The notes beneath the pieces are model-generated. The model did not search any database, was not told the origin of the DNA, and saw nothing but the letters and a program-made list of their open reading frames with translations. Below are positions 1 to 64,000 of a stretch of 64,000 bases of DNA, piece by piece (positions within the stretch are counted from its first letter, which is position 1; every line of letters begins with the position of its first letter). The translations under genes were made by a program, and so were the position numbers. The DNA is from Candidatus Uhrbacteria bacterium (GTDB lineage Bacteria; Patescibacteriota; Patescibacteriia; GWA2-47-26), in the NCBI GenBank assembly GCA_016187515.1, contig JACPJN010000009.1, positions 132,891 to 196,890 of the forward strand, read 5' to 3'.

Positions 1-1790
1 CACGTCGAACACGCTCGGGTAGCCATTGGGGTCGGTGATTTGTTTCATGCCAATAACCACCCATTCTCTCATAGGCTGGTCAGTATAGGAAAGACGGTAA
101 TGAGGACCGACTTCGGTAGGACAGAGTTCTAATCCGAGTGCTTGAGCTTTGTCATAGATTTCTTGAGTGGTTGCGCCTTGGGAAAAGCCAAGGTCTTTTA
201 CTGTGAGCCGAACAAGATCTGCCTGTTCGGCTTTTTTCAAAGTTGTAAAATCCGGGTGTTCCATCATGGCTTTAGCATAAGGATTTATCTGCATACCGGC
301 TTGTTTGAATTCTGCTTCGATCTGTTTTACTGTCCTGCCGCCAATTACGATTTGCTCACGGCGGATTCTTTCTGCAGGAAAAGAAGTATAGATATGTTCC
401 AGATGGGAGTAGGTTTTGAAAATATTCGGGAATAATGGACCGACGTATGCTTTGGTATTTGCGTTTACTTCTTCCTTGCTCCAGGCGATTTGGTCCGGAG
501 CGCAGTCCAGAATAATCGGCGCGTCTTCTTTGGGATTGCGTTTGGAGCGCAGTTCGGCAATGCGAGGGTCTTTGGGATTGTAGCCAAAGTTCTCAATAGG
601 AGCGTTGATTTCGTAGAGAAAAATAAGGTCGTCTTTGGTAAGCGCTTGCTTGGCCTGGACCTTCCGCTCCAAAGCAGTGAGCATTTTCATATCCTGCGCT
701 TTCTTTTCGTACGATTTTCCGTCAGGAAGTGCGGCGAGTTTTGCTTGCGCCACCTCCCCAATATAGCGATCATGCTCTTCGTTTTTTCCCACCCCGCGAA
801 ACTCCAAAATGCGATCGCCTTGGCTCACAAGCACTAATCTTGGCACTGCTGGATTACCGTCCTTATCATTGGAATAATATACTTCCAAATCATTGCCGCC
901 CTGTTCGCGTTCTCCTTGCAAGTAACGCCGGGCCGTAGATTCGCCACGAATGCACCAGCCCGTGCCATAAGGAGCAAGAGAATCCACCAGCGCTTTCGGA
1001 TCTGATCCTTTGGGATATTTGACCCACCTCCCTTTGGTTTGCTTTAGTAGTTCCTCGGATATGGGCTTAAACTCTTCAATGGTCAGACCGTAGAGCTTGG
1101 CAAAGTTTTCTTTATTCAGAAGATCAAGAAATTTCTGCTTGGTTTCCGCGGAAATGTCATAGCCAAACTCTGGGGACTGACCAGCAAATTTCTTCTCCAT
1201 GGCGTCAAAGACCAAAGACAATGCCTGTTGATTCAGTTCCGGAAAAGGACTCACGGTGCCGCCATAGCGCTCGGTAAACTTTTTCTTCTCTTTGTCATAT
1301 CTTCCCATTTTCAAAACACTGCGAAAGGCCCAGTATTTGAGATAGTCCGGATATTTGGCATCCGAGGAGGCAAGATAGTCAACCCATTGATCCAACGATC
1401 GCTTTTGATCTTCAATCACTGGTTCAATAAGCTCTTTGCGCTGGTCTTGTGGAATTTCAATGTCGCCATATCCTTCTTCACGATGACGCGCAATGATTGA
1501 TTGAAAGTATGCTTCTGGAATTTCCGCGGGCTTTATTACATGGCGGGCGTACAAAGATTGCTTAATACCATCAATGCCGCGCTCCCGTTCTTGTTCATCC
1601 GGGCGCTCCACGAGATTTTTGAGGAAATCAAGATAGGCCTGGATGCGCTCATCGGGCTTGGTGGGCGGGATGGGTTCGCCAGGTCGCGTAAAATCAATGA
1701 TGTCTTGCACCTCTGCGCTTTTGGCAAGATCGCGGTATTTTTTGTGGAGAAATCCTGGGCGTTCGGGCATAGTACAATAATTTACCATGA
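1..1790 (-). CDS. Hypothetical protein, C-terminus cut by window edge. Minus-strand frame from the ATG at 1788-1790 stays open to position 1 (>590 aa, begins MPERPGFLHKKYRDLAKSAE).
   Basis: My manual translation of the minus strand shows no stop codon. Only short shadow ORFs are listed on the plus strand here. I recognise no family. Confidence 0.5.
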
Positions 1791-1916
1791 GAAACAACCG
1801 ACGTCAATTATGTTCGTGAGGTTGAACTCCCCCCGCCACCAACAAGAAAACGCAGGCGAGCGCCTCGGGGCGGCCGACTGCGGTTTTTGCGTGAGTTGCC
1901 GGCGCGGGGCGCTCGC

Positions 1917-2225
1917 CTACGTTTTTGACAAATCCCCAAATATCATTTTCTCCGTCTCTTGCGCGCGGGTGGCCAGTTCAATGTCTTTTTCCGTAATCCC
2001 CATCAGATCATAGGTGGTGGTCGCGAGTTTTACCGTATTATGGTGAATAGCGATATCCGGGTGGTGTCCCATATCCTCCGCCGCTTGCGCCACTTCATTT
2101 ACAAATACCATGGCGTCAGTAAAGGTGGGGAATACAAATTCCTTGCGCAAAAACTGGCCGTCCTGCTCCCAGCCCGGAAGGTCACTAAGCGACTTCTGAA
2201 TTTCCTCCTGTGCTAAAAGTGACAT
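1917..2225 (-). CDS. Pterin-4-alpha-carbinolamine dehydratase (PCD/DCoH)
   Basis: Motif EDMGHHPDIAIHHNTVKLATTTYD matches the PCD signature. The first 29 codons of the 131-aa track ORF overlap tRNA-Ser, so I trimmed the start to Met30 (MSLLAQEE). Confidence 0.75.
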   Translation of the reverse strand: MSLLAQEEIQKSLSDLPGWEQDGQFLRKEFVFPTFTDAMVFVNEVAQAAEDMGHHPDIAIHHNTVKLATTTYDLMGITEKDIELATRAQETEKMIFGDLSKT

Positions 2226-2230
2226 ATTAT

Positions 2231-2318
2231 TGGCGGAAGGAGTGGGATTCGAACCCACGGTGAGTTTCCCCACACACGCTTTCCAAGCGTGCTCCTTAAA
2301 CCACTCGGACATCCTTCC
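2231..2318 (-). tRNA. tRNA-Ser(GGA), 88 nt, long variable arm, CCA encoded
   Basis: Reverse complement reads GGAAGGATGTCCGAGTGGTTTAAGGAGCACGCTTGGAAAGCGTG...GGTTCGAATCCCACTCCTTCCGCCA. Anticodon loop is TTGGAAA and the acceptor pairs 7 bp. Confidence 0.85.
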
Positions 2319-2467
2319 AATTTACTCGGCCACGGCGTCTATCCCGCGCCTTTCCTTTATGGTGCGGGACGACCCCACCAAATTTCACCCCATCTCTCTC
2401 TTCCTTGGAAACCTTTAGGAGTTGCCTGGCGAGGAGACCCGCAGGCCCATTTATCTCTTAAGCGAGA

Positions 2468-2600
2468 AGTGGCCGACGGCGGTGTGTGAGCGCAGCATTG
2501 GGAGCGTCTGCAGTCCTCTCTGCAATTTTCCCTATGCTCTTAAATTGCAGAGGGACGGAAGAGGACCCTTGCAGCTGCGAGCACACACTGCCGGCGGGCG
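2468..2600. ncRNA. Candidate structured RNA: long hairpin with nested internal helices
   Basis: Outer pairing cggcggtgtgtgagcgcagc / gctgcgagcacacactgccg. Inner stems are ctgcagtcctct/agaggacccttgcag and ctctgcaatt/aattgcagag. Lies between a minus-strand CDS and tRNA-Ser. Confidence 0.3.
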
Positions 2601-2656
2601 CTTTGAGCGACCCTACCACGAGCGTGTTCCGAGACAGGCACTCCTGATGGTTTCCA

Positions 2657-3037
2657 TCACCTCCCCAATCCTACCACAACTGCCTCAACCAGTTCAACCC
2701 GCATAAGATACCAAGCCACGGCCAGGAGACCGCCAACCGCCGTCATTCCAAAACCAACCCCCAGCCAAAATGAGATACGCGGCGGCGCTAACGGGCGGTG
2801 AATCATTCTAGGCCGCATTTGCAACGGTTGATTATCTTGCGGAACTGCCGGGACCGGCTGCGGGAGTTGACTAACCCGTGACGGATTTATCAGCTGTTCC
2901 TTGGCTATTCCAAGCGTCGCGGCATTAAGCACGCTTTTTAGCGCCCTTTTTTTAATCGGCGACCCGCGTCCGGCTCGGGCACGGCGCTTTTTCAGTTGAT
3001 GGCCTTGCGATTTTTGAGAAATTTGCTTTTGGGTCAT
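2657..3037 (-). CDS. Hypothetical basic/Pro-rich protein with C-terminal transmembrane segment
   Basis: ORF only; a hydrophobic stretch sits at the C-terminus. Confidence 0.35.
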   Translation of the reverse strand: MTQKQISQKSQGHQLKKRRARAGRGSPIKKRALKSVLNAATLGIAKEQLINPSRVSQLPQPVPAVPQDNQPLQMRPRMIHRPLAPPRISFWLGVGFGMTAVGGLLAVAWYLMRVELVEAVVVGLGR

Positions 3038-3081
3038 GTAAATATTCTATCAGCATTATCTAAAACCGGCAACTTACCACT

Positions 3082-3477
3082 TCAGGACTTCTTGAAAAGC
3101 CGAAAAAATCTCTCCGGCGCAGCGGAAGTAAATAGCGCCAAGGTTGCCGCCAGCAGTCCCACGTCGCGCACCGTAATCTCATTGATTCCGGAAACCGTAA
3201 GCACAATGATCAGGTGAATGGATCCCACTGCCGCGGCAAGCCAAGTCAGTACGCCGCTCAAAAACAATACCCCGATCATAATGTCCAATACCGCGGTCCC
3301 AATCATGGCCTCGCGAAGCGGAACCGGCAAAAGTCCGGCGGCCCAGGGCGCAATAAAACCGGTTCCCCAAAGCTCCGGCGCTTTCAAAATCAAAATCCCG
3401 ATCCAAATGAAGGTTACCGCCACCCCCACGCGCAGAATGTGAAAACCCAAGACACGCATATACAATCTGCCTATCAT
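3082..3477 (-). CDS. Small integral membrane protein (about 4 TM)
   Basis: Hydrophobic helices through most of the ORF. Confidence 0.4.
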   Translation of the reverse strand: MIGRLYMRVLGFHILRVGVAVTFIWIGILILKAPELWGTGFIAPWAAGLLPVPLREAMIGTAVLDIMIGVLFLSGVLTWLAAAVGSIHLIIVLTVSGINEITVRDVGLLAATLALFTSAAPERFFRLFKKS

Positions 3478-3523
3478 TATGAGACCATTGAACAGGTGTT
3501 AGTTCTTCAACATTTTCATTATA

Positions 3524-5872
3524 TCACAAGCGCAGCCGACGCAACAGTTGGGCGTTAAAGGCCACGATAACCGTGGAAAGCGACATCAATATTGCGGCAA
3601 AGGCCGGCGCCAGAATAATGCCGAGTGGCAGAAACGCGCCCGCGGCCGCCGGAATCGCAAAGGCGTTATATCCGGTTGCCCAAATTAAATTTTCCACCAT
3701 TTTCCGGTAAGTCGCCCGCGCGAGTTTAATAATCCGCACAATATCGCGCGGGTCGCTTTTGATTAGCACAATGCCCGCGGATTCGATGGCCACATCAGTG
3801 CCCGCGCCTATCGCGATTCCCACATCCGCCGCGGTAAGCGCCGGCGCGTCATTAATGCCGTCCCCGACCATCGCCACCCGCATCCCGCGCTTTTGCAGCT
3901 CCTGAACTTTCTCCACTTTTTGCTCCGGCAACACTTGCGCAAAATATTCATCAATTCCAAGCTCCTTTGCCACCCACTCCGCTACCGGTTTTGCGTCGCC
4001 GGTTATCATTGCCACTTTCACTCCCATATCATGAAGCACGTGCACTGCCGCGCGCGACTCTTCGCGAATAATATCGGCTACTCCGAATGCCGCGACAGTT
4101 TTATCATCAGCAATGAGATATATCACAGTTTTACCTTGTGCCTGTAGTACAGTAATGTCTTTTGACAAAAGTTCCATACTTGGAACTATGGAACTTTTTT
4201 CTGGAGACGCGGAAAGTAAATTTTCTCCTCCCACCCGCACCATTTTACCATTTACAAAACCCTCTACTCCACGTCCTGGCAATGCTTTTACATCCGCCGC
4301 TTTCGGTATTGTCAAGCCGCGCTCTTGCGCGGCCTTAACAATCGCTTTGGCAATCGGATGCTCGGACTCGCGATCCACCGCCGCCGCCAGCGCCAACAAT
4401 TCATTCTGCGCGGACTGTGAACTGTGAACTGATGACTGTGAACTCACTAGTATATCAGTGACACCGTATTCGCCACGGGTTAATGTTCCGGTTTTATCAA
4501 AAAGCACTATGTCAATCTTTCGCGCCAACTCCAGCGCCAGTTTCTCGCGCACCAGCAGCCCACTGCGTGCCGAAAGCGTAGTGGAAATTGAAGCGACGAG
4601 CGGCACGGCCAATCCCAGCGCGTGCGGACAGGCAATGACGAGCACGGCCACCACACGGGTCAGCGCTACCGCGATTCCGGCATCAAGCGCTAACCATGCC
4701 ACGACTGTAACTGCGCCCACCGTAACCGCGATAATTGTCAACACCAGCGCGGCTTTGTCCGCCAGCGCTTGCACGCGGCTGCGCGAGGCCTGGGCCTGGG
4801 CCACGAGCCGCATAATACCCGCGAGCGCGGTTTGCTCGCCGACTTTGGCCACGCGCACTTTAAGCGCGCCTTCGCCATTGATTGTCCCGGCAATCACCGG
4901 ACTGCCCGGTTTTTTGTCAACCGGTTTTGACTCGCCGGTAATCATGGATTCATTCACGCTGGAAACACCCTCAACAATTTCTCCGTCCGCCGGCACCTTG
5001 GTACCCGGCCGCACAAGAACAATATCACCAACACGTAATTCTGAAACCGGTACGATCTCAATACCTTCATTCATAACCCCCCTATCCCCCCTTATCTTAA
5101 GGGGGGTATTTGTTGTGTCTCCCTCCCTTAAGGTAAGGGAGGGCGGGGGTGGGTTATGCATTGCAATCCGCTCCGCCGTATCCGGTAAAAGCTTTGCCAA
5201 CTCCCGCAGCGCGCCCGAAGCATGTCCCACTGCCGCCATTTCAATCCAATGGCCCAAAAGCATGATCGTAATCAGCGTGGCAATTTCCCAAAACAGCGGC
5301 TCGCCAATTGGCCAAAACACCGTGAGCACGCTATACGAATACGCCACCGTTATAGCCAGCGCGATAAGCGTCATCATCCCGGGCAAACGATGCTTCAGTT
5401 CCGCAATCGCGCCCCGGATAAACACCCAACCGCCGTAGAAAAAAATCATACTCGCCAACGCGAGCGTCAAATACATGTGTCCTGGAAATTCCGGAAAGTG
5501 CACGCGGAACAACTTCTGTACCACGTCAGCGTACGCCAAAACCGGCAAGGTCAGCGCCAAACACACCCAAAACCGTTGCTTGAACATATTCACACTATGC
5601 CCCGCATGTCCCGACGCTTCGGTCGGGATCCCGACTTTACGTCGGGACTTGTCCACCAATTTGTCATTTCGAGGGAGCGCGGCAACCGAGAAATCTCTAC
5701 CGCCTTGCATACCACGGTGTAGAGATTCCTCACTACGTTCGGAATGACGAATTGGTTGCGGCCGATGATGGCTACAATAATAATGCATCACCCCTTGCGC
5801 GTCCTTTTCCGCATACTCGGCCACCATCCCGCATAATTCACATTTTTGTCCTTTAGGAATTTCGTGTTTCAT
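3524..5872 (-). CDS. copB: Copper-translocating P1B-type ATPase, CopB-like (CPH motif, His-rich N-terminus)
   Basis: DKTGTLT phosphorylation motif; CPH in the TM6 segment [11 protein letters not shown]; [10 protein letters not shown] hinge; N-terminal CxxC (CELCGM). Carries three in-frame palindromic inserts. Confidence 0.9.
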
Positions 5873-7100
5873 AATCTCTTAAGAGTTTAGCCACTCCCAG
5901 CGCGGTTCCATCGTCTGTGATTTGCCGGCGCACGTTGACTCCCGATACCTTCGCTTGTATGGAAACCATGCGGACATCACGCGTAATACCGCCGTCAATC
6001 ACCAGCGTACGCGGACGAATTGGCAGCTTTTTTAAATATCCATCCACATCTTTGGCAATATACGTGAGCGCCCTATCCAATTTATTGACATCATGTAAGA
6101 CCTTGTCTATTGCGGACCCGCTTCCTTCAATTTTTGCCTCCAGCGCGAATTGTGGACGCCGCGCGCCGGGCATAAGGGTGGTAAAAAACGGCTGCCTCAA
6201 CACATACTTCGACCCTAGTGATTGCACCAAAAACGTTCCTGTGCCATAAGTGACTTTGGTAGTACCTGGACTAACCCCTACTCCATACATACTGGCTTGC
6301 TGATCGCCGCATACCGCACGCACCGGCAAACGTGCGCCAACCACCTCATGGCGCAAAACACCGAATTTTGACTGTGATGGGCGCACTTCCGGCAGTATCG
6401 CGCGCGGCACACCAAATATCTCGAGCAACTCATCATCCCACTTTAAAGTACGGATATTATACAAAAGCGTGCGCGAAGCATTAGTCCAGTCAGTCAAATG
6501 CGGCCGGCCTTCAAGCAGATTCCATAAGATCCAAGTGTCCACGGTGCCGAAAAATAGTTCACCACCCCTAACCCCTCCTCGGCGAGGAGGGGAAACGATT
6601 CGCTTTCCTCCCCTGCCCGAGGGTAGGATTAAGGAGGGGTGGGAGCGATTGCTAACCACATTCCTTAAAATCCACCCCACCTTTGTCGCGGAAAAATACG
6701 GATCAATAGCCAGTCCGGTTTTACCGCGCACCTCGTCGCTAAGAGACGGACGCCGTCTCTTAGCGACGGCACACTCTTTCGCGGTCCTTTTATCTTCCCA
6801 AACAATCGCGGGATAAATCGGTTTTCCGGTTTTGCGATTCCACACGATTGCGGTTTCTCGCTGATTGGTAAGACCGAAGGCGCGCAGTGATTTTAGCGGA
6901 ACTCGGCTTGCCCGCACTGCAGTGCGCAGCACTTGTTTGCTGACTGCCAGGAGCTCGGAGGGCGATTGCTCAACGAATCCCGGCTTTGGATGCGTTTTTC
7001 TAATACGCGCATACGCGCGTCCCACAATTTCAATACTCTGCGAAAAAACCAAGGCCTTAATTCCGGTTGTACCTACGTCAAGCACCAAATAATATCTCAT
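5853..7100 (-). CDS. FGGY-family carbohydrate kinase (glycerol kinase-like) with in-frame GC-rich insert
   Basis: N-terminal YYLVLDVGTTGIKALVF, then TNQRETAIVWN and GTVDTWILWNL, all typical of GlpK/FGGY. The insert encodes SGRGGKRIVSPPRRGGVRGG. Confidence 0.7.
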   Translation of the reverse strand: MRYYLVLDVGTTGIKALVFSQSIEIVGRAYARIRKTHPKPGFVEQSPSELLAVSKQVLRTAVRASRVPLKSLRAFGLTNQRETAIVWNRKTGKPIYPAIVWEDKRTAKECAVAKRRRPSLSDEVRGKTGLAIDPYFSATKVGWILRNVVSNRSHPSLILPSGRGGKRIVSPPRRGGVRGGELFFGTVDTWILWNLLEGRPHLTDWTNASRTLLYNIRTLKWDDELLEIFGVPRAILPEVRPSQSKFGVLRHEVVGARLPVRAVCGDQQASMYGVGVSPGTTKVTYGTGTFLVQSLGSKYVLRQPFFTTLMPGARRPQFALEAKIEGSGSAIDKVLHDVNKLDRALTYIAKDVDGYLKKLPIRPRTLVIDGGITRDVRMVSIQAKVSGVNVRRQITDDGTALGVAKLLRDYETRNS

Positions 7101-8200
7101 AGCGCAGTATCGGCAAAAAATTTCTTAATCTCCTTGCAGGGGTCGGCGCCGCGGTATAACACGCGACACACCAGATTAAGCAGCGGCGCTTTTACTTTTT
7201 TGCGGCGCGCCAAATCGAAAAAAACTTTCGTGGCGGCAACGCCTTCATGAGTTTGACTGCTTTTCTGCCATACAAATTTGCAATGCCCTTCTTTACAAAT
7301 ACGCTCGCCCAAGGCGCGATTGCGGCCATCGCCTAACCCCGTAACCACCAAATCCCCCACCCCGGCCAATCCGTGGACCGTAATCGCTTTACCGCCAAGC
7401 GCCACAACCACCTGTTCCATCTCGGCAACCGCCAGAGTAAACATAAACGCCTTCATATTCATCGGCAAACCAATTTCGTGATATTTCGTGTCCGACCATC
7501 GGTATCCTTTCGTGGTCTTTCGTGTATAACCATCGCACATCCCGAGCGCGATCGCATAAACATTTTTAAGCCCTCCGCATATACCCACCCCTTTCCAGTC
7601 CGCGGAAACCGCCACCTTAAATGTGGAGGAGGTAAAGACATCGCGCACTAATTCACGCGCTTTCTTGTCCTGACTTGCCGCGACTACCGCGGTCGGTACA
7701 CCGCGGACCAATTCCTTGGCAATGGACGGCCCGGAAATAGTAACCACCCTACGACGCAGCGCCGCGGGCAATTCCGATTGCACAACTTCGTGCATGGTAA
7801 GATTAGTCTTGGCTTCCAATCCCTTTACGACATGCGCAATTACCAACCTCCGCCCCTCACCCTCCCCTCTCCCACGGGGAGAGGGTGGCCGTAGGCCGGG
7901 TGAGGGAATTAGGCACTGTGCCAACTTCCGCACCGTCTGGCGCACATACGGCGACGCGCACGCCACGATCACTAGTGCGGCGTTTTCCACCGCCCGTTCC
8001 ATGCTCGCCTCCGGCACAATATTCTTGGATAATTTCACTCCTGGTAAAAATCGTTCATTCTTTCCAGTTCGTGCGATTACCTCGACAGTTCGTGATTCAT
8101 AATCCCAAAGCGCGGCGCGATGTCCGCGCAACGCTAAAATCTGCGCCAGCGCGGTTCCCATATTTCCGGCGCCTAAAACCGTGGTATTTATTTTTGCCAT
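7097..8200 (-). CDS. gpsA: NAD(P)H-dependent glycerol-3-phosphate dehydrogenase with in-frame palindromic insert
   Basis: Rossmann motif TVLGAGNMGTALAQIL and a GpsA-like C-terminal domain. Insert encodes SPGLRPPSPRGRGEGEGRR. Confidence 0.85.
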   Translation of the reverse strand: MAKINTTVLGAGNMGTALAQILALRGHRAALWDYESRTVEVIARTGKNERFLPGVKLSKNIVPEASMERAVENAALVIVACASPYVRQTVRKLAQCLIPSPGLRPPSPRGRGEGEGRRLVIAHVVKGLEAKTNLTMHEVVQSELPAALRRRVVTISGPSIAKELVRGVPTAVVAASQDKKARELVRDVFTSSTFKVAVSADWKGVGICGGLKNVYAIALGMCDGYTRKTTKGYRWSDTKYHEIGLPMNMKAFMFTLAVAEMEQVVVALGGKAITVHGLAGVGDLVVTGLGDGRNRALGERICKEGHCKFVWQKSSQTHEGVAATKVFFDLARRKKVKAPLLNLVCRVLYRGADPCKEIKKFFADTAL

Positions 8201-8204
8201 ACGA

Positions 8205-8579
8205 TTACTTCAACCACGCTTTCCCTTTTGGCCAGCCATACAGCATCAGCAAGGCGAGCGGCGCGCCCCAGTTGGCCCAGCGCTCCACAAAATCCCAAAC
8301 CGGCTCGCCGGCAATCGGCCGCAGGAGCGCGGTCCAAAATCCCCAGAATGCCATCCACAGAAGAGCCAACCGCACTGGCCGGACCAGCACCAACAATGCC
8401 AGCAAAATATCCATCGCCCCGATCCACGGCATGAGCGTCAGCGCCTGATCTCCGGAAAATCCCACCGCCGTAAAGTATTTAATCCAACCGGCTTTTTGCT
8501 GCAGGGCAAACACGCCGTGCCCGATAAATTCTCCGGCCACGGCAATCCGCAGAATCCACTCAATTTTTTTGATATTCAT
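8205..8579 (-). CDS. Integral membrane protein (DoxX-like topology?)
   Basis: Three to four hydrophobic helices. Confidence 0.4.
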   Translation of the reverse strand: MNIKKIEWILRIAVAGEFIGHGVFALQQKAGWIKYFTAVGFSGDQALTLMPWIGAMDILLALLVLVRPVRLALLWMAFWGFWTALLRPIAGEPVWDFVERWANWGAPLALLMLYGWPKGKAWLK

Positions 8580-8582
8580 ATA

Positions 8583-8852
8583 TTAAGCGCCTGGTTTCAT
8601 GAATGCGTTGTAAATACTTACAAAAACCGCCGCAATAACCCAGCCGTACACAAAGGCCTCCACCAAAAGAATTACTACTCCGCCCGCACTTAACATGGCA
8701 AACCCGGGATGTCCCAGTCCGGCAAGCTGCTCCATGAAGGCCCGGGACTGGCCGGTCAAGGTCGCCATCCGAATGATCGCGACAATGTGCACAATGACCG
8801 CGAAAAGTGAAAGCGTCCAGCCTACGCGAGTAATACTTAATTTATGATCCAT
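8583..8852 (-). CDS. Small membrane protein
   Basis: ORF with two TM helices. Confidence 0.35.
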   Translation of the reverse strand: MDHKLSITRVGWTLSLFAVIVHIVAIIRMATLTGQSRAFMEQLAGLGHPGFAMLSAGGVVILLVEAFVYGWVIAAVFVSIYNAFMKPGA

Positions 8853-8874
8853 ATTTTTGTGCGATTACTAATTA

Positions 8875-9201
8875 TTATTTACAACAAGCCCCGCCTTCTT
8901 TCCCTTCCTCACCATGCGCTTGCGTATGCCCGCCTCCCGCACAGCAAATTCCCGCCAATTTCCATACTCCGACCGCGATCAGGCCCCAAACAAAGGACTG
9001 CACTAAACCTGAAATGAAACTTGCCGCGTTAAATCCGCTAAATCCAAAGAACGCGATCTGCCACATCTGCAAGTGCAGCGCTGAAAGTTCAGCATCCAGT
9101 CCGCGAATCGCCGGCCAGAAAAAACACAGCACATAAAGCCCGCCAAACAATGCGCCCACTTGCAAAGCCAGTCGTGTATACGTTTTAGGATGTACGCACA
9201 T
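8875..9201 (-). CDS. Membrane protein with Cys/His-rich C-terminal tail (CCAGGGHTQAHGEEGKEGGACCK)
   Basis: Hydrophobic core plus a tail that looks metal-binding; sits in the copper locus. Confidence 0.4.
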   Translation of the reverse strand: MCVHPKTYTRLALQVGALFGGLYVLCFFWPAIRGLDAELSALHLQMWQIAFFGFSGFNAASFISGLVQSFVWGLIAVGVWKLAGICCAGGGHTQAHGEEGKEGGACCK

Positions 9202-9213
9202 ATCGTTTGTTAG

Positions 9214-9762
9214 TTATTTAAATAATTCTTTTAAATACTTTGCGATGACGAGCGCGAGCGCCACGGCCGCGAGGATTCCAACCACAGACCACAACGTGCT
9301 AAAACCAGCCGAGTATGATCCGCCCATCATCGTGCCCAATCCGGATAGTGCGCTCCTTGATCCCATCATTCCGCTTCCGCTCATCATGCCGCCTCCGCTT
9401 CCCATCATGGTCATCATATTCATCATTCCGCTCATCATTCCGGCCGGCATTGGGGCGCTGCCGTCACAGCCGGACATCCGTTTGCCCATGGCCGTATGCA
9501 TCTGCGCCTCGCTCCCCTCTCCCATCATTTTTTCCATTAGCGCGTCCATGCTTTCATGCGCCTCCCCCAGCATCTGTTCCATATAATAATCCCCCATGCT
9601 CTCAAACTTTTCATCATCCAGCATGGCGCATTGCGCGGCGCCCGCGCGCAAATCTTCCGCCAATTGCTGACCCAGGGCGCGATCAGCGCCGTGCGCGTCT
9701 GCCGCTGCCGGGGCTACCGCTAACACCAGCGTTGTTAACCCCAGGATTATCTTTTGCTTCAT
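9214..9762 (-). CDS. Secreted Met-rich protein, putative copper-binding
   Basis: Signal peptide, runs such as MMSGMMNMMTMMGSGGGMMSGSGMMG, C-terminal TM anchor. Adjacent to copB and csoR. Confidence 0.6.
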   Translation of the reverse strand: MKQKIILGLTTLVLAVAPAAADAHGADRALGQQLAEDLRAGAAQCAMLDDEKFESMGDYYMEQMLGEAHESMDALMEKMMGEGSEAQMHTAMGKRMSGCDGSAPMPAGMMSGMMNMMTMMGSGGGMMSGSGMMGSRSALSGLGTMMGGSYSAGFSTLWSVVGILAAVALALVIAKYLKELFK

Positions 9763-9788
9763 ACTCCCACCCCCTTTCCGCCGTCTGA

Positions 9789-10061
9789 TTATTTGTTATG
9801 CAGTTCAAATACCGCCAAAAGCTCCTTAATCGCTTTTTCTTCACTTTTCGCGTGCTTCATCTGGCGCGTTACATGGCGACGCAGGTGTTGCTCCAATAAA
9901 AGCACATTCATACTTTGCAAGGATTTCTGAATGGAAAGCGAATGACGGAGCAAGTCAATGCAATAGGTTTCGCTTTCAATCGCCCGCGTCAGTCCCCGCA
10001 TCTGCCCTTCCAAAATCTTTGCCCGATGCACCGCCCGTTTTTTCAGTTTCTGATCAATCAC
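9789..10061 (-). CDS. csoR: CsoR/RcnR-family metal-sensing transcriptional repressor
   Basis: ILEGQMRGLTRAIE...YCIDLL matches the CsoR family; about 90 aa; apparent GTG start. Confidence 0.75.
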   Translation of the reverse strand: MIDQKLKKRAVHRAKILEGQMRGLTRAIESETYCIDLLRHSLSIQKSLQSMNVLLLEQHLRRHVTRQMKHAKSEEKAIKELLAVFELHNK

Positions 10062-10062
10062 A

Positions 10063-10209
10063 ATTAGGAATTAGGTGAATTAGGTGAATTAGGTGAATTA
10101 GGTGAATTAGGTGAATTAGGTGAATTAGGTGAATTTGTCATTCCCCGCCCGTATCACAATCTCAATCAATCCAATTTTAGGAATTAGGTGAATTAGGTGA
10201 ATTAGAAAT
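10063..10209. repeat. Tandem 9-nt repeat (gaattaggt) x about 7, then a second block of about 2.5 units
   Basis: Direct read; lies immediately upstream of the csoR start. Confidence 0.9.
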
Positions 10210-10262
10210 TCTCAAATACCCCCCTCCCCTATTACCAATTCTATCACGCCGGTTATCCACAG

Positions 10263-10616
10263 TCAAGGCAACTCGCATCCGCTTTCCTGCGCGAGTTTTT
10301 CTATCCCCTGTTCCCCCACCAACCGATGCCCGTCCTCAAATATCCATGTAGGGTATCCCTCCACTCCCCTATCCAGACATGTTTGCGGATTTTTCGGACA
10401 TTCCACATAAGGCACATACTGGAAGGCGCTACCGAAGGCCTTTTTTTCTTGCTGGCAATGCGCGCACCAGTCCGCGCCGTACATCGTGACGCCTTTTTCC
10501 GCAAGACACTGGGCAAATCCATCCAACGAATTCGGCTTTGCCAGTTGGGCACTTTTCCACCATACACCACCTGCCACGGCTACGATCCCGATGACGCTGA
10601 ATAGATATTTTTTCAT
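10263..10616 (-). CDS. Membrane-anchored thioredoxin-fold protein (WCAHC active site), DsbA/BdbD-like
   Basis: N-terminal anchor and the motif YGADWCAHCQ. Confidence 0.65.
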   Translation of the reverse strand: MKKYLFSVIGIVAVAGGVWWKSAQLAKPNSLDGFAQCLAEKGVTMYGADWCAHCQQEKKAFGSAFQYVPYVECPKNPQTCLDRGVEGYPTWIFEDGHRLVGEQGIEKLAQESGCELP

Positions 10617-10625
10617 ACTATCGAC

Positions 10626-11135
10626 TCAACAGCACTGTTCTAATCCCTTCTCGATGTTCTGCACATTTTGCGCGTCGGATCGGTGCGGCGCGTGCGGTTC
10701 GCCATGGATCCCGCGCCGAATAAAGAACACATACACCACACCCGACAGTACTACGAGTTCAACTCCCAGTGTGGCCCAGCTCATATATTGCACCGCGCCG
10801 TACACTAGCGGAAACCCTACCACCATAACCGCAAGTTTCCACGCGATCGGATAGCGCCGAACCCAGTGCAGGGATTTTTCGCCTTGATACGCAATACCAA
10901 CCACCGTGCCGCCCATGAGGATTGAGATGGGAATTATGAATGATGAATCCCCGCACCAGAGCAAGCTCGGTGCGGGGCAGGTAGGAATTATGCCACTAAG
11001 CACAAGAACGCTAAGCGTGATCCATGTACTGCTGACTCCGGCGCATACCGGACACAATTTGAATGGCAAGAGCTTGTTCAAGAACCAAACCACGCCTGTG
11101 ATAATGAGAATGAGCAGTATAGCAAGCCACATCAT
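10626..11135 (-). CDS. Integral membrane protein with CPVC motif, putative DsbB/VKOR-like thiol oxidoreductase
   Basis: Four to five TM helices; CPVC after TM1 and a second Cys pair TCPAPSLLWC. Family assignment is uncertain. Confidence 0.4.
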   Translation of the reverse strand: MMWLAILLILIITGVVWFLNKLLPFKLCPVCAGVSSTWITLSVLVLSGIIPTCPAPSLLWCGDSSFIIPISILMGGTVVGIAYQGEKSLHWVRRYPIAWKLAVMVVGFPLVYGAVQYMSWATLGVELVVLSGVVYVFFIRRGIHGEPHAPHRSDAQNVQNIEKGLEQCC

Positions 11136-11139
11136 AGTA

Positions 11140-11928
11140 TTAGAATAAGAAGATTAGAATACCAAGCGCGACCATGGCCACTCCGCCCCATAGCCGCATC
11201 CCTTTGCGTTCTTGTTTTTGCCACGCCTGCACTTTATCCAACAGCAATTTGTTCGATGCGATCGCCAGAATAATCACCAATGGGAGCACAAACAAGATGT
11301 TGTAATAAAGCAGATACGCTAGACCTTTTGCATAGGTAATTTTATCGTGGAGCAATCCCAGAATCATGAGATACGGCCCGCCGGTGCACGGGAATTCGCA
11401 GAGTCCCACCAGCACCCCGAGCACAAACGCCGTCGGCGCGGATCCTTTTTCCATGAGCACCGCCATTTTATGATGCGCCGCGTGCGGAATTTTCAATTTC
11501 AGCGGGAAGCGCGGGAAAAACTCATTTATCAAGTTAATCCCACCGAGCACGATAAGCAGCGTGGCCCCGACTTTAGCCATGAAGTGCGGGGTATTGAAGA
11601 TATGCAGCGCGTGAAGTAAACCCAGACCAATGGCAATGTAGACCGCAAACAATCCCAGAATATACACGCTTCCGATTTTCAAGATACTGGCGCGCATTTT
11701 TCCAATACTCAAAAGAAACGCGATCGTGAGCAGGAGCACGGAAAACGCGCAGGGATTAATGCTATCAATCAGAGCGGCCACACTTACTAGAGGAAACATC
11801 CAGGTTCCACCTTTTGAAATGCCCCACAGCATGGACGTTCCGATATTGCCGATCTGTAAAACAAGCACTCCGCCAATCAGCACGAAGGCGGCAATAATAA
11901 GCCCGATAAGTTGTTTATGTTGCCGCAT
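11140..11928 (-). CDS. ccdA: CcdA/DsbD-family thiol-disulfide transporter
   Basis: Multi-TM protein; INPCAF and CEFPCTGGP resemble the conserved Cys motifs of CcdA. Confidence 0.65.
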   Translation of the reverse strand: MRQHKQLIGLIIAAFVLIGGVLVLQIGNIGTSMLWGISKGGTWMFPLVSVAALIDSINPCAFSVLLLTIAFLLSIGKMRASILKIGSVYILGLFAVYIAIGLGLLHALHIFNTPHFMAKVGATLLIVLGGINLINEFFPRFPLKLKIPHAAHHKMAVLMEKGSAPTAFVLGVLVGLCEFPCTGGPYLMILGLLHDKITYAKGLAYLLYYNILFVLPLVIILAIASNKLLLDKVQAWQKQERKGMRLWGGVAMVALGILIFLF

Positions 11929-11931
11929 AGT

Positions 11932-12459
11932 TTATGGCGTTACCGTGGCGCTGAATTTAAACTCAAACGGCGTGCCAGCGTTATTTTCCAGATACACCAC
12001 GCGGCTAATCCGCCCGACTCCGGCTGGCCCGTGGGCGGCTGGATCAAACGTTACTTCAATCGGAACCGTCTGTCCGGGAGCGAGTGTCTGATTGATTTCC
12101 GGAATTGGCCCGTGCATCGGCATTCCAAATGGCCCATAGGTTTGCCCATCCTTTAGCATTGAAGCCGTAGTACACATGCACGACGTGTATAATTTCTTCA
12201 CGGTGAGTGGATCCGTTCCGGTATTGCGCACGGAAAAAGTATGTTTGACCCTTCCCGCGGCCATGGAAATAACTCCAAAATCGTAGGACCGCGCGTCCGC
12301 GGATAATGCTCCGCCGCTGTCCGCTGCTCCGACATTGTTCTCCGGAGTCGCGGACGGCCTAGCCAACCAGACCGCTCCGGCCAGTAACACCACCGCGACA
12401 ACTCCAATAATAATGTGATTCTGATATTTTTTAAGCATTAGTTTAGTGGTTAATTTCAT
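11932..12459 (-). CDS. DUF1573 domain protein (membrane anchored)
   Basis: YDFGVISMAAGRVKHTFSVRNTGTDPLTV...SCMCT matches the DUF1573 pattern. Confidence 0.6.
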   Translation of the reverse strand: MKLTTKLMLKKYQNHIIIGVVAVVLLAGAVWLARPSATPENNVGAADSGGALSADARSYDFGVISMAAGRVKHTFSVRNTGTDPLTVKKLYTSCMCTTASMLKDGQTYGPFGMPMHGPIPEINQTLAPGQTVPIEVTFDPAAHGPAGVGRISRVVYLENNAGTPFEFKFSATVTP

Positions 12460-12522
12460 AATTATAAAACACCCCGAGTTTGAAATCGGGGTGCATGTTA
12501 AAACTTATAACAACAACCGGAG

Positions 12523-12945
12523 TCATGCACCCATCAATGCTACATCCGCCCGCGATTCATGCAACGCTAGCCAATAAATAATCCGCTGCCGGGTCTTTTG
12601 CCAAAGTTGCGCCAGGCGAATAACTCTCGCGCAACTGCACGCCCATTCTGCTTTCGGCTCATCGCTGATTAATCGCTCTTGACTAGACCGCGCGGCCAAA
12701 AAAAGGCCGACCAAAAGTAAGGTTGCTCCAATCAAGGCTTGCGAAAAAGATTTGAAGGTTTGAATGTGAAATAATAGTGACTCGGTATTCTCTCCGGAAC
12801 CCGGACAGCTTGGCAGGCCGTTGGCCGTTGCCGCAATGCAGCCGCCATGAGCGTGACCACTCCCTCCACCCATGGCGATAAATCCAAACACGGCAATGGC
12901 AATAAAGCTTACCAGGAGTATTATGCCGATATTTCTACGAGACAT
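12523..12945 (-). CDS. Hypothetical membrane protein with His/Gly-rich loop (GGGSGHAHGGC)
   Basis: ORF with TM segments. Confidence 0.35.
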   Translation of the reverse strand: MSRRNIGIILLVSFIAIAVFGFIAMGGGSGHAHGGCIAATANGLPSCPGSGENTESLLFHIQTFKSFSQALIGATLLLVGLFLAARSSQERLISDEPKAEWACSCARVIRLAQLWQKTRQRIIYWLALHESRADVALMGA

Positions 12946-12951
12946 ATTAAT

Positions 12952-13593
12952 CTATTCAAACACAATCCGAATTACATGATCCTTTGCCTCCGGTGTGTAC
13001 TGACCCACGTATTCCCGGAACTCCATATTTGCCTCACCGTTGACAAACATCTTCACCTGTCCAGGTTTTCCCGGCGTACACTCATCGCCATTTTTCTTAT
13101 CCATAATCCGATCGCGATCAAAGGAAATCCGATGCTTATCAAAGAAACGACCGAGTGTAATATCTTCTTTTTGAAGAATGCGCCCCTCAATGTGCCAGGT
13201 GTTATCGCCATGATGGTGATAAAGAGGAATGCCTACCATCTGCCCGCTTTTTGATCCAGGCAAATCGCGCTTCTCACCACATACGTCAATATCAATCTTG
13301 GCATGCCAATGCACCGGTTTATCCGTATAGGTCGTCGCGGCCGGAGTCGGGCCATTCGACGAGGTTGGCTTTGCGCTATAAATCACGGCGCCCACCACAC
13401 CGATACCCAACACTAAACTAATGACATGCCAGGCGTGAATCCGCCGCACTTTCGGCGCGCGCTCGCGCGCTTGTTCTGTTTTTTTAAGTAAACGTCGCTG
13501 TCGTCGCGTCATTGGTTGTTGATCCATATTTATTAGGCATTGTTGATTACAATTTGACTTCGATAATATCGCCGTCCTTAAATACATAGTCAA
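12952..13593 (-). CDS. Hypothetical membrane-anchored protein with His-rich segment (LYHHHGDNTWH)
   Basis: ORF only. Confidence 0.35.
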   Translation of the reverse strand: MTMYLRTAILSKSNCNQQCLINMDQQPMTRRQRRLLKKTEQARERAPKVRRIHAWHVISLVLGIGVVGAVIYSAKPTSSNGPTPAATTYTDKPVHWHAKIDIDVCGEKRDLPGSKSGQMVGIPLYHHHGDNTWHIEGRILQKEDITLGRFFDKHRISFDRDRIMDKKNGDECTPGKPGQVKMFVNGEANMEFREYVGQYTPEAKDHVIRIVFE

Positions 13594-14596
13594 GGCCTTG
13601 TACTGGTGATGCTCCGCCCACTACCACTTTAATGTGTTTCGGATCGTAAGTCAATCCCATACTGTCAAACCAAAACTTTAGCGGTACGCCAGTGGCATGC
13701 ATGTGCAAACGATTAAAGTTTGGTCCTTCCACATGGAGGAAACTTGAGCTTTTGCCATCATCATTGCCTCCCATACGATGCCCATACGGGGTAAGATCAA
13801 GTTCCTTGCCATTCTGAAGTACATGAAACTCTGCATGAATATGCGCTGACTGCAACAGCCCGATTTTTGCATCCGGATCCATGGTACACTCCATCATACC
13901 ACTTTCAATGCATTGATCAATGGCCATCCCGCACGCATCGCACGCTCCGTCGCCGTTTTTATCCATGAGTTCTTTGGCCTGGGCAATGTCGAAAAGGGTG
14001 AATTTCATCTGGCTCGTAACCCCCCTGTCCCCCCTTACCCTAAGTGGGGAATCGCTTTCGTCTCCTCCCCTTAAGATAAGGGGAGGTTGGGAGGGGTTAT
14101 GAGTCGCGAAAAACAGTCCCACCACCGCCACCACTCCCACCAACCCTCCCGCCACCTTCTTCCCCTGCTCCACAAAATCCACCACCCACCCGGTTTCCAC
14201 GCGTTTCACGATCAAATCTTTCAGATACCATCCAAGCACGCCCAGCACCAGCACTAATCCCACTGTTCGCGCGCCGGCAACCCACTCGCCGGCAAATGGC
14301 AATCCCGCCAGTAAAAGTCCGGCATTTCCAAACACGCCGCGTGTGGTAATGCAGCGCATCCTCATCCCCGCACGAATAAAAAGCAGCACACCAAATAATA
14401 CCACTGCCGCGATCCACAATGGCCACTGAAAACGATTTAAAAACAAAAGCGGCATGCCTTGGAGCGCAATGCCAAAAGTGGCTACGAGCGCGATAAGCGA
14501 AGTGCAGACATTATGACAAATCTGCCATGAACCTAAAATTGAGGCACAACCCGAGATTTTACTTCCGCGAGAGAACCAATTTGTTGAAATCTTCAT
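13547..14596 (-). CDS. Hypothetical membrane protein with in-frame palindromic insert (SPLRVRGDRGVT) and Cys-rich C-terminal domain
   Basis: Start trimmed to MKISTNWF at 14596; the track ORF extends upstream across a palindromic element and the trxB 3' end. Confidence 0.4.
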   Translation of the reverse strand: MKISTNWFSRGSKISGCASILGSWQICHNVCTSLIALVATFGIALQGMPLLFLNRFQWPLWIAAVVLFGVLLFIRAGMRMRCITTRGVFGNAGLLLAGLPFAGEWVAGARTVGLVLVLGVLGWYLKDLIVKRVETGWVVDFVEQGKKVAGGLVGVVAVVGLFFATHNPSQPPLILRGGDESDSPLRVRGDRGVTSQMKFTLFDIAQAKELMDKNGDGACDACGMAIDQCIESGMMECTMDPDAKIGLLQSAHIHAEFHVLQNGKELDLTPYGHRMGGNDDGKSSSFLHVEGPNFNRLHMHATGVPLKFWFDSMGLTYDPKHIKVVVGGASPVQGLDYVFKDGDIIEVKL

Positions 14597-14666
14597 AGCA
14601 ATATAGCGACTTGCGCAAAAAGTTCCATACTTGTGCTCCCAAGGCGCATCAGCCCACGGCTGAGAA

Positions 14667-15692
14667 CTATGGAACTTTTTTCTTATTTCTTGGGGGTATA
14701 GATTTAGGCGCGATAATCGGCAACGCATGCACCTCGCAGGCCATTCCACCGTGAACTCCCAGATCTTGATACGCCGAGGTGGCCGCCATCGCGCCTTGCG
14801 CGGCCGCAATAATATCCTGACGGAATGGCCCGGCGCCGTCGGTAATATCTCCTGCCGCGAATATGCCATCCACATTGGTTTTCATAAATTTATCCACATG
14901 GATATATCCTTTCTCGTCTAATTCCACCCCAAGTTTTTTTGCCATCTCATTGTTTGGCAACGCACCGATCTGCACGAATAAACCGCCTGCCTTGAGAACA
15001 TCCGACTCTTTATACGGCTTAGAAAGCCGCACACCTTCAAATTTGTCCGTGCCTAAAATTTCTTTTATCGCGGTGTTGTACAAAATTTCCGCCTTTCCGG
15101 TCTTTACGAGATTGGTCTCAAACCGATCCCAATTCACCGGCTCTGCGGTAATTTTGCCACCACGCACAATGAAATAAATCTTTGTCACGTATTCACCTGC
15201 CAGATTTGCGCCTTTCACGGAAGAATCGCCGCCGCCAACAATAATAATCTCTTTGCCTTTGTAAAGCGGCGCATCACAAGTCGTACAATACGAAATTCCG
15301 CGGCCGGTCAGTTCTTTTTCCTTGGGTAATCCCAGCCGCCGATGCCGCGCGCCCAGCGCGAAACAAATCGTCCGCGATAAAAGATGCGTGCCGTCCGTAA
15401 GTAGGAGATCAAAACAATGCTTTTGTCGAAGTACATCAATGACTTCTCCATCGCGCAGCTCCACACCGGTGGAGACCGCGTGATCTTCCATCTTTTGAAT
15501 AAGCTCATAGCCATCAATGCTCTTGAACCCCGGATAATTTTCAACTGTGGCCGCAATCGCGGTCTCCCCTCCGGGATCCTTGCCGCGCACCACCACGGTT
15601 TTCATCTTATATCGCTCAGCATAAATCCCGGCCGAAAGTCCGGCCGCCCCGCCGCCGATGATTGCGAAATCATACAATTTATCATCCGCCAT
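14667..15692 (-). CDS. trxB: Thioredoxin-disulfide reductase
   Basis: FAD motif DFAIIGGGAAGLSAG; redox CTTCD; NADPH motif IIIVGGGDS. Confidence 0.9.
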   Translation of the reverse strand: MADDKLYDFAIIGGGAAGLSAGIYAERYKMKTVVVRGKDPGGETAIAATVENYPGFKSIDGYELIQKMEDHAVSTGVELRDGEVIDVLRQKHCFDLLLTDGTHLLSRTICFALGARHRRLGLPKEKELTGRGISYCTTCDAPLYKGKEIIIVGGGDSSVKGANLAGEYVTKIYFIVRGGKITAEPVNWDRFETNLVKTGKAEILYNTAIKEILGTDKFEGVRLSKPYKESDVLKAGGLFVQIGALPNNEMAKKLGVELDEKGYIHVDKFMKTNVDGIFAAGDITDGAGPFRQDIIAAAQGAMAATSAYQDLGVHGGMACEVHALPIIAPKSIPPRNKKKVP

Positions 15693-15695
15693 ATC

Positions 15696-15929
15696 CTAGG
15701 ACTTTAACGCGGCTTCAATTTTTGGCTTATCAAAGCCCGTGATAATCGTACCGTTGATGTCAATCACCGGCACGCCCATAAATCCTCCGCTTTTCTTGGT
15801 CATCTCCGCTTGCGCCGCAGAATCTGCCGACACATCTTTCTCCTCGTACTGCACATTATGTTCTTTAAAATATTGCTTGGCCTGCTTGCAGTACGGGCAG
15901 GTTGGCGTAGAGTAAATGATGACGGACAT
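15696..15929 (-). CDS. Glutaredoxin (CPYC)
   Basis: IIYSTPTCPYCKQAK and GVPVIDINGTII match glutaredoxin/NrdH. Confidence 0.8.
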   Translation of the reverse strand: MSVIIYSTPTCPYCKQAKQYFKEHNVQYEEKDVSADSAAQAEMTKKSGGFMGVPVIDINGTIITGFDKPKIEAALKS

Positions 15930-15955
15930 AGTCGAATGGGTTATGAGTTATTAAG

Positions 15956-16135
15956 TTATTGGTTATTATTTTGTTTTTGATTTTCTAGGGCGTGTTTGGT
16001 AATTTCGACGTTGCAACTGTTTTGTGTGGTACACCACTGCTCACACTGGTTAGCCAAATCTTCTGATTCATAATGAAATCCGCACGCTTCACATTGATAT
16101 AATGGCTTATTGTCCTGTGATATGGATTTAACCAT
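15956..16135 (-). CDS. Small zinc-ribbon/rubredoxin-like protein (59 aa; not in ORF track)
   Basis: My translation: MVKSISQDNKPLYQCEACGFHYESEDLANQCEQWCTTQNSCNVEI... Shows a CxxC...CxxxC pattern. Sits directly upstream of grx and trxB. Confidence 0.4.
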   Translation of the reverse strand: MVKSISQDNKPLYQCEACGFHYESEDLANQCEQWCTTQNSCNVEITKHALENQKQNNNQ

Positions 16136-16147
16136 AAGTTTTCTATG

Positions 16148-16603
16148 TTACTTAATTTTGTATCGCATAAGTGCGCTGACTTGCACCGGATTTAAATGCG
16201 TAATCGGCCGGCGCTTTTTTATAAATGCTGCGGCCTGCAGTGTATTCATGCCAGTGGTCATCAAATATGCTGCGACAAGCGTAGGCGCCCGGCCATGTCC
16301 ATTTTTGCAATGTACATATACCGGAATCCTGTTCTGCGCACAAAATCGCAGCATGGCAATACCAAGCTCAAGTTGCCTAGCCGTTGGCGCTTTATGATCC
16401 GCAACCGGAAGCCACAAGTAATAGTCAACTCCAAACGGCGCGTCCAGTCGGTTTTTCTCCAACGAAATGTCCGCGCGGATTTTTTTCGCCAGCAGCCGCT
16501 CATCAAAATGCGTTTGGCAGCATTGATTCGTGCCGATATAGATGTATTCAGTGATTTTATGATAATCAAGTTTTGGATGTTGCGTGTGTCGCATATCTTG
16601 CAA
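16148..16603 (-). CDS. Dual-specificity/tyrosine protein phosphatase
   Basis: VHCKNGHGRAPTLVAAYL matches the HCxxGxxR P-loop. Confidence 0.8.
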   Translation of the reverse strand: MQDMRHTQHPKLDYHKITEYIYIGTNQCCQTHFDERLLAKKIRADISLEKNRLDAPFGVDYYLWLPVADHKAPTARQLELGIAMLRFCAQNRIPVYVHCKNGHGRAPTLVAAYLMTTGMNTLQAAAFIKKRRPITHLNPVQVSALMRYKIK

Positions 16604-16620
16604 TATTACACTCTCCGCAT

Positions 16621-17571
16621 TTACTTGTACAATTCAGTATCCTGATGCGCAGCAGTCCAGGCGAACCAAAATGAGCTGAAGGGATTAATGCGTTCCTGCC
16701 CTCCTTCTGGCAGACGGCGATACACGCGCACCACATCAAGCGCTTTGTCGTACTTAAGCACAAGGGTTTGGCCGGCAAATTCATCTACGACTTCGCCTTT
16801 TTGTTTTACCGCTTCTACCGGGTACGCTTTTGCCTTGCCATCCGTCACAATTCCAAATATAAAGGTGTCAGGCGTAAGTCGCGTATCTCGACCACCAGCC
16901 AACGAGCGCGCAAAACCCACCGAGGAAAAATAATCTCCATATGGACTTGTTCCATAAAAACGCGTGGCTCCGGTCTCCCGCGACAACACTTGCCCGTCCG
17001 GATGCGTAGCGCGCCACTTGCCGAACAACACCTGATCCGATGGCAAGAGCTCTAATTTTGCGCCAATCATCTCTCCCGCAATCGCCTCGCCTAAAATCTG
17101 CGACCATAAACTGTCGGTTTTGCGGTCGTACATCACCAGATTGGATTTCCAAAGCTTTCCTGATGTTCCAAACTCTATGCGCTCACCTTTCACTAAAGGA
17201 TCAAATACAAACCCGGTAAGGCACAGTGGGCAGTAAGTCACCAGAGTCCGCTCACCTTCAGCTGTGTCGTTGACGATCTCATGCCACACTAAAATTTGAT
17301 AGGGATAAAACCGGTGCGTAGCTCCGCGAGAAAATGCGATCCCCGGCTCGCTGTCATCCAGCCACCCCGACGCCTCTGCCGGTGCCATGAAAATTGGATT
17401 ATCAATTGACGGAATGCTATCCCTTCCTAATAGGTTTTTGATTTCACTCTGTGGAACACGACTTGGCGTCTCTTGCGTTGGTATTGGCATTTGATTGTGA
17501 AACAGCTTCCACCAAATTACAAATCCTGCCGCAACTAGAATAATGGCCAAAAATAAGATCCCTTTTTTCAT
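16621..17571 (-). CDS. DUF3179 family protein (signal-anchored)
   Basis: VWHEIVNDT...VTYCPLCLTGFVF...FGTSGKLWKSNLVMYDRKTDSLWSQ matches the conserved DUF3179 core. Confidence 0.65.
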   Translation of the reverse strand: MKKGILFLAIILVAAGFVIWWKLFHNQMPIPTQETPSRVPQSEIKNLLGRDSIPSIDNPIFMAPAEASGWLDDSEPGIAFSRGATHRFYPYQILVWHEIVNDTAEGERTLVTYCPLCLTGFVFDPLVKGERIEFGTSGKLWKSNLVMYDRKTDSLWSQILGEAIAGEMIGAKLELLPSDQVLFGKWRATHPDGQVLSRETGATRFYGTSPYGDYFSSVGFARSLAGGRDTRLTPDTFIFGIVTDGKAKAYPVEAVKQKGEVVDEFAGQTLVLKYDKALDVVRVYRRLPEGGQERINPFSSFWFAWTAAHQDTELYK

Positions 17572-17812
17572 ATTGAAACTTTACTACTTCAACACATGCA
17601 AAAGATACCCAAAAACCATAAATACAATGCCGGCAACGCCCGCATGCTGTTCCCGCTTCATTGCCCGAAAGACCGTTCGGTCAATTTTATGTTCCACCTG
17701 CACGCGGCGGTGCACCGATAGCGCAGTATAAGCAACCATAATTTTTCCAATGATGTCAAGTGTTGAGGCAAGGATATCCATATTGCTTACTCATATCCAC
17801 TCCTGCTATCAA

Positions 17813-18388
17813 TTAATTGCAACCGCAAGTTGACCCGTTTTGTGTTCCGCAGCTGCGGCAAGTGCCGGCCGGCTTGGCATTAGAAGTTTTTCCGCCGTCA
17901 ACCAGATGATTATGCTCCTGATGCGCCTGGCATGAGCATGAACATGCCGTGCAAGTTGTTTTTTTATCTTTCTGATCCATATTTTTGAATTGATAAACCG
18001 CATTGGATGTTTTAATTTTCGACCTTTTGAATTGTCTTTTGTTGTACGCAATCGCGACAATTATGATAATCGCGCCCGGCCCCCAAATCTGCCACGCTCC
18101 CCACGTGCTTAAGAATACATAACGACCAACATAGAGAAGCGCGACACCAATGACCAATAATATAAGCGGTCTCGGATTTTTGTGCGCTCGATAATCAAAA
18201 AGAAAACCAACGGCTCCGATAGCAATTAAACCAAATGCAAGCCACCGCCAGACAGGAATTAAAGCGCCTAATCCCAAATACGTAAGGAGCGAAGCCGAAC
18301 CAATCCAACAAAGCGGACAAACGCCTACTGCTCCAGCGCCTAAAACCGGCGCCAATCTTGTGAGTGCCTTTTCTATTGTTTTGCTCAT
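17813..18388 (-). CDS. Membrane protein with CPLC motif in TM1 and Cys-rich C-terminal tail (putative metal transport/binding)
   Basis: TM helices; tail CTACSCSCQAH...CRSCGTQNGSTCGCN; next to an ArsR regulator. Confidence 0.45.
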   Translation of the reverse strand: MSKTIEKALTRLAPVLGAGAVGVCPLCWIGSASLLTYLGLGALIPVWRWLAFGLIAIGAVGFLFDYRAHKNPRPLILLVIGVALLYVGRYVFLSTWGAWQIWGPGAIIIIVAIAYNKRQFKRSKIKTSNAVYQFKNMDQKDKKTTCTACSCSCQAHQEHNHLVDGGKTSNAKPAGTCRSCGTQNGSTCGCN

Positions 18389-18394
18389 ACTGAA

Positions 18395-18706
18395 TTACAC
18401 GCACGCTTTACATCGCTTGCAAAATTTTGAAATATGGCGATCCATGAGCTTTAGAAGTGGACCCACGGTCTCGCGATTAAGGAAATAGTGTCGCTCCCTG
18501 CCGCGCTGGACTACCCTCACAAATCCGCACAGTTCCAACCGACGCAGATGATGAGAGGCAAGACTTTGCTCCAATTTCAGTTTTTTAGCGATCCGGGTCG
18601 CGCTGATTGCCTTCTCCCGATTTAGAAGGTGCACAATATCCCAGCGCGCTTGATTACCAAGGGTCTCAAAAAATATCTGATGCGGCGCATGCGGAATGTG
18701 GGCCAT
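18395..18706 (-). CDS. ArsR/SmtB-family metalloregulator
   Basis: Winged-HTH core NQARWDIVHLL...ISATRIAKKLKLEQSLASHHLRRL and C-terminal Cys CKRCKAC. Confidence 0.75.
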   Translation of the reverse strand: MAHIPHAPHQIFFETLGNQARWDIVHLLNREKAISATRIAKKLKLEQSLASHHLRRLELCGFVRVVQRGRERHYFLNRETVGPLLKLMDRHISKFCKRCKACV

Positions 18707-18768
18707 ATAATATATGAATTATATATCATATGAAATATATGTCAAGTAATAATTATCCACACCCGGCA

Positions 18769-19632
18769 CTACAGCCTTGGTTGCGGAAGAAATTGATTGA
18801 GATTCGCCTGAAAATAACGGTCCACTCCCAGCCACAAGGCGATTGCCCAGATCACGAGAATAATTCCGCCAACTTGTCGAATACGCGCCGAGGCGCGCGC
18901 AAATCCCTTGATGCGCAGCGTAAGCGCCCGGCCGCCGTAGCCGATTAAGAGCATGGGCACAGCCGCGCCAAGGCCGTAGGTGAAAAATAGCAAGCCGCTT
19001 TGGAATACATTCTGTGTATTTGCGGCAAAGGTGAGAATCGCGCCAAGAATCGGACCGGCGCACGGGGTCCACACCACGCCAAGGGTTGACCCAATTCCAA
19101 ACCCGCCCCAGAAGCCGTTGCCCCCTCCCCTCGCCCCTCCCACAGGTGGAGGGGAAATGTGGGATTGTTTTCCTCCCCTGATGGGAGGAAAATTTTCAAT
19201 TGTTTCCTCCCCCCTTGTGGGGGAGGATGAAGGAGGGGGGTTGCAACACGATCCACGCGCACTGATTTTCCTCCACACAAATGTCCCCCTCACCACCATC
19301 CACTCCCACAGCGCCGGCACGGCCAACGCCACCCCGAATAAAAACAAGAGCACAATAGAGGCCACGCGCAGCGTGCCTTTGGAAATTCCCAGTACATCCA
19401 GAAAAATCGCAAACGCCGTGCCAAAAATGGTAAACGTCACCACGAGTCCAGCCACAATTCCAAGCGGCCGCCACTTACTTGTGCCCAAAGAACCGCCCAA
19501 AATCGCCGGAAGCACCGGCAAAAGGCAAGGCGCGGCAACGGTCAGCACCCCGGCGGCAAAAGAAAGAGGGAGAAGAGAAAACACAAAATGACAATTTCTA
19601 ATTGACCTAATTGCTCTAATTATTCTAAACAA
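18769..19632 (-). CDS. CcdA/DsbD-family transmembrane thiol-disulfide transporter carrying a ~46-aa in-frame GC-rich insert
   Basis: AAPCLLPVLP and VWTPCAGPILG match CcdA Cys motifs. Insert encodes CCNPPPSSSPTRGEE...GGARGGGNGFWGG. Confidence 0.65.
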   Translation of the reverse strand: MFRIIRAIRSIRNCHFVFSLLPLSFAAGVLTVAAPCLLPVLPAILGGSLGTSKWRPLGIVAGLVVTFTIFGTAFAIFLDVLGISKGTLRVASIVLLFLFGVALAVPALWEWMVVRGTFVWRKISARGSCCNPPPSSSPTRGEETIENFPPIRGGKQSHISPPPVGGARGGGNGFWGGFGIGSTLGVVWTPCAGPILGAILTFAANTQNVFQSGLLFFTYGLGAAVPMLLIGYGGRALTLRIKGFARASARIRQVGGIILVIWAIALWLGVDRYFQANLNQFLPQPRL

Positions 19633-19750
19633 ATCTCAATTCCCAATAACCAATTTTGGGATTTTGCGCCTCAGGCGCATCCGCCTTGGGCGTGAGGTGC
19701 TTGGACATTTCTTAGGTCAATTAGGATAATTAGGTTAATTAGGTTAATTT
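19601..19750. repeat. AT-rich degenerate repeats (ctaattg / aattagg units, inverted arrangement)
   Basis: Direct read; promoter region of the ccdA-like gene. Confidence 0.7.
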
Positions 19751-20274
19751 TACAACACCTGCTGCACTTTCTGTCTCAACTCTTCTTCGGAGTGATCTCC
19801 GTAGAACCGATCCACGGGGTTTCCGCTTTTATCAAGCAACACATAACTATGCTGATAGTTGATGCGATACTGCCGCATGAGCGGCTGATTATCATCCACA
19901 TTTACCCGCACGCCCATCACGGCCAGATTATCCTGCCGGGCGCGATTAAAAAACGCTTCATTAATCGGCTCTTGCCCCCGGCAGGTTCCGCACCAGTTCG
20001 CATAAAAGTAGAGAAGCGTGGCGTTACCGCTCGCCAGCGCTGCACTCAATACTTCCGGCGTGTACTCTTTATAATTCTCGGTCGCGGTAAACGGAATTTT
20101 TGGCCCGCCCAGCGACGGCTCCCCTACCACGGTGGGTAAATCGGCCCCGGGTGTTCCCGCATAGGGCGCTGGAGGCGAATTTCCCCGAGAGGCCCAAACC
20201 ACTCCGCCAATCACAATCACCGCCAGCACTCCACCCACTGCATAAATTAGATTTTTTTGAATTTTAATCTCCAT
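19750..20274 (-). CDS. Thioredoxin-family thiol-disulfide oxidoreductase (TlpA/ResA-like, WCGTC)
   Basis: Signal anchor and the motif LYFYANWCGTCRGQEP. Confidence 0.7.
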   Translation of the reverse strand: MEIKIQKNLIYAVGGVLAVIVIGGVVWASRGNSPPAPYAGTPGADLPTVVGEPSLGGPKIPFTATENYKEYTPEVLSAALASGNATLLYFYANWCGTCRGQEPINEAFFNRARQDNLAVMGVRVNVDDNQPLMRQYRINYQHSYVLLDKSGNPVDRFYGDHSEEELRQKVQQVL

Positions 20275-20332
20275 AAGGAAAGTTATTGAGTTATTATGTT
20301 ATTAAGTTCAAAGTTCTCAATAACTTAATGAC

Positions 20333-21106
20333 TTAATGGCTAACCGCCACTCCATGCATCCCATCCGCCCCGGCGCCGCCATGAGTTTGGTGACCCAGCG
20401 CATCCACCCGACCAGTGGCCAAAAGATAATCCTCAATCACTCCTTTGGGATACCAAACTCCCTTCCACCTCTGCAATTCGCCTAAAATCTCTTCATCGGT
20501 GTATTGGCCTCCATATCCCTGTAAAATATGCTTGGCAATACTGCGATACGCTTTGGCATGACGGCAGCCGCAGTTATTAATGGCCGTAACCCGCGTAGGC
20601 CCGCCGCAACAGTAATCGCAAGTCATGGTGCTAACAATTTTTTCCCACCGCGTCTGAAGATCGCCGTTTAACTGAATCTGATCTTCAAACGGCTGCCAAG
20701 CGGCCAGCGCGCCAACCGGATCATCAAAACTGATCCCGGGCGGCGCGTAAAACGGCGTTCCGGTCGCGATCATCACTATTTTGGCCGCCTCCACCGCGTC
20801 CAGCCCCTTTGGTTCTGCCGGAACTTCGGTAATCGTGGGCTGTTTAACCACTGCAGTCGTTCGCCCATCCGGATTGATTTTTGTCGCGATAATTTCCCGC
20901 GCCGAAGCGCCTTGAGTGGTAAACAATGCTTTAATACTCTTCAGTGTATTTGAGGATCCCTGGGCCTTCGGCACCATCGCGCCAATCATAAATTGGTTGA
21001 CCGCCACAAGAATTGTAACTAGCCAAATGCCTAGTTTATAAGAAAGCTCATGACTCAACTGTTCTCCAATTTGCAATTTCATATATAGGTAATTTCCAAA
21101 TTCCAA
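20333..21106 (-). CDS. Hypothetical protein with Cys cluster (CDYCCGG...CGCRHAKA)
   Basis: ORF; real start may be the internal MKLQIGE. Confidence 0.35.
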   Translation of the reverse strand: MEFGNYLYMKLQIGEQLSHELSYKLGIWLVTILVAVNQFMIGAMVPKAQGSSNTLKSIKALFTTQGASAREIIATKINPDGRTTAVVKQPTITEVPAEPKGLDAVEAAKIVMIATGTPFYAPPGISFDDPVGALAAWQPFEDQIQLNGDLQTRWEKIVSTMTCDYCCGGPTRVTAINNCGCRHAKAYRSIAKHILQGYGGQYTDEEILGELQRWKGVWYPKGVIEDYLLATGRVDALGHQTHGGAGADGMHGVAVSH

Positions 21107-21230
21107 GCACCAAATTACAAGGAAATCCTAATCTCCAAATCACAAATTACAATTATTTGTAATTTGGAATTTGTGGTTTGGTATTTGTTTGTTTTTTGGG
21201 ATTTGTGATTTGTGATTTCTCAATTAGCAC
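21101..21230. repeat. AT-rich inverted/tandem repeats (caaattaca / tgtaatttg, tttgtgatttgtgattt)
   Basis: Direct read. Confidence 0.7.
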
Positions 21231-21454
21231 CCCCCTACCATTCCTTGCAGCCCTTGATGACCAGATCCGCCCGCGGCAGGCGCTGCCGCGGCTGATGCTG
21301 ATGTAGCCGATGCCGGACGCACGCTAACCGCGCCCTTCAACCGCGCGAGTTGAAAGGTCTGAAACCCGGCAATAACGGCGACAAGAATTAAAGCCCCAAT
21401 CTGCCAATTGATTTTAGGCAGTCGCAGTGTAATCGTATTCGGTGTATCTGACAT
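21224..21454 (-). CDS. Small membrane-anchored hypothetical protein
   Basis: ORF only. Confidence 0.25.
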   Translation of the reverse strand: MSDTPNTITLRLPKINWQIGALILVAVIAGFQTFQLARLKGAVSVRPASATSASAAAAPAAGGSGHQGLQGMVGGC

Positions 21455-21497
21455 ATGAGTTATAAAGTTATTGGTTATTAAGTTACTGGGTGATTAG

Positions 21498-22352
21498 CTA
21501 TTGGGTTGGTGGCACAGTAGGCGCTTGCGCCGGTGGTTCTGGTTTTACCACTTTTCCGGTTTTTAAATCATGGTAAACGCCCATGAGCTGCTGACCGGCC
21601 CGAAAGATGTGCGTCCCGTCCTTTTCCACCGTACCGACCTGCGTCCAGACCTGCTGAAATTGCGGATACTCGGCCAGGTCGCCGGAAATCAAAATGGTCG
21701 GGGCGCTGACAATCTTGTAGAGTGCGATCAAGCGCTGTCCTTCTCCTTCACCACGATCCACAAACTTTTCTTCCGAGGGAGTCATGGCCAATCCAGCGAG
21801 CGCCCGGCGATGCAGCGCCACATCATAACACTCCGCGCAGGATTTATCCGAGACATAGGTAACGCTGAATTTTCCCTTTACGGCTCCGGAGGGAACTTCG
21901 ATATAGGGAGCCGGGACATTACTGACGACCAACGTCCCATCCTCGGCCCGCTTGCCCAGATTCTCGATAAACGAGGGCTGATCAAAAACTTTTTCAATCT
22001 CTCCTCGGATCAGCACGGTTGGCACCCGAGTAATTCCGTATTGCTTAATCAAGGCAATCCCTTGATCGCTAGTATGCTCAAAGAATTCTTCCTTGCTGAT
22101 TTCCGCCCCGGGATTGCTCTTAATCGCCTCCACTACATTTTCAACCCTAAAACATTCTTTGCAATCCGTCGCGGTAAGTAGGACTAGTTCAATTTTGGCC
22201 GGCTTGGCGGCTTCCTCCGCCAAGAGTTTCTCTTGTGCAACTTTATTTTGCGCGCGATATAACATTGCCGCGTTTACCGCCATAATCCCCCCGACCACCA
22301 GAAAAAGGGTTAGATGAACGGCGGTTTTTCTTGAAATGTGTGTGATACGCAT
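21498..22352 (-). CDS. Membrane-anchored protein with two CxxC motifs (CKEC, CAEC), putative tandem thioredoxin-like disulfide oxidoreductase
   Basis: TATDCKECF and SDKSCAECYD; N-terminal TM. Confidence 0.45.
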   Translation of the reverse strand: MRITHISRKTAVHLTLFLVVGGIMAVNAAMLYRAQNKVAQEKLLAEEAAKPAKIELVLLTATDCKECFRVENVVEAIKSNPGAEISKEEFFEHTSDQGIALIKQYGITRVPTVLIRGEIEKVFDQPSFIENLGKRAEDGTLVVSNVPAPYIEVPSGAVKGKFSVTYVSDKSCAECYDVALHRRALAGLAMTPSEEKFVDRGEGEGQRLIALYKIVSAPTILISGDLAEYPQFQQVWTQVGTVEKDGTHIFRAGQQLMGVYHDLKTGKVVKPEPPAQAPTVPPTQ

Positions 22353-22369
22353 AGTAGAGAATCAATAAA

Positions 22370-23260
22370 TTAAAATTGCGATGGCATTAAGGATGCCGCC
22401 CCATAAGTCGGCGGGTTCGCGCAAGAACGCACTGCCGCTCCCGCGCAGGTACTCAAATTGCTCTTCGGCGCCTCCGGACGCGAAAGCAGCAGCGCCATCG
22501 AGACCAGCATTGCGCCGGAAAGGAATACAAAACTTTTTGGAATCACTAATTTCATTTCCCATTGCGGATTGATAATTCGCTCAATTCGTTCATAAATTGC
22601 CGAAGCAAACGCGGCGCGCCCGTCTAATGCCTCGGGAGTATAGGTAACGTGCAAGAGTGCCCGGCCAAGATTTTCCCGATCCGGGACGGTTTTATCGGCC
22701 GCGATTTCCGCGGCCGTGCGATAAGCGGAAATAAGCGCACGCAATACCGGCACGAAAAAATACATTCGCTGCAGTAGCTCCAGGATTAGGAATCGCAAAG
22801 GATCCCGGCGCTGGACATGATACTCTTCATGGATGAGCATCGCGCTAATCTCCGTACTCGGCAATAGCTTAACGCAATGGCGGCACACCGCGATTTTTGG
22901 AAAAATAAATCCAAAAGTAAACGCGCCGCAACAATCGCCATCCTGGAGATAAAATCCTACTCCCGCAAGCGAGGACTGCTCTTGCTTTTTAAGCTCCAGC
23001 GCCATTCTCCGGGTTCGCAGATAGGTTGCCAAAAGATATACTAAAGCCGCTATAAAACCAACCGCGAAAACACCGGCAATTCCAACCGTAAGCCAGCTTG
23101 AAAAATTCATCGCGGTTCCGGCCAGGCAGGCGCAGCTTTCCTCGGTCTGCCGTGCGTTCCAGATATTTTTGACTGCTCCAATGGTAAACCACTCGGCCAC
23201 AAAAAGTGTAACAACCACTGCGGTAATGCCACGGGTGAGATTTTTTTTAGTAATCCTCAT
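22370..23260 (-). CDS. BlaR1/M56-family membrane metallopeptidase (signal transducer)
   Basis: HExxH-type motif IHEEYHVQRRDPL in a multi-TM protein. Confidence 0.7.
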   Translation of the reverse strand: MRITKKNLTRGITAVVVTLFVAEWFTIGAVKNIWNARQTEESCACLAGTAMNFSSWLTVGIAGVFAVGFIAALVYLLATYLRTRRMALELKKQEQSSLAGVGFYLQDGDCCGAFTFGFIFPKIAVCRHCVKLLPSTEISAMLIHEEYHVQRRDPLRFLILELLQRMYFFVPVLRALISAYRTAAEIAADKTVPDRENLGRALLHVTYTPEALDGRAAFASAIYERIERIINPQWEMKLVIPKSFVFLSGAMLVSMALLLSRPEAPKSNLSTCAGAAVRSCANPPTYGAASLMPSQF

Positions 23261-23282
23261 ATAAGGGATAGTAAGCGGCGCT

Positions 23283-23678
23283 TCAGCGTTTTTGCAGTCG
23301 CCGCTCCAGTGCTCTCATCTGTTCCGGATCAACTTTTTCAAGCGCGTCCACGAATTGCGCGACCGCGATAGATCCTAAATTCCGAATCAGTTGCGAGAAA
23401 AGCGCGTTACTGGTCTTGGCATAAAACTCCTCCCGACTATAGCAAGGACGGTAAAGATAGCGGCCGTTTTGCAATTCCTCTCGGCAAAGATAACCTTTCT
23501 CCACCATGCGCAGCATCACCGTCATTACCGTAGTATAGGCCAAACTCCGGCGCGAAGTTACGACGGCAACCACTTCCCGTCCGGTCCCTTTTCCTAGTTT
23601 CCAAAGCGCCTGAAGAATCAGCTCTTCCAGCTCACCCAGCACTTTTCCCTTGCGCTCCACAATTCCCCGCAAACTCAT
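23283..23678 (-). CDS. BlaI/MecI/CopY-family transcriptional repressor
   Basis: Winged-helix core LELILQALWKLGKGTGREVV...LAYTTVMTVMLRMVEKGYL. Confidence 0.8.
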   Translation of the reverse strand: MSLRGIVERKGKVLGELEELILQALWKLGKGTGREVVAVVTSRRSLAYTTVMTVMLRMVEKGYLCREELQNGRYLYRPCYSREEFYAKTSNALFSQLIRNLGSIAVAQFVDALEKVDPEQMRALERRLQKR

Positions 23679-23761
23679 AAAAGTAGTGGTTTATTAAGAT
23701 TACTACATTATGTAGTTTAAAATATATGCCGTCAAGCGATGGCTGTGGATAACCTTATAAC

Positions 23762-24580
23762 TCAAGTGATGTCGTGCTGATGCTCTCCCCAAGAGCAAAA
23801 TCCGCACTGACTATGATGCGCCGGCGACTGATCGCTCTGCAGTAGTCGAGCGGCGTTTTCGAATAATTGCCGAGCGCGCTTTATACTGGTTTCCATCCGT
23901 TTGGGCGTTATTTCAAACTGCACGACTCCATTCTCGCGCACTTCAATCGGGTGATAATACACTAACCATCCCACTCCTTTGGTTTTATAACCATTCTCGT
24001 GCAAAAGCCACTCGTAAATATCTAACTGGTGCTGATAAAATCCGGAAGAATCCTCTTTTGGCGCGTACCCGCGGGTTTTGTAATCAAGCGGTACGTAATA
24101 GCGTGCCAAATTCCTTTTACTGCTCCCCTCTCCCCCGTGTGGGAGAGGGCTAGGGTGAGGGGATTCAGTAACCACCAAACAATCATCCAAAAGTCCGATG
24201 AGTTTCGTGTTGAGTTTTTTATCAAAATAGCGCAGACCACCAGTGCGCGCGCGCCAGCCATTCAGTAATTTCTGGTCAGCGAGCAGCTTCCCCTCCACTT
24301 TTCCGCGGATTTCCGGCGGTAACCCTTCCTTTGTTCCGCGAAACTTATCAAAGTAAGTTTTTATAACACCATCCATTCCTCCCGGAAGTGAAGGGAAAAT
24401 GGTTTTTGGACGATGCACGCCCATTTTAAGCTGTAACCAAAAACACCGCGGACATTCTTTAAAAAGCGAGAGCGTGGAGGCGGAAAGCTGGATAAATCGT
24501 CCAACCTCACGGTCATTGCGAGGAGCTTTCATTGCTCCGCCAAGCGGTAACCTTCCATTCGTTCCCATAGGGTTATTCAT
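23762..24580 (-). CDS. PD-(D/E)XK nuclease superfamily protein with Cys cluster (Cas4/RecB-like fold), carries in-frame palindromic insert
   Basis: N-terminal CPRCFW; LLDDCLVV...VPLDYK fits D...ExK; C-terminal CGFCSW. Insert encodes SPHPSPLPHGGEGSS. Confidence 0.5.
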   Translation of the reverse strand: MNNPMGTNGRLPLGGAMKAPRNDREVGRFIQLSASTLSLFKECPRCFWLQLKMGVHRPKTIFPSLPGGMDGVIKTYFDKFRGTKEGLPPEIRGKVEGKLLADQKLLNGWRARTGGLRYFDKKLNTKLIGLLDDCLVVTESPHPSPLPHGGEGSSKRNLARYYVPLDYKTRGYAPKEDSSGFYQHQLDIYEWLLHENGYKTKGVGWLVYYHPIEVRENGVVQFEITPKRMETSIKRARQLFENAARLLQSDQSPAHHSQCGFCSWGEHQHDIT

Positions 24581-24752
24581 CCTCGTTTTCAGCGTTCTTT
24601 TCGCCTTCCTCCTCGCCGCCTCGGCGATGCTCTCCGTCCTCGCAATTACACTCCGTAAGCTCCTCGGCGTAAAACGGGCACTCTTCGGCCTTACACATGC
24701 CGGGCATCTCGGAGACGCCTCCGCATCCGCCGGTGCAAATAAAATGGGACAT
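24573..24752 (-). CDS. Small acidic Cys-rich protein (59 aa; not in ORF track)
   Basis: My translation: MSHFICTGGCGGVSEMPGMCKAEECPFYAEELTECNCEDGEHRRGGEEEGEKNAENEDE. Confidence 0.3.
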   Translation of the reverse strand: MSHFICTGGCGGVSEMPGMCKAEECPFYAEELTECNCEDGEHRRGGEEEGEKNAENEDE

Positions 24753-24821
24753 AGTTGTTAAATTATGAATTACGAATCATGAATTATGGACGAGGGACAA
24801 ATTCAAGCGGATAGCGCTGAA

Positions 24822-24895
24822 CTGGCTGCGGGACTAGGATTCGAACCTAGATAGGCAGGTCCAGAACCTGCTGTCCTACCATTAGACGATCCCGC
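24822..24895 (-). tRNA. tRNA-Gln(CTG), 74 nt, CCA encoded
   Basis: Reverse complement TGCGGGATCGTCTAATGGTAGGACAGCAGGTTCTGGACCTGCC...GGTTCGAATCCTAGTCCCGCAGCCA. Anticodon loop TTCTGGA. Confidence 0.85.
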
Positions 24896-24900
24896 ATCAT

Positions 24901-26103
24901 CTATTGCGTAGGTATATACTGCCATGGATTAAGCCACTGGTCAAGTTCTGTTTTTGATTTCACATATCCACGAAGATCCAGACGCGTACCTTTATGAATT
25001 CCGAAGTGCAGGTGTTTGCGCTCGCCATCGGTCTCGCTCGTGCCACCCGCACCCAACACACCAATTATGTCACCGGGCGCAACATATTCACCTACGCCCT
25101 CTTTCTCCCCCTCCTGGAAAGGGCTCTCCCCTTTTTTCTCCCCCTCTCCCCTTGTGGGAGAGGGCGGGGGTGAGGGGTCAATTTTCAAATGCCCATACAC
25201 CACCGTAACCGCTTGATCACCGAGCACGCACTCCTGCACTACTACTCCCCCATAGCCATCCGCAGTGCGTTTTTCACGGATCGTCCCACCACAGAACGCG
25301 CGCACCTCCACGTCCCGATCCTTTTCTTCATCCGACACTTCAAAATCCACCGCAGTATGGTAACCGGAAAAACGTTCGGGCTGCACCGGAGAATTTTCTG
25401 GAGCAACTTTCAGTCCAAACGGCTTTTTGGTAACGCGCGCGGCGGCACGATCGATCGGCGCACTGAAACTCACGCGATCATTGTGGAATTGAATGCTTTG
25501 GAAAAATTTTTCAAACTCCTCTTTGGGGAGATCTGGATTGCGTCCGAACACGTAAAATACGCCCGGACTGTTCTTTGCGAAGCGCACATCCGTAACCTCA
25601 TGAGTTTCATTTCGCCAGGACGGCTGATATGGAAAATCCGCTACCCCTTTTTTCTTACGAATCGTGTAGCGCACGGCAGCGTGTCCCTGCGCTTCCAACT
25701 GTGCGCGCTCCAAAATATCCACGGTACGCAGGGTAAGAAAATCGCTCGCCTCAAAATAACGGATAAAAATCTGGGAAAGCTCCCGCGCGGGCATTGCCGC
25801 CTGCACCGGTCCATAGATATTCAGCGCTTCAATCTCCGGCACATATTCCGCCTGCCATGTACTCGGAAGCTCGGCGGAAAATCGAAACACCGGATTAAAC
25901 TCCGAAAAATCTACTCGAATTAAAGCAGACGATTGTTCTCGTGTCGCTTCTTCACTCTCCGGCAATTGTCCCAAATTCTCACGGCCGTGAGAATTTGGGA
26001 CAATTAGAACTGGGGTTGTAGTGGTTTTCCCTTGCTCTTGTGGCTGCCCCGCACAGCCAGACCCGAGCAAAATAATGACTATAAAAAGTAAAATAAATCT
26101 CAT
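24901..26103 (-). CDS. M23-family metallopeptidase lipoprotein with in-frame GC-rich insert
   Basis: Lipobox GSGCAG; M23 HxH (HLHFGIH). Insert encodes SPPPSPTRGEGEKKGESPFQEGEKEGVGE. Confidence 0.8.
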   Translation of the reverse strand: MRFILLFIVIILLGSGCAGQPQEQGKTTTTPVLIVPNSHGRENLGQLPESEEATREQSSALIRVDFSEFNPVFRFSAELPSTWQAEYVPEIEALNIYGPVQAAMPARELSQIFIRYFEASDFLTLRTVDILERAQLEAQGHAAVRYTIRKKKGVADFPYQPSWRNETHEVTDVRFAKNSPGVFYVFGRNPDLPKEEFEKFFQSIQFHNDRVSFSAPIDRAAARVTKKPFGLKVAPENSPVQPERFSGYHTAVDFEVSDEEKDRDVEVRAFCGGTIREKRTADGYGGVVVQECVLGDQAVTVVYGHLKIDPSPPPSPTRGEGEKKGESPFQEGEKEGVGEYVAPGDIIGVLGAGGTSETDGERKHLHFGIHKGTRLDLRGYVKSKTELDQWLNPWQYIPTQ

Positions 26104-26777
26104 AAAAATTTCTTTAGTTGTTTTTTATTAATCGCGCCCTCCCGCAGTATCTTGGGAGGACTCACCGTAAGATCCAGTACCGTGGAAGGCACTCGGACTG
26201 AAGTGGAACCGGCATCCAACACCAGGTCTACGCGCCTAAGCAAAGCCCGTGAAATATCGGAAACGCGCGTGGGTGGCTTCTCGCCGGAAAAATTTGCCGA
26301 GGGCGCGGCCAGCGGACCGGCCGCGCGAATGAGCGCCAGCGCCACCTTGTGCGCCGGCATCCGCACCGCCACTGTTTTCACCCTCCCCTTCGGTTGAATA
26401 AAAAGTTCCATACTTGGAACTATGGAACTATTTAATTTACCCAATACTAAATCCGGAAGAGCTTTTTGCGCATGAAACACAAGAGTCAAAGGTCCTGACC
26501 AAAATTTACGCACAAGCGCACGCGCCACGCTTGGCACATCACGCGCGAGTATATCAATCGTGGATTTTTTTGATATATGCACAATCAGCGGCTTTTTTTC
26601 CGGCCGCCCTTTTATTTTAAAAATCTTCCGCACCGCGCGGGCATTAAACGCATCCGCCCCCAGCCCATACACCGTCTCGGTCGGAAAAACCACCAACCCG
26701 CCGCGGCGAATAATTTCCGCCGCATGCGCAATCACCTTCGAATCCGGCCTTTGCGCCGATATTTTTACAATCTTCAT
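26100..26777 (-). CDS. tsaC: L-threonylcarbamoyladenylate synthase (YrdC/TsaC domain) with short in-frame palindromic insert
   Basis: VVFPTETVYGLGADAFNARAVRKIFKIKGRPEKKPLIVHI. Insert encodes [11 protein letters not shown]. Confidence 0.8.
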   Translation of the reverse strand: MKIVKISAQRPDSKVIAHAAEIIRRGGLVVFPTETVYGLGADAFNARAVRKIFKIKGRPEKKPLIVHISKKSTIDILARDVPSVARALVRKFWSGPLTLVFHAQKALPDLVLGKLNSSIVPSMELFIQPKGRVKTVAVRMPAHKVALALIRAAGPLAAPSANFSGEKPPTRVSDISRALLRRVDLVLDAGSTSVRVPSTVLDLTVSPPKILREGAINKKQLKKFL

Positions 26778-26779
26778 AT

Positions 26780-26900
26780 CAGTCCCCTCCCCTTAGATTA
26801 AGTGGGGTTGGGTGGGGTTACGCCTGACCGCTTGCCTGCTTGTCCGCCTCTGGCGGGCCTTTGGCACGGCCTCTGGAGGGAAACGGAGAACAGAACTTAT
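26780..26900. repeat. GC-rich mosaic palindromic element, intergenic
   Basis: cccctccccttagattaagtggggttgggtgggg plus gtccgcctctggcggg, shared with the 29290-29320 element. Confidence 0.7.
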
Positions 26901-27784
26901 ATCAATGGCACCGTATCGGAAATATCCTGCTGATTGGGAAATTCCGTTCTCAACCGTTCAATATCGGCTGGATTCATGGTCCATCCGACTGCTCCGAGAT
27001 TTTCCTTCAAATGCTCAATCGCGGTCGTCTTGGCCAGCGTCACAATACCCGGCTGTGAAATAAGCCAATTAATTGCGATTTGTGCGGGCGTCTTGCCATA
27101 CTTAATACACATTTCGTCAAGCACTGGAGTACCCGGCTTGGTGAGCGCCCCTTTCTCAACCGGACGCCAGGCAATAAACATAATGTCGTGTGCCTGACAA
27201 TATTGAATTAACCCCTTTCGCTCCGGCTCTCGGAATATCAAATTATAGTGAACTTGATTGGCGACAATTTTATTTTTAGTATATGATTGGGCCTCTTCAA
27301 TACGCTCTTTACTAAAATTACTAACCCCGATGTGGCGGATCAAGCCAGAATCTAAAAGCGTATCCAACGCCCGCATGGTTTCCCGAATTGGAATCTCGGG
27401 ATTCGGCGCGTGGATAAGATACAAATCCAAATATGCTGTCCCCAATCGCTCCCGGCTCGCGCGTGCCGCCTTTATCACGTCATCATAGCGCAAATGTTCG
27501 TCAGATACTTTAGAGACAATAAAGAGATTACCGCGGTCCTGGCCCTTAATTGCCTCACCCGCAAGGCGCTCCGCATGCCCGTCCGCGTAACTTTCCGCAG
27601 TATCAATATGAGTTACTCCCCAATCTATCGCGACACGAATCGCCGCGATATCAGCCGCATCGTTATTTTCCGGATTACGCTCAAATCGCCCGCCCATTTG
27701 CCAGGTCCCAATTCCAAACACCGGCATTTCAAAACCACTCTTTAATTTTTTTGTCGGTATTGTCATATTGAATCTATTCTCCAA
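26897..27784 (-). CDS. Aldo/keto reductase
   Basis: GIGTWQMGG, IDTAESYADGHAE and IGVSNFS are AKR signatures. Confidence 0.85.
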   Translation of the reverse strand: MENRFNMTIPTKKLKSGFEMPVFGIGTWQMGGRFERNPENNDAADIAAIRVAIDWGVTHIDTAESYADGHAERLAGEAIKGQDRGNLFIVSKVSDEHLRYDDVIKAARASRERLGTAYLDLYLIHAPNPEIPIRETMRALDTLLDSGLIRHIGVSNFSKERIEEAQSYTKNKIVANQVHYNLIFREPERKGLIQYCQAHDIMFIAWRPVEKGALTKPGTPVLDEMCIKYGKTPAQIAINWLISQPGIVTLAKTTAIEHLKENLGAVGWTMNPADIERLRTEFPNQQDISDTVPLI

Positions 27785-27820
27785 TTCCCTCCCAAGGCGG
27801 GCAAGCGCGCCTGGAGATCA

Positions 27821-28459
27821 TCATTTTTTAATTTTGTTGAGACAGTGGCTGATTGAGGCGCGCAATTGAGCGCGCATGGTTTTATCACGCAGAATATGGA
27901 TAATGCTGGGGAGCACGGAAAGAAAAATAATCCCGACAATGATGGGCAGAAGATAGCGGTCGATATTGGGAACTACGCTGCCAAGGAAAAAGCCGAGCAT
28001 ACTCATGCCGATGGCCCAGAGCGCGCCGCCGATCACGTTGTACATAAAAAACGTGGAATAACGCATAACTCCAACACCCGCGATAATCGGCGCGAAAGTA
28101 CGCACAATGGGCATAAAGCGCGCCAGAATTATGGTCTTGCCGCCATGCGCTTCATAAAACCGGTGCGCACGCTCAAGATGATCCTTGTGAAACCAAAATG
28201 AATTCTCGCGCTTAAAAATCGCCGGGCCGACTCGTCGGCCAAACGCGTAACCAACGCCATCCCCGGCGACCGCGCATATAAAACTCCCCAGAGCAAGTAC
28301 CCAGATATTTAAAAATCCTTGCGAAGCCAAAAACCCGGCGGTAAACAGCAAACTGTCGCCCGGAAAGAAAAAACCAATCAGCAGTCCGGACTCCGCAAAC
28401 ACAATCCCAAACACCCCAAAATACCCCGCGGCTTTAATCAGTGAGATAAGATCAAACAT
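27821..28459 (-). CDS. DedA-family membrane protein
   Basis: GFFFPGDSLLFTAGFLA matches the DedA/SNARE-associated motif. Confidence 0.8.
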   Translation of the reverse strand: MFDLISLIKAAGYFGVFGIVFAESGLLIGFFFPGDSLLFTAGFLASQGFLNIWVLALGSFICAVAGDGVGYAFGRRVGPAIFKRENSFWFHKDHLERAHRFYEAHGGKTIILARFMPIVRTFAPIIAGVGVMRYSTFFMYNVIGGALWAIGMSMLGFFLGSVVPNIDRYLLPIIVGIIFLSVLPSIIHILRDKTMRAQLRASISHCLNKIKK

Positions 28460-28469
28460 ATCTGTAAAA

Positions 28470-28539
28470 TTCCGGGGCTTGGATTCGAACCAAGATAGCC
28501 AGGACCAAAACCTGGAGTCCTACCATTAGACGACCCCGG
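28470..28539 (-). tRNA. tRNA-Gln(TTG), CCA not encoded
   Basis: Reverse complement TCCGGGGTCGTCTAATGGTAGGACTCCAGGTTTTGGTCCTGG...GGTTCGAATCCAAGCCCCGGAA. Anticodon loop TTTTGGT. Confidence 0.8.
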
Positions 28540-28610
28540 AATTTTATAGACAACAAATAGACATTTGCCTTGCTGATAATATCATAGTTTATCGGATTTG
28601 TATATGCCAC

Positions 28611-28745
28611 GAGCGACAACCACTCCTTCTCCCACCCCCTCTAACTCCCCCTCGGGCAGGGGGAGAAACCTCCTTGAAAAGGAGGGGGGACTTTTTAATT
28701 TCCCCTCCTCTTTGAGGAGGGGTTAGGGGTGGTGAGAGAGTTCTT
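28611..28745. repeat. GC-rich mosaic palindromic element (ccaccccctctaactccccctcgggcagggggagaaacctcc; cccctcctctttgaggagggg)
   Basis: Direct read; a related copy sits at 29228-29290. Confidence 0.75.
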
Positions 28746-29094
28746 TGATAATCCCGGCGATTACCTCGCCAACATTCTCACATACATCATTGTCGGTAAA
28801 TCGAAGCACGCGAATTCCTTGGGCTTCAATGAACTTCTGCCGTTGTGCATCCCGCCGCTTCGCTCCCTCCTGATAATGACTATCCCCATCCAGCTCGACG
28901 ACCAATTTTACCCTGGGACAATAAAAATCGACCACATGAGGGCCGATTCCTTGCTGCCGACGAAATTTATACCCTTCCACATTACTCCCTCGCAGATAGT
29001 ACCAGAGAATTTTCTCACTCCGTGTCATTCGACTACGAAGTTTTTGACGCGTGGATTTTTGTGCGTTCGGGTTAAACAATTTTACCATAACCAC
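28723..29094 (-). CDS. DUF559 (Vsr-like) endonuclease-domain protein
   Basis: GYKFRRQQGIGPHVVDFYCPRVKLVVELDGDSH...RDAQRQKFIEAQGIRVLRF matches the DUF559 pattern. Confidence 0.75.
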   Translation of the reverse strand: MVMVKLFNPNAQKSTRQKLRSRMTRSEKILWYYLRGSNVEGYKFRRQQGIGPHVVDFYCPRVKLVVELDGDSHYQEGAKRRDAQRQKFIEAQGIRVLRFTDNDVCENVGEVIAGIIKELSHHP

Positions 29095-29330
29095 CCCTTA
29101 ATCCCCTCCTTGGAAAGGAGGGGAAATCTTAACCACCCCTTAATCCCCTCCTTGGAAAGGAGGGGAAATCTTAACCACCCCTTAATCCCCTCCTTGGAAA
29201 GGAGGGGAAATCTTAACCGCCCCTTCTCCCACCCCCTCTAACTCCCCCTCGCCTGCCCGCCTCTGGAGGGGGCAGGGGGAGAAACCTCCTTGCCTGTCCG
29301 CCTCTGGCGGGGAAAGGAGGGGAAATCAAA
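29095..29330. repeat. Three tandem copies of a 42-bp hairpin unit (cttaaccaccccttaatcccctccttggaaaggaggggaaat), then a GC-rich palindromic segment
   Basis: Direct read. Confidence 0.85.
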
Positions 29331-30240
29331 CGCGCAAGTAGCGCCGCACCGCGAAAAAGCTGGAAAGGGCGGTTAGGAAAAAAATGCCGACGAATTGCGC
29401 TCCGAAGATAAAGATCGCGTTGGCGCTGTAATAGCCGATCAGCGAAAGCGAGACATTTTCAAACAGCCGGTCAAAATGCGGCTGGACAAAATAAAGTCCA
29501 AGATAGACCACGGCGGCGGTCAAGATCGTCGCCGCAAATGAAAACAGCAAGGCCTCGAACAAAAATGGCCCCCGCACAAACCAACTGGACGCGCCAACCA
29601 AACGCATAATGCGGATCTCGCCGCGATGCGTATAGACCGCCACGCGCACCGTATTAATCACGACCAAGATCGCGATCACCCCGAATACTCCGGCCACGCC
29701 CAAACCAAACGAACGGATATTGCGCATCAGGGTGTTTATTCTGCTGATTACCAAGCGATGATCCTCAAAATTTTTCTCCTCAATAATCTCTTTGTACTCG
29801 GGGGCCTCAAGAAATTCAATAATCTTTGGGTACTGTTCCGGGTCGTGCGCGGAAACAGCCAGCGTTGCTCCAAAAGGATTTTCACCGAGTTCCTGCAGTG
29901 ATTCTGAAATTACCGGATCGTCTTTGTGCCGCTCCTTAAAACGCGCCAGCGCCCCTTCTTTGGGAATATAAGCGACTTCTTTTACTTCACTGCGCTTAAG
30001 CAGGGTATTGCGCACCTGTTCCACCTCTTCATTGGACACCTCGGGCTTGAAATACACGCTGACATCAATCTTGTCTTGTACCACCGTTACCGCCGCCTGC
30101 GAGACCGCGCCAAGGGCCACGACCAGGTTAACGGTTAAAAGCGAAAGGATGAGCAAGGTAATCGTCGCGATCGAAAGCCAAAGATTCCGGTGGAATTGCT
30201 GAAGTGAAAGTCGAACCACGCGGGCAAATGATAGAAACAT
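29326..30240 (-). CDS. ftsX: Cell-division permease FtsX
   Basis: N-terminal TM, periplasmic loop and three C-terminal TM helices (FtsX topology); ftsE is adjacent. Confidence 0.8.
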   Translation of the reverse strand: MFLSFARVVRLSLQQFHRNLWLSIATITLLILSLLTVNLVVALGAVSQAAVTVVQDKIDVSVYFKPEVSNEEVEQVRNTLLKRSEVKEVAYIPKEGALARFKERHKDDPVISESLQELGENPFGATLAVSAHDPEQYPKIIEFLEAPEYKEIIEEKNFEDHRLVISRINTLMRNIRSFGLGVAGVFGVIAILVVINTVRVAVYTHRGEIRIMRLVGASSWFVRGPFLFEALLFSFAATILTAAVVYLGLYFVQPHFDRLFENVSLSLIGYYSANAIFIFGAQFVGIFFLTALSSFFAVRRYLRV

Positions 30241-30325
30241 AGATCTTAATTGGGTAAATCAGGTAAAGCAAGCAAGTCAAGCACTTGATTTACCTGTCTC
30301 GCTTGATTTACTTGACTTGCTACAA

Positions 30326-31006
30326 TTATAACACGTATTTACCGTTTTCGTGGTCGGACATGATCTCCCCGCCATTTAAAGTAATCACCCGACGCCGGAG
30401 CTGGTTAACGACTTCGCGATTATGGGTTACCAAGACGACCGTGGTGCCAAAGCTGTTAATCTTTTTCAGTATATCAATAATCTCGCGCGTATTCAAGGCG
30501 TCCAGATTGCCGGTTGGTTCATCGGCAAGAAAAATCTTGGGACGATGCACCAAGGCGCGGGCAATCACCACCCGCTGCTGTTCTCCTCCGGAAAGCTGTA
30601 AGGGATAGCGGTGCGCTTTATCTTCCAGGCCAACGATGCGCAGCACCTGGGGAACCACTTCTTTGATGCGCCTCGGCAGCGCGCCGACCACTTCCAGCGC
30701 AAACGCGATATTTTCGTAAGCGGTCATGGCCGGGAGCAGTTTTAAGTCCTGAAACACTACTCCGATTTGTCGGCGCAGCATGGGTATGTCTCCCGCGCGA
30801 ATTCTGGTGATATCCCAATCCCCGATCTCCACTTGGCCTTTCGTCGGCCGCTCTTCGGCAATCAAAATTTTGATGATGGTGCTTTTGCCGGTCCCGCTCT
30901 GACCAACAATGGAAACAAACTCTCCGGACTTTACCGCGAAACTGATGTTCTTCAGCGCCACCGCATCCTCGGAATACATTTTTGTAACATTATGCAAATT
31001 GATCAT
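30326..31006 (-). CDS. ftsE: Cell-division ATP-binding protein FtsE
   Basis: Walker [10 protein letters not shown]; ABC signature LSGGEQQRV; Walker [12 protein letters not shown]. Confidence 0.9.
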
Positions 31007-31034
31007 AAGTTCCCTTCAAGAATCTGACTGTGGG

Positions 31035-31829
31035 TCAATTTATGCTCTCCACCTTAACGCTCACCACCCCCACTTTCGGATTGGCCAAGTGTTCAAATGC
31101 GGCCCGATCCAGATCAATCACCCGCTCCGGGTGCTTTAGCCGGTCCGGGCCAAAATCATTAACCTTCACGACTACGGATTTACCGTTATCCACATTGGTT
31201 ACTTTCAACCGCGCGCCTGGAGGATAGTCCGGGGAAGCGGCACAATGGCAGTTCTTATATTTATACCAGCTCGCGAGCCCTTTTTCAAGTACCTGATTGT
31301 GGGAAAATACCGCTAAATAAGTCGTCCCTGTGGAAATCTCCGCCCGCAAGCGGTTTTTATCCGCAACGCTTTGCGAAGGAATATCCCGCCAGACATTATC
31401 ATCACCCCAGACCCGCAGGATTTTTTTTCCTAACGCTTCGCTAGGATAGCGAATTTCAACCGGCAGAGTTACCCCGGCGTTTCCCTTGATCACCAGACGA
31501 TACATGGGGGTAATCCGATGGACTTCCCCCAGGTTTAAATAGTACTCCGAGGCAAAAGTCGCGATCTCCACGCGGCTGCCGCCTAGAAGCGCTCCGGGCA
31601 TTATCCCGATTTTGACTCGCTCTCCCAGATTGCCCAACGTTATCCCTTTAACCGCCGTATCACTGTCAATCGTCCAGGCCTTTTGCTCCACCCCGATTGC
31701 CAATACTTGGGCCTGGGCGGAAGGAATGAAGAATGGAGAATGCAGAGAAAGAAAGAGCATGAAAAATGAAGCGTGAAGAATGAAGAATCTTGAACGATTG
31801 GTATTCATAATTCTTAATTCTACATTCAT
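31035..31829 (-). CDS. RlpA-like double-psi beta-barrel lipoprotein (septal lytic transglycosylase family)
   Basis: C-terminal GLASWYKYKNCHCAASPDYPPGARLKVTNVDNGKSVVVKVNDFGP fits the DPBB fold. Confidence 0.65.
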   Translation of the reverse strand: MNVELRIMNTNRSRFFILHASFFMLFLSLHSPFFIPSAQAQVLAIGVEQKAWTIDSDTAVKGITLGNLGERVKIGIMPGALLGGSRVEIATFASEYYLNLGEVHRITPMYRLVIKGNAGVTLPVEIRYPSEALGKKILRVWGDDNVWRDIPSQSVADKNRLRAEISTGTTYLAVFSHNQVLEKGLASWYKYKNCHCAASPDYPPGARLKVTNVDNGKSVVVKVNDFGPDRLKHPERVIDLDRAAFEHLANPKVGVVSVKVESIN

Positions 31830-31833
31830 ATTC

Positions 31834-31878
31834 TGGAGCCACCTCCGGGGATCGAACCCGGGACCTCTGCTTTACGAA
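31834..31878 (-). other. Orphan tRNA 3' half (anticodon loop to CCA): TTCGTAAAGCAGAGGTCCCGGGTTCGATCCCCGGAGGTGGCTCCA
   Basis: Canonical T-arm plus CCA but no matching 5' acceptor strand. Its first 17 nt equal the anticodon/variable region of the adjacent tRNA-Thr. Confidence 0.6.
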
Positions 31879-31898
31879 CCCCGCACCTTAAGCGCCAA

Positions 31899-31971
31899 AG
31901 CCGATGGTGGGATTTGCACCCACGACCTCTGCTTTACGAAAGCATTGCTCTGCTGGCTGAGCTACATCGGC
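31899..31971 (-). tRNA. tRNA-Thr(CGT), 73 nt, unusual T-loop TGCAAAT, no CCA
   Basis: Reverse complement GCCGATGTAGCTCAGCCAGCAGAGCAATGCTTTCGTAAAGCAGAGGTCGTGGGTGCAAATCCCACCATCGGCT. Enclosed by the 17-bp inverted repeat ccccgcaccttaagcgc / gcgcttaaggtgcgggg. Confidence 0.7.
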
Positions 31972-32073
31972 GCTTAAGGTGCGGGGCTACCGGCTGAGTC
32001 CCGACGCCCCTCGGGGTCGGGAGGCCGACCACAGCGTCGGCCCTAGGTCGGCGAACGCAAAAATTATACGCCA

Positions 32074-32895
32074 TCAAATGTCCGGTGTCAACTTGCCCTC
32101 ACCGGCAGGATTATAGCCCCGGTCAATCTCATCCCCATCCAGAAAGGTGTCATTGTCGCTATCGGGGTTGGCCGGATCAGTTCCCCAAAATATCTCCAAG
32201 GCGTCGGATAGGCCATCCTGGTCAAAATCCGCGAAAAATTCCGCGGTATCAACCGAACCGCCGGTAAGATAAGGCAGCGGCTTTGGCGCGCCATTGCGCT
32301 GCGCAGTAAGGTCCTGGAGTTGAGCGACCACTGCCCCAAGCTCTCGAACGGATACCGCCGCCGCGCTTAAGAACGGGTCTTGATATTGCGCTGCTCCCCT
32401 AAACTGGCCAACGCTGAAATTTATGGGCAGTCCGGAACTCCTCTTAAAAGCGAGCATTCCATTTTGATTGGGTATGCCCTTAAATAATTCCAAGACCTCC
32501 GGATCCCACTCAAACGCGTAACGCTCGCGCCCATGAATAAAATCCTTAAAGGCGGTCAGGCGTTTAACCAAGCGCAAGTGCGAAAAGACATGATTGCTTT
32601 TACCCAGGGTAATCCAGCGATTATTCAAAAGTTTTACCGGCGGATAAGCGATCCGCAGCCAGAGCTCCCCTTTTCTTTTCACCAGGTCAAGATACATTGG
32701 TTCCTTTCCGATCTGGCCTTCAAAGCGCATGCTCCAGACCGGCTCACGGTCCAAAGCGGCTTCCATATCCATCCGCGCGGCCTCGGGCGGATAATAAAAA
32801 AAGGCCGCGGCGGCCAAGAGCGCCGAGACGATCAAACTCTTTAATGCCGTTTCAATTCTCATACCGTGGGAAGCGGCGCTTTTATCTCTTCCCAT
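32074..32895 (-). CDS. Secreted hypothetical protein with C-terminal Asp-rich calcium-binding-like repeats (DQDGLSD, DPANPDSDND, DGDEID)
   Basis: Signal anchor and TSP3-like Asp motifs. Confidence 0.4.
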   Translation of the reverse strand: MGRDKSAASHGMRIETALKSLIVSALLAAAAFFYYPPEAARMDMEAALDREPVWSMRFEGQIGKEPMYLDLVKRKGELWLRIAYPPVKLLNNRWITLGKSNHVFSHLRLVKRLTAFKDFIHGRERYAFEWDPEVLELFKGIPNQNGMLAFKRSSGLPINFSVGQFRGAAQYQDPFLSAAAVSVRELGAVVAQLQDLTAQRNGAPKPLPYLTGGSVDTAEFFADFDQDGLSDALEIFWGTDPANPDSDNDTFLDGDEIDRGYNPAGEGKLTPDI

Positions 32896-33188
32896 TCCTG
32901 CAAATCGTCATTCCATTTGAAGGCCTGCAGCTTCTCGACAAACTCGCTATCGCTATAGATATAATCAATCTGCCCGGCGCGGCCGCTCGTTTTTGAGTAG
33001 GTAGTTTTCTTGTCCAGGACCGCCGGACGCACCACATACTCCAGCCGCATCATTCCCTGCGGCCCTTGAAATTCCAAAAATTCCCGGCTGGAGCGCGGGA
33101 TATCCTCAATCGGCCCTTTGCCCTCTTTAAGCACGGTAAATTTCGCCTTGACCATGGCTTTGGTGTCGAGCCATTTATCCTCACGCAT
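32859..33188 (-). CDS. Hypothetical protein
   Basis: ORF only. Confidence 0.3.
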   Translation of the reverse strand: MREDKWLDTKAMVKAKFTVLKEGKGPIEDIPRSSREFLEFQGPQGMMRLEYVVRPAVLDKKTTYSKTSGRAGQIDYIYSDSEFVEKLQAFKWNDDLQEWEEIKAPLPTV

Positions 33189-33290
33189 AGCACTCGGTGT
33201 ACGAATTACGAATGACGTTGCGAATATTACAAATTTGAACTCAACAACTTATTCGTAGTATTCGTTCAAGATTCGTAATTCGTACACAAT
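33181..33290. repeat. AT-rich repeats (cgaattacgaatg, attcgtaattcgtac)
   Basis: Direct read; upstream of the 32859..33188 start. Confidence 0.7.
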
Positions 33291-34321
33291 CAAAATGTTT
33301 TTCCTCGATCTTTTCCGCGCCGGACGTATTCATCGCCAATTACGCCCTCATCATACAAACGCTTGACTTTCATTTCCATGGTGACCATGCCCTCCTTGGC
33401 CGAGGTCTGAATGACCGAAGGAATCTGCGCCACTTTATTTTCGCGGATCAAATTGGCAACGGCCGGATTCATAATCATCATCTCGCGGGCGGCCACCAGT
33501 CCTCCTTTGAGCGCCGGAATCAGCTGCTGCGAGATTACGGCGCGCAAGGAACCGGCCAACTGCAAGAGCACTTGCTTTTGCCGCAAGCCCTCAAACATAT
33601 CAATGACGCGCTCGACAGTGGTGGCCGCGGTTTGCGTATGCAAGGTCGAAAGCACCAAGTGGCCGGTCTCGGCCGCGGTGAGCGCCGCTTGAATGGTCTC
33701 CAAATCGCGCATCTCGCCAACCAGAATGACATTGGGGTCCTGGCGGAGCACGTATTTCAAGGCCGCGGCAAAAGTCGGCGTATCATCATCAACCTCGCGC
33801 TGTTCAATCAAACTGCGCGCGTTGGAATAAACAAACTCAATCGGGTCTTCAATCGTAATGATATGCGCGTGCCGCTCCTGGTTCATAATTTCAATCATCG
33901 CGGCCAGCGTAGTGGATTTTCCGGAGCCGGACGGACCGGTAACGAGCACCAGCCCGCTATTCAATTTAGTAAGACCGTAGATCGTCTCGTCAAATCCCAG
34001 GGCAACCGGATCGGGAATTTGCTTGGGTATCAGCCGCGCGGCCAGTCCCATCAGGCCCTGCTGAAAATGAAAATTAATGCGAAAGCGCCAGCTATCGAGC
34101 GAATAAGCAATATCCAAATCCCGCTCCCGCTCCAGCCGCTCCAGCTGCGCTTTATTCAAAAGTTCCTGCGCGATTTGCTCCACCTCGCCTTTCGGTATTA
34201 CCGTCTGATTAACAAAAGTAAGCTCTCCGGCAACGCGCAAAGTCGGGGCGGAGCCGCTCACCACATGGATGTCCGAGGCCTTTTTCTCAATCGCGAGTTT
34301 AAAGTATTTGTCGATTTTCAT
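33290..34321 (-). CDS. pilT: Type IV pilus retraction ATPase PilT
   Basis: Walker A VTGPSGSGKSTT and the PilT/PilU secretion-ATPase core. Confidence 0.9.
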   Translation of the reverse strand: MKIDKYFKLAIEKKASDIHVVSGSAPTLRVAGELTFVNQTVIPKGEVEQIAQELLNKAQLERLERERDLDIAYSLDSWRFRINFHFQQGLMGLAARLIPKQIPDPVALGFDETIYGLTKLNSGLVLVTGPSGSGKSTTLAAMIEIMNQERHAHIITIEDPIEFVYSNARSLIEQREVDDDTPTFAAALKYVLRQDPNVILVGEMRDLETIQAALTAAETGHLVLSTLHTQTAATTVERVIDMFEGLRQKQVLLQLAGSLRAVISQQLIPALKGGLVAAREMMIMNPAVANLIRENKVAQIPSVIQTSAKEGMVTMEMKVKRLYDEGVIGDEYVRRGKDRGKTF

Positions 34322-34327
34322 ATTTTT

Positions 34328-34400
34328 GGTCGGGGCACTGGGAATTGAACCCAGCCCTCACGCACCCGAAGCGTGTATACTGCCGATATACTATGCCCCG
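34328..34400 (-). tRNA. tRNA-Pro(CGG), CCA encoded
   Basis: Reverse complement CGGGGCATAGTATATCGGCAGTATACACGCTTCGGGTGCGTG...GGTTCAATTCCCAGTGCCCCGACCA. Anticodon loop TTCGGGT. Confidence 0.8.
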
Positions 34401-34530
34401 CTAGTCGGTATTTTATTATACCCCATCCTCACCCCATTTGACAAATCCACCTCATTTTTCTATAATATACCCGCTTTGGGGACAACCCCAGCACAACCAA
34501 GCATGCCTGAAAAAGGCAAGGAGGATTTCA

Positions 34531-35187
34531 ATGGCCAAAACCACCGGCTTGACGCCCCGTTTCGAAGTACATGAGCTGGGTCCTGGCTACCACGCCACGG
34601 ACATCTGGGACGAAGACGGCGATCACGAATCGCGCGGAACCGTCTGCAACAACGAGCGCACCTTCGATTCCGGCGTGCTCGCCACCGACGAGACCATCGA
34701 GGTCACCTGCGGCCGGCTCATCGTGATCTGCCTGGACTACAGCGACAGGCAGAACGAGGACGCGGAACCCTCGCACGATCTCGAACCGGACGACGACTCG
34801 GTGGTGCTCCACAAGGGCAGCCGCTACCGCCTCGTCGCCGTAGGACTGACCCAGTACCATCGCGTGTACGGCCCCGAGGAAGAGGCCGAGGAGGAACCCG
34901 CGGCCGAGGAGCCGCCTCCGCCGCCGGATGCTTCCGCCGCCCCGGCCGAAGACGCGCCGCGCACCGTCCCGGAAACGCCGGCCGCGAGCCGGTCGGACAC
35001 GCCTTCGGCGAGCGCGCCGTCCGCGAGCCCGGTGCCGCCCCCGTCCCGCGGCGGACTGGGACTGCCGTCCGTCACGCGCAGCAGCGTTCCGGAAGGGAGC
35101 GGCATCAGCGTGCCGCCCGGGTCGAGTGCCGACCTCGCGCCCCGCGCGACCGGAGGCGAAGAGGGCGAGGACGGTTCGTCCGCCTAG
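34531..35187 (+). CDS. Hypothetical protein: about 110-aa globular N-domain plus acidic Pro/Ala-rich disordered tail; strongly GC-rich relative to surroundings
   Basis: A perfect AAGGAGG sits 8 nt upstream of the ATG. The overlapping minus ORF translates as Arg-rich nonsense. Confidence 0.5.
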   Translation: MAKTTGLTPRFEVHELGPGYHATDIWDEDGDHESRGTVCNNERTFDSGVLATDETIEVTCGRLIVICLDYSDRQNEDAEPSHDLEPDDDSVVLHKGSRYRLVAVGLTQYHRVYGPEEEAEEEPAAEEPPPPPDASAAPAEDAPRTVPETPAASRSDTPSASAPSASPVPPPSRGGLGLPSVTRSSVPEGSGISVPPGSSADLAPRATGGEEGEDGSSA

Positions 35188-35293
35188 ACCAATAGGCCAA
35201 GCGCACCTTCCAACAACGGCGCGCAAGCAGAACCTGCTTGCGCGCCTTTTCACTTACTGGCCCGAAATTTCGCTTGACAATCCTATGCTAATC

Positions 35294-36619
35294 CTATTGA
35301 GCCGGCGCTGGCACAGGCGCGGGCGCGGTTTCCCCAAAGGGATTGGCTCCCTCTGGTTGCGCCGGTTTTTCAAGCGCCTCGAATTTTTGCTGTAGCCGTT
35401 CAATGCGCTCCAAAACATTGCCCGGCACGGCGCGGCGCTTGCGTTCACTGTCAAAAATCAAATTAAACATTTTCTGTCCCAGCTCGCGCTGGATCGCTTC
35501 CATGGTCTCGCGCGCCACGCGGTATTCTCCGTCCCGTAAGGCCTCTTTAACCGGTATTAACAGATCATCCAGCTGCGTTTTAAGTTCCGGATCTTTAACG
35601 CGGCGAAGCGGCTCAATAAACCCGCGCATCATCTGCAGCGCACCGTTTACGTCGCCGGGCCAGCCGGGCTCATGAAACGCGTCCTGAAGAATACCGCGCG
35701 CATCCTCATACTCTCCCGCTTGATAAGCCGCTTTGGCTTCCGCGTATTTGGCGGCAAAATTCGCCATGATCGTATTGCACTCCTCCCGGCTAAACACCTT
35801 ATCCACCCATTTCTGTTTACAAAGATTCTTGGCGCGATTCAGGTCGCGCAAAACATTATTAAGCTCCTTCGGGAGTTCCACGGCCTGCCGAATCCGATTG
35901 ATCTCTTCCCAAAACTCTCCGGTATCTCCGCACTCTTCTCCCTCGAGTACGTCTTTCATGGCATCGTTATCCGTAGCCGCGTTTAATTGCGTCTGACACT
36001 GGGTTAGGCGTTCCTTAATCGCGTCCAGCTTAACCAGTTCATCTTGAGAACCTTTAAGGCGCACCAGTTGCTTGCGCACTTTCGCTGATTCCCGCAACTG
36101 ATCGCGCCACTCGCGCAGCCGGTCTTGTTTCCACCGCGCGGTATCTTGCCCCTCACGCTGCTCATGATCATCATCCTTCATCTCCGGCCTCGACTCGCCC
36201 GGACCCGCGTCCTTTAATTCTCCTTGCGGCGGATAATTACTGCATGGGCCGGGCATCTCCACTCCATTTACTCGACAGGTCTCCTTTACCGGCTCTTTCA
36301 CTTCCAAACCCGGCTGCGGGACCGGTGGCTGCCCTTCTACGGCGGGGGGCTGGGGTTGCACTGGCTGCGCGGGCTGTGTAAGTTCGGCGGACGGCGCTGG
36401 CGGCGTCACGGTTTGCCCTTGATCTTGGGCAATCAAATACCCGGGCTCCGGAAGCAGCTCGGATAAAATCGCCCCCTGCTGCTGCGCCGCGCTACCCAGC
36501 TGGATTGACCCGGAAAGCAGAAATAACGCGGTGGCGGCCAAAACGCTGCCCGCGATTTTAATCGTCTTTTCCTTTACGTCGCCACGATGATAGTGGCAAA
36601 AATAACAGAGATTGCGCAT
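35294..36619 (-). CDS. Secreted/anchored coiled-coil protein, hypothetical
   Basis: N-terminal TM, Pro/Gln-rich linker, long charged helical region. Confidence 0.45.
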   Translation of the reverse strand: MRNLCYFCHYHRGDVKEKTIKIAGSVLAATALFLLSGSIQLGSAAQQQGAILSELLPEPGYLIAQDQGQTVTPPAPSAELTQPAQPVQPQPPAVEGQPPVPQPGLEVKEPVKETCRVNGVEMPGPCSNYPPQGELKDAGPGESRPEMKDDDHEQREGQDTARWKQDRLREWRDQLRESAKVRKQLVRLKGSQDELVKLDAIKERLTQCQTQLNAATDNDAMKDVLEGEECGDTGEFWEEINRIRQAVELPKELNNVLRDLNRAKNLCKQKWVDKVFSREECNTIMANFAAKYAEAKAAYQAGEYEDARGILQDAFHEPGWPGDVNGALQMMRGFIEPLRRVKDPELKTQLDDLLIPVKEALRDGEYRVARETMEAIQRELGQKMFNLIFDSERKRRAVPGNVLERIERLQQKFEALEKPAQPEGANPFGETAPAPVPAPAQ

Positions 36620-36625
36620 ATAACT

Positions 36626-36686
36626 TAGAGTTTAGAGTTTAGAGTTTAGAGTTTAGAGTTTAGAGTTTAGAGTTTAGAGTTTAGAT
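36626..36686. repeat. Tandem 8-nt repeat (agagttta) x about 8
   Basis: Direct read; between the coiled-coil gene start and the GT4 gene end. Confidence 0.9.
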
Positions 36687-36687
36687 A

Positions 36688-37818
36688 TTATAGCACACCC
36701 TTGTCCACAAGCGAAGTGTATAACTTTTCGGTCTCCGCCACCACTTTATCCCAGTCAAAATACCGCTTAATAAAGCCCAAGGCCAGCTTCCCTTTCTCCC
36801 GCACAATTTCCGGGTGATTGATTAGTCCGACAATCTTTTCGGCCAGATCGCTGACGTTCCCCACTGCAAATGGCACTCCGGAATGGTCAATGGCTTCCAG
36901 ATTCTCCGGGATATTGGAAATCAAGACGCATTTTCCGAAACTCATGGCTTCCAAAATCGTCAGTGATAATCCTTCGGACTCGGAAGGATGCACATAAAAA
37001 TAGGCGTGCGCGTAAAGCTGCTTCAGCTCGTCTCCGGTTTGATAACCGGTAAAAATAATCCGGTGATCTGCGGCTGCCAACTGTTTCAGGTACGCGCTGT
37101 AATCCGCGGTAAAAGAAGGCGCCCCCACAATAACCAGCTTCATCTCGCCCTTGACTTCCTCCGGAACTTGTCGGTAGGCCTCGATCAGATAGTGAATTCC
37201 TTTATGTTTAATCAGACGCGCCACGGTGACCAAATAACCATTTTTCTGCAGTCCCCATTGTTTAAGCGCCGCGCTGGATTCCATTTTGTGAATTTCTACC
37301 GCGTTGGGAATATAATGAACATTTTTTTTGTATGCTTGCCGGCAATATCTCACAATTGAATGTGAGACGCCAATCGTGGTATGCGGAATATGCGTGGCAC
37401 ACCACTCTCCGATGCGCAGCACGAACCGCGCCCAAAACCCCCACTTGGCATGAAACCGATCAATGGAATGAAACGTCACTACGATTTTAGCGCGCGTAAA
37501 AAGCCGAGGAATCCAGGATAAGAGCGCCGGGCCGACACCGTGGAAATGGATGATGTCGTACCTAGAGCGTAGAGCATAGAGCGTAGAGCATAGCGTAGAG
37601 GAAATCGTGCCTAAGTGTTTGGTTGGAATTTCCGGCACGCGCGTGAGTTTCACGCCATTCCACATATCATCTTTGGTGGCCACATATCTTTTACGCACAA
37701 ATACCGTAACCTCATGCCCGCGCTTCGCCAAGCGCGTAGATAATTCCTCCACATGCCGCTCCACTCCCCCGTCCCGATAGAAAGGTATGGCCTTCTGTCC
37801 AATGAATGCTATTTTCAT
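36688..37818 (-). CDS. Family 4 glycosyltransferase (GT4)
   Basis: C-terminal EGLSLTILEAMSFGKCVLISN resembles the GT4 E-x7-E region; N-terminal Rossmann-like fold. Confidence 0.8.
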   Translation of the reverse strand: MKIAFIGQKAIPFYRDGGVERHVEELSTRLAKRGHEVTVFVRKRYVATKDDMWNGVKLTRVPEIPTKHLGTISSTLCSTLYALRSRYDIIHFHGVGPALLSWIPRLFTRAKIVVTFHSIDRFHAKWGFWARFVLRIGEWCATHIPHTTIGVSHSIVRYCRQAYKKNVHYIPNAVEIHKMESSAALKQWGLQKNGYLVTVARLIKHKGIHYLIEAYRQVPEEVKGEMKLVIVGAPSFTADYSAYLKQLAAADHRIIFTGYQTGDELKQLYAHAYFYVHPSESEGLSLTILEAMSFGKCVLISNIPENLEAIDHSGVPFAVGNVSDLAEKIVGLINHPEIVREKGKLALGFIKRYFDWDKVVAETEKLYTSLVDKGVL

Positions 37819-37828
37819 AAAAACGCTA

Positions 37829-38569
37829 TCAAACTACTAACGATAACCTCGCCCGCTCGTCGCGTATGAGCGTCAAGACCTCTCGTTTCAGAACTTTTCG
37901 GACTAGCTGAAACTTCGCTGCGGGAAGGAGATAATTTAGGTCCTCCGAAAGTATCCGGTCGGTAATCTCTTGATCCACAAAGACATACAATTTCGCAAAA
38001 AAATCTTTTACCTTCATTCCGCTCCCCTCCCGGATCACCTCGGCGGAATAGTGGTACCCGCGCATAAAGAAAAAATGGACATCATACACGTCTCTTCCGG
38101 CAATGTTTCCGTGCGCCTCCGATCTTCCGATGAGCGCAAGAAGTTTATGCGCAAACATCGTCTCGATCGTCTGACACGTCAAAATACGATCAATCTCGGG
38201 CAGACGTTGCGGAGCGTAAGTATTCGCAGAAAGCAATGGAAATGCTGTGTCAATCTTTATAGCATTTCTTCCCTCCTCAATATACCGAAGAAAATATTGG
38301 ATGCCTTTTTTACTTGAATCCTTCACGGAAAGTCCAAGCGCCGTAAAGATGCGCTCAAGCGCGGTACGCGTTGCGACAATTTGTTTTTTGTCACCCGCAA
38401 AGTCAAAGTCAAGGTCAACGGAAAACCGATCAAGCCACCCGAGCATTGAGGCGCAAGTCCCTCCTTTAAAATAAAGCACATCTGGCAAAAACGGATCGTC
38501 CGCAATTTGCTCCAATACTCTATAAAGCCACGCTTTGTGCAGGGCGTCGTTTTTATTTGGTATGGTCAT
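37829..38569 (-). CDS. AbiEii/AbiGii-family nucleotidyltransferase toxin (type IV TA)
   Basis: YFKGGTCASMLGWLDRFSVDLDFDF matches the AbiEii signature. Confidence 0.7.
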   Translation of the reverse strand: MTIPNKNDALHKAWLYRVLEQIADDPFLPDVLYFKGGTCASMLGWLDRFSVDLDFDFAGDKKQIVATRTALERIFTALGLSVKDSSKKGIQYFLRYIEEGRNAIKIDTAFPLLSANTYAPQRLPEIDRILTCQTIETMFAHKLLALIGRSEAHGNIAGRDVYDVHFFFMRGYHYSAEVIREGSGMKVKDFFAKLYVFVDQEITDRILSEDLNYLLPAAKFQLVRKVLKREVLTLIRDERARLSLVV

Positions 38570-39176
38570 AACCTTTCATAATAGAGGACGGGTATCCAAT
38601 CGCGCGAACAATATCCCGCACGGCATCCCAATCAACTGCGGAAGGAACATCAAAGTGTTTTTTGGGATTAAAATAAAGCGTATCGGCAACCGCGCGCGGC
38701 AGATCGGCCATGCGAATTCCATCCCGAGTGTGCACTCCCGCGTCATTAAAAAGGAATTCGTCTGCCAACTTTCGTGAGCGATAGTCGTAACCGGCCAGAG
38801 CGAATCGCCGTGACACGCCGCTCACTATTGAAACAGAACGCGGCGGCTGACTAATAACCCCGGCCTCGAAAAGGACCGTCTCGCACGAAATATACGCCGA
38901 GCCATGCAATGCTTTTAGACCGATTAGATACGGATGAAGATCGGCCGGTTTTTTTATGGAATACAAACCCTTCTGAATCCTAAACAGCAGTCCCTGCGCT
39001 ACATACCGGGAAAGAGTCATATGCAGGGTGGAGGCCTTGCGGATATCCCATAGATTGGCAAGATCATTAACATGAAATACCTGCTCGCGAAGCGCCGCCA
39101 AACGCGAAAAACGCTCGCCGGACGACTCTCGGGAGCGAATAATGCGTTTATCGGCTTTTAGCATATTGCTGTTCAT
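38553..39176 (-). CDS. AbiEi-like antitoxin/transcriptional regulator
   Basis: Position and size relative to AbiEii; start trimmed to MNSNMLKADKRII. Confidence 0.5.
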   Translation of the reverse strand: MNSNMLKADKRIIRSRESSGERFSRLAALREQVFHVNDLANLWDIRKASTLHMTLSRYVAQGLLFRIQKGLYSIKKPADLHPYLIGLKALHGSAYISCETVLFEAGVISQPPRSVSIVSGVSRRFALAGYDYRSRKLADEFLFNDAGVHTRDGIRMADLPRAVADTLYFNPKKHFDVPSAVDWDAVRDIVRAIGYPSSIMKGYDHTK

Positions 39177-39352
39177 TAACCTATACTTATATGTATAGTA
39201 TAAATGAACTAAAAAATTTGTCAAAAGCCGTGGGCAAGGATTGGAAAATGCAACTAACCTCATCTTTCCGCTAGCTGCTTTTTATACAAAAAAACGCCCC
39301 CGGGACAAATCCCAAAGGGCTGAACAAGGAACAGCAGCGGAGAAGAATGGCA

Positions 39353-39964
39353 CTAGGTGCGGCACGGCACTCCGGGCTTGTTGCACTTGCATTCTGCGCG
39401 ACTATCGTAGCACCCGCCTGGCGGAAACGCCCCGGGTGGACAAGGCACGCTTACTCGCACACACCAGCCACATGGCGTTTCATTATCCGGACAGCAGATA
39501 TGGCAGGTACGCTGGAATCCGCAGTATTGAGTGCGGCAATTACCGCTCGGATCGGAAGGACCGCTGTGGTCTTCGTCAGCCGGATCCACGCACTCCCCTA
39601 CTGTTTCCTGCGTTGACCGACACATATTTGTCAACGGCGGGCAGGTACACGGCTTACGCTCTTCCTGCCATCCACCGCAGCATTCACCGCGGCGAGGCGC
39701 AGGACAGTACTCCCTGCAGACATACTTCACTTCTTCGCATCGCACGCAGCAGGGCGCGTCAGTCGGCCCCGGCCTATGCTCTACGCAGTGGCAGGGCTTG
39801 TTCGGCTTGGGAAGCGATCCTTGTGGCGCGTTTTCTTGAACGCCCTGGGCAAACACCAAGGTTTCCAGGGCAACGCGCTTGAGCAATCCGGTGGTGTAGC
39901 TGAACCAGAATGTGCCGATCACCAGTGGCACCAAAAACACGTACTTTCGTGATTGGCGGTTCAT
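39353..39964 (-). CDS. Secreted cysteine-rich protein (about 30 Cys), hypothetical
   Basis: N-terminal TM/signal, then dense Cys patterns (CHCVEH, CCVRCEE, CCGGW, CTCPP, CHICCPD). Confidence 0.5.
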   Translation of the reverse strand: MNRQSRKYVFLVPLVIGTFWFSYTTGLLKRVALETLVFAQGVQENAPQGSLPKPNKPCHCVEHRPGPTDAPCCVRCEEVKYVCREYCPAPRRGECCGGWQEERKPCTCPPLTNMCRSTQETVGECVDPADEDHSGPSDPSGNCRTQYCGFQRTCHICCPDNETPCGWCVRVSVPCPPGAFPPGGCYDSRAECKCNKPGVPCRT

Positions 39965-39973
39965 GATTATCTC

Positions 39974-40615
39974 CTACGGACGCTCGCGGGGTGGTTCAGG
40001 ACAAGGCCCGCAAGGATACGTGTCACATACAAAATAACACCCTTTGCTATCCTTACAACAACGCTCCGGTAGTTTTTCCGTGCATTGACGGCCTCGGCAC
40101 CTGGTATAACAACCGTTCGGTCCGTGGATGTTATGTGCGTCACAAAGCTGTGCTTCGCACCGCTGCTTAGTTTGGCAGTGGCTGACTTCTTCGGCGTCGG
40201 ATGCGTGTCGCGGATTCTCGCATGCACTCGGACATGAGCACTTCCGCTCATTGCACATGATCCAGCCAATGTCGGTCCGGCAGCATGTGGTGAACACAAA
40301 CTGACCGCAGCTATCACACCCGCTCCTGCATCGCTCACCTTTGAGCGCCTCACGGCACTTCTCACGCGTCGGGAAGCTCGGGCTGGCGCGAGCCGGCTCC
40401 GGCTCCTCGTCCGCCGCGATAGCATCGTTACTCACATGCGGAGTCGTGGCCTCGGCAGTGACCTGTGCCTGCCTTTCCTGCGCGTCTTGCGCGTAGGCCC
40501 ACGCCACCGCGCCACTGATGAGGATGACCGTCAGTATGACGCTCAACATGGACGTCCATGCCTTCTGGCTGAGAAGACCGCCGAAGTAGCGCTTTCGCGA
40601 ACGATTGATTGTCAT
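39974..40615 (-). CDS. Secreted cysteine-rich protein (paralog-like), hypothetical
   Basis: Signal anchor, then Cys-dense region (CRSGCDSCGQ, TTCCRTD, CSCPSACENP, CGPCPEPP). Confidence 0.5.
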   Translation of the reverse strand: MTINRSRKRYFGGLLSQKAWTSMLSVILTVILISGAVAWAYAQDAQERQAQVTAEATTPHVSNDAIAADEEPEPARASPSFPTREKCREALKGERCRSGCDSCGQFVFTTCCRTDIGWIMCNERKCSCPSACENPRHASDAEEVSHCQTKQRCEAQLCDAHNIHGPNGCYTRCRGRQCTEKLPERCCKDSKGCYFVCDTYPCGPCPEPPRERP

Positions 40616-40748
40616 GGTACTACCTCCTATTTAAACCATAACCCCTTATTTAATATATGTCAACCCTAATTTGTCCACAGAATTTTAAGCAAGAAAAGAC
40701 CGAGTGCGAGATACTTCAACACTCGGTATTCATGTGCCTCCATAATTG

Positions 40749-41921
40749 TTACCACTGCCAGGGAGAAATCTCAAACTGCAAACCAGTGGTAATCCGCAGA
40801 TCCTGTCCGGGGTTAACATGGACGATTTCCTGTTCAAGCCGCATCCACTCAAACCCTATCCAATTCCAGACCAACGTAACTTGCCCACTCACCGGAATGC
40901 GTAGACCAAACTTCCCATTGGCCTCCCGATGCAGACTTTCCGAAGAGAGCGGCAAAAACAAACGCAATTCTCCGAACGGCTGTACCACCCCGCCGAGTTT
41001 GGGCATTACCCCCTCAAGTAACACCATCCAAAATGAGGAATGCGCGTAAACTACCTCGGGCATTGCCGGTTTTTCCATCTGCGGTGACACGCGATTCATC
41101 ATTGTTTCCGCGTGATGAATGTGCCGCAGGCGCCAATCCGCGCCGCCGGGTCCGACATGCAGCCGCAGACGCCAACTATCCGGATCAAACATACTTTCCG
41201 GTATGCTCCCGGACGTGCGTTCCACAAGCCCGTCCAATTCCGCTTGCAGGTCTGCACACCGCTCGGCGCTTTGTTCATCCGACTTGGCCGCATCCCGAGC
41301 TTGCCTGCTAACGGCCTTAAGAGTATCCCGCAAAACCGGACATAACGGCGCAGTCCGTTGCGTTCGCGCGACAAGCACCAGCCCGACTCCTCCGCTTCCT
41401 CGAAGATGCGAAAGTATATCATTATGCACCCCTTCCTCAACATCCCCAAACACAATTCCGGATCGCTTTCCATCTCCATACAAACTCACTCCCAAAATCA
41501 AAACGCCCCAGGAAAACGCTCGGCCATACGCTGCTTGCGGAAGAATCGCGTCAGCGGCTCCTGTCCAATCCACCAGTACATCATCGTGTATTTCTTCCCC
41601 GTCATCTGCTGTGGATTGCTCCGGACTTCTCGCTTCTTCAGCATGCCATCGCAACATCAAGGCGGTCCGCACATTCGCGTACCATGCACCAAACCCGCCA
41701 GCCGGTTTTATCAAACCGTAGGTGGTCAATTGCAGTTCCACTCCACCGCTGACGGTAAAATGCGGCTGATCTTCATGAATTTCCGCCCCCATCTGAACAT
41801 CACGCAGATTCAATTGCGGCCTGAGATACCACGACCTGCCTTGCGCATAACCATTTGGCAAAGCCATGACTTGCGCAAGCACAACCACTACAGCATGCCG
41901 ATAGAAAACTGTGCAGATCAT
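40749..41921 (-). CDS. Putative outer-membrane beta-barrel protein
   Basis: Signal peptide, amphipathic alternating strands, C-terminal aromatic end FEISPWQW. Start codon overlaps the upstream gene (ATGA). Confidence 0.4.
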   Translation of the reverse strand: MICTVFYRHAVVVVLAQVMALPNGYAQGRSWYLRPQLNLRDVQMGAEIHEDQPHFTVSGGVELQLTTYGLIKPAGGFGAWYANVRTALMLRWHAEEARSPEQSTADDGEEIHDDVLVDWTGAADAILPQAAYGRAFSWGVLILGVSLYGDGKRSGIVFGDVEEGVHNDILSHLRGSGGVGLVLVARTQRTAPLCPVLRDTLKAVSRQARDAAKSDEQSAERCADLQAELDGLVERTSGSIPESMFDPDSWRLRLHVGPGGADWRLRHIHHAETMMNRVSPQMEKPAMPEVVYAHSSFWMVLLEGVMPKLGGVVQPFGELRLFLPLSSESLHREANGKFGLRIPVSGQVTLVWNWIGFEWMRLEQEIVHVNPGQDLRITTGLQFEISPWQW

Positions 41922-43507
41922 TGGGAATCTCCTTTATTGATTGGTGGTTTCTTCGATCCGCTATAAAGCGAAAATCCCAGATACCCTCCGCCTCCTTGTT
42001 CACCCATCAATGCGCCAAAATGCACATCCAGGTTAAGATCCCGCAACAGTAATGACAAGGGTTCAATAGCCACAGTCACACCGACCATATTCGGAATTGG
42101 AATTATGCCTGCCGTAGGCGGCACTATAGACCCACCGGAACGTTCACCCATCGGCTCATAACCCAACCACAGGTAGCGGGCCTCAAATCCAGCTCCCACA
42201 TTGCGCACGCCGCCGTTATTCCAAAAGCGTCCACGGATACCAAAGCCGCCACCGCCTGCCAAATCAGGCGGAGGGCTGCCAGCAAGATACCCGACAAGAC
42301 CAAAGCGTAACCGCAAGAGCAGGCATAGATCCATCGGCACTTCACCCTCGTAGGTGAGTACATATGGAATTGGCGTAAGCGAAGTTCCAACTACCCCACC
42401 GCCCCGCACCAATCTGCCCGCCGCAAATGACGGCACACCGCACCACCAGCATGGCGGCCAAAGGATCTGCACCGGGCCTTTACAGCATCCGGGCCAAAAC
42501 CAACTCTTGAGCCCACGCTCGCAGGTCAGGCACGTCCACCGCAACCAGGTTTCCCAGCATTTCACGCAGTCCTCTTCATTTTCTGATTCTTCTGGTGTTG
42601 GTGGCCTGGGACTGGGTGGCGCTGGGGGTTTAGGCAGTGGGGAGGGCAACTTAATCGCCACCCTAAGAGATACTACCACGTGCAAGGCCGCAAAACGCTC
42701 CTCATCACCTGATTTTTCCGCTCGCCCAAGCCGCTCATAGCGCGGAGGATTTCGTTTGATGGATGTGGCCTTCGCGTTAGGAAATACCTCGCTCCACAGC
42801 TTACCTACCTTGTCCTTCAAGTGGTCATACGCCCAGTTATCAGCAAAGAAGATCCGTAGCAGTCCCAGTTGAACATGCGGGATTTGCTCTTTAGCATATT
42901 CATCGCTTTGCGCGACCTTCTGATACTCTTCCTTTTGCCCATCCGTAAGCGCAGCCCGATCTTCTCGGGCCAACTGGAGGTCCGCCTGGCCGGTAGAGCG
43001 CGTATTAAAATCCTGCGCATCAGATTGGCCGCGTCCGGTTGCGGTGAACTCGGAATGAACGACAGCAGTGTACCCTTTCGGCAGCGCGTCATTCAGACAC
43101 GCGCGGAGCGTTTCTCCCCACTCTTCTATATCGTTGGCGGTGTCAACCACGCTATACGCAAATTTTTGGTATTCTGAATACTTTCGAAGACCGTCCGCAT
43201 CCCACGCATGACTGCCGGATATCCAACTTTCGAGTCCGGGTATCAGCGGCATCTCTTCAGGCAATCTGAATTGCCCAAGTTTGTATCCAGAGACCTTAAA
43301 TTCTTGCGTAATCTCGTAGCTCACAACTCCATTTTCACAGCGCACCACGCGATCGCTTGCGACCGCATTGAGTTGAACGATACAAGGCGCAAGCGCGTCG
43401 CACACATCAGTCGTCACGTCTTGCGCAGCGTTGGCGTACGCCGAACTGCTGACCATGGCCCAAAGGATGCACACCCCGGGCCAGGCGTTCGTAAGTGGCC
43501 TTTCCAT
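41918..43507 (-). CDS. Large secreted protein with Trp/Cys-rich module (CVKCWETWLRWTCLTCERGLKSWFWPGCCKG...CWWCG) and Gly-rich C-terminal region
   Basis: Signal peptide; first gene of the apparent 4-gene operon. Confidence 0.45.
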   Translation of the reverse strand: MERPLTNAWPGVCILWAMVSSSAYANAAQDVTTDVCDALAPCIVQLNAVASDRVVRCENGVVSYEITQEFKVSGYKLGQFRLPEEMPLIPGLESWISGSHAWDADGLRKYSEYQKFAYSVVDTANDIEEWGETLRACLNDALPKGYTAVVHSEFTATGRGQSDAQDFNTRSTGQADLQLAREDRAALTDGQKEEYQKVAQSDEYAKEQIPHVQLGLLRIFFADNWAYDHLKDKVGKLWSEVFPNAKATSIKRNPPRYERLGRAEKSGDEERFAALHVVVSLRVAIKLPSPLPKPPAPPSPRPPTPEESENEEDCVKCWETWLRWTCLTCERGLKSWFWPGCCKGPVQILWPPCWWCGVPSFAAGRLVRGGGVVGTSLTPIPYVLTYEGEVPMDLCLLLRLRFGLVGYLAGSPPPDLAGGGGFGIRGRFWNNGGVRNVGAGFEARYLWLGYEPMGERSGGSIVPPTAGIIPIPNMVGVTVAIEPLSLLLRDLNLDVHFGALMGEQGGGGYLGFSLYSGSKKPPINKGDSQ

Positions 43508-43584
43508 GGGTTGCTCCTTAATTTGTTGGCTGTTTTATTTCAAAGGACTATCTTTGTCTTAACATGACTATAAATATCTGTCAA

Positions 43585-43680
43585 TGACCGTAACCTCATG
43601 TCCGCGCCGCGCCAACCGCACCGACAACTCCTCAACATGCCTTTCCACTCCCCCATCTCTTTTCGGGTTTAAATCAAGTG
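43585..43680 (-). pseudogene. Truncated 5' fragment of a GT4 glycosyltransferase paralog (about 80% identical to 37700-37790)
   Basis: Encodes NPKRDGGVERHVEELSVRLARRGHEVTV versus FYRDGGVERHVEELSTRLAKRGHEVTV in the intact GT4 gene; no downstream gene body. Confidence 0.55.
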
Positions 43681-43717
43681 CGCTTTTGAGGTTTAATTAA
43701 CATGTGGAAAACATTGC

Positions 43718-43890
43718 CTTGACAAGTAATTACTTATATGATAAAGTGATAATACGCAAAGTAAGTCTTGCCGAACACCGACCCTATGGCGGGTCGTTCG
43801 ATGAAAATCGAACTAGGCAGTACCCCCTTTATGGGGGCGTTTGCGTTTTATAGGGCAGAAAGTATGCCCTGCTTTTTTAATTTACGCAGA
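43718..43890 (+). ncRNA. Candidate small RNA: sigma70-like promoter (TTGACA...TATGAT), three hairpins, intrinsic terminator GGGCAgaaagtaTGCCCTGCTTTTTT
   Basis: Hairpins cgaccctatggcgggtcg and ccccctttatggggg, then the terminator stem and U-tract at 43858-43887. No ORF. Confidence 0.4.
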
Positions 43891-44144
43891 ATATCTAGCG
43901 CCCATTGATTGCCATCATGTGCGTCACGCACAAGACCACAAAAAGTGCTCCATCTGTATCCTGTCCCGACTCGTCAACGTAGGCGTAGAGTTTTTGCATA
44001 GGTGTTCATTGTACCACGGATGCGGTGCTGTTATCTAGAAATCCAGAAACAAAAAACCCGCCCGCGGATTTTCCCGGGGCGGAAAGGACAAAAGGATGAT
44101 CTGATGTTTTTACGGCGCGGCGTTTCGCGGGACCGGATGCCTCC

Positions 44145-44390
44145 TTATAAGACAAAGGCCGCGATTCCCAATCCGATCCCGGCAACCGCGCATAGGCAGC
44201 CGCACACCGCGACGGACAAGCCCGTCCAAAACAGCCGATCGAATTGATCGGAGGTGTCGGGGCCTTCCGGGTCTCCCGAATCCTCAAACGCCATGACAAA
44301 ACACTCCATCCACGCAATGGCCGCGCCTCCTATGCCGAAAACTATCGCCAGAATTCCGACGAGGAAAAGAACCATAGCCCAGATGATCAT
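44145..44390 (-). CDS. Small two-TM membrane protein
   Basis: ORF with two hydrophobic helices. Confidence 0.35.
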   Translation of the reverse strand: MIIWAMVLFLVGILAIVFGIGGAAIAWMECFVMAFEDSGDPEGPDTSDQFDRLFWTGLSVAVCGCLCAVAGIGLGIAAFVL

Positions 44391-44555
44391 GATGGTTGCC
44401 CCCTGGCTTCAGTACACCTCTTTTTGAAACTGCTTGCCGCAACAGTCACACGTGTATAGAGCTCCTCGCACGTAATCCTCTCTTGGCTTCCGATCATGGT
44501 CTAACCTCCTGCTGTAAGTACACCACACTGCTTTTCCACTGTCAAGCGCGCAAAT

Positions 44556-45380
44556 CTACCGATTGATATAGGCCTGGTAATCCGCGGAGGATCGCCAACT
44601 CGCCGCGGGGATTGTCGGATGCACGGTTTTTCCGCCGAAGCGGACGGATTGCTTAATTTCATCCAAAGTATATCCGCCGTATGTATAGGCATTCACATAT
44701 CCGTACCACCACTGCTTTGAACTGACGGTTTTTTGATGAAATAAACGGTTGAATACTCCGGGCAAACGCTCGTCCAGCCCTTGGGCCAGATTTTTTGCCA
44801 ACGCTTGCTCGGTCGGCAGAGCGCGGACGCGAGCAAATCCGTAAGCAAAAGTTCCGGCGCTTAACTCTTCGCTTGCGCCGTTGACCGCCGGTGTTGACCT
44901 GGCTGGCGGACGAACTGGCGCGGCCGGAGCAACTGGAATAGCAGTTGTCACGGCAGGCGCCGGAGCTGACGCGGCGGCCGGGGGCGGAGCGGCGGAAACC
45001 GCCACGGCATACTCCTCCGAGAGCCGCGTATTCAAGGTGAGGTCGGAAACGCGCAGGCGATAGCGATAATCTTCCCCGGTACGCACCGAGCCGTCCTCAT
45101 AACGTTGTATCCCCTTGCCGATCCGTATCCGCACATCTCCCGTAACCGCGGTTCCGGTCCCGTCATTGCGAAGAATTTCAACAAAATAAAAGTCCGACTC
45201 GGGCGGATCAATCCAGGTCAGCTCGACCCGGACGCCATCGCTAACCAAGCGCACCTCCGTCGGTATGGCCGGCGCGCTGAAATCCCGCGCCGCGCCGGAA
45301 GACGGCTCTGGCCCGATAGTCGCCAGTCCCGGAAAGGGCAGCGCTATAGCCATGAAGATGATCCAGAAAAAATACCGCAT
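44556..45380 (-). CDS. Secreted protein with FN3-like N-domain, Pro/Ala-rich linker, conserved C-domain (WWYGYVNAYTYGGYTLDEIKQS)
   Basis: Signal peptide and domain layout. Confidence 0.45.
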   Translation of the reverse strand: MRYFFWIIFMAIALPFPGLATIGPEPSSGAARDFSAPAIPTEVRLVSDGVRVELTWIDPPESDFYFVEILRNDGTGTAVTGDVRIRIGKGIQRYEDGSVRTGEDYRYRLRVSDLTLNTRLSEEYAVAVSAAPPPAAASAPAPAVTTAIPVAPAAPVRPPARSTPAVNGASEELSAGTFAYGFARVRALPTEQALAKNLAQGLDERLPGVFNRLFHQKTVSSKQWWYGYVNAYTYGGYTLDEIKQSVRFGGKTVHPTIPAASWRSSADYQAYINR

Positions 45381-45535
45381 AATGATAACTTGAAACCGTT
45401 GAGCAATTGATTATTCGTGTTCATTCGTCAGGCCGCCTGGCCAGGGCAGCGCAGGAAACCGTCGATTCCGGCGGCCGTCTATTCGTGAATATTCGTGTGC
45501 ACCTGCGCAGGTGTTAATTCTTCAACAATCTCAAT

Positions 45536-47047
45536 TTACCTTAACAGACGGCCGAATAAACGCCCCACCCGCCCGATGGTGTTTTGCACCGTATTGGCGG
45601 CCAGCTCCAATACGGATGGCAGCGTTTCGGTAAATATTCCGGTAACCGGACTCACGATTGGCGTAACCACGCTCCCCACTGCCGACGCCGTGCGCTTAAA
45701 GGCCAGTTGAAGGGGGACAATCGCGTCTTGCGGCTGCGGCACCGCGCGCGCCAGATCGCGCAGAGCGGCGCGCGTTTCGGTAAATGTCGCTTTAATATTT
45801 TGACCGATCTCTTGCGCGCTTGATTGTAAGCGTGAAAGCGCTTCGTAAGTCACTTCCAAAGGCGCCTCCGGAGTCGGCGCTTCCGTAAACGACGGCGCGG
45901 TTTTGGGAATTTCCAGCGGTTGAGCCGGAGGTAACCCGGGCGCAACTGGCGGCGCCGAAACTTGTCCCCGGGCGCGCAACTCCCGAGGCGAAACCGGAGG
46001 CGGCCGCACTCCGGCAGACGGCGTTGGCCCCACTCCCGGCTCCGGCGGCTCTAAAGTCGGAACCGTTGCTTTTGGCGGTTCTTCCTTAGTCCTTACGCGT
46101 TCTTCCTTGAATAAGGGAGCGGGTTTTAGCGGCGCCGGAGTAATTTCTTCTTTCGGAGTTAACTTCGGCGGCGGAGGTTGCGCCACCGGCGGAGTCGGCA
46201 GTCCCGCGATCGTAAGCGCCTGGGGCAAACTGTATTCGCTTTCTTGGCCAGCGGACTTGGCGCGCACGTAAATTGAATGGACACCGGGCGGCACATCTTT
46301 TGTATCGAGGATCGTTTCCCACTGCCCGCGCGCGTCCGCGACAGTACGCGCTTCCAGCCGCGCCGGAATTTCTACGGTTACCGCGCTTTGGGGAAACGCG
46401 GCGCCCCTTAGATCAACTTTCTCGCCTTGCGCGACGTTAAAACGCGCCAGCGCTACGGTGGGGGGAAGAAAAATATCGGAAAGCTTAAACTGCACCACTC
46501 CCGCCGGCACATTCACCGTGTAGGTCAGCCGCGCGGATATCCGTCCCGCGCTATCGCGTCCATACACGCCAAAGGTATGCGTCCTTCCGGCCGGAATTGC
46601 CGAAATCAACGCGGCAAAAAAACCGTCCGCTCCGGCGCCGGCCTCTTTTACGACTTGCTCATTTTGTAAAATCGTCACGGCCGCGCCGGGATAAGCGCGC
46701 CCGGCGAGCGCCGCGTCCACCACGGTCGGCCCGGAGGTCGTTGATCCGCCCGCGCTGATGCCGGAAATCACTGTCGTACCGCCCGTGGCTGCCGCGGGTT
46801 GAACAAACGCCGCGCTTCCGGCTACTGCGGCATAAGACAAGCTGGTACTGCGCCCAATCGCGGTCTCCCCCACCCGTCCGTGCAAAATATAAGAAGCGGA
46901 AGCGGAGCGCGTCCCGCCATCATCCAGTATCGGATCAAGAATTTTAAAAGACGTGCTCGTAATTTCCGTCGCCGATACTCCACGAATTCCGACGAATAAA
47001 AATACGAATACCAACGAACACAACATTATTCGTCGCCATTTGTTCAT
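45536..47047 (-). CDS. Secreted Ig-like/Pro-rich surface protein, hypothetical
   Basis: Signal peptide (start trimmed to MNKWRRIM), beta-rich repeats, Pro-rich C-terminal half. Confidence 0.45.
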   Translation of the reverse strand: MNKWRRIMLCSLVFVFLFVGIRGVSATEITSTSFKILDPILDDGGTRSASASYILHGRVGETAIGRSTSLSYAAVAGSAAFVQPAAATGGTTVISGISAGGSTTSGPTVVDAALAGRAYPGAAVTILQNEQVVKEAGAGADGFFAALISAIPAGRTHTFGVYGRDSAGRISARLTYTVNVPAGVVQFKLSDIFLPPTVALARFNVAQGEKVDLRGAAFPQSAVTVEIPARLEARTVADARGQWETILDTKDVPPGVHSIYVRAKSAGQESEYSLPQALTIAGLPTPPVAQPPPPKLTPKEEITPAPLKPAPLFKEERVRTKEEPPKATVPTLEPPEPGVGPTPSAGVRPPPVSPRELRARGQVSAPPVAPGLPPAQPLEIPKTAPSFTEAPTPEAPLEVTYEALSRLQSSAQEIGQNIKATFTETRAALRDLARAVPQPQDAIVPLQLAFKRTASAVGSVVTPIVSPVTGIFTETLPSVLELAANTVQNTIGRVGRLFGRLLR

Positions 47048-47090
47048 AATTTGTGGCCATTCGCGGATTATTATAACCATTCGTGGATTA

Positions 47091-49358
47091 TTATTCCTCC
47101 GATTGTGGAGGGGAGATTGGTGGCGCGAGCTGGCCAGTAAGCGTCTGTATCTTCGCCTTCACTTCCGCATTACCCGGATTAAGTTCTTCCACTTTCCTGA
47201 AATCAGCCACGGCCTCCGCGCTCTTGCCCTGTTTTTCGTATAGCGTTCCCCGAATGAAACGCGCGTTGGCATAGTCCGGATTGCGCGCCAAAAGCGCGTT
47301 CAAAATCCGTTCGGCATTGGCGCGATCATCATCCTTATCGCGATTGACATACGCTCGCGCGAGTTGCACCAAAAATTCCATATTGCCGGAGCCGTACGGC
47401 AGCGCCCGCTCCAGTATTTGAACCGCGCCATCGCGATTACCCTCCGCCTCTAAAAAGACGGCCATTACAATATGCGCTTCCAAATAATTCGGCTTGAGTT
47501 CAATCGCGCGCTCCAGGTCGCGCCGCGCTTCCTCGGGTTTTTGCATCGCGCTTTGCAGCTGTCCGCGCCATAAATACAGCACGGGATTTGACGGCTCCAG
47601 TTCGATCGCCCGCGAAAACGCGTCAACGGCCCACTGCCTCGCCTCCGGGGCAAGCGCGATCACCTGCGCGTACATGGTCCCCAACTGCTCCCAGGCCGCG
47701 GCGGAATTGGGGGCCAGCTCGGTCGCGCGGCGCGCGGTTTGCACCGCGCCGACAATGCGCGCGCCGACTTTATCCGCGTCCGGTTTTTCCTGGCGTGACG
47801 CTTCCGTCGCGCTCTGAAATTGCAAACGCGTCAGGGTAAGATAATAGCGCACGCTCTCCGGATTACGCCCCGCCGCGCGCGCGACCGTATCAATAGCCAA
47901 ATCGTATTCCCGCCGCGCTCCCTGACTCAACCCTCGCGCAAACGCGATCTCACCGGCGTAAAAACGCCCCAGATACACCCCCAGCGTGAGAAAAGCCGCC
48001 AAAAGCGCCAGAGTGCAAAATGACGCGCCGATCGCGTATCGCGTACTATCATAGGCAATATTCCATTTTTTGAATGTCTCCGACGGTCTGGTCAATCCAA
48101 ACGCGGCCATGGTAAGCGCGAGCGCGGAAAAAAACGCGACCCAAAGCGCGGTCGTAAACGGCACGGCGAAAAGCGCGAAAACCACAATCAGCCAAAGTAT
48201 GCCGCTATGCCGAACCAGGTCAGTATTCTGCGAGCCGGCGTTTGATCTGGGCGCGGATCTGCCGCTAAATATCATGCTCCCGACCGTCAATACTAAAAAC
48301 AAAAACGGCAGTAATCCCAAAATACCCAGCGTGGCGAGCAATCCGGACGCTTCGGAAAACGGCGCGGAAAAACGCAGCGACCAGAGCAGATTCAAATTGA
48401 AACTTTCCGGCCGAAACGCGGAAAACGCGTGCGCGAAAGTTCCCGGACCGCTGCCGATAAGCGCCCGTCCGATTCCGTCCATAATCGTCCCCCCCGCGAT
48501 CTTGAAGGAAGTGAGCTGGGCCAAAGAGACCTCGGCGGGCAATACCGTAAGCGTGAGAAATCGCAGACCCTTGAAGATAGCCAGCAGTACAAAAATTAAA
48601 AGCGCGGTAAGCATTACCGAGATTACGGCCGGCCGCTCCTGCGACTTTTCACCGGTTGCCAGAATCACCGCGGCGGCCAAAGCGACAGCCCCAAAGATGA
48701 GTATCGCGGTATGTCCGATCGCCAGCATGGTGATATACGCAATCGCGGCCATAATTCCAAGACCGATCTTCGCGCGCCGCCCCCCGGCGTCCATCAATCC
48801 CAAAAAACCGGCCGCAAGCGGGATGGCCAGCAATATCCCAAAGCGCCCCTGGGTCAGCGCGGCCGGATTCCATTGCGGCAAAAACGGGTGGACCGGAACC
48901 GCGCCAATGACCTTTAGCCAAAAATATATCGCTCCCAGCGTGATTCCCCAAGCTAGCAGTCGGACGAGGCGCGCGATCTGCTTTTTATTGTCAACACTTT
49001 GTATAATCAAAAAATAAAGCAGCAGATAAAATGTAAGCGGTATAAATCCAAAAGTAAGCTGATCGTACGAACCAAAAAAACTCACCGTGCGATCTTTTGA
49101 AAAGATGCTGGAGATGAGCGCCACGACCCAAAGCATCAGGAGCGCCAGATCCGCCGGCGTGCGCCGAATTTCAATTTTCCGCTCCAAAAATCCGCGCAAC
49201 AGCCAAGCCAGAAAACCAATTCCCACGAGCGCGTACATAAGATATTGCTTTGGCAACTCCACGATCTCCGAGGTAAAAGGCAGAAAGAAAATGGGTATTA
49301 TAAGTAAAAGAACATATAATGACCACCGCGGAATTATTGATAAAATACGAATAAACAT
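47091..49358 (-). CDS. O-antigen ligase-like (Wzy_C) polytopic membrane protein with C-terminal TPR repeats
   Basis: Ten or more TM helices, then TPR-like repeats (AWEQLGTMYAQ..., ANARFIRGTLYEKQGKSAEAVADFRKVEELNP). Confidence 0.65.
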   Translation of the reverse strand: MFIRILSIIPRWSLYVLLLIIPIFFLPFTSEIVELPKQYLMYALVGIGFLAWLLRGFLERKIEIRRTPADLALLMLWVVALISSIFSKDRTVSFFGSYDQLTFGFIPLTFYLLLYFLIIQSVDNKKQIARLVRLLAWGITLGAIYFWLKVIGAVPVHPFLPQWNPAALTQGRFGILLAIPLAAGFLGLMDAGGRRAKIGLGIMAAIAYITMLAIGHTAILIFGAVALAAAVILATGEKSQERPAVISVMLTALLIFVLLAIFKGLRFLTLTVLPAEVSLAQLTSFKIAGGTIMDGIGRALIGSGPGTFAHAFSAFRPESFNLNLLWSLRFSAPFSEASGLLATLGILGLLPFLFLVLTVGSMIFSGRSAPRSNAGSQNTDLVRHSGILWLIVVFALFAVPFTTALWVAFFSALALTMAAFGLTRPSETFKKWNIAYDSTRYAIGASFCTLALLAAFLTLGVYLGRFYAGEIAFARGLSQGARREYDLAIDTVARAAGRNPESVRYYLTLTRLQFQSATEASRQEKPDADKVGARIVGAVQTARRATELAPNSAAAWEQLGTMYAQVIALAPEARQWAVDAFSRAIELEPSNPVLYLWRGQLQSAMQKPEEARRDLERAIELKPNYLEAHIVMAVFLEAEGNRDGAVQILERALPYGSGNMEFLVQLARAYVNRDKDDDRANAERILNALLARNPDYANARFIRGTLYEKQGKSAEAVADFRKVEELNPGNAEVKAKIQTLTGQLAPPISPPQSEE

Positions 49359-49373
49359 AGGGTGAGTTAAGCG

Positions 49374-50978
49374 TTATTGAGTTATTACCGGCAGTTCCTC
49401 CGCGGCCACCTCCTCTGCCGTCGTCTCTTCAAGCTGCTCCGCCGCTTCGGTCTGCGCCGCGGATTCTGGCGCGGGCGCTGGCTCCACTACTGGCGCGGGT
49501 TCCACCGGTACCGGCGTTTCCACTGCTGGCCCGGCTTCCTCCCCCTCTCCCTCGGCGGGAGAGGGCGGGGGTGAGGGGGCGCTGACACTATCCCCCTCTC
49601 CCCCGGCGGGAGAGGGTTGGGGTGAGGGGGCACTTGCCTCGCTTGATTTACTTGCTTCACTTGATTCACTGCTGCCACGCGGGGTCCCGCACGCGCCGGG
49701 CCGCACCACTACTCCGCCATTGCGCAGCGACACGCATGAAGGCGAACCGGTTACCTCATCATGCAGTGTAATCCCGGTCGGCCGCTCCGGACTTCCCACC
49801 GTCAAATCCCGCACTTGCAGCTGGCCATCTTGCGAAATACTCCAAACCCCGGAAATTCCGGCAATGCGTCCGACCTCAAGGATCGCGTAGCCATTCATGT
49901 TCAGATTATGCTCCGCCACCGTTATCAAACCGTCGGATCCTTGACTGGCGGTCAACTCATCCGGGCCATGCCAGTAGAAATTATTGACCAACATCATAAT
50001 CTGGCCATTTCCGCTCTCCCAATTTTCAAGCGCGATACCGATAACCTTCCCTGAACGCGCGGTCTTCATCGCATGACCCGCCAATGACGAGCTTACCAAA
50101 TAATCACCAACGCCAATCGCGCCGTTTTCATCGGTAACTTTGACCGGCACGCGCCCGGAAAGAGCGACGGGCAAAGGATGACGGCCCTGTTTTTGTATAT
50201 CACCGCCAATGGTCTGGACCGGTGATCCGGAAATCACGCCGAATATCTTCGCGCTATATGATTCTTGGGACTTCCCGAGTATGGCAATGGTCTCTCGTCC
50301 ATTTTCCTCGGCAATAAGACCGGTAAACGGATCAACTCTCGTGGCCTCATACGTAAAATAGGCATCGGTCAGCGCCACCACGTCCCCCACCTCTACATTT
50401 TGTTCGGTTTCATACCATTCCGCAAGGTCGCCGGCGCCATTATTGCAAGCCACGAGCGCTTCGGTCGTATCGGAAGCCGCGTCAAGATCAGATCCGGAAT
50501 GACATACCCCATTGGTGGTCGCGGTTGAATTAAAATTCACCGACGTTATTCCGGCCGGTGTTACGGTAAACTTGCTGTTATTCACGTTAATCGCGTTATC
50601 CCAACCGCTGCTGATAAACAGACCGGATGAACTCACCGTACCGGTTCCGGCTTCCGTCATACTGCCAACACTAATACCGGTGGCGATGAGATTATTGGTG
50701 GTGGAAGTGGCCGTGATATTGGCGATATTTAGAACAGTATTCGTGCTGTTGTTGGTGGTGGAGGCAAAAGTGGCATTGAGGTTTAAGAGGTTAGAACCAG
50801 TAGCGCCTTCCGCCGTAATCAGGGTAATGTTGAGCGCGTCCACATTGGCAGTGGCGGTGGTGTCGCCCGAGCCGATCGTGACCAGATCAGCTGTCGGGGT
50901 CGCATCGCCATCCAGATTAATGGTTTGTCCGTCAATAATGGCCTCACGCCTCCCGAGGCCAAAAACAGATCGCCCCAC
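49374..50978 (-). CDS. C-terminal part of a giant repetitive Thr/Ser/Gly-rich surface protein (frame-disrupted); contains two in-frame GC-rich hairpin inserts
   Basis: Repeats LNITLITAEGATGSNLLNLNATFASTT; inserts encode SAPSPQPSPAGGEGDS and SAPSPPPSPAEGEGEE. Confidence 0.45.
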   Translation of the reverse strand: MGRSVFGLGRREAIIDGQTINLDGDATPTADLVTIGSGDTTATANVDALNITLITAEGATGSNLLNLNATFASTTNNSTNTVLNIANITATSTTNNLIATGISVGSMTEAGTGTVSSSGLFISSGWDNAINVNNSKFTVTPAGITSVNFNSTATTNGVCHSGSDLDAASDTTEALVACNNGAGDLAEWYETEQNVEVGDVVALTDAYFTYEATRVDPFTGLIAEENGRETIAILGKSQESYSAKIFGVISGSPVQTIGGDIQKQGRHPLPVALSGRVPVKVTDENGAIGVGDYLVSSSLAGHAMKTARSGKVIGIALENWESGNGQIMMLVNNFYWHGPDELTASQGSDGLITVAEHNLNMNGYAILEVGRIAGISGVWSISQDGQLQVRDLTVGSPERPTGITLHDEVTGSPSCVSLRNGGVVVRPGACGTPRGSSESSEASKSSEASAPSPQPSPAGGEGDSVSAPSPPPSPAEGEGEEAGPAVETPVPVEPAPVVEPAPAPESAAQTEAAEQLEETTAEEVAAEELPVITQ

Positions 50979-51346
50979 ATTAAGGAAGTGGTGCCCAACG
51001 CATTGGAGTCCGAGGTAGAAGGAGCAAGCGCGCTGGAGGTGAGCGTCAATTCAGCAGTGCCGCCAATGCCCAGAATCAAGTTGGTGGTAGCGTTGATGTC
51101 GGTGTCCCAAGTGTCGCCAATGCTGATGGCGGCGGAAGCCACGGTGCCAGTGCCGGCTTCGGTCAAGGTGCCAATGTCCAGACCCCGCACGGTCATGGCA
51201 TTGGTGGTCGAAGTGGCCGTAAACGCGGCAATGTTGGCAACCCTGAAAGTACTGGCGGTGGTCGCGGCAAAAGTGGGGTTCAGGTTCAGCAAGGTGGAGC
51301 CGTCTGCGCCTTCCGCCGTAATCAGGGTAATGTTGAGCGCGTCCAC
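50819..51346 (-). CDS. Middle fragment of the same surface-protein gene (lies within a ~503-bp tandem duplication)
   Basis: Shares DALNITLITAEGADGSTLLNLNPTFAATT and GTTSLMWGDLFLASGGV with the flanking fragments. Confidence 0.4.
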   Translation of the reverse strand: MDALNITLITAEGADGSTLLNLNPTFAATTASTFRVANIAAFTATSTTNAMTVRGLDIGTLTEAGTGTVASAAISIGDTWDTDINATTNLILGIGGTAELTLTSSALAPSTSDSNALGTTSLMWGDLFLASGGVRPLLTDKPLIWMAMRPRQLIWSRSARATPPPLPMWTRSTLP

Positions 51347-51434
51347 ATTGGCAGTGGCGGTGGTGTCGCCCGAGCCGATCGTGACCAGATCAGCTGTCGG
51401 GGTCGCATCGCCATCCAGATTAATGGTTTGTCCG

Positions 51435-53198
51435 TCAATAATGGCCCGCGTGGGTCAAGGTCACATCCCCGTTGTCAAAGTTGATCACGCCTCCAGAGGC
51501 GAGGAACAGATCGCCCCACATTAAGGAAGTGGTGCCGAGCGCGGAACCGTCGGAAGTGGACGGCGAAAGAGCAGTGCCATCAAGCTGCAGCTCATCCGCA
51601 AGCGTTCCGGCCGTAACCACGCCAAAATCCAGCCGCCCATCTACGCTGGTGGCGGCATTCACATCAGTGGCCACCCAAGTCAGCCGCCCAAATTCGGTCT
51701 GGGTCCCGGCATCATTGGAAAGACGCAAGGTCAGATAGGCCTCGTCATTGTCCGCCATGGTCGCGCGATCGCCCTGTAAAATTGCCGCCTGTACCGCGGC
51801 ATTGTCAGTCGTGTTGGTCAGCACCGCCGTGTTTCCGGCCAAGGACACGGTAAGCAGACCGTCGGCCGTAATCGCGCCGATGCCAGTTGCCGCCCCGTCG
51901 GTTGAAATATTCCAGTCCGAAGAATCAATCGCCACTGTAGCGCTGTCGTTGCCAAGCGTGGTGGCGCCGGTGGAGGAAAGCGTGGTAAACGCGCCGGAGG
52001 ATGCCGTGGTCGCGCCAACCGAGGCATTGTTGATGGTGCCTCCGGAAATTGTTATGGCGCCGGTGACGGTCAGATTGCCGGTCGTACCCGCATCAACGAT
52101 CGTCATTAAATCATTTCCGGACGTATCTTCAATCGTAAGCGTGCCGGTCGCGCCTTCAAAAATCCGCACTCCGTCAAACAGCGCGAAATTGCCGCCGATT
52201 GAAAACGCATTGGTCAGCTGGGCATCGGAAACATCCAGGCCGGTCGTAATCGCGCCGGTAGAGGATCCCAGAATCTCCAAAGCGGTGGTCAGCGTGCTGT
52301 CGTCCGCGTTTTCCAGCACGACCAAACGCTCGGTGGTTCCGCCGGTGGCGGACTCGTTTTTAATCACCAGTCCGCGTTGGGTAGTCGCATCAGTTGACGC
52401 GTCATTGGTAAGCGACAGCGTAAGGCCGTCAAACGCGGCAGCGGTCGCGCCGGTATTCCATGAAAAAGTCGTCGCGTATTCAGCCATGGCCAGCGAAAGC
52501 GCCGCGTCCGGCGCGGTAAGGTCGTCCCAGGCGGACGAACCGCTTCCGCCCACCAGATTGGCATACGCTCCGGCGTGCTCGGACACGCGAAATCTATTAG
52601 TGGTGGAATCAAAATAAATTTTGCCTTGCCCGGAGGCGGAGACGGCGGGCGCGCTCATGCCTTGCAAATTGAAAAAGCTGGCGATATCAATTCCGCCAGC
52701 CGAATTAAGCTGAAGCACATTGTTGGCCGAAGTTCCGGCATGCGCGCCGTCAACCGTGTCCGCGTTAATCGCAAATCCCGAGGATACGATACGCTGGCGC
52801 GGAGTCAAGGTTTCGGAACTGGAAAAATCAACGTTCGGGGAAATCCCGATTTGGAGATAAATACTCGGGTCAGTGTGAAAATCCAAATTCAGCGCGTCAA
52901 AGCCGGCAGCGGTGTCACCGATAAGCGCGTTGAACACTCCGCTTTGCACGGTCAGCCCCACCGTTGCCGGCGTGCCGGACGGCCAAAGCTGGGTTCCGCC
53001 CGCCGCGTCAGACCAAATGGAAAATCGGAAATAATAGGTGGTGCCTGATGAACTGCCCAGGAGAGTTCCGCCCGCGTCCGTTAGCCGCCCTTGATAGCTT
53101 AAAATACTCGGCGGCGCGGCAAAAGACGCCCTGGCTATGCTAAAAATTACCGCCAGGGCTATCCCGAAAAATACGGCTCGCAGTGAGCTTTTCCGCAT
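51435..53198 (-). CDS. N-terminal part of the giant surface protein (signal peptide MRKSSLRAVFFGIALAVIFSIARASFA)
   Basis: Signal peptide and T/S/G/A-rich beta-repeat composition. Confidence 0.5.
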   Translation of the reverse strand: MRKSSLRAVFFGIALAVIFSIARASFAAPPSILSYQGRLTDAGGTLLGSSSGTTYYFRFSIWSDAAGGTQLWPSGTPATVGLTVQSGVFNALIGDTAAGFDALNLDFHTDPSIYLQIGISPNVDFSSSETLTPRQRIVSSGFAINADTVDGAHAGTSANNVLQLNSAGGIDIASFFNLQGMSAPAVSASGQGKIYFDSTTNRFRVSEHAGAYANLVGGSGSSAWDDLTAPDAALSLAMAEYATTFSWNTGATAAAFDGLTLSLTNDASTDATTQRGLVIKNESATGGTTERLVVLENADDSTLTTALEILGSSTGAITTGLDVSDAQLTNAFSIGGNFALFDGVRIFEGATGTLTIEDTSGNDLMTIVDAGTTGNLTVTGAITISGGTINNASVGATTASSGAFTTLSSTGATTLGNDSATVAIDSSDWNISTDGAATGIGAITADGLLTVSLAGNTAVLTNTTDNAAVQAAILQGDRATMADNDEAYLTLRLSNDAGTQTEFGRLTWVATDVNAATSVDGRLDFGVVTAGTLADELQLDGTALSPSTSDGSALGTTSLMWGDLFLASGGVINFDNGDVTLTHAGHY

Positions 53199-53284
53199 AG
53201 CGGTATTATAGCACTTTTATGGGAATCCAATATAAAACGAATGTGGATAACTCCCCTAGCTCTTTTCAACTGATTCCGAAATGG

Positions 53285-54571
53285 CTAGCTAATCAAGAGC
53301 CACTTCCACAACGGTATATACCGAATCAGCTTTCGTTGTACGCGCTCATCTTTTTCCTCGTCATGAGTAATAACAAAAAGCGTGCTGCATTTGAGTGCGT
53401 CACTCGCGCGCGTAAGCGCGGCTACTTCACGCGTTCGGGTATTATAATCCTCAATATCATATGCCACCTGAATCAACGCCTTCACGCGCGCTCTTGTTTT
53501 AATGACAAAATCAACCTCCCGTTGCTCACTATCCTGCCAATAATATACCGAATCAAGGTGTCCCTGCGCTTTGCGCCGCAACAATTCAATCGCAACCACA
53601 TTTTCATACAAATGTCCAACATCGGGAGAAAAACGGGTTGAGATCGCATTGATGAGACCAGTATCAATAACATATACTTTTCTTGGGGCGCTGACGCGCG
53701 TTTTCGGCTTATACGAAAACCGCTCAATGAAACGAATCAGATACGCCTCTTCCAGATATGACGCATACTTCTGCGCGGTGTGCACACTTTTGATGGCCAG
53801 CGCCCGCGCAAGCACATTGTACGAAAGCTGTCGCCCAAAAGAATTGAGCAGATAATGGGCGCAGGCCTTGAGCGCGGAGACCGACCGCACCTTGTGGCGA
53901 AGCGCCACATCTTTTGTGATAATTGAGGAATACAATGCGTTGAGATACTGTGAATACTGTTCTCCTTGCACGACCTCGGGAAATCCGCCGGCGCGGATAT
54001 AATCTACAAGCAATTTTTTAAACGCGGCAACTTCCTTCGTGGTAAAAACCTTTTTCTTCCATTGTACCTGATGAAAATCCAGATATTCGCGAAATGAAAA
54101 CGGAAAAATCTCAAACGCGTAATGCCTGCCCGTCAAATGAGTCGCAAGTTCCTGACTCAAAAGGTAGGCGCTGCTTCCCGTGATGACGATGTTGTAACGC
54201 GACCGTTGCAGCCGATTGACAAACAGCTCCCAGCGCGGCACGTTTTGTATTTCGTCAAAAAAAAGATACTCCATATCTGGCGTCATCTCCTGGAGCGCTT
54301 GGAGCAGCGTATTAAGATCATCTGTCCGCAAATTCGCAAGCCGCTCATCGTCAAAATTGACATAACCAAAATGCTCACCCCTCAAGAGTTCATGGCAGAG
54401 AACGGATTTACCCGCTCGCCGCGGCCCAGTGATTACTTTTACGAGCGGGGAGGCCAGCTGTGTTTTACAGCGCCACGCATCCTCTCGGGTGATGATTTTT
54501 CTTCCTTTTACAGAATTTTCAAGCGCTTCCCGTTGATCCGCAAAACAACGGAGCATGTGTTGTATATCCAT
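53285..54571 (-). CDS. AAA-type ATPase with DUF4143-like C-terminal domain
   Basis: Walker A ITGPRRAGKS; Walker B LFFDEIQ. Confidence 0.7.
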   Translation of the reverse strand: MDIQHMLRCFADQREALENSVKGRKIITREDAWRCKTQLASPLVKVITGPRRAGKSVLCHELLRGEHFGYVNFDDERLANLRTDDLNTLLQALQEMTPDMEYLFFDEIQNVPRWELFVNRLQRSRYNIVITGSSAYLLSQELATHLTGRHYAFEIFPFSFREYLDFHQVQWKKKVFTTKEVAAFKKLLVDYIRAGGFPEVVQGEQYSQYLNALYSSIITKDVALRHKVRSVSALKACAHYLLNSFGRQLSYNVLARALAIKSVHTAQKYASYLEEAYLIRFIERFSYKPKTRVSAPRKVYVIDTGLINAISTRFSPDVGHLYENVVAIELLRRKAQGHLDSVYYWQDSEQREVDFVIKTRARVKALIQVAYDIEDYNTRTREVAALTRASDALKCSTLFVITHDEEKDERVQRKLIRYIPLWKWLLIS

Positions 54572-54698
54572 AATGCCTGGATTTCCCTTTTTTTATGCAG
54601 TACACTGCATACCATATTTTGTCAGTTTAACAAATAGCCGCGCTAAACGCAATCAATCTTATCCACATCTTTACTCTAACCGTAACAAGGTCAAAAAA

Positions 54699-55745
54699 TC
54701 AATCGCCGTTGAATTCTTCCCGTGCCACCTCCCAAAGTTGCGGATAGCCCTTAAGTTTTAGCCACCGCCACCATTCCGCTCCCCAGCCATAAATTTCGTC
54801 CAGGCCGGTGCGCCGCGCGTAGTCAATTGCCGCGCGCATTTTTTCCGGCGACATCACTGCCAGCTGTTCCTCAATCGGCATATTTAAAATTCCCTCCGGC
54901 GCCCAGGCCTCCAGCTGAAGCTCGGTGATAATGAAACGCCCGGCCCACGGTTTTAGGAGATTGGCTTTGCGCGCGTAAAACGAGGGGGACATTGGATAGG
55001 TTATAAAACCCCAGATCGGACTCCAGACCTCGCGATACAAACTTGTTCCGACGATATCAGCCACCAGTGCGGACTTTATTCCAGTGGCCAGCTCACCGGA
55101 TTCGGTCATCAGTATCGGCCGCGGATCAAGTGAGCGCGTAAATTCGGCCTCGCGGCGCACAAACGAATTCTTAATCGGCGGACAATCGCCAAACCACCCG
55201 ATAAATCCTTCGTTTTCCACTTGCCACACGTGAATGTTAGGGCGATCTTTAAAATGTTCCACCACTTCGCGCATCATCTTAAGCTGGGCTTCTTCAAACT
55301 GTTTCCGGTAAGGTCCAAGACGGATATCAAACATCCTGGCAAAAAGTGAACTGCGCTCCGGAAGCCAGGCGCGAGCCCAAGCGGGCGCCCGACATTCCGG
55401 CCAGCGCGGAAGTTTAAACCCAATCGCCGGCACGACCGTCACTCCCCTTTTTTCTGCCTCGTCGAACATCCAGTCGTAGTCATCAAACACAAACCTTCCT
55501 CGCTCCACCTCAATCTCATCCCAATTGATCCCGATGCGGATCGCGTCAATCTTCAAATCATCTAGAATTGCCAGGTACGTCTCGCGCCAATCCAGTCCCA
55601 GATACTCGGCGTAGGACTTGGTAAAAGTCGTACCCCAGACTATGTTTTCCGATGGTTTAACAGTGACAGGAATCACCAAATACAGGCCGACTACAATGAT
55701 AATTACCGTAAACGAAAAAATAATCCTTTTCATCCAACGGAACAT
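54699..55745 (-). CDS. Glycoside hydrolase, TIM-barrel (GH5/cellulase-like), signal-anchored
   Basis: HVWQVENEGF resembles the catalytic NEP region of clan GH-A. Family is not resolvable by eye. Confidence 0.55.
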   Translation of the reverse strand: MFRWMKRIIFSFTVIIIVVGLYLVIPVTVKPSENIVWGTTFTKSYAEYLGLDWRETYLAILDDLKIDAIRIGINWDEIEVERGRFVFDDYDWMFDEAEKRGVTVVPAIGFKLPRWPECRAPAWARAWLPERSSLFARMFDIRLGPYRKQFEEAQLKMMREVVEHFKDRPNIHVWQVENEGFIGWFGDCPPIKNSFVRREAEFTRSLDPRPILMTESGELATGIKSALVADIVGTSLYREVWSPIWGFITYPMSPSFYARKANLLKPWAGRFIITELQLEAWAPEGILNMPIEEQLAVMSPEKMRAAIDYARRTGLDEIYGWGAEWWRWLKLKGYPQLWEVAREEFNGD

Positions 55746-55767
55746 AAAATTCCAAATTACACTTCTT

Positions 55768-55822
55768 TCGTCATCTCGACCGAGGCCCCGATCGGAATCG
55801 GGGCGGAGTGGAGAGATCTCAC
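55768..55822. repeat. Left terminal inverted repeat of the GIY-YIG element (cgtcatctcgaccgaggccccgatcggaatcggggcggagtggagagatctcacc)
   Basis: Imperfect inverted match to 56124-56180; related to the termini of the copB insert at 5608-5750. Confidence 0.7.
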
Positions 55823-56115
55823 CCCTTCCAATCCTGCGACAAGTCCTTAAAGTTTGGATTTACTTTTTTAATTAAATCCACCTTCTTCTTTCTTGACCAT
55901 CGTTTAAGCTGTTTCTCGCGAGCAATGGCATCATATGCAGTCTCATACACTTCATAGTACACTAGTTTATTGATATTGTATTTTTTGGTAAACCCTTCCA
56001 CCGCTTTCGCTTTGTGCTGGGCCGTTCTAGCCGGCAATACACTCGTCATACCAATATAGGAAGTGGTGTCCCACTTATTCATCATGATATACACGCAATA
56101 CTGTTTATCCTGCAT
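55819..56115 (-). CDS. GIY-YIG nuclease-family protein (UPF0213-like)
   Basis: YCVYIMMNKWDTTSYIGMTSVLPARTAQH matches the GIY-YIG motif; 98 aa. Confidence 0.8.
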   Translation of the reverse strand: MQDKQYCVYIMMNKWDTTSYIGMTSVLPARTAQHKAKAVEGFTKKYNINKLVYYEVYETAYDAIAREKQLKRWSRKKKVDLIKKVNPNFKDLSQDWKG

Positions 56116-56123
56116 AGCATGAT

Positions 56124-56180
56124 GTGAGATCCCTCGACTTCGCCCCGACTGCGGTCGAGGCTCCGCTCGGGATGACCACG
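56124..56180. repeat. Right terminal inverted repeat of the GIY-YIG element (gtgagatccctcgacttcgccccgactgcggtcgaggctccgctcgggatgaccacg)
   Basis: Reverse complement aligns with 55768-55822 (shared ends GTCATCYCGA ... GAGRGATCTCAC). Confidence 0.7.
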
Positions 56181-56257
56181 TTGTTTGAATTTGAAATTTC
56201 GGTCATTGGTATTTGTTTGTAATTTGTGATTTGTAATTTGGAATTTCAAGAACTGCG

Positions 56258-57601
56258 CTATTTTCGCAGTTCTTGCTCAATATCTTCCGCCTTATCCACC
56301 ACCAAATTCGCGTAATAATTGCAAATACTGCGCGAACAGTTGGGACTGCCCCCGATATAAGCCCGGGAGGCCCTCATCTCCCCTTCTCGGGTTTTGCTCG
56401 ACGCTCCGCCGCGGGCCAGTTTAAGCGCCGCTGCCGTAAAAGCATCTTCAATATTCCAAGGATCCGGCGGATTATGCCCGGTCAGCCGCGCCACTTCCCC
56501 TTCATAAGCCATCCAAGTGTTGGGTAAAAACTGCGCCGGACCCATGGCCCCGCCCCAACCATAAGAGGGCGCGCGGGAGACCGGGGTGGTATCCGGATCG
56601 CGCCCGAGTTTGGCGGTAATCGCCTTAAAGGCCTCGTGATCGCGCGGATGCATATCCTTTTTCCAGTTCCCTTTCCCCACGTTCAGTCCCAAACGCGACT
56701 CCACCTCTAAGACGGCGATCAAAAATGAAGTGCGCACCCCGGCCCGAATCGCCGCGAGCTCTCCAAAACGCACCGCCTCTTCCGCGGAAATGCCGGCCTG
56801 CTGCAAATAAGTAATCTGCTCCTTAATCTTATCCAAATCCTGTTTTTTGGTGGCAATCGTGCCAATCAGTTTGCCTTTTTCCTTCTCAATTTGAGCGAGC
56901 AGCTTGGTCTGCTGGCCCTTGCGCTTGGCCACGGTTTCCTTCTGGGATTCCTCAATCCGCTTTAAGCGTTCCTGGGCTTGTTTTTCCTCCACAATTTCAT
57001 CGCGAATCTGTTCTAACTCGCCCTTTGTCTCTTTAAGGCCGCCTAATACATCTTTCAGTCCGACGTGCAGCTGCTCCAGCTCGCTTAACGCCAAAAACAT
57101 TTCGGAGAGGCGCTGCGCCTCCGCGAAACGCAAGAGCAGCGGGGCTTCCTCCCGCGCGCGCAAAAAACGCAGCGAGGCGCCCAGCCGGTCCCGGGCGGCC
57201 TGCAGCTTGTCCGTGACCTCGCCAATCTTGGCTTCGGTCTGCTTAAGCTTATAGCCGGACTGCTCAATCGCCAGTTTCAGACCGCGAATTTCCAATTCGC
57301 TTTGGGCGATTTTTGCCTTCAGAATTTCTATGTCATTCTGGACCGAGGCGCCCTTATTTTTCCGTTCATCCACTTGCTTCCAGTATTCCGAGATTTGATT
57401 TTCGATCTCCGCGATCTGCTGCTGCCTCGTTTCAATCAACTGCGCAATATCCGCCGGGGTCTCGGCACGCGCCGGCAAAGGCGCGACAAACGTCGCGACT
57501 ATGGGAATAATGAATAATGAATAATGAATTAGGGGATTGAATCGTCGTTTCAGCCAACTCAACCCATAATTCCTAATTCTTAATTCCTGATTCCTATTCA
57601 T
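56258..57601 (-). CDS. Lytic murein transglycosylase (MltB/Slt-like catalytic domain) with N-terminal coiled-coil
   Basis: C-terminal YGWGGAMGPAQFLPNTW matches the MltB-type motif; long coiled-coil; signal peptide. Confidence 0.65.
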   Translation of the reverse strand: MNRNQELRIRNYGLSWLKRRFNPLIHYSLFIIPIVATFVAPLPARAETPADIAQLIETRQQQIAEIENQISEYWKQVDERKNKGASVQNDIEILKAKIAQSELEIRGLKLAIEQSGYKLKQTEAKIGEVTDKLQAARDRLGASLRFLRAREEAPLLLRFAEAQRLSEMFLALSELEQLHVGLKDVLGGLKETKGELEQIRDEIVEEKQAQERLKRIEESQKETVAKRKGQQTKLLAQIEKEKGKLIGTIATKKQDLDKIKEQITYLQQAGISAEEAVRFGELAAIRAGVRTSFLIAVLEVESRLGLNVGKGNWKKDMHPRDHEAFKAITAKLGRDPDTTPVSRAPSYGWGGAMGPAQFLPNTWMAYEGEVARLTGHNPPDPWNIEDAFTAAALKLARGGASSKTREGEMRASRAYIGGSPNCSRSICNYYANLVVDKAEDIEQELRK

Positions 57602-57702
57602 CTCGCTAATAGCCATAGTGCCGATTAGGATTAGTGCCCTAGTATACCACATTTCTACAAACACAAAAAGCGCCCCGGCGGAGCGTGTCTTACGGCCTCC
57701 CG

Positions 57703-58092
57703 TTACTTAAGGGACAGCTTATCTTTAATCTTCTTCACGATATCTTCCAATTTCCAGTCCAGCTTCATCAGATAATCTTGGTAAGCAACACCGCTCTCCT
57801 TGGCTGCCGCTACGGCAGCCGCGTCGCTTAAATTGGTGAGGACCATGACCGGGACGCGCGCGCCCCACTGATCTTGCCGCAACGCCTTGAGCATGGTGAT
57901 GCCGTCCATCTTGGGCATCAGTAGATCCAGGAGAATCAGATCCGGCTGGCGCGCCAGCGCTTCCGCCAGACCGGCCGCGCCATCCGCTGCCGTAAATACA
58001 GAAAATCCCTCCCGCGCCAGCTGGGTTTTGAAAATCTCGCGCAGGAGCGTCTCGTCTTCAACGATCAAAATCTTTTTTACGGCTTCCTCCAT
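57703..58092 (-). CDS. Response-regulator receiver domain protein (CheY-like)
   Basis: ILIVEDE ... LILLDLLMPKMDG ... receiver-domain motifs. Confidence 0.85.
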   Translation of the reverse strand: MEEAVKKILIVEDETLLREIFKTQLAREGFSVFTAADGAAGLAEALARQPDLILLDLLMPKMDGITMLKALRQDQWGARVPVMVLTNLSDAAAVAAAKESGVAYQDYLMKLDWKLEDIVKKIKDKLSLK

Positions 58093-58101
58093 ATATGCCC
58101 A

Positions 58102-59370
58102 TTAGTATTGACCGCCGGCCACGGGCAAGGTGACATAAAACGTGGTCCCTTCCCGCTCTTTGGATTCAAATCGAATGGACCCCCCGGCGCGATCAACAAT
58201 CGCTTTCACGATATAGAGTCCCAATCCTACTCCATCGGGATCGGCCTTTCTCACATTATCAGCCCTAAACAATTTTGTAAAGACCCGCGCTTGTTGGTCC
58301 TGGGGAATTCCCAAACCGGTATCGGACACGGCAATAACCACCGCGCCCTTTTTAAAAGAGATCGCTAGGGTGATCTTCCCTCCCGGGGGAGTATATTTTA
58401 CGGCATTGCCAAGGAGATGGTGAAAAATAATTCGGAGGAATTCCGGATCAAACTCCACCATCGGCGCCGCGCGACTGTAGCGCTCCTCTATTTTCAGCTT
58501 TTTTTCCTTAATTGCAAGCGTGAGCGCGTGGATCACTTGCGAAGCGATCTCCTGAACCTGCAGAGGTTCCGACTGCATGATCAGCGTGCTAATCTCGATT
58601 CGCGCCGTGATCAGGAGATCGTTGACAAGCGCGATCAGCCGTTCATTACTATATTCTATTTTCTCCAAATAATCCCGCTGCGCCCGCCGGAGGGGTCCGG
58701 CATCACCGGCAAGCAGTACTTCGGTATACCATTTCGCGGCAGAAAGGGGGGTGCGAATCCGGTGCGTGGCCAGCGCGATAAATTCATTTCTCGCGCGCTT
58801 GGCTTCCTGCCATTTTGCAAGATTCATAAGGAGGAACACGGCAAACCCCATCATACTTCCGGTGATGACGATAAGAGCGATGATAATCAACGCGCCCGAT
58901 CGGTGCAAAATAGCGGCCTCCTCGCGCTCGACGCCCTTGGCCAGACGAAAGGCATCCGCAACCATCGTGCGCGTTTCCGCCAAAAGCTGACCCAAAAGCT
59001 GGTTGCGGCGCGCCAGATCCGGCTCTCCCGTCAGCTGCGTAAAAATCGCTTTCAACCCTTGGTGTCCCTCCTTCAGGTCATAAAGCACGATCTGCTCTGA
59101 CGAGGCATTAAACACCGCCGACCTTAAAAACGCCCCGATGGACTCATGCTTCAAAATCCACCGCGTACGCTCCGCGACAGTCGGATCCAGCAGAAAATTA
59201 TAGGTAATGACGTTGAGCGCGGAAACCTCGCGGATCACTCCATCGGTGATGCTTCTTTTTACGCTGGCCTCTTTTTGCTGACGCGCCGCGAAAAAAAGCA
59301 TCGCGCCGATGCCGATGGCCAATAAAATCGAGAATGCCGCGGTGAGTTGTACCTTCGCTTTGGTATTCAC
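58102..59370 (-). CDS. Sensor histidine kinase
   Basis: H-box ATHRIRTPLSAA; N and G boxes (HHLLGNAVKYT, GLGLGLYIVK); N-terminal TM sensor. Confidence 0.85.
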   Translation of the reverse strand: MNTKAKVQLTAAFSILLAIGIGAMLFFAARQQKEASVKRSITDGVIREVSALNVITYNFLLDPTVAERTRWILKHESIGAFLRSAVFNASSEQIVLYDLKEGHQGLKAIFTQLTGEPDLARRNQLLGQLLAETRTMVADAFRLAKGVEREEAAILHRSGALIIIALIVITGSMMGFAVFLLMNLAKWQEAKRARNEFIALATHRIRTPLSAAKWYTEVLLAGDAGPLRRAQRDYLEKIEYSNERLIALVNDLLITARIEISTLIMQSEPLQVQEIASQVIHALTLAIKEKKLKIEERYSRAAPMVEFDPEFLRIIFHHLLGNAVKYTPPGGKITLAISFKKGAVVIAVSDTGLGIPQDQQARVFTKLFRADNVRKADPDGVGLGLYIVKAIVDRAGGSIRFESKEREGTTFYVTLPVAGGQY

Positions 59371-59474
59371 AGTGGATTAAGTATACACCTAATCGCCGCT
59401 CTTTTCAACTCACCGGCCGCTTGTGGATAAATCACAATTTTGATATAATACCCAAGCGCCAAACGAATAATAAT

Positions 59475-60644
59475 ATGCCCAGGTACTCAAAACCACTGCC
59501 ATGGGGTATTGCCGCGGGGCTTTTCCTGCTTACGCTTGCCGGTGGACTCACCATCTACACGCTCATCAACCGGCCAGAAGCTCCGGCGCTGCCCCCCTAT
59601 CTTCTCTACAATTCAACCCTGCGGTTTGAACCGGAATCCGGTCTTATCGAACTGGCCTCCCTTGCTCCCTACCGGGTGGATATTCGCGTTAACCCCGGGG
59701 GAGAGGCAATCAACGCCGCTGGAGTGCTGGTCGAGTATGACCCGGAGATGGTCATGGTTTCCGAGATTGATACGACGCGCTCATTTTGCGGTCAGGATTT
59801 TTTCCTGGAAAAAACCATAGATCAGCAGCAAGGACGCGTGAATATATCCTGCATTGCTCCTGGCGCGGGCTTTTCCGGACCGGACGCCACGGTCGCCGCC
59901 CTCCGTATCAAACCCTTGCGCGAAGGAACTTTTAGTTTGCGCTTCAATAAGGAAACCCACATCTTGGCCGCGGACGGCTTGGGCACGAATGTCTTGCGCA
60001 CCACCACCAATGGGAGCTATCGCGTCGCGCGTATAGGGACAGCGCTAGAAACAGCGCAGAATAACCATCTCGCCGCCCCACTGGTGGTGTCTGACTCGCA
60101 CCCCAATAGTGAACGCTGGTATCCGCGTACCAGTGTGCGTCTTTCCTGGGATAAAGCCGCTCCGGGGGAAGTGTATCGCTACGCGCTAGATCGTCTGCCG
60201 GATACGGCGCCTTCCGAAGGGCGCACCGTAGCGGGAGATACCATCACTCTGCAAATCGAGCGCGACGGAATATATTATTTCCATATCGCGCGCCAAAAAA
60301 ATAACCGGCTCGGACCGGCTACTCATTTTAAATTCATGGTGGATGCCACCCCGCCCCATCCTCCGGCAATCAAAGCCAGCGCCGCCGCGGTGACGGCGAA
60401 TGAAACCGTACGACTGGAATTTTCCAGTCAGGATGAAGCCAGCGGCCTGCAATCGCGCTACTTTTACGTAAAACTTGATGAGGGGGTATTTCTGCCCGTT
60501 GCCTCCCCGCTCTATGTGGCGTTCTCCGAGCCGGGCAGTCATACGGTTACGGTACGCGCCTTTGACAACGCCGGTAACAGCCGCGATGCCAGTAAAATCA
60601 TCACGATAAAACTCCGCCCGTGGTTACAGCGCCTGAAACTGTAA
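59475..60644 (+). CDS. Signal-anchored surface protein with cohesin-like N-terminal domain
   Basis: Start trimmed to MPRYSKPLPWG; shares domain blocks with 60647..62449. Confidence 0.5.
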   Translation: MPRYSKPLPWGIAAGLFLLTLAGGLTIYTLINRPEAPALPPYLLYNSTLRFEPESGLIELASLAPYRVDIRVNPGGEAINAAGVLVEYDPEMVMVSEIDTTRSFCGQDFFLEKTIDQQQGRVNISCIAPGAGFSGPDATVAALRIKPLREGTFSLRFNKETHILAADGLGTNVLRTTTNGSYRVARIGTALETAQNNHLAAPLVVSDSHPNSERWYPRTSVRLSWDKAAPGEVYRYALDRLPDTAPSEGRTVAGDTITLQIERDGIYYFHIARQKNNRLGPATHFKFMVDATPPHPPAIKASAAAVTANETVRLEFSSQDEASGLQSRYFYVKLDEGVFLPVASPLYVAFSEPGSHTVTVRAFDNAGNSRDASKIITIKLRPWLQRLKL

Positions 60645-60646
60645 CT

Positions 60647-62449
60647 TCAGCGCACCTCTTTTTCAACATCGGACAGCTCTTTTTGCACGACTCGTTCGAT
60701 CTCGTCAAAATCCCGCTTAAGCTGCCGGATCAGCTTGGTCTCCTCCGTCGTGAGCTCGCGCTTGGTTTTGGCGCGCTCAAGCAATTGAATCTGTTTGCCG
60801 ATATTGCCGCGCAGCGTTTTGAAAGACGCGTGCAATACCGCTTCAACCTCGCTCACCTCTTTCCTTATTTTTTTTCTGAACTTCGTAAACCGATACCAGG
60901 CGTAAATAAGAATCGCGGCCAGCAGAAAAAGCAGGGCGAGCAGGGTAATCACGACCGAAAGGTAAGTCACCACCAGCGACCCGACGCGCAAAAGCGGCCG
61001 CTGTCGCGCTAAAATCGTAAGCGGCGCCGATCGTTCGCTTTTCGCGCCGCGGCTGTCAGTTACTTGCGCGGCAATGGTGTAGAGACCGGCTTTAAGCCGT
61101 GTCGGCCAGATTAAAACAAACGCGCCGTTTTGATCGCTTTCCGCTTCACTCCATTCTTCCCGGCCATCTTCCGCGACAACCACCACGGACACCCGGGAGT
61201 TTGGATACGCTTTGCCCGCGACCTTCAGCGCCTCTCCCTCGGGAAGTTCGGAAGGATACCGCGTAATCTCCGGAACGGTCAGCGAACGCACGGTAAACTC
61301 TTCCGCCGCGACCGTAACATTGCCCGCATAATCAAACGCTTGGATTACCAGCGTGTGCGGTCCCGGCTCTTGCGGCGCGATCGCTTTATATATTCCGTCC
61401 CGCATTTCTTCCGGACGCACCCGTACCGCGTCCTGCTCGCCAATTGTCATCACATAGTACTCAATGCCCGAGGCGGCATCCGCCGCTGAAAATCGCACCG
61501 GCGGGCTGGGAATTTCCGACTCCTTACCTTCCGGAAAGGTAATCACAAAAGGATCCGGGGGCGTAGTATCAATCTGGAATCGAAAATGAGAAATCGCGCC
61601 CCAGCCGCGGGCATTGCGCAGACGGAGGTGGAAATACCAGGTGCCCTCCTCCACGTCCTCGTAGGTATACGCTGAAAATAATCCATCCGAACGTGTCCCC
61701 GGATCCGTGTTTGGATTGCGATCCGCAAGCACATTGACCCCGGTGATACCGGAGGACGATAGCCATGAAAAGGTGGCGGTTTTCTTGGCGTACCAGCGAT
61801 TGGGATCCGGATGAGTGGAAGAGGACACCTGGGGAGCCGCCGGCACGCCCGCTGCTGGCACCGGCGTGGTTGCCTCCGGCGCCGCCGGCCCGGTAACCGG
61901 AACTTCCAGGGCAAAACTTGCGCTTCCTAAACTTGATAAAATATTGGTCCCCTTGCCGTCATTAGCTAAAACCGAACCGGAAGAAAAATTTAAAGGCGCC
62001 GCTCCAGCCGCCTTAACGCGGAAAGTGACGCCAAGAATTTTCCCGGAAGCGCCGGTAAATCCCGGATTTAACACAATACCTTCAAAACTAACCGTGCCGG
62101 CCGAATTATTAAACACCGGCTCTTGAACCCACAAGCTGAAAATCGAGCCGGTTTTAGAAAGAGCGGTAATTTCCAGTTTGTCTTGCGGGAAGGAGATTGC
62201 GCCGGAAGCCGCGTTCACCGCCCGATCCGCGCTTGAGATCCCGACGGTTACCGAAAATGTCTTGCCGACATTATAAGAACCCGCGGAGGGCGAAATATAC
62301 AGCGCCGCCGCCTGCGCGGCTGAACCCACACTAAATGACACTAATAATAAACTAAAGCACACGAAAAAATTCGCTACCGCTCGTGTTTTTATTCGTGCGG
62401 ATTTGTGTTTTTCCTTTGTTTTTTCCTCCATAGCGCTCGCCACCCCCAT
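60647..62449 (-). CDS. Surface protein paralog (cohesin-like domain, Ig-like repeats, C-terminal TM anchor plus cytoplasmic coiled-coil tail)
   Basis: Block similarity to 59475..60644 (HPNSERWYPRTSVRLSW versus HPDPNRWYAKKTATFSW). Confidence 0.5.
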   Translation of the reverse strand: MGVASAMEEKTKEKHKSARIKTRAVANFFVCFSLLLVSFSVGSAAQAAALYISPSAGSYNVGKTFSVTVGISSADRAVNAASGAISFPQDKLEITALSKTGSIFSLWVQEPVFNNSAGTVSFEGIVLNPGFTGASGKILGVTFRVKAAGAAPLNFSSGSVLANDGKGTNILSSLGSASFALEVPVTGPAAPEATTPVPAAGVPAAPQVSSSTHPDPNRWYAKKTATFSWLSSSGITGVNVLADRNPNTDPGTRSDGLFSAYTYEDVEEGTWYFHLRLRNARGWGAISHFRFQIDTTPPDPFVITFPEGKESEIPSPPVRFSAADAASGIEYYVMTIGEQDAVRVRPEEMRDGIYKAIAPQEPGPHTLVIQAFDYAGNVTVAAEEFTVRSLTVPEITRYPSELPEGEALKVAGKAYPNSRVSVVVVAEDGREEWSEAESDQNGAFVLIWPTRLKAGLYTIAAQVTDSRGAKSERSAPLTILARQRPLLRVGSLVVTYLSVVITLLALLFLLAAILIYAWYRFTKFRKKIRKEVSEVEAVLHASFKTLRGNIGKQIQLLERAKTKRELTTEETKLIRQLKRDFDEIERVVQKELSDVEKEVR

Positions 62450-63024
62450 AAAACCGCCAGGGTGCTTATCCCCATTATAACCCATTTAAGATAATTAGCA
62501 TACCCGGCCCGGGACGGGCGGACCGCCTCTTTAATGGAAAGTGTAAGCGGCGCTCTCGTCAGCGGCGCGGGCGTGCCGGCTCCGTCGTTTATCAGCGCCC
62601 GATCTTGACGCGCGGTAATCTCCGCCTCGCCGGCTTTTTTAGCCCGAAGCACCAGCGAGAAAAGATATATTCGGCTGCCGCTGAATCCGCCAGGCGTAAT
62701 TCCGGAAAACTCCACCCCGGAAGCGGACGGATGCGGCCGCTCAATCCATATGCTAATCATGGAATTATCTTCACGCACCCCTTGGAGTTCAAGAAGTTTG
62801 GGGTATACCACTACGCCCTCCACCGCGTTTATTTCCTCACCCTGCGTATCAAGAAACACCCCGACCTCCGTGATCCTCCCGCTTTCCAGCTCTTGAGCTG
62901 GCGCGCCAAAATACAACTCCGCACCATTGGCAGGAATAAGGAATAGGGAATTAAGAATAATGGACAGAAAAAATCCCAACAATAATCGCCGTACGTTTTT
63001 CATAATTCCTAATTCATACTTCAT
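62389..63024 (-). CDS. Signal-anchored cohesin-like domain protein
   Basis: AELYFGAPAQELESGRITEVGVFLDTQGEEINAVEGVVVYP is cohesin-like. Confidence 0.4.
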   Translation of the reverse strand: MKYELGIMKNVRRLLLGFFLSIILNSLFLIPANGAELYFGAPAQELESGRITEVGVFLDTQGEEINAVEGVVVYPKLLELQGVREDNSMISIWIERPHPSASGVEFSGITPGGFSGSRIYLFSLVLRAKKAGEAEITARQDRALINDGAGTPAPLTRAPLTLSIKEAVRPSRAGYANYLKWVIMGISTLAVLWGWRALWRKKQRKNTNPHE

Positions 63025-63034
63025 AATTCCAAAA

Positions 63035-63991
63035 TTAGCCCGTCCAATAAAACGCCATTATTGAAAAATCCACCAGATCAACTTTGCCGTCGCCGTTTAA
63101 GTCAATCGCTGCCGGCGGAGCAGGTCTTTTATACCAATATGCCGCGATAGAAAAATCAATTAGATTCACTCGGCCATCCGCGTTCAAATCGCCTTTTATA
63201 AACTCCCGCGCGACTTTGGCGACATTTTTCGCGCCAACCAAAAAACTTATGGACTTGCTGAAAGAACTGATTCCGCCGCTGGACGCGCTTTTTGATCGTG
63301 TAAAATGCTGTTCCATCGCTAAGGGCGAGGTGTCAAAATTGTATAAATACACGCCCTCCTGGTCCGCGGGCGTTTTCGCGAAAAACTCCTCGTCGGAATT
63401 TACCGCGATCGTAATCTCGGCATTGGGCGCGCTTTGTCCGAAAATCGCGATGTTATCGCCCCGTTTCACCTCGCTTTTATCCACCGCGATGGTGGGCGCG
63501 ATAAAAATACCGCCCACATTAGTGGTGGCGCCGGAAGTTACGCTGATTGGAAAAGTTAAAAGAGATGAGCGTATGCCTTTGCTGTCTTCGCTGTAAACAG
63601 AAAAAATATAATTTCCGCCCGAGATGTCGGAAACGCTTACTTGAAAAGCGGCGTCCGCGCCGGCAATGGTAGAGGCCGCAATCTGGGCGTCCTTAAGCAG
63701 GGTAACCGTGCTTTTCGGGTAGGCGCGGCCGGAAAAAACCACTTGGGCTGCAATCGGCGGAGAAACCGCGCCCCCTCCTCCCCCGCCTCCGCCTCCTCCG
63801 GCGGAAGTGGTGACCGGCGCGGCCGGAGTAGCTGAAACTTGAGCGGAGCTTGCCGCGGTTTCAGTCGCGGCTTGGGCTTGCACGACAAAATAGTAGGTGG
63901 TGCCATTTACCAGTCCGGTTTTAGTAAAGGCCAAAACATTGCCTACTGATTCGTACGTATATGGTCCGCCGGACACTGTGGCGGTGCCCAC
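63035..63991 (-). CDS. Dockerin-containing surface protein (two DxNxDGxVNxxD-type Ca-binding repeats at the C-terminus); the N-terminus may extend past the window
   Basis: IKGDLNADGRVNLIDFSIAAYWYKR...IDLNGDGKVDLVDFSIMAFYW matches dockerin type I repeats. Confidence 0.55.
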   Translation of the reverse strand: MGTATVSGGPYTYESVGNVLAFTKTGLVNGTTYYFVVQAQAATETAASSAQVSATPAAPVTTSAGGGGGGGGGGAVSPPIAAQVVFSGRAYPKSTVTLLKDAQIAASTIAGADAAFQVSVSDISGGNYIFSVYSEDSKGIRSSLLTFPISVTSGATTNVGGIFIAPTIAVDKSEVKRGDNIAIFGQSAPNAEITIAVNSDEEFFAKTPADQEGVYLYNFDTSPLAMEQHFTRSKSASSGGISSFSKSISFLVGAKNVAKVAREFIKGDLNADGRVNLIDFSIAAYWYKRPAPPAAIDLNGDGKVDLVDFSIMAFYWTG

Positions 63992-64000
63992 GCGATAGTT

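What the first reader, a model, noticed from the sequence alone, without database searches (positions are those of the whole stretch)
19118..19255. Largest Family A insertion: about 46 extra residues inside the CcdA/DsbD-like transporter between its two Cys motifs
The segment carries three consecutive hairpins (ccctcccacaggtggagggg, cctcccctgatgggagg, cctccccccttgtgggggagg). It encodes CCNPPPSSSPTRGEETIENFPPIRGGKQSHISPPPVGGARGGGNGFWGG and sits between the AAPCLLP and TPCAGP motifs of a polytopic membrane protein. Either a TM-loop tolerates a 46-aa low-complexity insert, or the gene is inactivated while staying in frame.
Basis: seen in the sequence. Interest (0 to 1): 0.55.

Follow-up and report, generated by a model that had tools for sequence, protein, structure and literature searches.

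The report
Triplex-motif DNA repeats inside ccdA
A membrane electron-transporter gene (ccdA) of a Candidatus Uhrbacteria bacterium carries, in frame, a cluster of small G/C-rich repeats of the same type as the E. coli "BoxC" triplex-forming repeats; they are read through as a floppy ~40-residue loop between the protein's two halves, and such repeats sit in many genes of these tiny-genome bacteria, although in E. coli they lie only between genes.

Summary
ccdA (18769-19584, minus strand, 271 aa) has three perfect hairpins at 19134-19227, translated in frame. This adds about 39-41 residues (not 46) between the AAPCLLP and TPCAGP motifs.

The insert is not a CcdA loop. It is a cluster of dispersed DNA repeats. 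Two of the hairpins carry a mirror-repeat G-rich third strand 3 nt away. That is the architecture of BoxC/PIT/TMECO intrastrand-triplex motifs (Holder 2015). Across the window and relatives, 38 of 43 such hairpins have this third strand, against 1.5% of decoys. Four window copies match the published TMECO pattern exactly. One is 87% identical to E. coli intergenic copies.

In the window, 12 of 18 units lie in frame inside ORFs, including a P-type ATPase, an FGGY kinase, a GPD and an M23 peptidase. Orthologues lack some of these units.

The ccdA insert sits in the (inferred) cytoplasmic TM3-TM4 linker and is predicted to be disordered. The flanks show dN/dS of 0.04-0.18, so the gene is functional. 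Orthologous ccdA genes carry different repeat families at the same site, making it a recurrent landing and instability spot.

How the repeats spread is unknown. This is a new variant of known kinds: BoxC-type repeats behaving like Rickettsia RPEs.

The parts
18769..19584 (-). ccdA gene (271 aa from GTG at 19584). Cys20 codon at 19525-19527, Cys175 codon at 19060-19062.
   Evidence: ORF list. Pfam DsbD_TM 8.6e-9 and DsbD_2 5.4e-7. PDB 5vkv CcdA 1.4e-11. A 100% identical NCBI protein is named CcdA of 'Candidatus Uhrbacteria bacterium'. Foldseek top hit is 5vkv.
19124..19239 (-). In-frame repeat cluster, the insert. It is translated as roughly residues 112/113-154 (…CCNPPPSSSPTRGEETIENFPPIRGGKQSHISPPPVGGARGGG…), a net gain of about 39-41 aa in the TM3-TM4 linker.
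   Evidence: Alignment A1 with 21 homologues. AF2 gives coil with pLDDT 46-61 for residues 113-156. Fold z = -4.1.
19205..19239 (+). Triplex motif 1, with its G-rich strand on the + strand. Pyrimidine arm TCCTCCCCC 19205-19213; loop CTTGT; purine arm GGGGGAGGA 19219-19227; loop TGA; mirror third strand AGGAGGGGG 19231-19239. Read in the gene as PPPSSSPTRGEE.
   Evidence: Third-strand test, 0 mismatches. The hairpin is orthologous to those in the P0002 and P0003 ccdA genes.
19168..19192 (.). Central plain hairpin TTTTCCTCCC-CTGAT-GGGAGGAAAA (10-bp stem) with no third strand. Read as NFPPIRGGK. It is absent from the closest orthologues.
19124..19154 (-). Triplex motif 3, with its G-rich strand on the - strand. 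Pyrimidine arm CCCCTCC 19154..19148; loop ACCTGTG; purine arm GGAGGGG 19140..19134; loop CGA; mirror third strand GGGGAGG 19130..19124. Read as SPPPVGGARGG.
   Evidence: Third-strand test, 0 mismatches. It shares ATTTCCCCTCC with the intergenic 42-nt units at 29088-29225.
5069..5167 (-). Family member in the P-type ATPase gene: an inverted pair of TTA-loop triplex motifs, read as [28 protein letters not shown]. It is absent from the L003 orthologue.
6555..6650 (-). Family member in the FGGY kinase gene: a 28-aa insert absent from the L003 orthologue, which is 79% identical.
7835..7915 (-). Family member in the glycerol-3-phosphate dehydrogenase gene. It closely resembles the element in the aldehyde dehydrogenase gene of genome L001.
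14018..14110 (-). Family member in a gene of unknown function. It has two hairpins here and one in the L003 orthologue.
24126..24161 (+). Exact match to the published TMECO pattern, inside a PD-(D/E)XK nuclease gene.
25142..25176 (+). Exact match to the TMECO pattern, inside an M23 peptidase gene. 25136-25182 is 87% identical to intergenic E. coli copies.
49543..49628 (+). Two exact TMECO-pattern matches 51 nt apart, inside a 534-aa ORF of unknown function.
28645..28722 (.). Intergenic cluster of three family hairpins between tRNA-Gln and a DUF559 gene.
29088..29225 (.). Intergenic tandem array, 3 x 42 nt, of a family unit: hairpin plus third strand AGGGGTGGTT.

Best explanation
The segment is a cluster of small dispersed DNA repeats of the BoxC/PIT/TMECO 'intrastrand triplex motif' type that has landed in frame in ccdA.

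Anatomy. There are two oppositely oriented three-part motifs, each made of a pyrimidine arm, a complementary purine arm and a mirror-repeat purine third strand. They bracket a third, plain hairpin.

Why it is tolerated.
- The arms are made only of pyrimidines or only of purines, so they cannot contain stop codons in any frame.
- Only copies whose length is a multiple of three survive selection.
- The ribosome therefore reads straight through the cluster as a Pro/Ser...Gly/Arg/Glu-rich stretch of about 40 residues.
- That stretch lies in the cytoplasmic linker joining helices TM3 and TM4, that is, between the two three-helix halves of CcdA. Here a disordered loop does no harm, and the transporter stays functional.

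What the peptide is. The conserved object is the DNA motif, so the peptide is a by-product.

Why the site varies. The same linker has been hit or remodelled repeatedly in related lineages. It is the permissive site of a small membrane protein, and these motifs destabilise their surroundings.

Shown here: the anatomy, the family identity, dispersal of the family, presence/absence among orthologues, purifying selection on the gene, and the predicted disorder of the insert.

Inferred: translation of the insert, its cytoplasmic side, actual triplex formation in DNA, and the way the copies spread (unknown; either a transposase acting in trans or structure-driven template switching or gene conversion).
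For: Insertion. Ordinary CcdAs of 230-233 aa lack the segment, and Uhrbacteria-type orthologues range from 234 to 271 aa at this one place.

Family identity.
- 16 of 18 window hairpins, and 38 of 43 counting relatives, have a mirror third strand 1-6 nt after the purine arm on one strand or the other. Decoy positions give 1.45%.
- The third strand co-varies with the hairpin: GGGAGAGGG with GGGTGAGGG, GAGGAGGGG with GGGGTGGTG, TAAGGGAGGG with GGGTGGGTTA, GGGGGAGGA with AGGAGGGGG, GGAGGGG with GGGGAGG.
- There are 4 exact matches to the published pattern CCCTCNCCC-N3-6-GGGNGAGGG-N3-GGGNGAGGG, with 0.00 expected (pattern from PMC4666352).
- Window 25136-25182 matches 5013 of 5426 E. coli genomes at 80-95% identity (87% in the best-listed records, e.g. 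MG1655), with no annotated feature under the matches in the records listed.

Dispersal and turnover.
- A 40-nt unit is identical between the ccdA and aldehyde dehydrogenase genes of genome L001.
- The FGGY and ATPase inserts are absent from L003 orthologues.
- L001 has 13 units in 20.8 kb, 12 of them inside called genes.
- ccdA orthologues carry other repeat families at the same site. One of these has an intergenic copy in the same genome.

The peptide is a by-product. The three ccdA hairpins are read in three different frames. The peptide has no match among 1.84 billion protein representatives.

The gene is functional. Flank dN/dS is 0.04-0.18 with pS 0.5-0.7, and is lowest for the window versus P0002. 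Both Cys-Pro motifs are intact.

Tolerated position. In the AF2 model residues 113-156 are coil with pLDDT 46-61, between well-predicted helices. Counting K and R in the sequence gives 12-16 in loops 1, 3 and 5 against 4 elsewhere, which fits N-out/C-out topology.

A DNA-level feature rather than an RNA-level one.
- Purine-motif triplexes are reported not to form in RNA (PMC4666352).
- No G.U pairs occur among the imperfect stems.
- Motifs face both strands equally, 8 and 8.

Instability. Holder et al. link these motifs to local rearrangement. Two of the three SNPs between near-identical contigs L001 and L002 fall inside motifs.
Against: - There is no expression, proteomic or biochemical evidence that the insert is translated, or that a triplex forms.
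- The three ccdA units do not match the literal TMECO consensus. They share only its architecture. The central hairpin has no third strand.
- No full-length second copy of the three-unit cluster exists in the window or the fetched loci. Part of it may therefore have arisen locally rather than by insertion.
- No transposase was seen among the Pfam families listed for 42 other window ORFs (only the top 25 of 45 families were shown, and the window is a fraction of the genome).
- Target-site duplications are equivocal.
- Orthologous hairpins stay perfect, and all their differences are paired changes, at saturated synonymous divergence. This also fits selection on structure.
Confidence: 0.8

Rival explanations
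1. The hairpins are kept because they act in the mRNA. For example, they could pause translation between the two halves of CcdA so that TM1-3 insert first, or control mRNA stability. On this view the insert is a functional RNA structure embedded in the ORF.
For: The stems are perfect. All 5 differing stem positions between orthologous hairpins are compensated pairs, with no uncompensated change, although flanking synonymous sites are 50-70% diverged. The whole insert folds into an outer stem enclosing three hairpins, z = -4.1. PPP tracts could add ribosome stalling (inference).
Against: - The best-conserved extra feature is a mirror-repeat purine strand, which has no role in an RNA hairpin. 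Purine-motif triplexes are reported not to form in RNA.
- No G.U wobble occurs among imperfect stems.
- Units face either strand equally, and also lie between genes.
- Copies within one genome resemble each other more than orthologous copies do: the same ACCGG loop in two L001 genes, and the same ACAAG loop in the window's ccdA and M23 genes. This points to family dynamics, not in-place compensation.
- Orthologues carry unrelated repeats at the site.
Confidence: 0.08
2. Much of the cluster (the central hairpin and perhaps motif 3) was generated in place. An ancestral two-motif element would have grown by replication slippage, or by template switching on hairpin or triplex DNA, rather than by arrival of separate pre-formed units. 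The 'compensatory' changes would then be quasi-palindrome correction.
For: - The first ~46 nt (host flank, C-rich strand and hairpin 1) are homologous in the window, P0002 and P0003. The middle differs in length and content: 13-27 nt in the orthologues against about 63 nt here.
- There is no second copy of the three-unit cluster.
- Other perfect palindromes occur in coding DNA where the orthologue merely differs in sequence, e.g. the 16-bp stem at 6734-6768.
- Holder et al. report that such motifs provoke local deletions and rearrangements.
Against: Motif 3 shares 11 nt plus its arm type with the intergenic 42-nt units. Elsewhere, whole units are clearly copied between unrelated genes. This rival concerns only the route of growth and is compatible with the main explanation.
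Confidence: 0.25
3. The insert is a selected protein feature: a cytoplasmic Pro/Gly-rich linker or docking loop, for example for thioredoxin, that Uhrbacteria CcdAs need.
For: Nearly all Uhrbacteria-type orthologues have a lengthened linker. A Cys-Cys pair just before the insert is conserved in most of them. A thioredoxin gene lies directly upstream.
Against: - The linker sequences are unrelated between close orthologues: SPTRGEE type, PSLTLREGD type, LRISNSQIRKFGS type and others.
- The same DNA motif is read in three frames.
- The same DNA occurs in unrelated genes and between genes.
- The peptide has no homologue.
- Some orthologues manage with 234-240 aa.
Confidence: 0.05
4. The gene is a pseudogene that happens to remain open, or the insert is an assembly artefact.
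For: A structured, G/C-rich ~120-nt insert inside a small polytopic membrane protein could plausibly disrupt it. Repeats are also known to break assemblies.
Against: - dN/dS is 0.039-0.18 with no excess on this lineage.
- All invariant CcdA residues are kept.
- The AF2 core is confident.
- Independent assemblies from ENA, JGI, NCBI and Logan show inserts at the same site.
Confidence: 0.03

Closest known systems
BoxC / PIT (potential intrastrand triplex) / TMECO repeats of E. coli and other Proteobacteria and Cyanobacteria (Bachellier 1990s; Hoyne & Maher 2000; Holder et al. 2015, PMC4666352)
   Same: - The three-part architecture is the same: pyrimidine arm, 3-6-nt loop, complementary purine arm, ~3-nt loop, mirror purine arm (class II purine motif).
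- Four window copies fit the published pattern exactly, and one is 87% identical over 47 nt to E. coli copies.
- Inverted pairs occur, as in 5 E. coli K-12 loci.
- There is no strand bias.
- Both are associated with local sequence instability.
   Different: - In E. coli MG1655 the motif is 'always located intergenically'. Here 12 of 18 units in the window, and 12 of 13 in L001, lie in frame inside protein-coding genes.
- The host is a CPR bacterium.
- Density is far higher, up to 1 unit per 1.6 kb, against 23 per 4.6 Mb in K-12.
- Several stem subfamilies exist, including TTA-loop ones.
- The ccdA units themselves are variants (other stem sequences, 7-nt stems in one), and one unit lacks the third strand.
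Rickettsia palindromic elements (RPE; Ogata et al. 2000, as summarised in PMC10969869 and PMC3733652)
   Same: Both are small palindromic repeats inserted in frame into many unrelated, apparently functional genes. They are translated as extra peptide segments at permissive surface positions. Only stop-free frames survive.
   Different: RPEs are ~100-150 bp, Rickettsia-specific sequences with a CGTC tag and a conserved peptide. They are mostly old and shared between species. The units here are ~35-90 nt and G/C-rich triplex motifs. They are unrelated to RPEs in sequence, are read in several frames, and differ between close relatives.
REP/BIME elements and intragenic REPs (Di Nocera et al. 2013, PMC3733652)
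   Same: Both are short G/C-rich hairpins occurring singly, as inverted dimers or in clusters. Some are found inside genes. Different REPs sit at about the same site of recB in two Xanthomonas species, which resembles the ccdA hotspot.
   Different: There is no GTAG or CGTC terminal tag, no RAYT transposase was seen, and the mirror third strand is not a REP feature.
CcdA / DsbD-beta thiol-disulfide electron transporters (PDB 5vkv, 2n4x)
   Same: The host protein has both Pro-Cys motifs, six helices and the same fold.
   Different: There are about 40 extra disordered residues in the TM3-TM4 linker, which is ~20 residues long in Thermus CcdA.

Membership tests
BoxC/PIT/TMECO intrastrand triplex motif repeats | Order on one strand: pyrimidine arm, loop, complementary purine arm, short loop, mirror-repeat purine (reverse-Hoogsteen) arm (class II purine motif) | tested here: met
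   ccdA motif 1 (19205-19239, +) and motif 3 (19154-19124, -) both have 0 mismatches. 16/18 window units and 38/43 overall meet the feature, against 1.45% of decoys. The central ccdA hairpin (19168-19192) does not.
BoxC/PIT/TMECO intrastrand triplex motif repeats | Published consensus 5'-CCCTCNCCC N3-6 GGGNGAGGG N3 GGGNGAGGG-3' | tested here: inconclusive
   Met exactly by 4 other window copies, with 0.00 expected, and by 7 copies in L001 with a 1-3-nt second loop. The three ccdA units have other stem sequences (TCCTCCCCC, CCCCTCC), so they are variants of the family, not consensus members.
BoxC/PIT/TMECO intrastrand triplex motif repeats | Sequence similarity to E. coli copies | tested here: met
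   Window 25136-25182 is 87% identical over 47 nt to MG1655 and to 5013/5426 E. coli genomes. I did not test the ccdA units themselves.
BoxC/PIT/TMECO intrastrand triplex motif repeats | Intergenic location (as described for E. coli) | tested here: not met
   12 of 18 window units lie in frame inside ORFs. In E. coli the motif is 'always located intergenically'.
BoxC/PIT/TMECO intrastrand triplex motif repeats | Forms a stable intrastrand DNA triplex (CD, NMR, DMS footprint) | not testable with these tools
   This needs biophysics on oligonucleotides. Only the sequence logic (G.G-C and A/T.A-T triads) was checked.
Rickettsia palindromic elements (RPE) | Membership of one of the RPE sequence families (about 100-150 bp, CGTC-tagged, conserved encoded peptide) | tested here: not met
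   The units are 35-90 nt, have no CGTC tag in the sequences read, and give peptides that differ with reading frame. The resemblance is in behaviour only.
Rickettsia palindromic elements (RPE) | In-frame insertion into many unrelated, conserved genes | tested here: met
   ATPase, FGGY kinase, GPD, CcdA, PD-(D/E)XK nuclease and M23 peptidase in the window. LigA, GatA, aldehyde dehydrogenase and UvrD in L001.
REP elements mobilised by RAYT | GTAG (or CGTC) tetranucleotide at one end; associated RAYT/IS200-type tyrosine transposase | tested here: inconclusive
   No such tag appears in the unit alignments. No Y1 transposase is among the Pfam families listed for window ORFs. However, only 64 kb was examined, and only 25 of 45 families were displayed.
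MITE (transposase-derived) | Terminal inverted repeats plus target-site duplications | tested here: inconclusive
   The apparent terminal inverted repeats are the third strand and its complement in an inverted motif pair. Direct repeats at the ends are inconsistent: GCAAC flanks the ccdA insert, but GCAAY is not enriched near units, 7.0 against 6.2 per kb.
CcdA (DsbD_TM) transporter | Two Pro-Cys motifs in TM1 and TM4, and the six-helix fold | tested here: met
   P19-C20 and P174-C175 are invariant in A1. Pfam, PDB and Foldseek matches.

The most novel reading that the evidence does not exclude
BoxC-type triplex motifs may be an active, structure-defined class of selfish or self-renewing DNA in CPR bacteria. 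On this reading, their three-strand design is maintained at the DNA level. This would explain the perfect stems, the co-varying third strand and the paired changes at saturated divergence. The motifs would routinely write new disordered Pro/Gly-rich loops into housekeeping proteins. They would spread without a dedicated transposase, by triplex- or hairpin-induced template switching or gene conversion. Permissive sites such as the CcdA inter-repeat linker would then be re-hit or remodelled in every lineage.
Probability: 0.2. Interest if true: 0.8.

Novelty: new variant of a known kind. Interest (0 to 1): 0.6.

Why it matters
BoxC/PIT/TMECO repeats have been known since the 1990s, but no function or mode of spread has been agreed. 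They have been treated as intergenic curiosities.

Here, sequence-level relatives sit in frame inside conserved genes of a Candidate Phyla Radiation bacterium. Their density far exceeds that of the classic Rickettsia RPE case, and they show presence/absence differences between close relatives.

This gives three things:
- a natural experiment for asking how these motifs move and what keeps them intact, using orthologous empty and filled sites, frame constraints and co-variation of three strands;
- a concrete source of protein-length variation and new disordered loops in streamlined genomes;
- a practical warning for annotation. The motifs create spurious ORFs and a false tRNA call, break domain matches and inflate 'low-complexity' regions.

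For CcdA specifically, it marks the TM3-TM4 linker as a freely expandable joint between the two structural halves.

Tried and rejected
- Comparison with the proposed paralogue at 11140-11928: there is no significant similarity, so I dropped it in favour of orthologues.
- Searching the insert peptide in the 5.8-billion-protein index found no candidates. A concatenated PSLTLREGD-type peptide gave 2 candidates, neither significant. An exhaustive phmmer of the insert found no match at E <= 0.001.
- Rfam: only 5 tRNAs in the window and nothing at the insert.
- blastn of the whole insert against the window and 21 loci found only partial unit matches and no second full copy.
- A GCAAY target-site or target-site-duplication idea came from GCAAC flanking the insert (19244..19240 and 19121..19117) and similar junctions in orthologues. 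I rejected it as a general rule because the motif is not enriched near units, 7.0 against 6.2 per kb.
- A wobble-pair test for RNA-level selection found no G.U among the few imperfect stems. The sample is small, so this is only suggestive.
- I compared the near-identical contigs L001 and L002 for insertion polymorphism. The 24-nt 'indel' is a scaffold gap of Ns. Only 3 SNPs remain, 2 of them in motifs.
- Transposase hunt by Pfam on 59 window ORFs: none among the families shown. This is not conclusive.
- Genome contigs and metagenome-contig scans returned only 2 and 11 loci, which limited the orthologue sampling.
- A 2026 bioRxiv preprint that mentions REPs and in-frame hairpins could not be opened.
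Full report
**1. What is at the coordinates**

The + strand between 19118 and 19255 carries three perfect hairpins:
- CCCCTCC-CACAGGT-GGAGGGG at 19134-19154
- TTTTCCTCCC-CTGAT-GGGAGGAAAA at 19168-19192
- TCCTCCCCC-CTTGT-GGGGGAGGA at 19205-19227

They lie inside a minus-strand ORF (18769-19632 in the ORF list). The likely start is the GTG at 19584, which gives 271 aa beginning MFSLLPLSFAAGVLTVAAPC.

The protein is a CcdA:
- Pfam DsbD_TM and DsbD_2 both hit above their cut-offs.
- Thermus CcdA (PDB 5vkv) aligns to residues 5-87 and 159-254. That leaves 71 query residues opposite 20 of the Thermus protein.
- An identical protein is deposited at NCBI as CcdA of 'Candidatus Uhrbacteria bacterium'.

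The structure is not a chance feature. The 151-nt stretch folds at -75.1 kcal/mol against -57.9 +/- 4.2 for dinucleotide shuffles, z = -4.1. The window has 67 perfect hairpins with stems of 7 bp or more against 26.6 +/- 5.8 in shuffles. Of these, 21 begin with the pyrimidine arm against 1.7 expected, and none begins with the purine arm.

**2. It is an insertion, it is tolerated, and the gene works**

In an alignment with 21 homologues, ordinary CcdAs of 230-233 aa have nothing opposite about 39-41 residues of this protein. The figure of 46 is slightly high because the quoted string includes the host residues GFWGG.

The closest relatives (50-83% identity, 234-269 aa) differ from each other in length and sequence at exactly this place and almost nowhere else.

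The AlphaFold model built on that alignment has confident helices within residues 4-112 and 157-265, with block pLDDT of 72-90. Residues 113-156 have no secondary structure and pLDDT of 46-61. Foldseek's best PDB match for the model is 5vkv.

Counting Lys and Arg in the sequence gives 12-16 in loops 1, 3 and 5 and 4 elsewhere. This fits the N-out/C-out topology known for CcdA and DsbD-beta (my own knowledge of the family). It places the TM3-TM4 linker, and therefore the insert, in the cytoplasm, between the two three-helix halves.

Codon alignments with eight orthologues give dN/dS of 0.04-0.18 outside the linker. Synonymous sites are nearly saturated (pS 0.5-0.7). The lowest ratio (0.039) is for the window's own gene against P0002. 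Both Pro-Cys motifs and all other invariant residues are intact.

The 'inactivated but in frame' reading is therefore very unlikely. The suggested comparison with the ORF at 11140-11928 is not useful: that protein is only a remote relative (BLASTP E = 0.098).

**3. The insert is made of dispersed repeats, not of protein sequence**

The same kind of hairpin occurs 18 times in the window. Twelve are in frame inside ORFs:
- a P-type ATPase (two)
- an FGGY kinase
- a glycerol-3-phosphate dehydrogenase
- a protein of unknown function
- CcdA (three)
- a PD-(D/E)XK nuclease
- an M23 peptidase
- a 534-aa ORF (two)

The other six lie between genes, at 28645-28722 and in a 3 x 42-nt tandem array at 29088-29225.

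The three ccdA hairpins are read in three different frames, as SSPTRGEE, FPPIRGG and SPPPVGGA. This shows that the nucleotide motif, not a peptide, is the repeated object.

The insert peptide has no match in an exhaustive search of 1.84 billion protein representatives.

Orthologue comparisons give filled and empty sites. The 28-aa FGGY insert and the ATPase insert are absent from the syntenic genome L003, whose flanks are 79% and 68% identical. Another gene has two hairpins here and one there.

In the related genome L001 (the P0002 lineage), 13 units occur in 20.8 kb. Twelve lie inside called genes: LigA, GatA, a TPP enzyme, an aldehyde dehydrogenase, CcdA, a hypothetical protein and UvrD. A 40-nt unit is identical between the ccdA and aldehyde dehydrogenase genes of that genome.

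**4. What the repeat is**

A text search for the arm sequences led to Holder et al. 2015 (PMC4666352). That paper describes the E. coli BoxC/PIT/'TMECO' element. Its pattern is 5'-CCCTCNCCC N3-6 GGGNGAGGG N3 GGGNGAGGG-3', a class II purine-motif intrastrand triplex. The pyrimidine arm pairs with the first purine arm. The second purine arm is a mirror repeat that lies on the first as a third strand.

I tested this directly:
- Four window copies match the pattern exactly, with 0.00 expected from shuffles. Seven copies in L001 match with a slightly shorter second loop.
- More generally, 16 of 18 window hairpins, and 38 of 43 when relatives are included, have a mirror third strand within 1-6 nt of the purine arm on one strand or the other, with at most one mismatch. 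In that strand G faces G, and A or T faces A. The rate at decoy positions is 1.45%.
- The third strand changes with the hairpin across subfamilies: GGGAGAGGG with GGGTGAGGG, GAGGAGGGG with GGGGTGGTG, TAAGGGAGGG with GGGTGGGTTA, and so on.
- Window 25136-25182 is 87% identical over its whole length to intergenic sites in E. coli, with matches in 5013 of 5426 genomes.

What had looked like terminal inverted repeats of a MITE are third strands and their complements in inverted motif pairs. Holder et al. report the same arrangement at five E. coli K-12 loci.

In ccdA, hairpin 1 with AGGAGGGGG (19231-19239) forms a motif on the + strand. Hairpin 3 with GGGGAGG (19130..19124) forms one on the - strand. 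The central hairpin has no third strand. The insert is thus an inverted motif pair with an extra hairpin in the middle. Its stem sequences are variants of the published consensus, not exact matches to it.

**5. The ccdA linker as a hotspot**

I obtained DNA of eight orthologues. It shows that the same site holds different repeats:
- The window, P0002 and P0003 share the first unit, and each has a further triplex-motif hairpin downstream.
- P0004 and P0005 carry an inverted pair of the TTA-loop subfamily (…[13 protein letters not shown]…PLRVRG…). The same element sits in the window's ATPase gene and in its gene of unknown function.
- P0006 and P0012 carry an A/T-rich element that has a near-identical intergenic copy 10 kb away in L003.
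- P0007 (DNA) and P0008 (protein sequence only) carry GTCAT…ATGAC-type palindromic elements. A relative of these lies in the window's ATPase 5' region.

Insert type does not follow the gene tree. P0006 is much closer to P0004 (pN 0.07) than to P0012 (0.24), yet it shares its insert with P0012.

Either the site is hit independently again and again, or its contents are exchanged. Both are plausible, for two reasons. The linker is the one permissive place in a small polytopic protein. These motifs are also reported to destabilise their neighbourhood. Di Nocera et al. noted a similar same-site recurrence of different REPs in Xanthomonas recB.

**6. How the copies are kept intact**

Orthologous hairpins remain perfect. 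Every stem difference I could score is a paired change:
- one pair between the window and P0002/P0003
- two pairs between P0004 and P0005
- two pairs between the window and L003 in the gene of unknown function

There are no unpaired changes, although synonymous sites around them are saturated.

This could mean selection on structure. However, several observations point to DNA-level family dynamics instead, such as copying, conversion or quasi-palindrome correction:
- The third-strand co-variation is a DNA-triplex feature, not an RNA feature.
- There are no G.U pairs among imperfect stems.
- Motifs face both strands equally.
- Loops are shared between copies within a genome rather than between orthologous copies.

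I cannot decide between these mechanisms. No transposase was seen in the window, which is weak evidence. Target-site duplications are inconsistent, and a GCAAY target idea failed an enrichment test.

**7. Why the inserts survive in ORFs**

Arms made only of pyrimidines or only of purines cannot contain TAA, TAG or TGA in any frame on either strand. This follows directly from the sequence. Stops can arise only in loops and junctions.

The ccdA insert is open in three of the six frames, including the gene's. The TTA-loop subfamily contains TAA in some frames and is found in a single frame in all coding copies whose frame I checked. Selection then removes copies whose length is not a multiple of three.

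This behaviour is the one described for Rickettsia palindromic elements, but the element type, host and density are all different.

**8. Verdict**

The segment is an in-frame cluster of BoxC/TMECO-type triplex-motif repeats. It is translated as a disordered cytoplasmic linker of a functional CcdA, at a site that related lineages have filled with other repeats.

Relative to what is known, this is a new variant. The repeat type is known, but only as intergenic in Proteobacteria and Cyanobacteria. The in-frame behaviour is known from Rickettsia RPEs and a few REPs. The combination seen here was not found in the literature I could search. That combination is triplex motifs colonising many conserved genes of a CPR bacterium, with turnover between close relatives.

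Confidence is about 0.8 in the main explanation. The way the repeats spread, and the reason their three strands stay matched, remain open.

Noticed in passing
window 29111-29193 (within 29088-29225): ARAGORN calls a tRNA-Gly(tcc) here, but Rfam does not. The site is the 3 x 42-nt tandem array of triplex-motif units, so the tRNA is almost certainly a false positive caused by the repeat's cloverleaf-like fold. The stop-free repeats also create a spurious 170-aa ORF at 28729-29241(+).
   Followed up: partly
window 19585-19749 and 10059-10212: The trx-ccdA intergenic region is a ~160-nt inverted repeat whose arms are TAATTAG-type 9-nt tandem repeats (fold -50 kcal/mol). The same GAATTAGGT repeat forms a longer array at 10059-10212. 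A 7-nt TTAGAGT array lies at 36611-36700.
   Followed up: partly
window 6734-6768; 25964-26005; 35218-35246: These are long perfect palindromes of mixed composition (stems of 16, 19 and 13 bp); the first two lie inside coding sequence (FGGY kinase, M23 peptidase ORF), and I did not check the context of the third (it falls within ORF 34528-35253 of the list). At 6734-6768 the L003 orthologue has an unrelated sequence of nearly the same length. This suggests that coding DNA was replaced or converted into a palindrome.
   Followed up: partly
window 4167-4199, 14648-14680, 26401-26433: This is a 33-nt A/T-rich palindromic repeat family (AAAAGTTCCATACTTGGAACTATGGAACTTTTT). Two copies lie inside ORFs, in the ATPase HAD domain region and in Sua5/YrdC.
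   Followed up: no
window about 5655-5750 (-): The N-terminal extension of the P-type ATPase ORF contains a ~90-nt element with GTCATTCCGAACG…CTCGAAATGAC ends, read as …[10 protein letters not shown]…ALPRNDK…. It is of the same type as the insert in the ccdA linker of orthologue P0007. The L003 orthologue starts after this region, so the extension may not be coding.
   Followed up: partly
window 19240-19251 (-) and orthologues: A Cys-Cys pair (…ACC/SCC…) immediately before the insert is conserved in most Uhrbacteria-type CcdAs but is absent from ordinary CcdAs. It could be a functional cytoplasmic motif or a relic of the first insertion.
   Followed up: no
window 17813-18706 (-): A MerC-like membrane protein and an ArsR-family regulator sit between ccdA and the DUF3179 gene here. 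In the syntenic genome L003, ccdA is directly followed by DUF3179. This looks like a small metal-resistance cassette gained at this point.
   Followed up: no
L001 8414 and 11374 versus L002: Two contigs of the same population are 99.98% identical over 16 kb and differ by only 3 SNPs. Two of the three fall inside triplex-motif units, which make up about 3% of the DNA: one in a purine arm and one in a third strand. This fits elevated mutability of the motifs, but sequencing error in G-runs is not excluded.
   Followed up: partly
window 25136-25182 versus E. coli (L022 401-446): A 47-nt stretch inside a CPR peptidase gene is 87% identical to a BoxC copy lying between an ISEc19 transposase gene and yagE in E. 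coli K-12. Whether this reflects common descent, horizontal spread or convergence on a triplex-forming sequence is open.
   Followed up: partly
window 50754-50943 and 51257-51446: A 190-nt direct repeat (92% identity), followed by an 88-nt one (78% identity), spans the junction of ORFs 49374-50978, 50819-51346 and 51435-53198. It may be an internal protein repeat or a mis-called gene boundary.
   Followed up: no

What the first reader, a model, noticed from the sequence alone, without database searches (positions are those of the whole stretch)
28611..29330. DUF559 endonuclease gene sandwiched between related GC-rich mosaic elements, including a 3x tandem 42-bp hairpin array
Downstream of the DUF559 gene, 28630-28680 reads ccaccccctctaactccccctcgggcagggggagaaacctcc. 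Upstream, 29228-29290 repeats it in direct orientation with an extra gcctgcccgcctctggagggggcagggggag segment. Between lie three tandem copies of cttaaccaccccttaatcccctccttggaaaggaggggaaat (29095-29220). The motif gtccgcctctggcggg recurs at 26840-26870.

The nuclease gene lies next to tRNA-Gln(TTG). This may be a second nuclease-associated selfish cassette, or a recombination hotspot built from hairpin modules.
Basis: seen in the sequence. Interest (0 to 1): 0.55.

Follow-up and report, generated by a model that had tools for sequence, protein, structure and literature searches.

The report
Nuclease gene framed by triplex-forming repeats
A small nuclease gene (DUF559) has been inserted between two housekeeping genes together with inverted copies of a known but unexplained bacterial repeat (the "intrastrand triplex motif"), and the same gene-plus-repeat arrangement recurs in many bacterial phyla including E. 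coli, which suggests this nuclease is the missing enzyme partner of those repeats.

Summary
Window 28611-29325, between ftsX and tRNA-Gln(UUG) in a Candidatus Uhrbacteria genome, is about 715 bp. It is absent from the closest available relatives.

It holds a 121-aa DUF559 nuclease gene. The gene's start and stop codons lie inside inverted copies of a 35-42-nt module:
- The upstream module is triplicated, which is the 42-bp array.
- A second composite module flanks the unit as a direct repeat.
- One copy of that composite carries 19-nt mini-hairpins inserted exactly in two hairpin loops.

The modules themselves are not new. Their layout (C-arm, loop, G-arm, loop, mirror-image G-arm) is the published intrastrand triplex motif, also called BoxC, PIT or TM. 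Its function is unknown and no mobility gene has been reported for it.

What appears unreported is the link to DUF559:
- Inverted motifs flank 55% of sampled DUF559 genes across many phyla, against 1% of neighbouring genes.
- Motif density at the gene ends is 72-fold higher than elsewhere in the same loci.
- E. coli ycjD has such a motif beside it.
- Near-identical gene-plus-flank units sit at different sites in one genome.
- Gene-less mini copies and in-frame insertions of the motif in genes exist.

Best reading: a selfish nuclease-repeat cassette, analogous to REP-RAYT or a free-standing homing endonuclease. The mechanism is inferred, not shown.

The parts
28469..28541 (-). tRNA-Gln(UUG). 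This is the host gene at the downstream edge of the insertion. Its promoter-like -10/-35 sites at 28576-28610 are retained.
   Evidence: ARAGORN; Rfam tRNA 60.3 bits; promoter-like sites. In relatives the tRNA follows ftsX within 4-100 bp.
28618..28668 (-). Triplex motif A, copy 1. Read on the minus strand it is CTCCCCCT-GCCC-GAGGGGGAG-TTA-GAGGGGGT followed by GGGAGAAGGAGTGGTT. It is the first half of the roughly 70-bp composite that flanks the cassette as a direct repeat.
   Evidence: nhmmer hit 28629-28668, E=4e-6; strict motif scan 28634-28665; direct repeats D6/D10; alignment A3.
28669..28689 (.). Hairpin B' (CCTCCTT-GAAA-AGGAGGGG), the second half of the composite direct repeat. It has no mirror tail.
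   Evidence: the repeat finder D2 and I13; alignment A3.
28696..28738 (+). 3' triplex motif, which is the right terminal inverted repeat: TTTCCCCTCCTC-TTT-GAGGAGGGG-TTA-GGGGTGGTG. Its tail overlaps the last codons (SHHP) and the stop codon of DUF559.
   Evidence: nhmmer E=8e-11; inverted repeats I1-I3 with the 42-bp units; DNA hairpin -9.9 kcal/mol, z=-3.35. The same sequence forms the TTPNPSSxRRG tails of homologous proteins.
28723..29088 (-). DUF559 nuclease gene, 121 aa from the ATG at 29088 (an alternative GTG lies at 29094). It has a Vsr-like PD-(D/E)XK fold, and the invariant residues E65, D67, H71 and D80 are present.
   Evidence: Pfam PF04480 E=1.9e-33; 100% identical to P0001, NCBI 'endonuclease domain-containing protein', Candidatus Uhrbacteria; invariant columns; PDB 3hrl E=6e-29; AlphaFold pLDDT 84; Foldseek hits 3hrl, then I-Bth0305I, AbaSI, Vsr, TnsA.
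29086..29225 (-). Three tandem copies of the 5' triplex motif, which is the left terminal inverted repeat, with a 42-bp period: AGATTTCCCCTCCTT-TCC-AAGGAGGGG-ATTAA-GGGGTGGTTA. The gene-proximal copy runs straight into the ATG.
   Evidence: TRF score 269; nhmmer E about 1e-12 for each copy; three independent hairpins, -31.2 kcal/mol, z=-3.8. The ARAGORN 'tRNA-Gly' at 29111-29193 is an artefact of this array.
29215..29285 (-). Triplex motif A, copy 2 (direct repeat of 28618-28668). A 19-nt mini-hairpin, GCCTGCCCGCCTCTGGAGG, is inserted in loop 1 at 29251-29269.
   Evidence: Alignment A3; D5/D6/D10; nested fold.
29285..29325 (.). Hairpin B, copy 2. A 19-nt mini-hairpin, CCTGTCCGCCTCTGGCGGG, is inserted in its loop at 29293-29311. 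The block ends at the ftsX stop codon.
   Evidence: Alignment A3; nested hairpin -12.3 kcal/mol, z=-4.1, 0 of 200 shuffles as good.
29326..30240 (-). ftsX, the host gene at the upstream edge of the insertion.
   Evidence: Pfam FtsX_ECD and FtsX. Homologues were used for the empty-site comparison.
26837..26890 (+). Further copies of the small CCGCC-TCT-GGCGG type hairpin, downstream of the aldo/keto reductase gene. They belong to the same family as the loop inserts.
   Evidence: D3/D7; pattern hits. Related strings of such hairpins follow tRNA-Gln in L087 and L085, and sit inside motif loops in L004.
6560..6642 (.). Gene-less doublet of the same CCCCTCC-type motif: a 3'-type copy followed by a 5'-type copy. 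It lies in frame inside a glycerol-kinase-like gene.
   Evidence: nhmmer E=3.5e-10 and 2.3e-7. The FGGY_N domain is 26 residues longer than the profile, and the insert covers residues 151-182.

Best explanation
The locus is a compact selfish cassette. A DUF559 nuclease gene, with a Vsr-like PD-(D/E)XK fold, is bracketed by inverted copies of an intrastrand triplex motif (BoxC/PIT/TM class: C-arm, loop, G-arm, loop, mirror G-arm). The cassette was inserted between ftsX and tRNA-Gln.

Shown by the data:
- The block is an insertion relative to relatives.
- The gene-plus-inverted-motif unit recurs across phyla in unrelated contexts.
- Nearly identical units occupy different sites in one genome.
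- Gene-less mini versions and solo motifs exist, some in frame inside genes.
- The motif architecture is maintained by compensatory change across lineages.

Inferred:
- The nuclease recognises the folded or palindromic motif DNA and nicks or cuts it. A candidate target is the tail-to-tail junction GGGGTGGT|ACCACCCC of a motif doublet.
- Recombinational repair from a gene-carrying copy, with the roughly 40-bp motifs acting as homology arms, then copies the gene between dispersed motifs. This resembles homing.
- The same breaks would drive the local instability seen here: the 42-bp triplication, the duplicated composite and the loop inserts.

In this view DUF559 stands to triplex motifs as RAYT stands to REP elements.
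For: 1. Insertion. Relatives with 71-77% identical FtsX have tRNA-Gln(ttg) within 4-100 bp of ftsX, with no DUF559 and no CCCCTCC motifs.

2. Conserved flanks. Homologues at 60-71% identity sit beside a glycosyltransferase or SecA, yet carry the same 5'-type and 3'-type modules abutting the start codon and encoding the C-terminal tail.

3. Generality. In 80 genome loci from many phyla, 42 of 77 DUF559 genes have a flank inverted-repeat score of 30 or more, against 3 of 307 other ORFs in the same loci (Fisher p=4e-31). 70 of 83 loci have a strict motif within 200 nt of a gene end. Density is 3.62 per kb there against 0.050 per kb elsewhere.

4. Reverse direction. Of 80 metagenome loci found with the exact 5'-type motif, 16 carry DUF559, about 14 of them adjacent to it.

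5. Recent copying. L029 and L033, 1.6 Mb apart on one Nitrospinales chromosome, are 98% identical over 492 bp that cover only the gene and its flanks. A 95% identical copy sits in another genome in a different context.

6. Gene-less derivatives. L004 10600-10690 is a 5' motif plus ATGAAAAACTCC plus a 3' motif. A motif is inserted inside the DUF559 ORF of P0017. Doublets and in-frame inserts occur in window genes.

7. Fold. After the DUF559 crystal structure 3hrl, the closest characterised structure is the homing endonuclease I-Bth0305I. Invariant residues (E65, D67, H71, D80) may correspond to the EDxHD motif of that family; this was not checked by alignment.

8. E. coli. A canonical TMECO/BoxC motif lies about 170 bp downstream of ycjD, and it is the only one in 10 kb. 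The ycjD region is a presence/absence polymorphism (3377 of 5426 genomes). In a sample of 60 genomes, those with ycjD carry more TMECO-like copies (mean 18.5 against 7.5).
Against: - No nuclease activity or target has been shown for any stand-alone DUF559 protein.
- There is no recombinase or transposase, and the element ends are fuzzy. L029, L033 and L046 differ in where similarity stops. This fits recombination better than clean transposition, but it also fits passive spread.
- The empty-site relatives are distant, so deletion in them cannot be excluded.
- The relatives' site has no motif doublet. Simple homing into a pre-existing doublet therefore does not explain this particular insertion.
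- Most motif copies are solo: 64 of 80 metagenome loci.
- E. coli genomes without ycjD still keep 1-18 copies, so the nuclease is not needed for the motifs to persist.
- The E. coli correlation is confounded by phylogroup.
- Nuclease sequence and arm sequence covary only weakly: 51.0% against 49.1% identity, 8 of 2000 permutations.
- Motif orientation relative to the gene is a preference, not a rule.
- Holder et al. did not detect stable triplexes in vivo (PMC4666352).
Confidence: 0.55

Rival explanations
1. The triplex motifs are autonomous, recombination-prone repeats. DUF559 is a host-serving repair nuclease that processes triplex or hairpin structures, or mismatches within them. The gene is found next to motifs because motif-mediated recombination moves small genes around, or because being close to its substrate is advantageous. 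It is not a selfish element.
For: - Motif loci are hypervariable in E. coli, and no mobility genes were found near them (PMC4666352).
- A Caulobacter DUF559 protein, VsrA, behaves like a chromosomal DNA-damage-linked endonuclease (PMC12907096).
- Most motif copies are solo.
- Motifs persist in E. coli genomes without ycjD.
Against: - The gene's start and stop codons are embedded in inverted motifs with almost no spacer.
- 5'-type and 3'-type ends stay distinct across homologues.
- 98% identical gene-plus-flank units lie at distant sites.
- Gene-less mini copies retain the ATG and the last codons.
- Other small genes in the same loci lack such flanks.

These are hallmarks of a unit that moves as a whole.
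Confidence: 0.22
2. The flanking modules are simply cis-regulatory parts of the gene. The 5' hairpin would sequester the GGAGG ribosome-binding sequence to limit translation of a toxic nuclease. The 3' hairpin would stabilise or terminate the transcript. Their resemblance would reflect shared constraints.
For: - The G-arm AAGGAGGGG and the tail GGGGTGG lie 4-20 nt before the ATG.
- In L004 the 3'-type module sits 10-15 nt upstream of other genes' start codons, like a ribosome-binding site.
Against: - 71 of 78 exact 5'-type matches with enough flanking sequence have no DUF559 downstream.
- The modules occur inside ORFs.
- The mirror-repeat third block has no role in a simple hairpin switch, yet it covaries across at least 8 arm types.
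- No T-run terminator follows them on the gene strand.
- PIT elements showed no promoter or terminator activity (PMC4666352).
Confidence: 0.08
3. An orphan restriction or defence nuclease that landed in a variable intergenic spot. The repeats would be unrelated local duplications.
For: - Weak matches to nuclease domains of defence proteins (DpdF, methyl-directed REase).
- In cyanobacterial plasmids DUF559 sits near DUF1156, PIN and VapC genes.
Against: - No defence-system model is matched as a whole.
- There is no partner methylase or defence neighbourhood in the window or in L001-L004.
- The repeats are not local-only. They recur around homologues in many phyla.
- The gene is rare on plasmids (41 of 72,556 records) and phages (2 records).
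Confidence: 0.05

Closest known systems
Intrastrand triplex motifs, also called BoxC, PIT elements or TM/TMECO (Hoyne/Maher 2000; Holder et al., NAR 2015, PMC4666352)
   Same: - The architecture is identical: C-rich stem, loop of 3-6 nt, G-rich stem, 3-nt loop (often TTA), then a second G-rich stem that mirrors the first.
- They are dispersed, often in inverted ('palindromic') pairs, and are abundant in Enterobacteria and Cyanobacteria.
- They are linked to local rearrangement.
- Several window copies (24126, 25142, 49543, 49594, 7854) fit the TMECO pattern itself.
   Different: - The DUF559-flanking copies here use CCCCTCC/GGAGGGG arms rather than CCCTCNCCC.
- They occur in Patescibacteria and many other phyla.
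- They occur in frame inside genes.
- The published work reports no associated enzyme or mobility gene, whereas here they bracket a nuclease gene.
REP/REPIN elements and their RAYT transposases (for example PMC3479197, PMC3733652)
   Same: - A single small nuclease gene is flanked by inverted copies of a short structured repeat.
- That repeat is otherwise dispersed in many solo or doublet copies.
- The repeat sequence is lineage-specific while its architecture is conserved.
   Different: - RAYT is a HUH/Y1 single-strand transposase of the IS200/IS605 type. This gene is a PD-(D/E)XK Vsr-like nuclease.
- REPs are plain hairpins with a GTAG or CGTC tag. These are three-block triplex motifs with no such tag.
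EDxHD (Vsr-like) homing endonucleases, prototype I-Bth0305I (PMC3239194)
   Same: - It is the closest characterised structural neighbour (Foldseek probability 1.00, TM 0.61/0.74).
- Invariant acidic and histidine residues may correspond to its catalytic motif; this was not checked by alignment.
- I-Bth0305I cuts a pseudopalindromic site as a dimer.
- Free-standing members of the family exist.
   Different: - I-Bth0305I has N-terminal NUMOD/HTH DNA-binding domains and lives in phage introns and inteins.
- This protein is the bare 121-aa domain, is chromosomal, and is associated with repeats rather than with a host-gene target.
Vsr very-short-patch repair endonuclease
   Same: The fold is the same and there is distant sequence similarity.
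   Different: - The NCBIfam vsr model scores 17.6 bits against a cut-off of 97.85.
- No dcm-type methyltransferase neighbour was seen in any context examined.
Rickettsia palindromic elements (RPEs) and E. coli BIMEs (my own knowledge, not checked here)
   Same: - RPEs: short structured repeats inserted in frame into protein-coding genes.
- BIMEs: intergenic mosaics built from several repeat modules in varying order and orientation.
   Different: The sequences and structures differ. Neither is associated with a DUF559 gene.

Membership tests
DUF559 (Pfam PF04480) | Match to the family profile above the gathering score | tested here: met
   E=1.9e-33, 115 bits against a cut-off of 20.6, covering profile positions 3-108 of 109. 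NCBIfam PRK09767 (YcjD equivalog) scores 76.5 bits, below its equivalog cut-off of 218.
Vsr-like / EDxHD PD-(D/E)XK nuclease fold | Fold similarity and conserved catalytic acidic and histidine residues | tested here: met
   AlphaFold model pLDDT 84 and pTM 0.78. Foldseek hits: 3hrl E=1e-7, I-Bth0305I probability 1.00, Vsr probability 0.93. E65, D67, H71, D80 and D54 are invariant in 14 homologues. The EDxHD motif is described in PMC3239194.
Vsr-like / EDxHD PD-(D/E)XK nuclease fold | Mg-dependent DNA nicking or cleavage activity | not testable with these tools
   No biochemical data exist for this protein. PDB 3hrl is a structural-genomics entry without a functional study.
Vsr (very short patch repair) proper | Match to the TIGR00632 vsr model above its cut-off, and linkage to a dcm-type methyltransferase | tested here: not met
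   17.6 bits against a cut-off of 97.85. Neighbours are ftsX, tRNA-Gln and DedA here, and a glycosyltransferase or SecA elsewhere.
Intrastrand triplex motif (PIT/BoxC/TM) | Three consecutive blocks (pyrimidine stem, purine stem, second purine stem) with stems of 6-15 nt, short loops and at most one mismatch | tested here: met
   The strict scan finds 16 motifs in the window. Five are at this locus: 28634-28665, 28702-28734 and 29090/29132/29174. Criteria are from PMC4666352.
Intrastrand triplex motif (PIT/BoxC/TM) | The third block is the mirror image of the purine stem, giving G*G.C, A*A.T and T*A.T triads | tested here: met
   120 of 145 tailed hairpins near DUF559 genes have a perfect mirror tail, against 23 of 145 for a direct-repeat control. 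The rule holds over at least 8 asymmetric arm types, for example AGGAGGGG to GGGG[AT]GGT in 32 of 32 cases.
Intrastrand triplex motif (PIT/BoxC/TM) | Actual triplex formation by the DNA | not testable with these tools
   ViennaRNA models only the hairpin. The literature shows in vitro triplex formation for TMECO only, and in vivo footprinting did not detect it (PMC4666352). A G-hairpin or quadruplex alternative is not excluded.
TMECO sensu stricto | Pattern CCCTCNCCC N3-6 GGGNGAGGG N3 GGGNGAGGG | tested here: not met
   The DUF559-flanking copies have CCCCTCC/GGAGGGG arms. Other window copies (24126, 25142, 49543, 49594) and the copy beside E. coli ycjD do fit the pattern.
REP-RAYT system | The flanked gene encodes a HUH/Y1 (IS200/IS605-like) transposase, and the repeats carry a GTAG or CGTC tag | tested here: not met
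   The only Pfam families hit are DUF559 and related REase-fold families. No GTAG or CGTC tag lies at the hairpin foot. Only the organisational analogy holds.
Homing endonuclease gene (free-standing) | Presence/absence polymorphism of the gene at a conserved site | tested here: met
   The site is empty in L085-L089. The E. coli ycjD region is present in 3377 of 5426 genomes.
Homing endonuclease gene (free-standing) | The enzyme cleaves the gene-less allele, and repair copies the gene in | not testable with these tools
   This needs cleavage and homing assays.
Insertion sequence / MITE | Terminal inverted repeats together with a short target-site duplication and a transposase | tested here: inconclusive
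   Terminal inverted repeats are present. The only flanking direct repeat is the roughly 70-bp composite, which is too long for a classical target-site duplication. There is no DDE, HUH or serine/tyrosine recombinase. The element ends vary between copies.
tRNA (the ARAGORN tRNA-Gly call at 29111-29193) | Match to the tRNA covariance model | tested here: not met
   No Rfam tRNA hit there even at E<=1. The call spans two tandem hairpins.

The most novel reading that the evidence does not exclude
Stand-alone DUF559 proteins, including E. coli YcjD, are the long-missing cognate nucleases of the BoxC/PIT/TM intrastrand triplex repeats found in hundreds of bacterial genomes. They would be structure-specific PD-(D/E)XK enzymes that recognise a folded triplex or hairpin DNA module, cut it, and so mobilise both their own gene and the gene-less repeats. 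This would be a second, independently evolved REP-RAYT-like partnership, built on a different enzyme fold and on triplex-forming DNA. It would operate from Patescibacteria to Enterobacteria and be able to insert in frame into proteins.
Probability: 0.3. Interest if true: 0.85.

Novelty: new variant of a known kind. Interest (0 to 1): 0.7.

Why it matters
Intrastrand triplex motifs (BoxC/PIT/TM) have been known in E. coli since the 1990s. They number in the thousands across bacteria, yet they have no known function, origin or spreading mechanism. The main survey states that no mobility activity was ever found near them.

DUF559 is a very widespread domain of unknown function. It has a solved structure but no known substrate.

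A specific, cross-phylum physical link between the two gives each a candidate partner:
- a substrate for the nuclease;
- an enzyme for the repeat.

The question becomes directly testable in E. coli through ycjD and its adjacent TMECO. If the link is real, it adds a new class of minimal selfish element of about 450 bp. It would also explain a source of genome instability and of in-frame peptide insertions in reduced genomes such as the Candidate Phyla Radiation.

Tried and rejected
- Exact-sequence look-ups of the window protein found nothing, although an identical NCBI protein exists (P0001). I worked through homologues instead.
- tRNA-Gly(tcc) at 29111-29193 is rejected as an ARAGORN artefact.
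- Known RNA families: only tRNA-Gln is found. The microRNA and sRNA hits are far below gathering scores and reflect hairpins only.
- The idea that the 5' module is a private leader of the gene is rejected. Most exact copies in metagenomes have no DUF559 downstream.
- Defence system: no whole-model match.
- Plasmid or phage cargo: rare, at 41 of 72,556 plasmid records and 2 phage records.
- Strong nuclease/arm-sequence co-specificity: the effect is small, so recognition, if any, is probably of architecture rather than of arm sequence.
- Classical terminator role: the only stem-plus-T-run in the block is on the strand opposite to the genes.
- Literature: searches for DUF559, PF04480, YcjD and repeat/RAYT terms found no paper that links DUF559 to repeats. 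Subscription-only literature was not searchable.
- A motif at the eef-fabI junction of E. coli genomes without ycjD: none found.
Full report
**What is in the sequence**

The window comes from a Candidatus Uhrbacteria (Patescibacteria) genome. The DUF559 protein is 100% identical to an NCBI protein from a 202-kb contig.

On the minus strand the gene order is ftsE, ftsX (29326-30240), the block in question, tRNA-Gln(UUG) (28469-28541), a DedA/VTT protein, an aldo/keto reductase, then Sua5.

The ORF 28723-29088 is a clear DUF559 member (Pfam E=1.9e-33).
- the 42-bp unit in 3.3 copies at 29088-29225 (TRF score 269);
- the block 28618-28687 repeated directly at 29215-29322;
- TGTCCGCCTCTGGCGGG at 26841 and 29295.

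**Anatomy**

First, 28696-28738 is an inverted copy of the 42-bp unit. The gene is therefore bracketed by terminal inverted repeats. The last upstream unit runs straight into the ATG (GGGGTGGTTATG). The downstream unit supplies the last codons and the stop (CACCACCCCTAA).

Second, aligning the two outer blocks shows that the ftsX-side copy equals the tRNA-side copy plus two 19-nt inserts. They lie at 29251-29269 and 29293-29311, are related to each other, and sit exactly in the loops of two adjacent hairpins. The nested folds are stable.

In gene orientation the structure is therefore:
- ftsX
- hairpin B with insert
- motif A with insert
- 5' motif, three copies
- DUF559
- 3' motif
- hairpin B'
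- motif A
- tRNA promoter and tRNA-Gln

Third, each module is more than a hairpin. After the G-rich arm comes a short spacer (TTA, ATTAA) and then a second G-rich block.

ARAGORN's tRNA-Gly inside the array is an artefact. There is no Rfam tRNA hit there.

**It is an insertion**

I retrieved FtsX homologues and their contigs. In L089 (77% identical FtsX), L087/L088 (71%) and L085/L086 (73%), tRNA-Gln(ttg) follows ftsX within 4-100 bp. In L087-L089 only an ordinary terminator-like hairpin lies between them. There is no DUF559 and no CCCCTCC module.

The roughly 715 bp at 28611-29325 is thus extra DNA relative to these relatives. The tRNA promoter-like sites are retained at its edge. These relatives are not close, so loss in them is not formally excluded.

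**The flanks travel with the gene**

Homologues at 60-71% identity lie in other contexts: glycosyltransferase-DUF559 in L001/L002 and SecA-DUF559 in L004. They carry the same two modules in the same places.

The 5'-type consensus is TTTCCCCTCCTTTCGAAGGAGGGGATTAAGGGGTGGTTATG. The 3'-type consensus, shown as reverse complement, is TTCCCCTCCTCnnnnGAGGAGGGGTTAGGGGTGGTG. The two types stay distinct across homologues.

Many homologous proteins end in TTPNPSSxRRG, which is the 3' module read in another frame. One homologue (P0017) has the module inserted inside the ORF.

L004 10600-10690 is a gene-less version. It consists of the 5' module, then ATGAAAAACTCC, then the 3' module. Further such mini copies occur in the same 20 kb. 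Some carry small CCGCC-type hairpins inside the second loop.

**Generality and controls**

A genome-collection scan with a DUF559 alignment returned 545 relatives. I analysed the best 80 loci. They come from:
- Patescibacteria, Bacteroidota and Ignavibacteria;
- Nitrospinota, Cyanobacteria and Gammaproteobacteria (including Vibrio and Aliivibrio);
- Planctomycetes, Chloroflexota and others.

Results:
- A local alignment of the upstream flank against the reverse complement of the downstream flank scores 30 or more for 42 of 77 DUF559 genes. It does so for 3 of 307 other ORFs in the same loci (Fisher p=4e-31).
- With a strict motif definition, 70 of 83 loci have a motif within 200 nt of a gene end, and 36 have one on both sides.
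- Motif density is 3.62 per kb at gene ends against 0.050 per kb elsewhere in the loci, a 72-fold difference.

I also tested the reverse direction. An exact 5'-type pattern search in metagenomes gave 85 matches in 80 loci. Sixteen loci carry DUF559, about 14 with the motif at the gene. The rest are solo copies.

So most of these DUF559 genes have the motifs, while most motifs have no gene. REP elements and RAYT genes show the same asymmetry.

**Signs of recent copying**

On one Nitrospinales chromosome, L029 and L033 lie 1.6 Mb apart. They share 98% identity over 492 bp that cover only the gene and its immediate flanks. L046, from another genome, is 95% identical over 483 bp in a different context. 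L029 also holds a fragment consisting of the gene's 3' end plus a motif.

The points where similarity stops differ between copies. That fits recombination-based copying better than a clean cut-and-paste mechanism.

**What the modules are**

I noticed that the third block is the mirror image of the G-arm:
- GGAGGGG-ATTAA-GGGGTGG
- GGAGAGGG-TTG-GGGTGAGG
- GGGGAGGG-TTAG-GGGAGGGG

I tested this on all C-arm/loop/G-arm hairpins within 300 nt of the DUF559 genes. Of 145 with a G-rich tail, 120 have a perfect mirror tail, with A facing A or T. A direct-repeat control gave 23. The rule holds over at least eight asymmetric arm types.

This is the design of an intramolecular purine-motif triplex, and it turned out to be published. 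The elements are the BoxC / PIT / "TM" intrastrand triplex motifs. Holder et al. (NAR 2015, PMC4666352) report the following:
- The pattern is CCCTCNCCC N3-6 GGGNGAGGG N3 GGGNGAGGG.
- Triplex formation was shown in vitro.
- There are 3610 copies in 262 proteobacterial genomes.
- The motifs are abundant in cyanobacteria.
- Inverted "palindromic" pairs occur.
- Motif loci show elevated local rearrangement.
- There is no known function, and the authors state explicitly that no mobility-related genes were ever found nearby.

The modules as such are therefore already known. The window has 16 strict copies of at least six arm types.

**The nuclease**

Sequence search of the PDB finds only 3hrl, a DUF559 structural-genomics entry.

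An AlphaFold model (pLDDT 84) matches 3hrl first. It then matches the catalytic domain of the homing endonuclease I-Bth0305I (probability 1.00), followed by AbaSI/PvuRts1I, Vsr and TnsA.

E65, D67, H71 and D80 are invariant in the homologue alignment. They may correspond to the EDxHD catalytic motif defined for the I-Bth0305I family, which cuts a pseudopalindromic site as a dimer. I did not check this correspondence by alignment.

The protein is not Vsr proper: it scores 17.6 against a cut-off of 97.85 bits and has no methyltransferase neighbour. It is not a recognised defence system. It is rare on plasmids and phages.

**E. coli and cultured cyanobacteria**

E. coli K-12 ycjD is a DUF559 gene. 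It ends in ...SPSP* (CCCTCTCCCTGA) followed by a degenerate G-arm. A duplicated fragment of its own 3' end comes next. About 170 bp downstream there is a canonical TMECO, CCCTCGCCC-CTCTG-GGGAGAGGG-TTA-GGGTGAGGG. It is the only one in the 10 kb examined.

The ycjD region is present in 3377 of 5426 complete E. coli genomes. The others carry the eefRABCD operon at the same sapF-fabI site. A recent paper notes ycjD "in place of" eef in phylogroups A, B1 and C and, separately, in ST69 and ST182 (PMC12817139).

In a spread sample of 60 genomes, TMECO-like matches per genome average 18.5 with ycjD (n=37) and 7.5 without it (n=23). The Mann-Whitney p is 1.5e-9. This comparison is confounded by phylogroup and is only suggestive.

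In Picosynechococcus PCC 7002 (plasmid pAQ6) and Synechocystis sp. B12 the DUF559 genes are likewise embedded in clusters of triplex-type modules.

**Interpretation**

Best explanation (confidence about 0.55): the locus is a selfish nuclease-repeat cassette.
- Shown: insertion polymorphism; a conserved gene-plus-inverted-motif unit across phyla; near-identical copies at different sites; gene-less derivatives; and maintenance of the motif architecture by compensatory change.
- Inferred: the nuclease acts on the motif DNA, for instance at a motif-doublet junction, and recombinational repair spreads the unit. Such breaks could also explain the 42-bp triplication, the duplicated composite and the loop inserts.

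Weak points:
- No biochemical evidence exists.
- The element ends are fuzzy.
- The empty-site relatives are distant and have no motifs at the site.
- Solo motifs predominate, and they persist in E. coli genomes without ycjD.
- Covariation between nuclease sequence and arm sequence is weak.
- Motif orientation is variable.

Rivals:
- A host-serving structure-processing nuclease next to autonomous unstable repeats (0.22).
- Cis-regulatory leader and trailer (0.08).
- An orphan defence nuclease with unrelated repeats (0.05).

**Novelty**

[quoted passage not shown] It also contradicts the published statement that no mobility-type gene accompanies these motifs.

I rate it a new variant of a known kind: a repeat-nuclease partnership of the REP-RAYT or homing-endonuclease type, built from different parts.

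Noticed in passing
window 5853-7100(-) res 151-182; 7097-8200(-) res 102-119; 24901-26103(-) res 307-337; 23762-24580(-) res 136-154; 18769-19632(-) res 130-178; also ORFs 49374-50978 and 13547-14875: Triplex-motif copies lie in frame inside protein-coding genes: a glycerol-kinase-like FGGY protein, GpsA, an M23 peptidase, a PDDEXK_1 protein and a DsbD-like protein. They add 15-45 residues of P/S/G/E/R-rich peptide (for example KIDPSPPPSPTRGEGEKKGESPFQEGEKEGV), and the Pfam domains are lengthened accordingly. This resembles Rickettsia palindromic elements.
   Followed up: partly
window 29111-29193 (-): ARAGORN calls a tRNA-Gly(tcc) of 83 nt inside the 42-bp tandem array. Rfam finds no tRNA there, so it is an artefact of adjacent hairpins that could contaminate automatic annotation.
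   Followed up: yes
window 29251-29269 and 29293-29311; 26837-26890; L004 15520-15555 and 18300-18335; L087 4860-4925: A family of tiny CCGCC-NNN-GGCGG hairpins occurs in strings after tRNA genes. It also occurs nested exactly in the loops (never the arms) of triplex motifs, in different genomes. Other loci (L006, L008, L016, L026) also have a mini-hairpin in the second loop. Whether these insert actively or are merely tolerated in loops is unknown.
   Followed up: partly
L085 8300-8660 (and L086 8341-8700): In a related Uhrbacteria genome a GIY-YIG nuclease gene sits beside tRNA-Gln(CUG). The 5' half of the tRNA is duplicated on its other side, as expected for a homing-type insertion into a tRNA gene.
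   Followed up: no
L087 3345-3722, L088 5578-5955, L001 8409-8786: Small 23S_rRNA_IVP (four-helix-bundle) genes are inserted between otherwise adjacent conserved genes (ftsE/ftsX; ClpB/glycosyltransferase). In L087 the gene is flanked by AT-rich inverted repeats, AATTTCCAATACCCAAT and ATTGGGGATTGGTAATTGGAAATT. This looks like another small gene with mobile-element-like flanks.
   Followed up: no
window 10068-10135, 10181-10205, 19712-19749, 21155-21218, 31724-31788, 36625-36685, 57505-57529 and others: There are many perfect or near-perfect tandem arrays of 7-9-nt AT-rich units in intergenic spots, for example GAATTAGGT x7.6 and TTAGAGT x8.7. They are reminiscent of cyanobacterial heptamer repeats. 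I did not examine them.
   Followed up: no
window 26783-26890 and 26897-27784: The aldo/keto reductase gene lies between DedA and Sua5 here but not in L085/L086. A degenerate triplex motif (26783-26830) and the small hairpins lie downstream of its 3' end. It may be a second variable spot built from the same modules.
   Followed up: no
L090 (E. coli K-12) 5203-5420; E. coli genome collection: A partial duplicate of the last roughly 45 nt of ycjD lies between the gene and the adjacent BoxC/TMECO. In the sample, genomes with ycjD hold about 18 TMECO-like copies against about 8 in genomes that carry eefRABCD at that site.
   Followed up: partly
L213 (Synechocystis sp. B12 plasmid) 813-3306; L212 (PCC 7002 pAQ6) 1290-2130: In Synechocystis sp. 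B12 the DUF559 gene with its motifs sits just downstream of a short DUF1156-annotated ORF, which may therefore be truncated; the ORF after it is unannotated. In PCC 7002 the DUF559 gene is embedded in a cluster of at least six CCCCC/GGGGG triplex-type modules next to a DUF1156 gene.
   Followed up: no
L004 10560-10720, 14250-14460, 15460-15650, 18240-18420: Gene-less mini-elements sit immediately upstream of a set of apparently paralogous genes (products starting MSEK..LE, MSES.., MPEK..). The G-arm is placed like a ribosome-binding site. Either the mini-element was co-duplicated with the genes or it supplies their translation signals.
   Followed up: no
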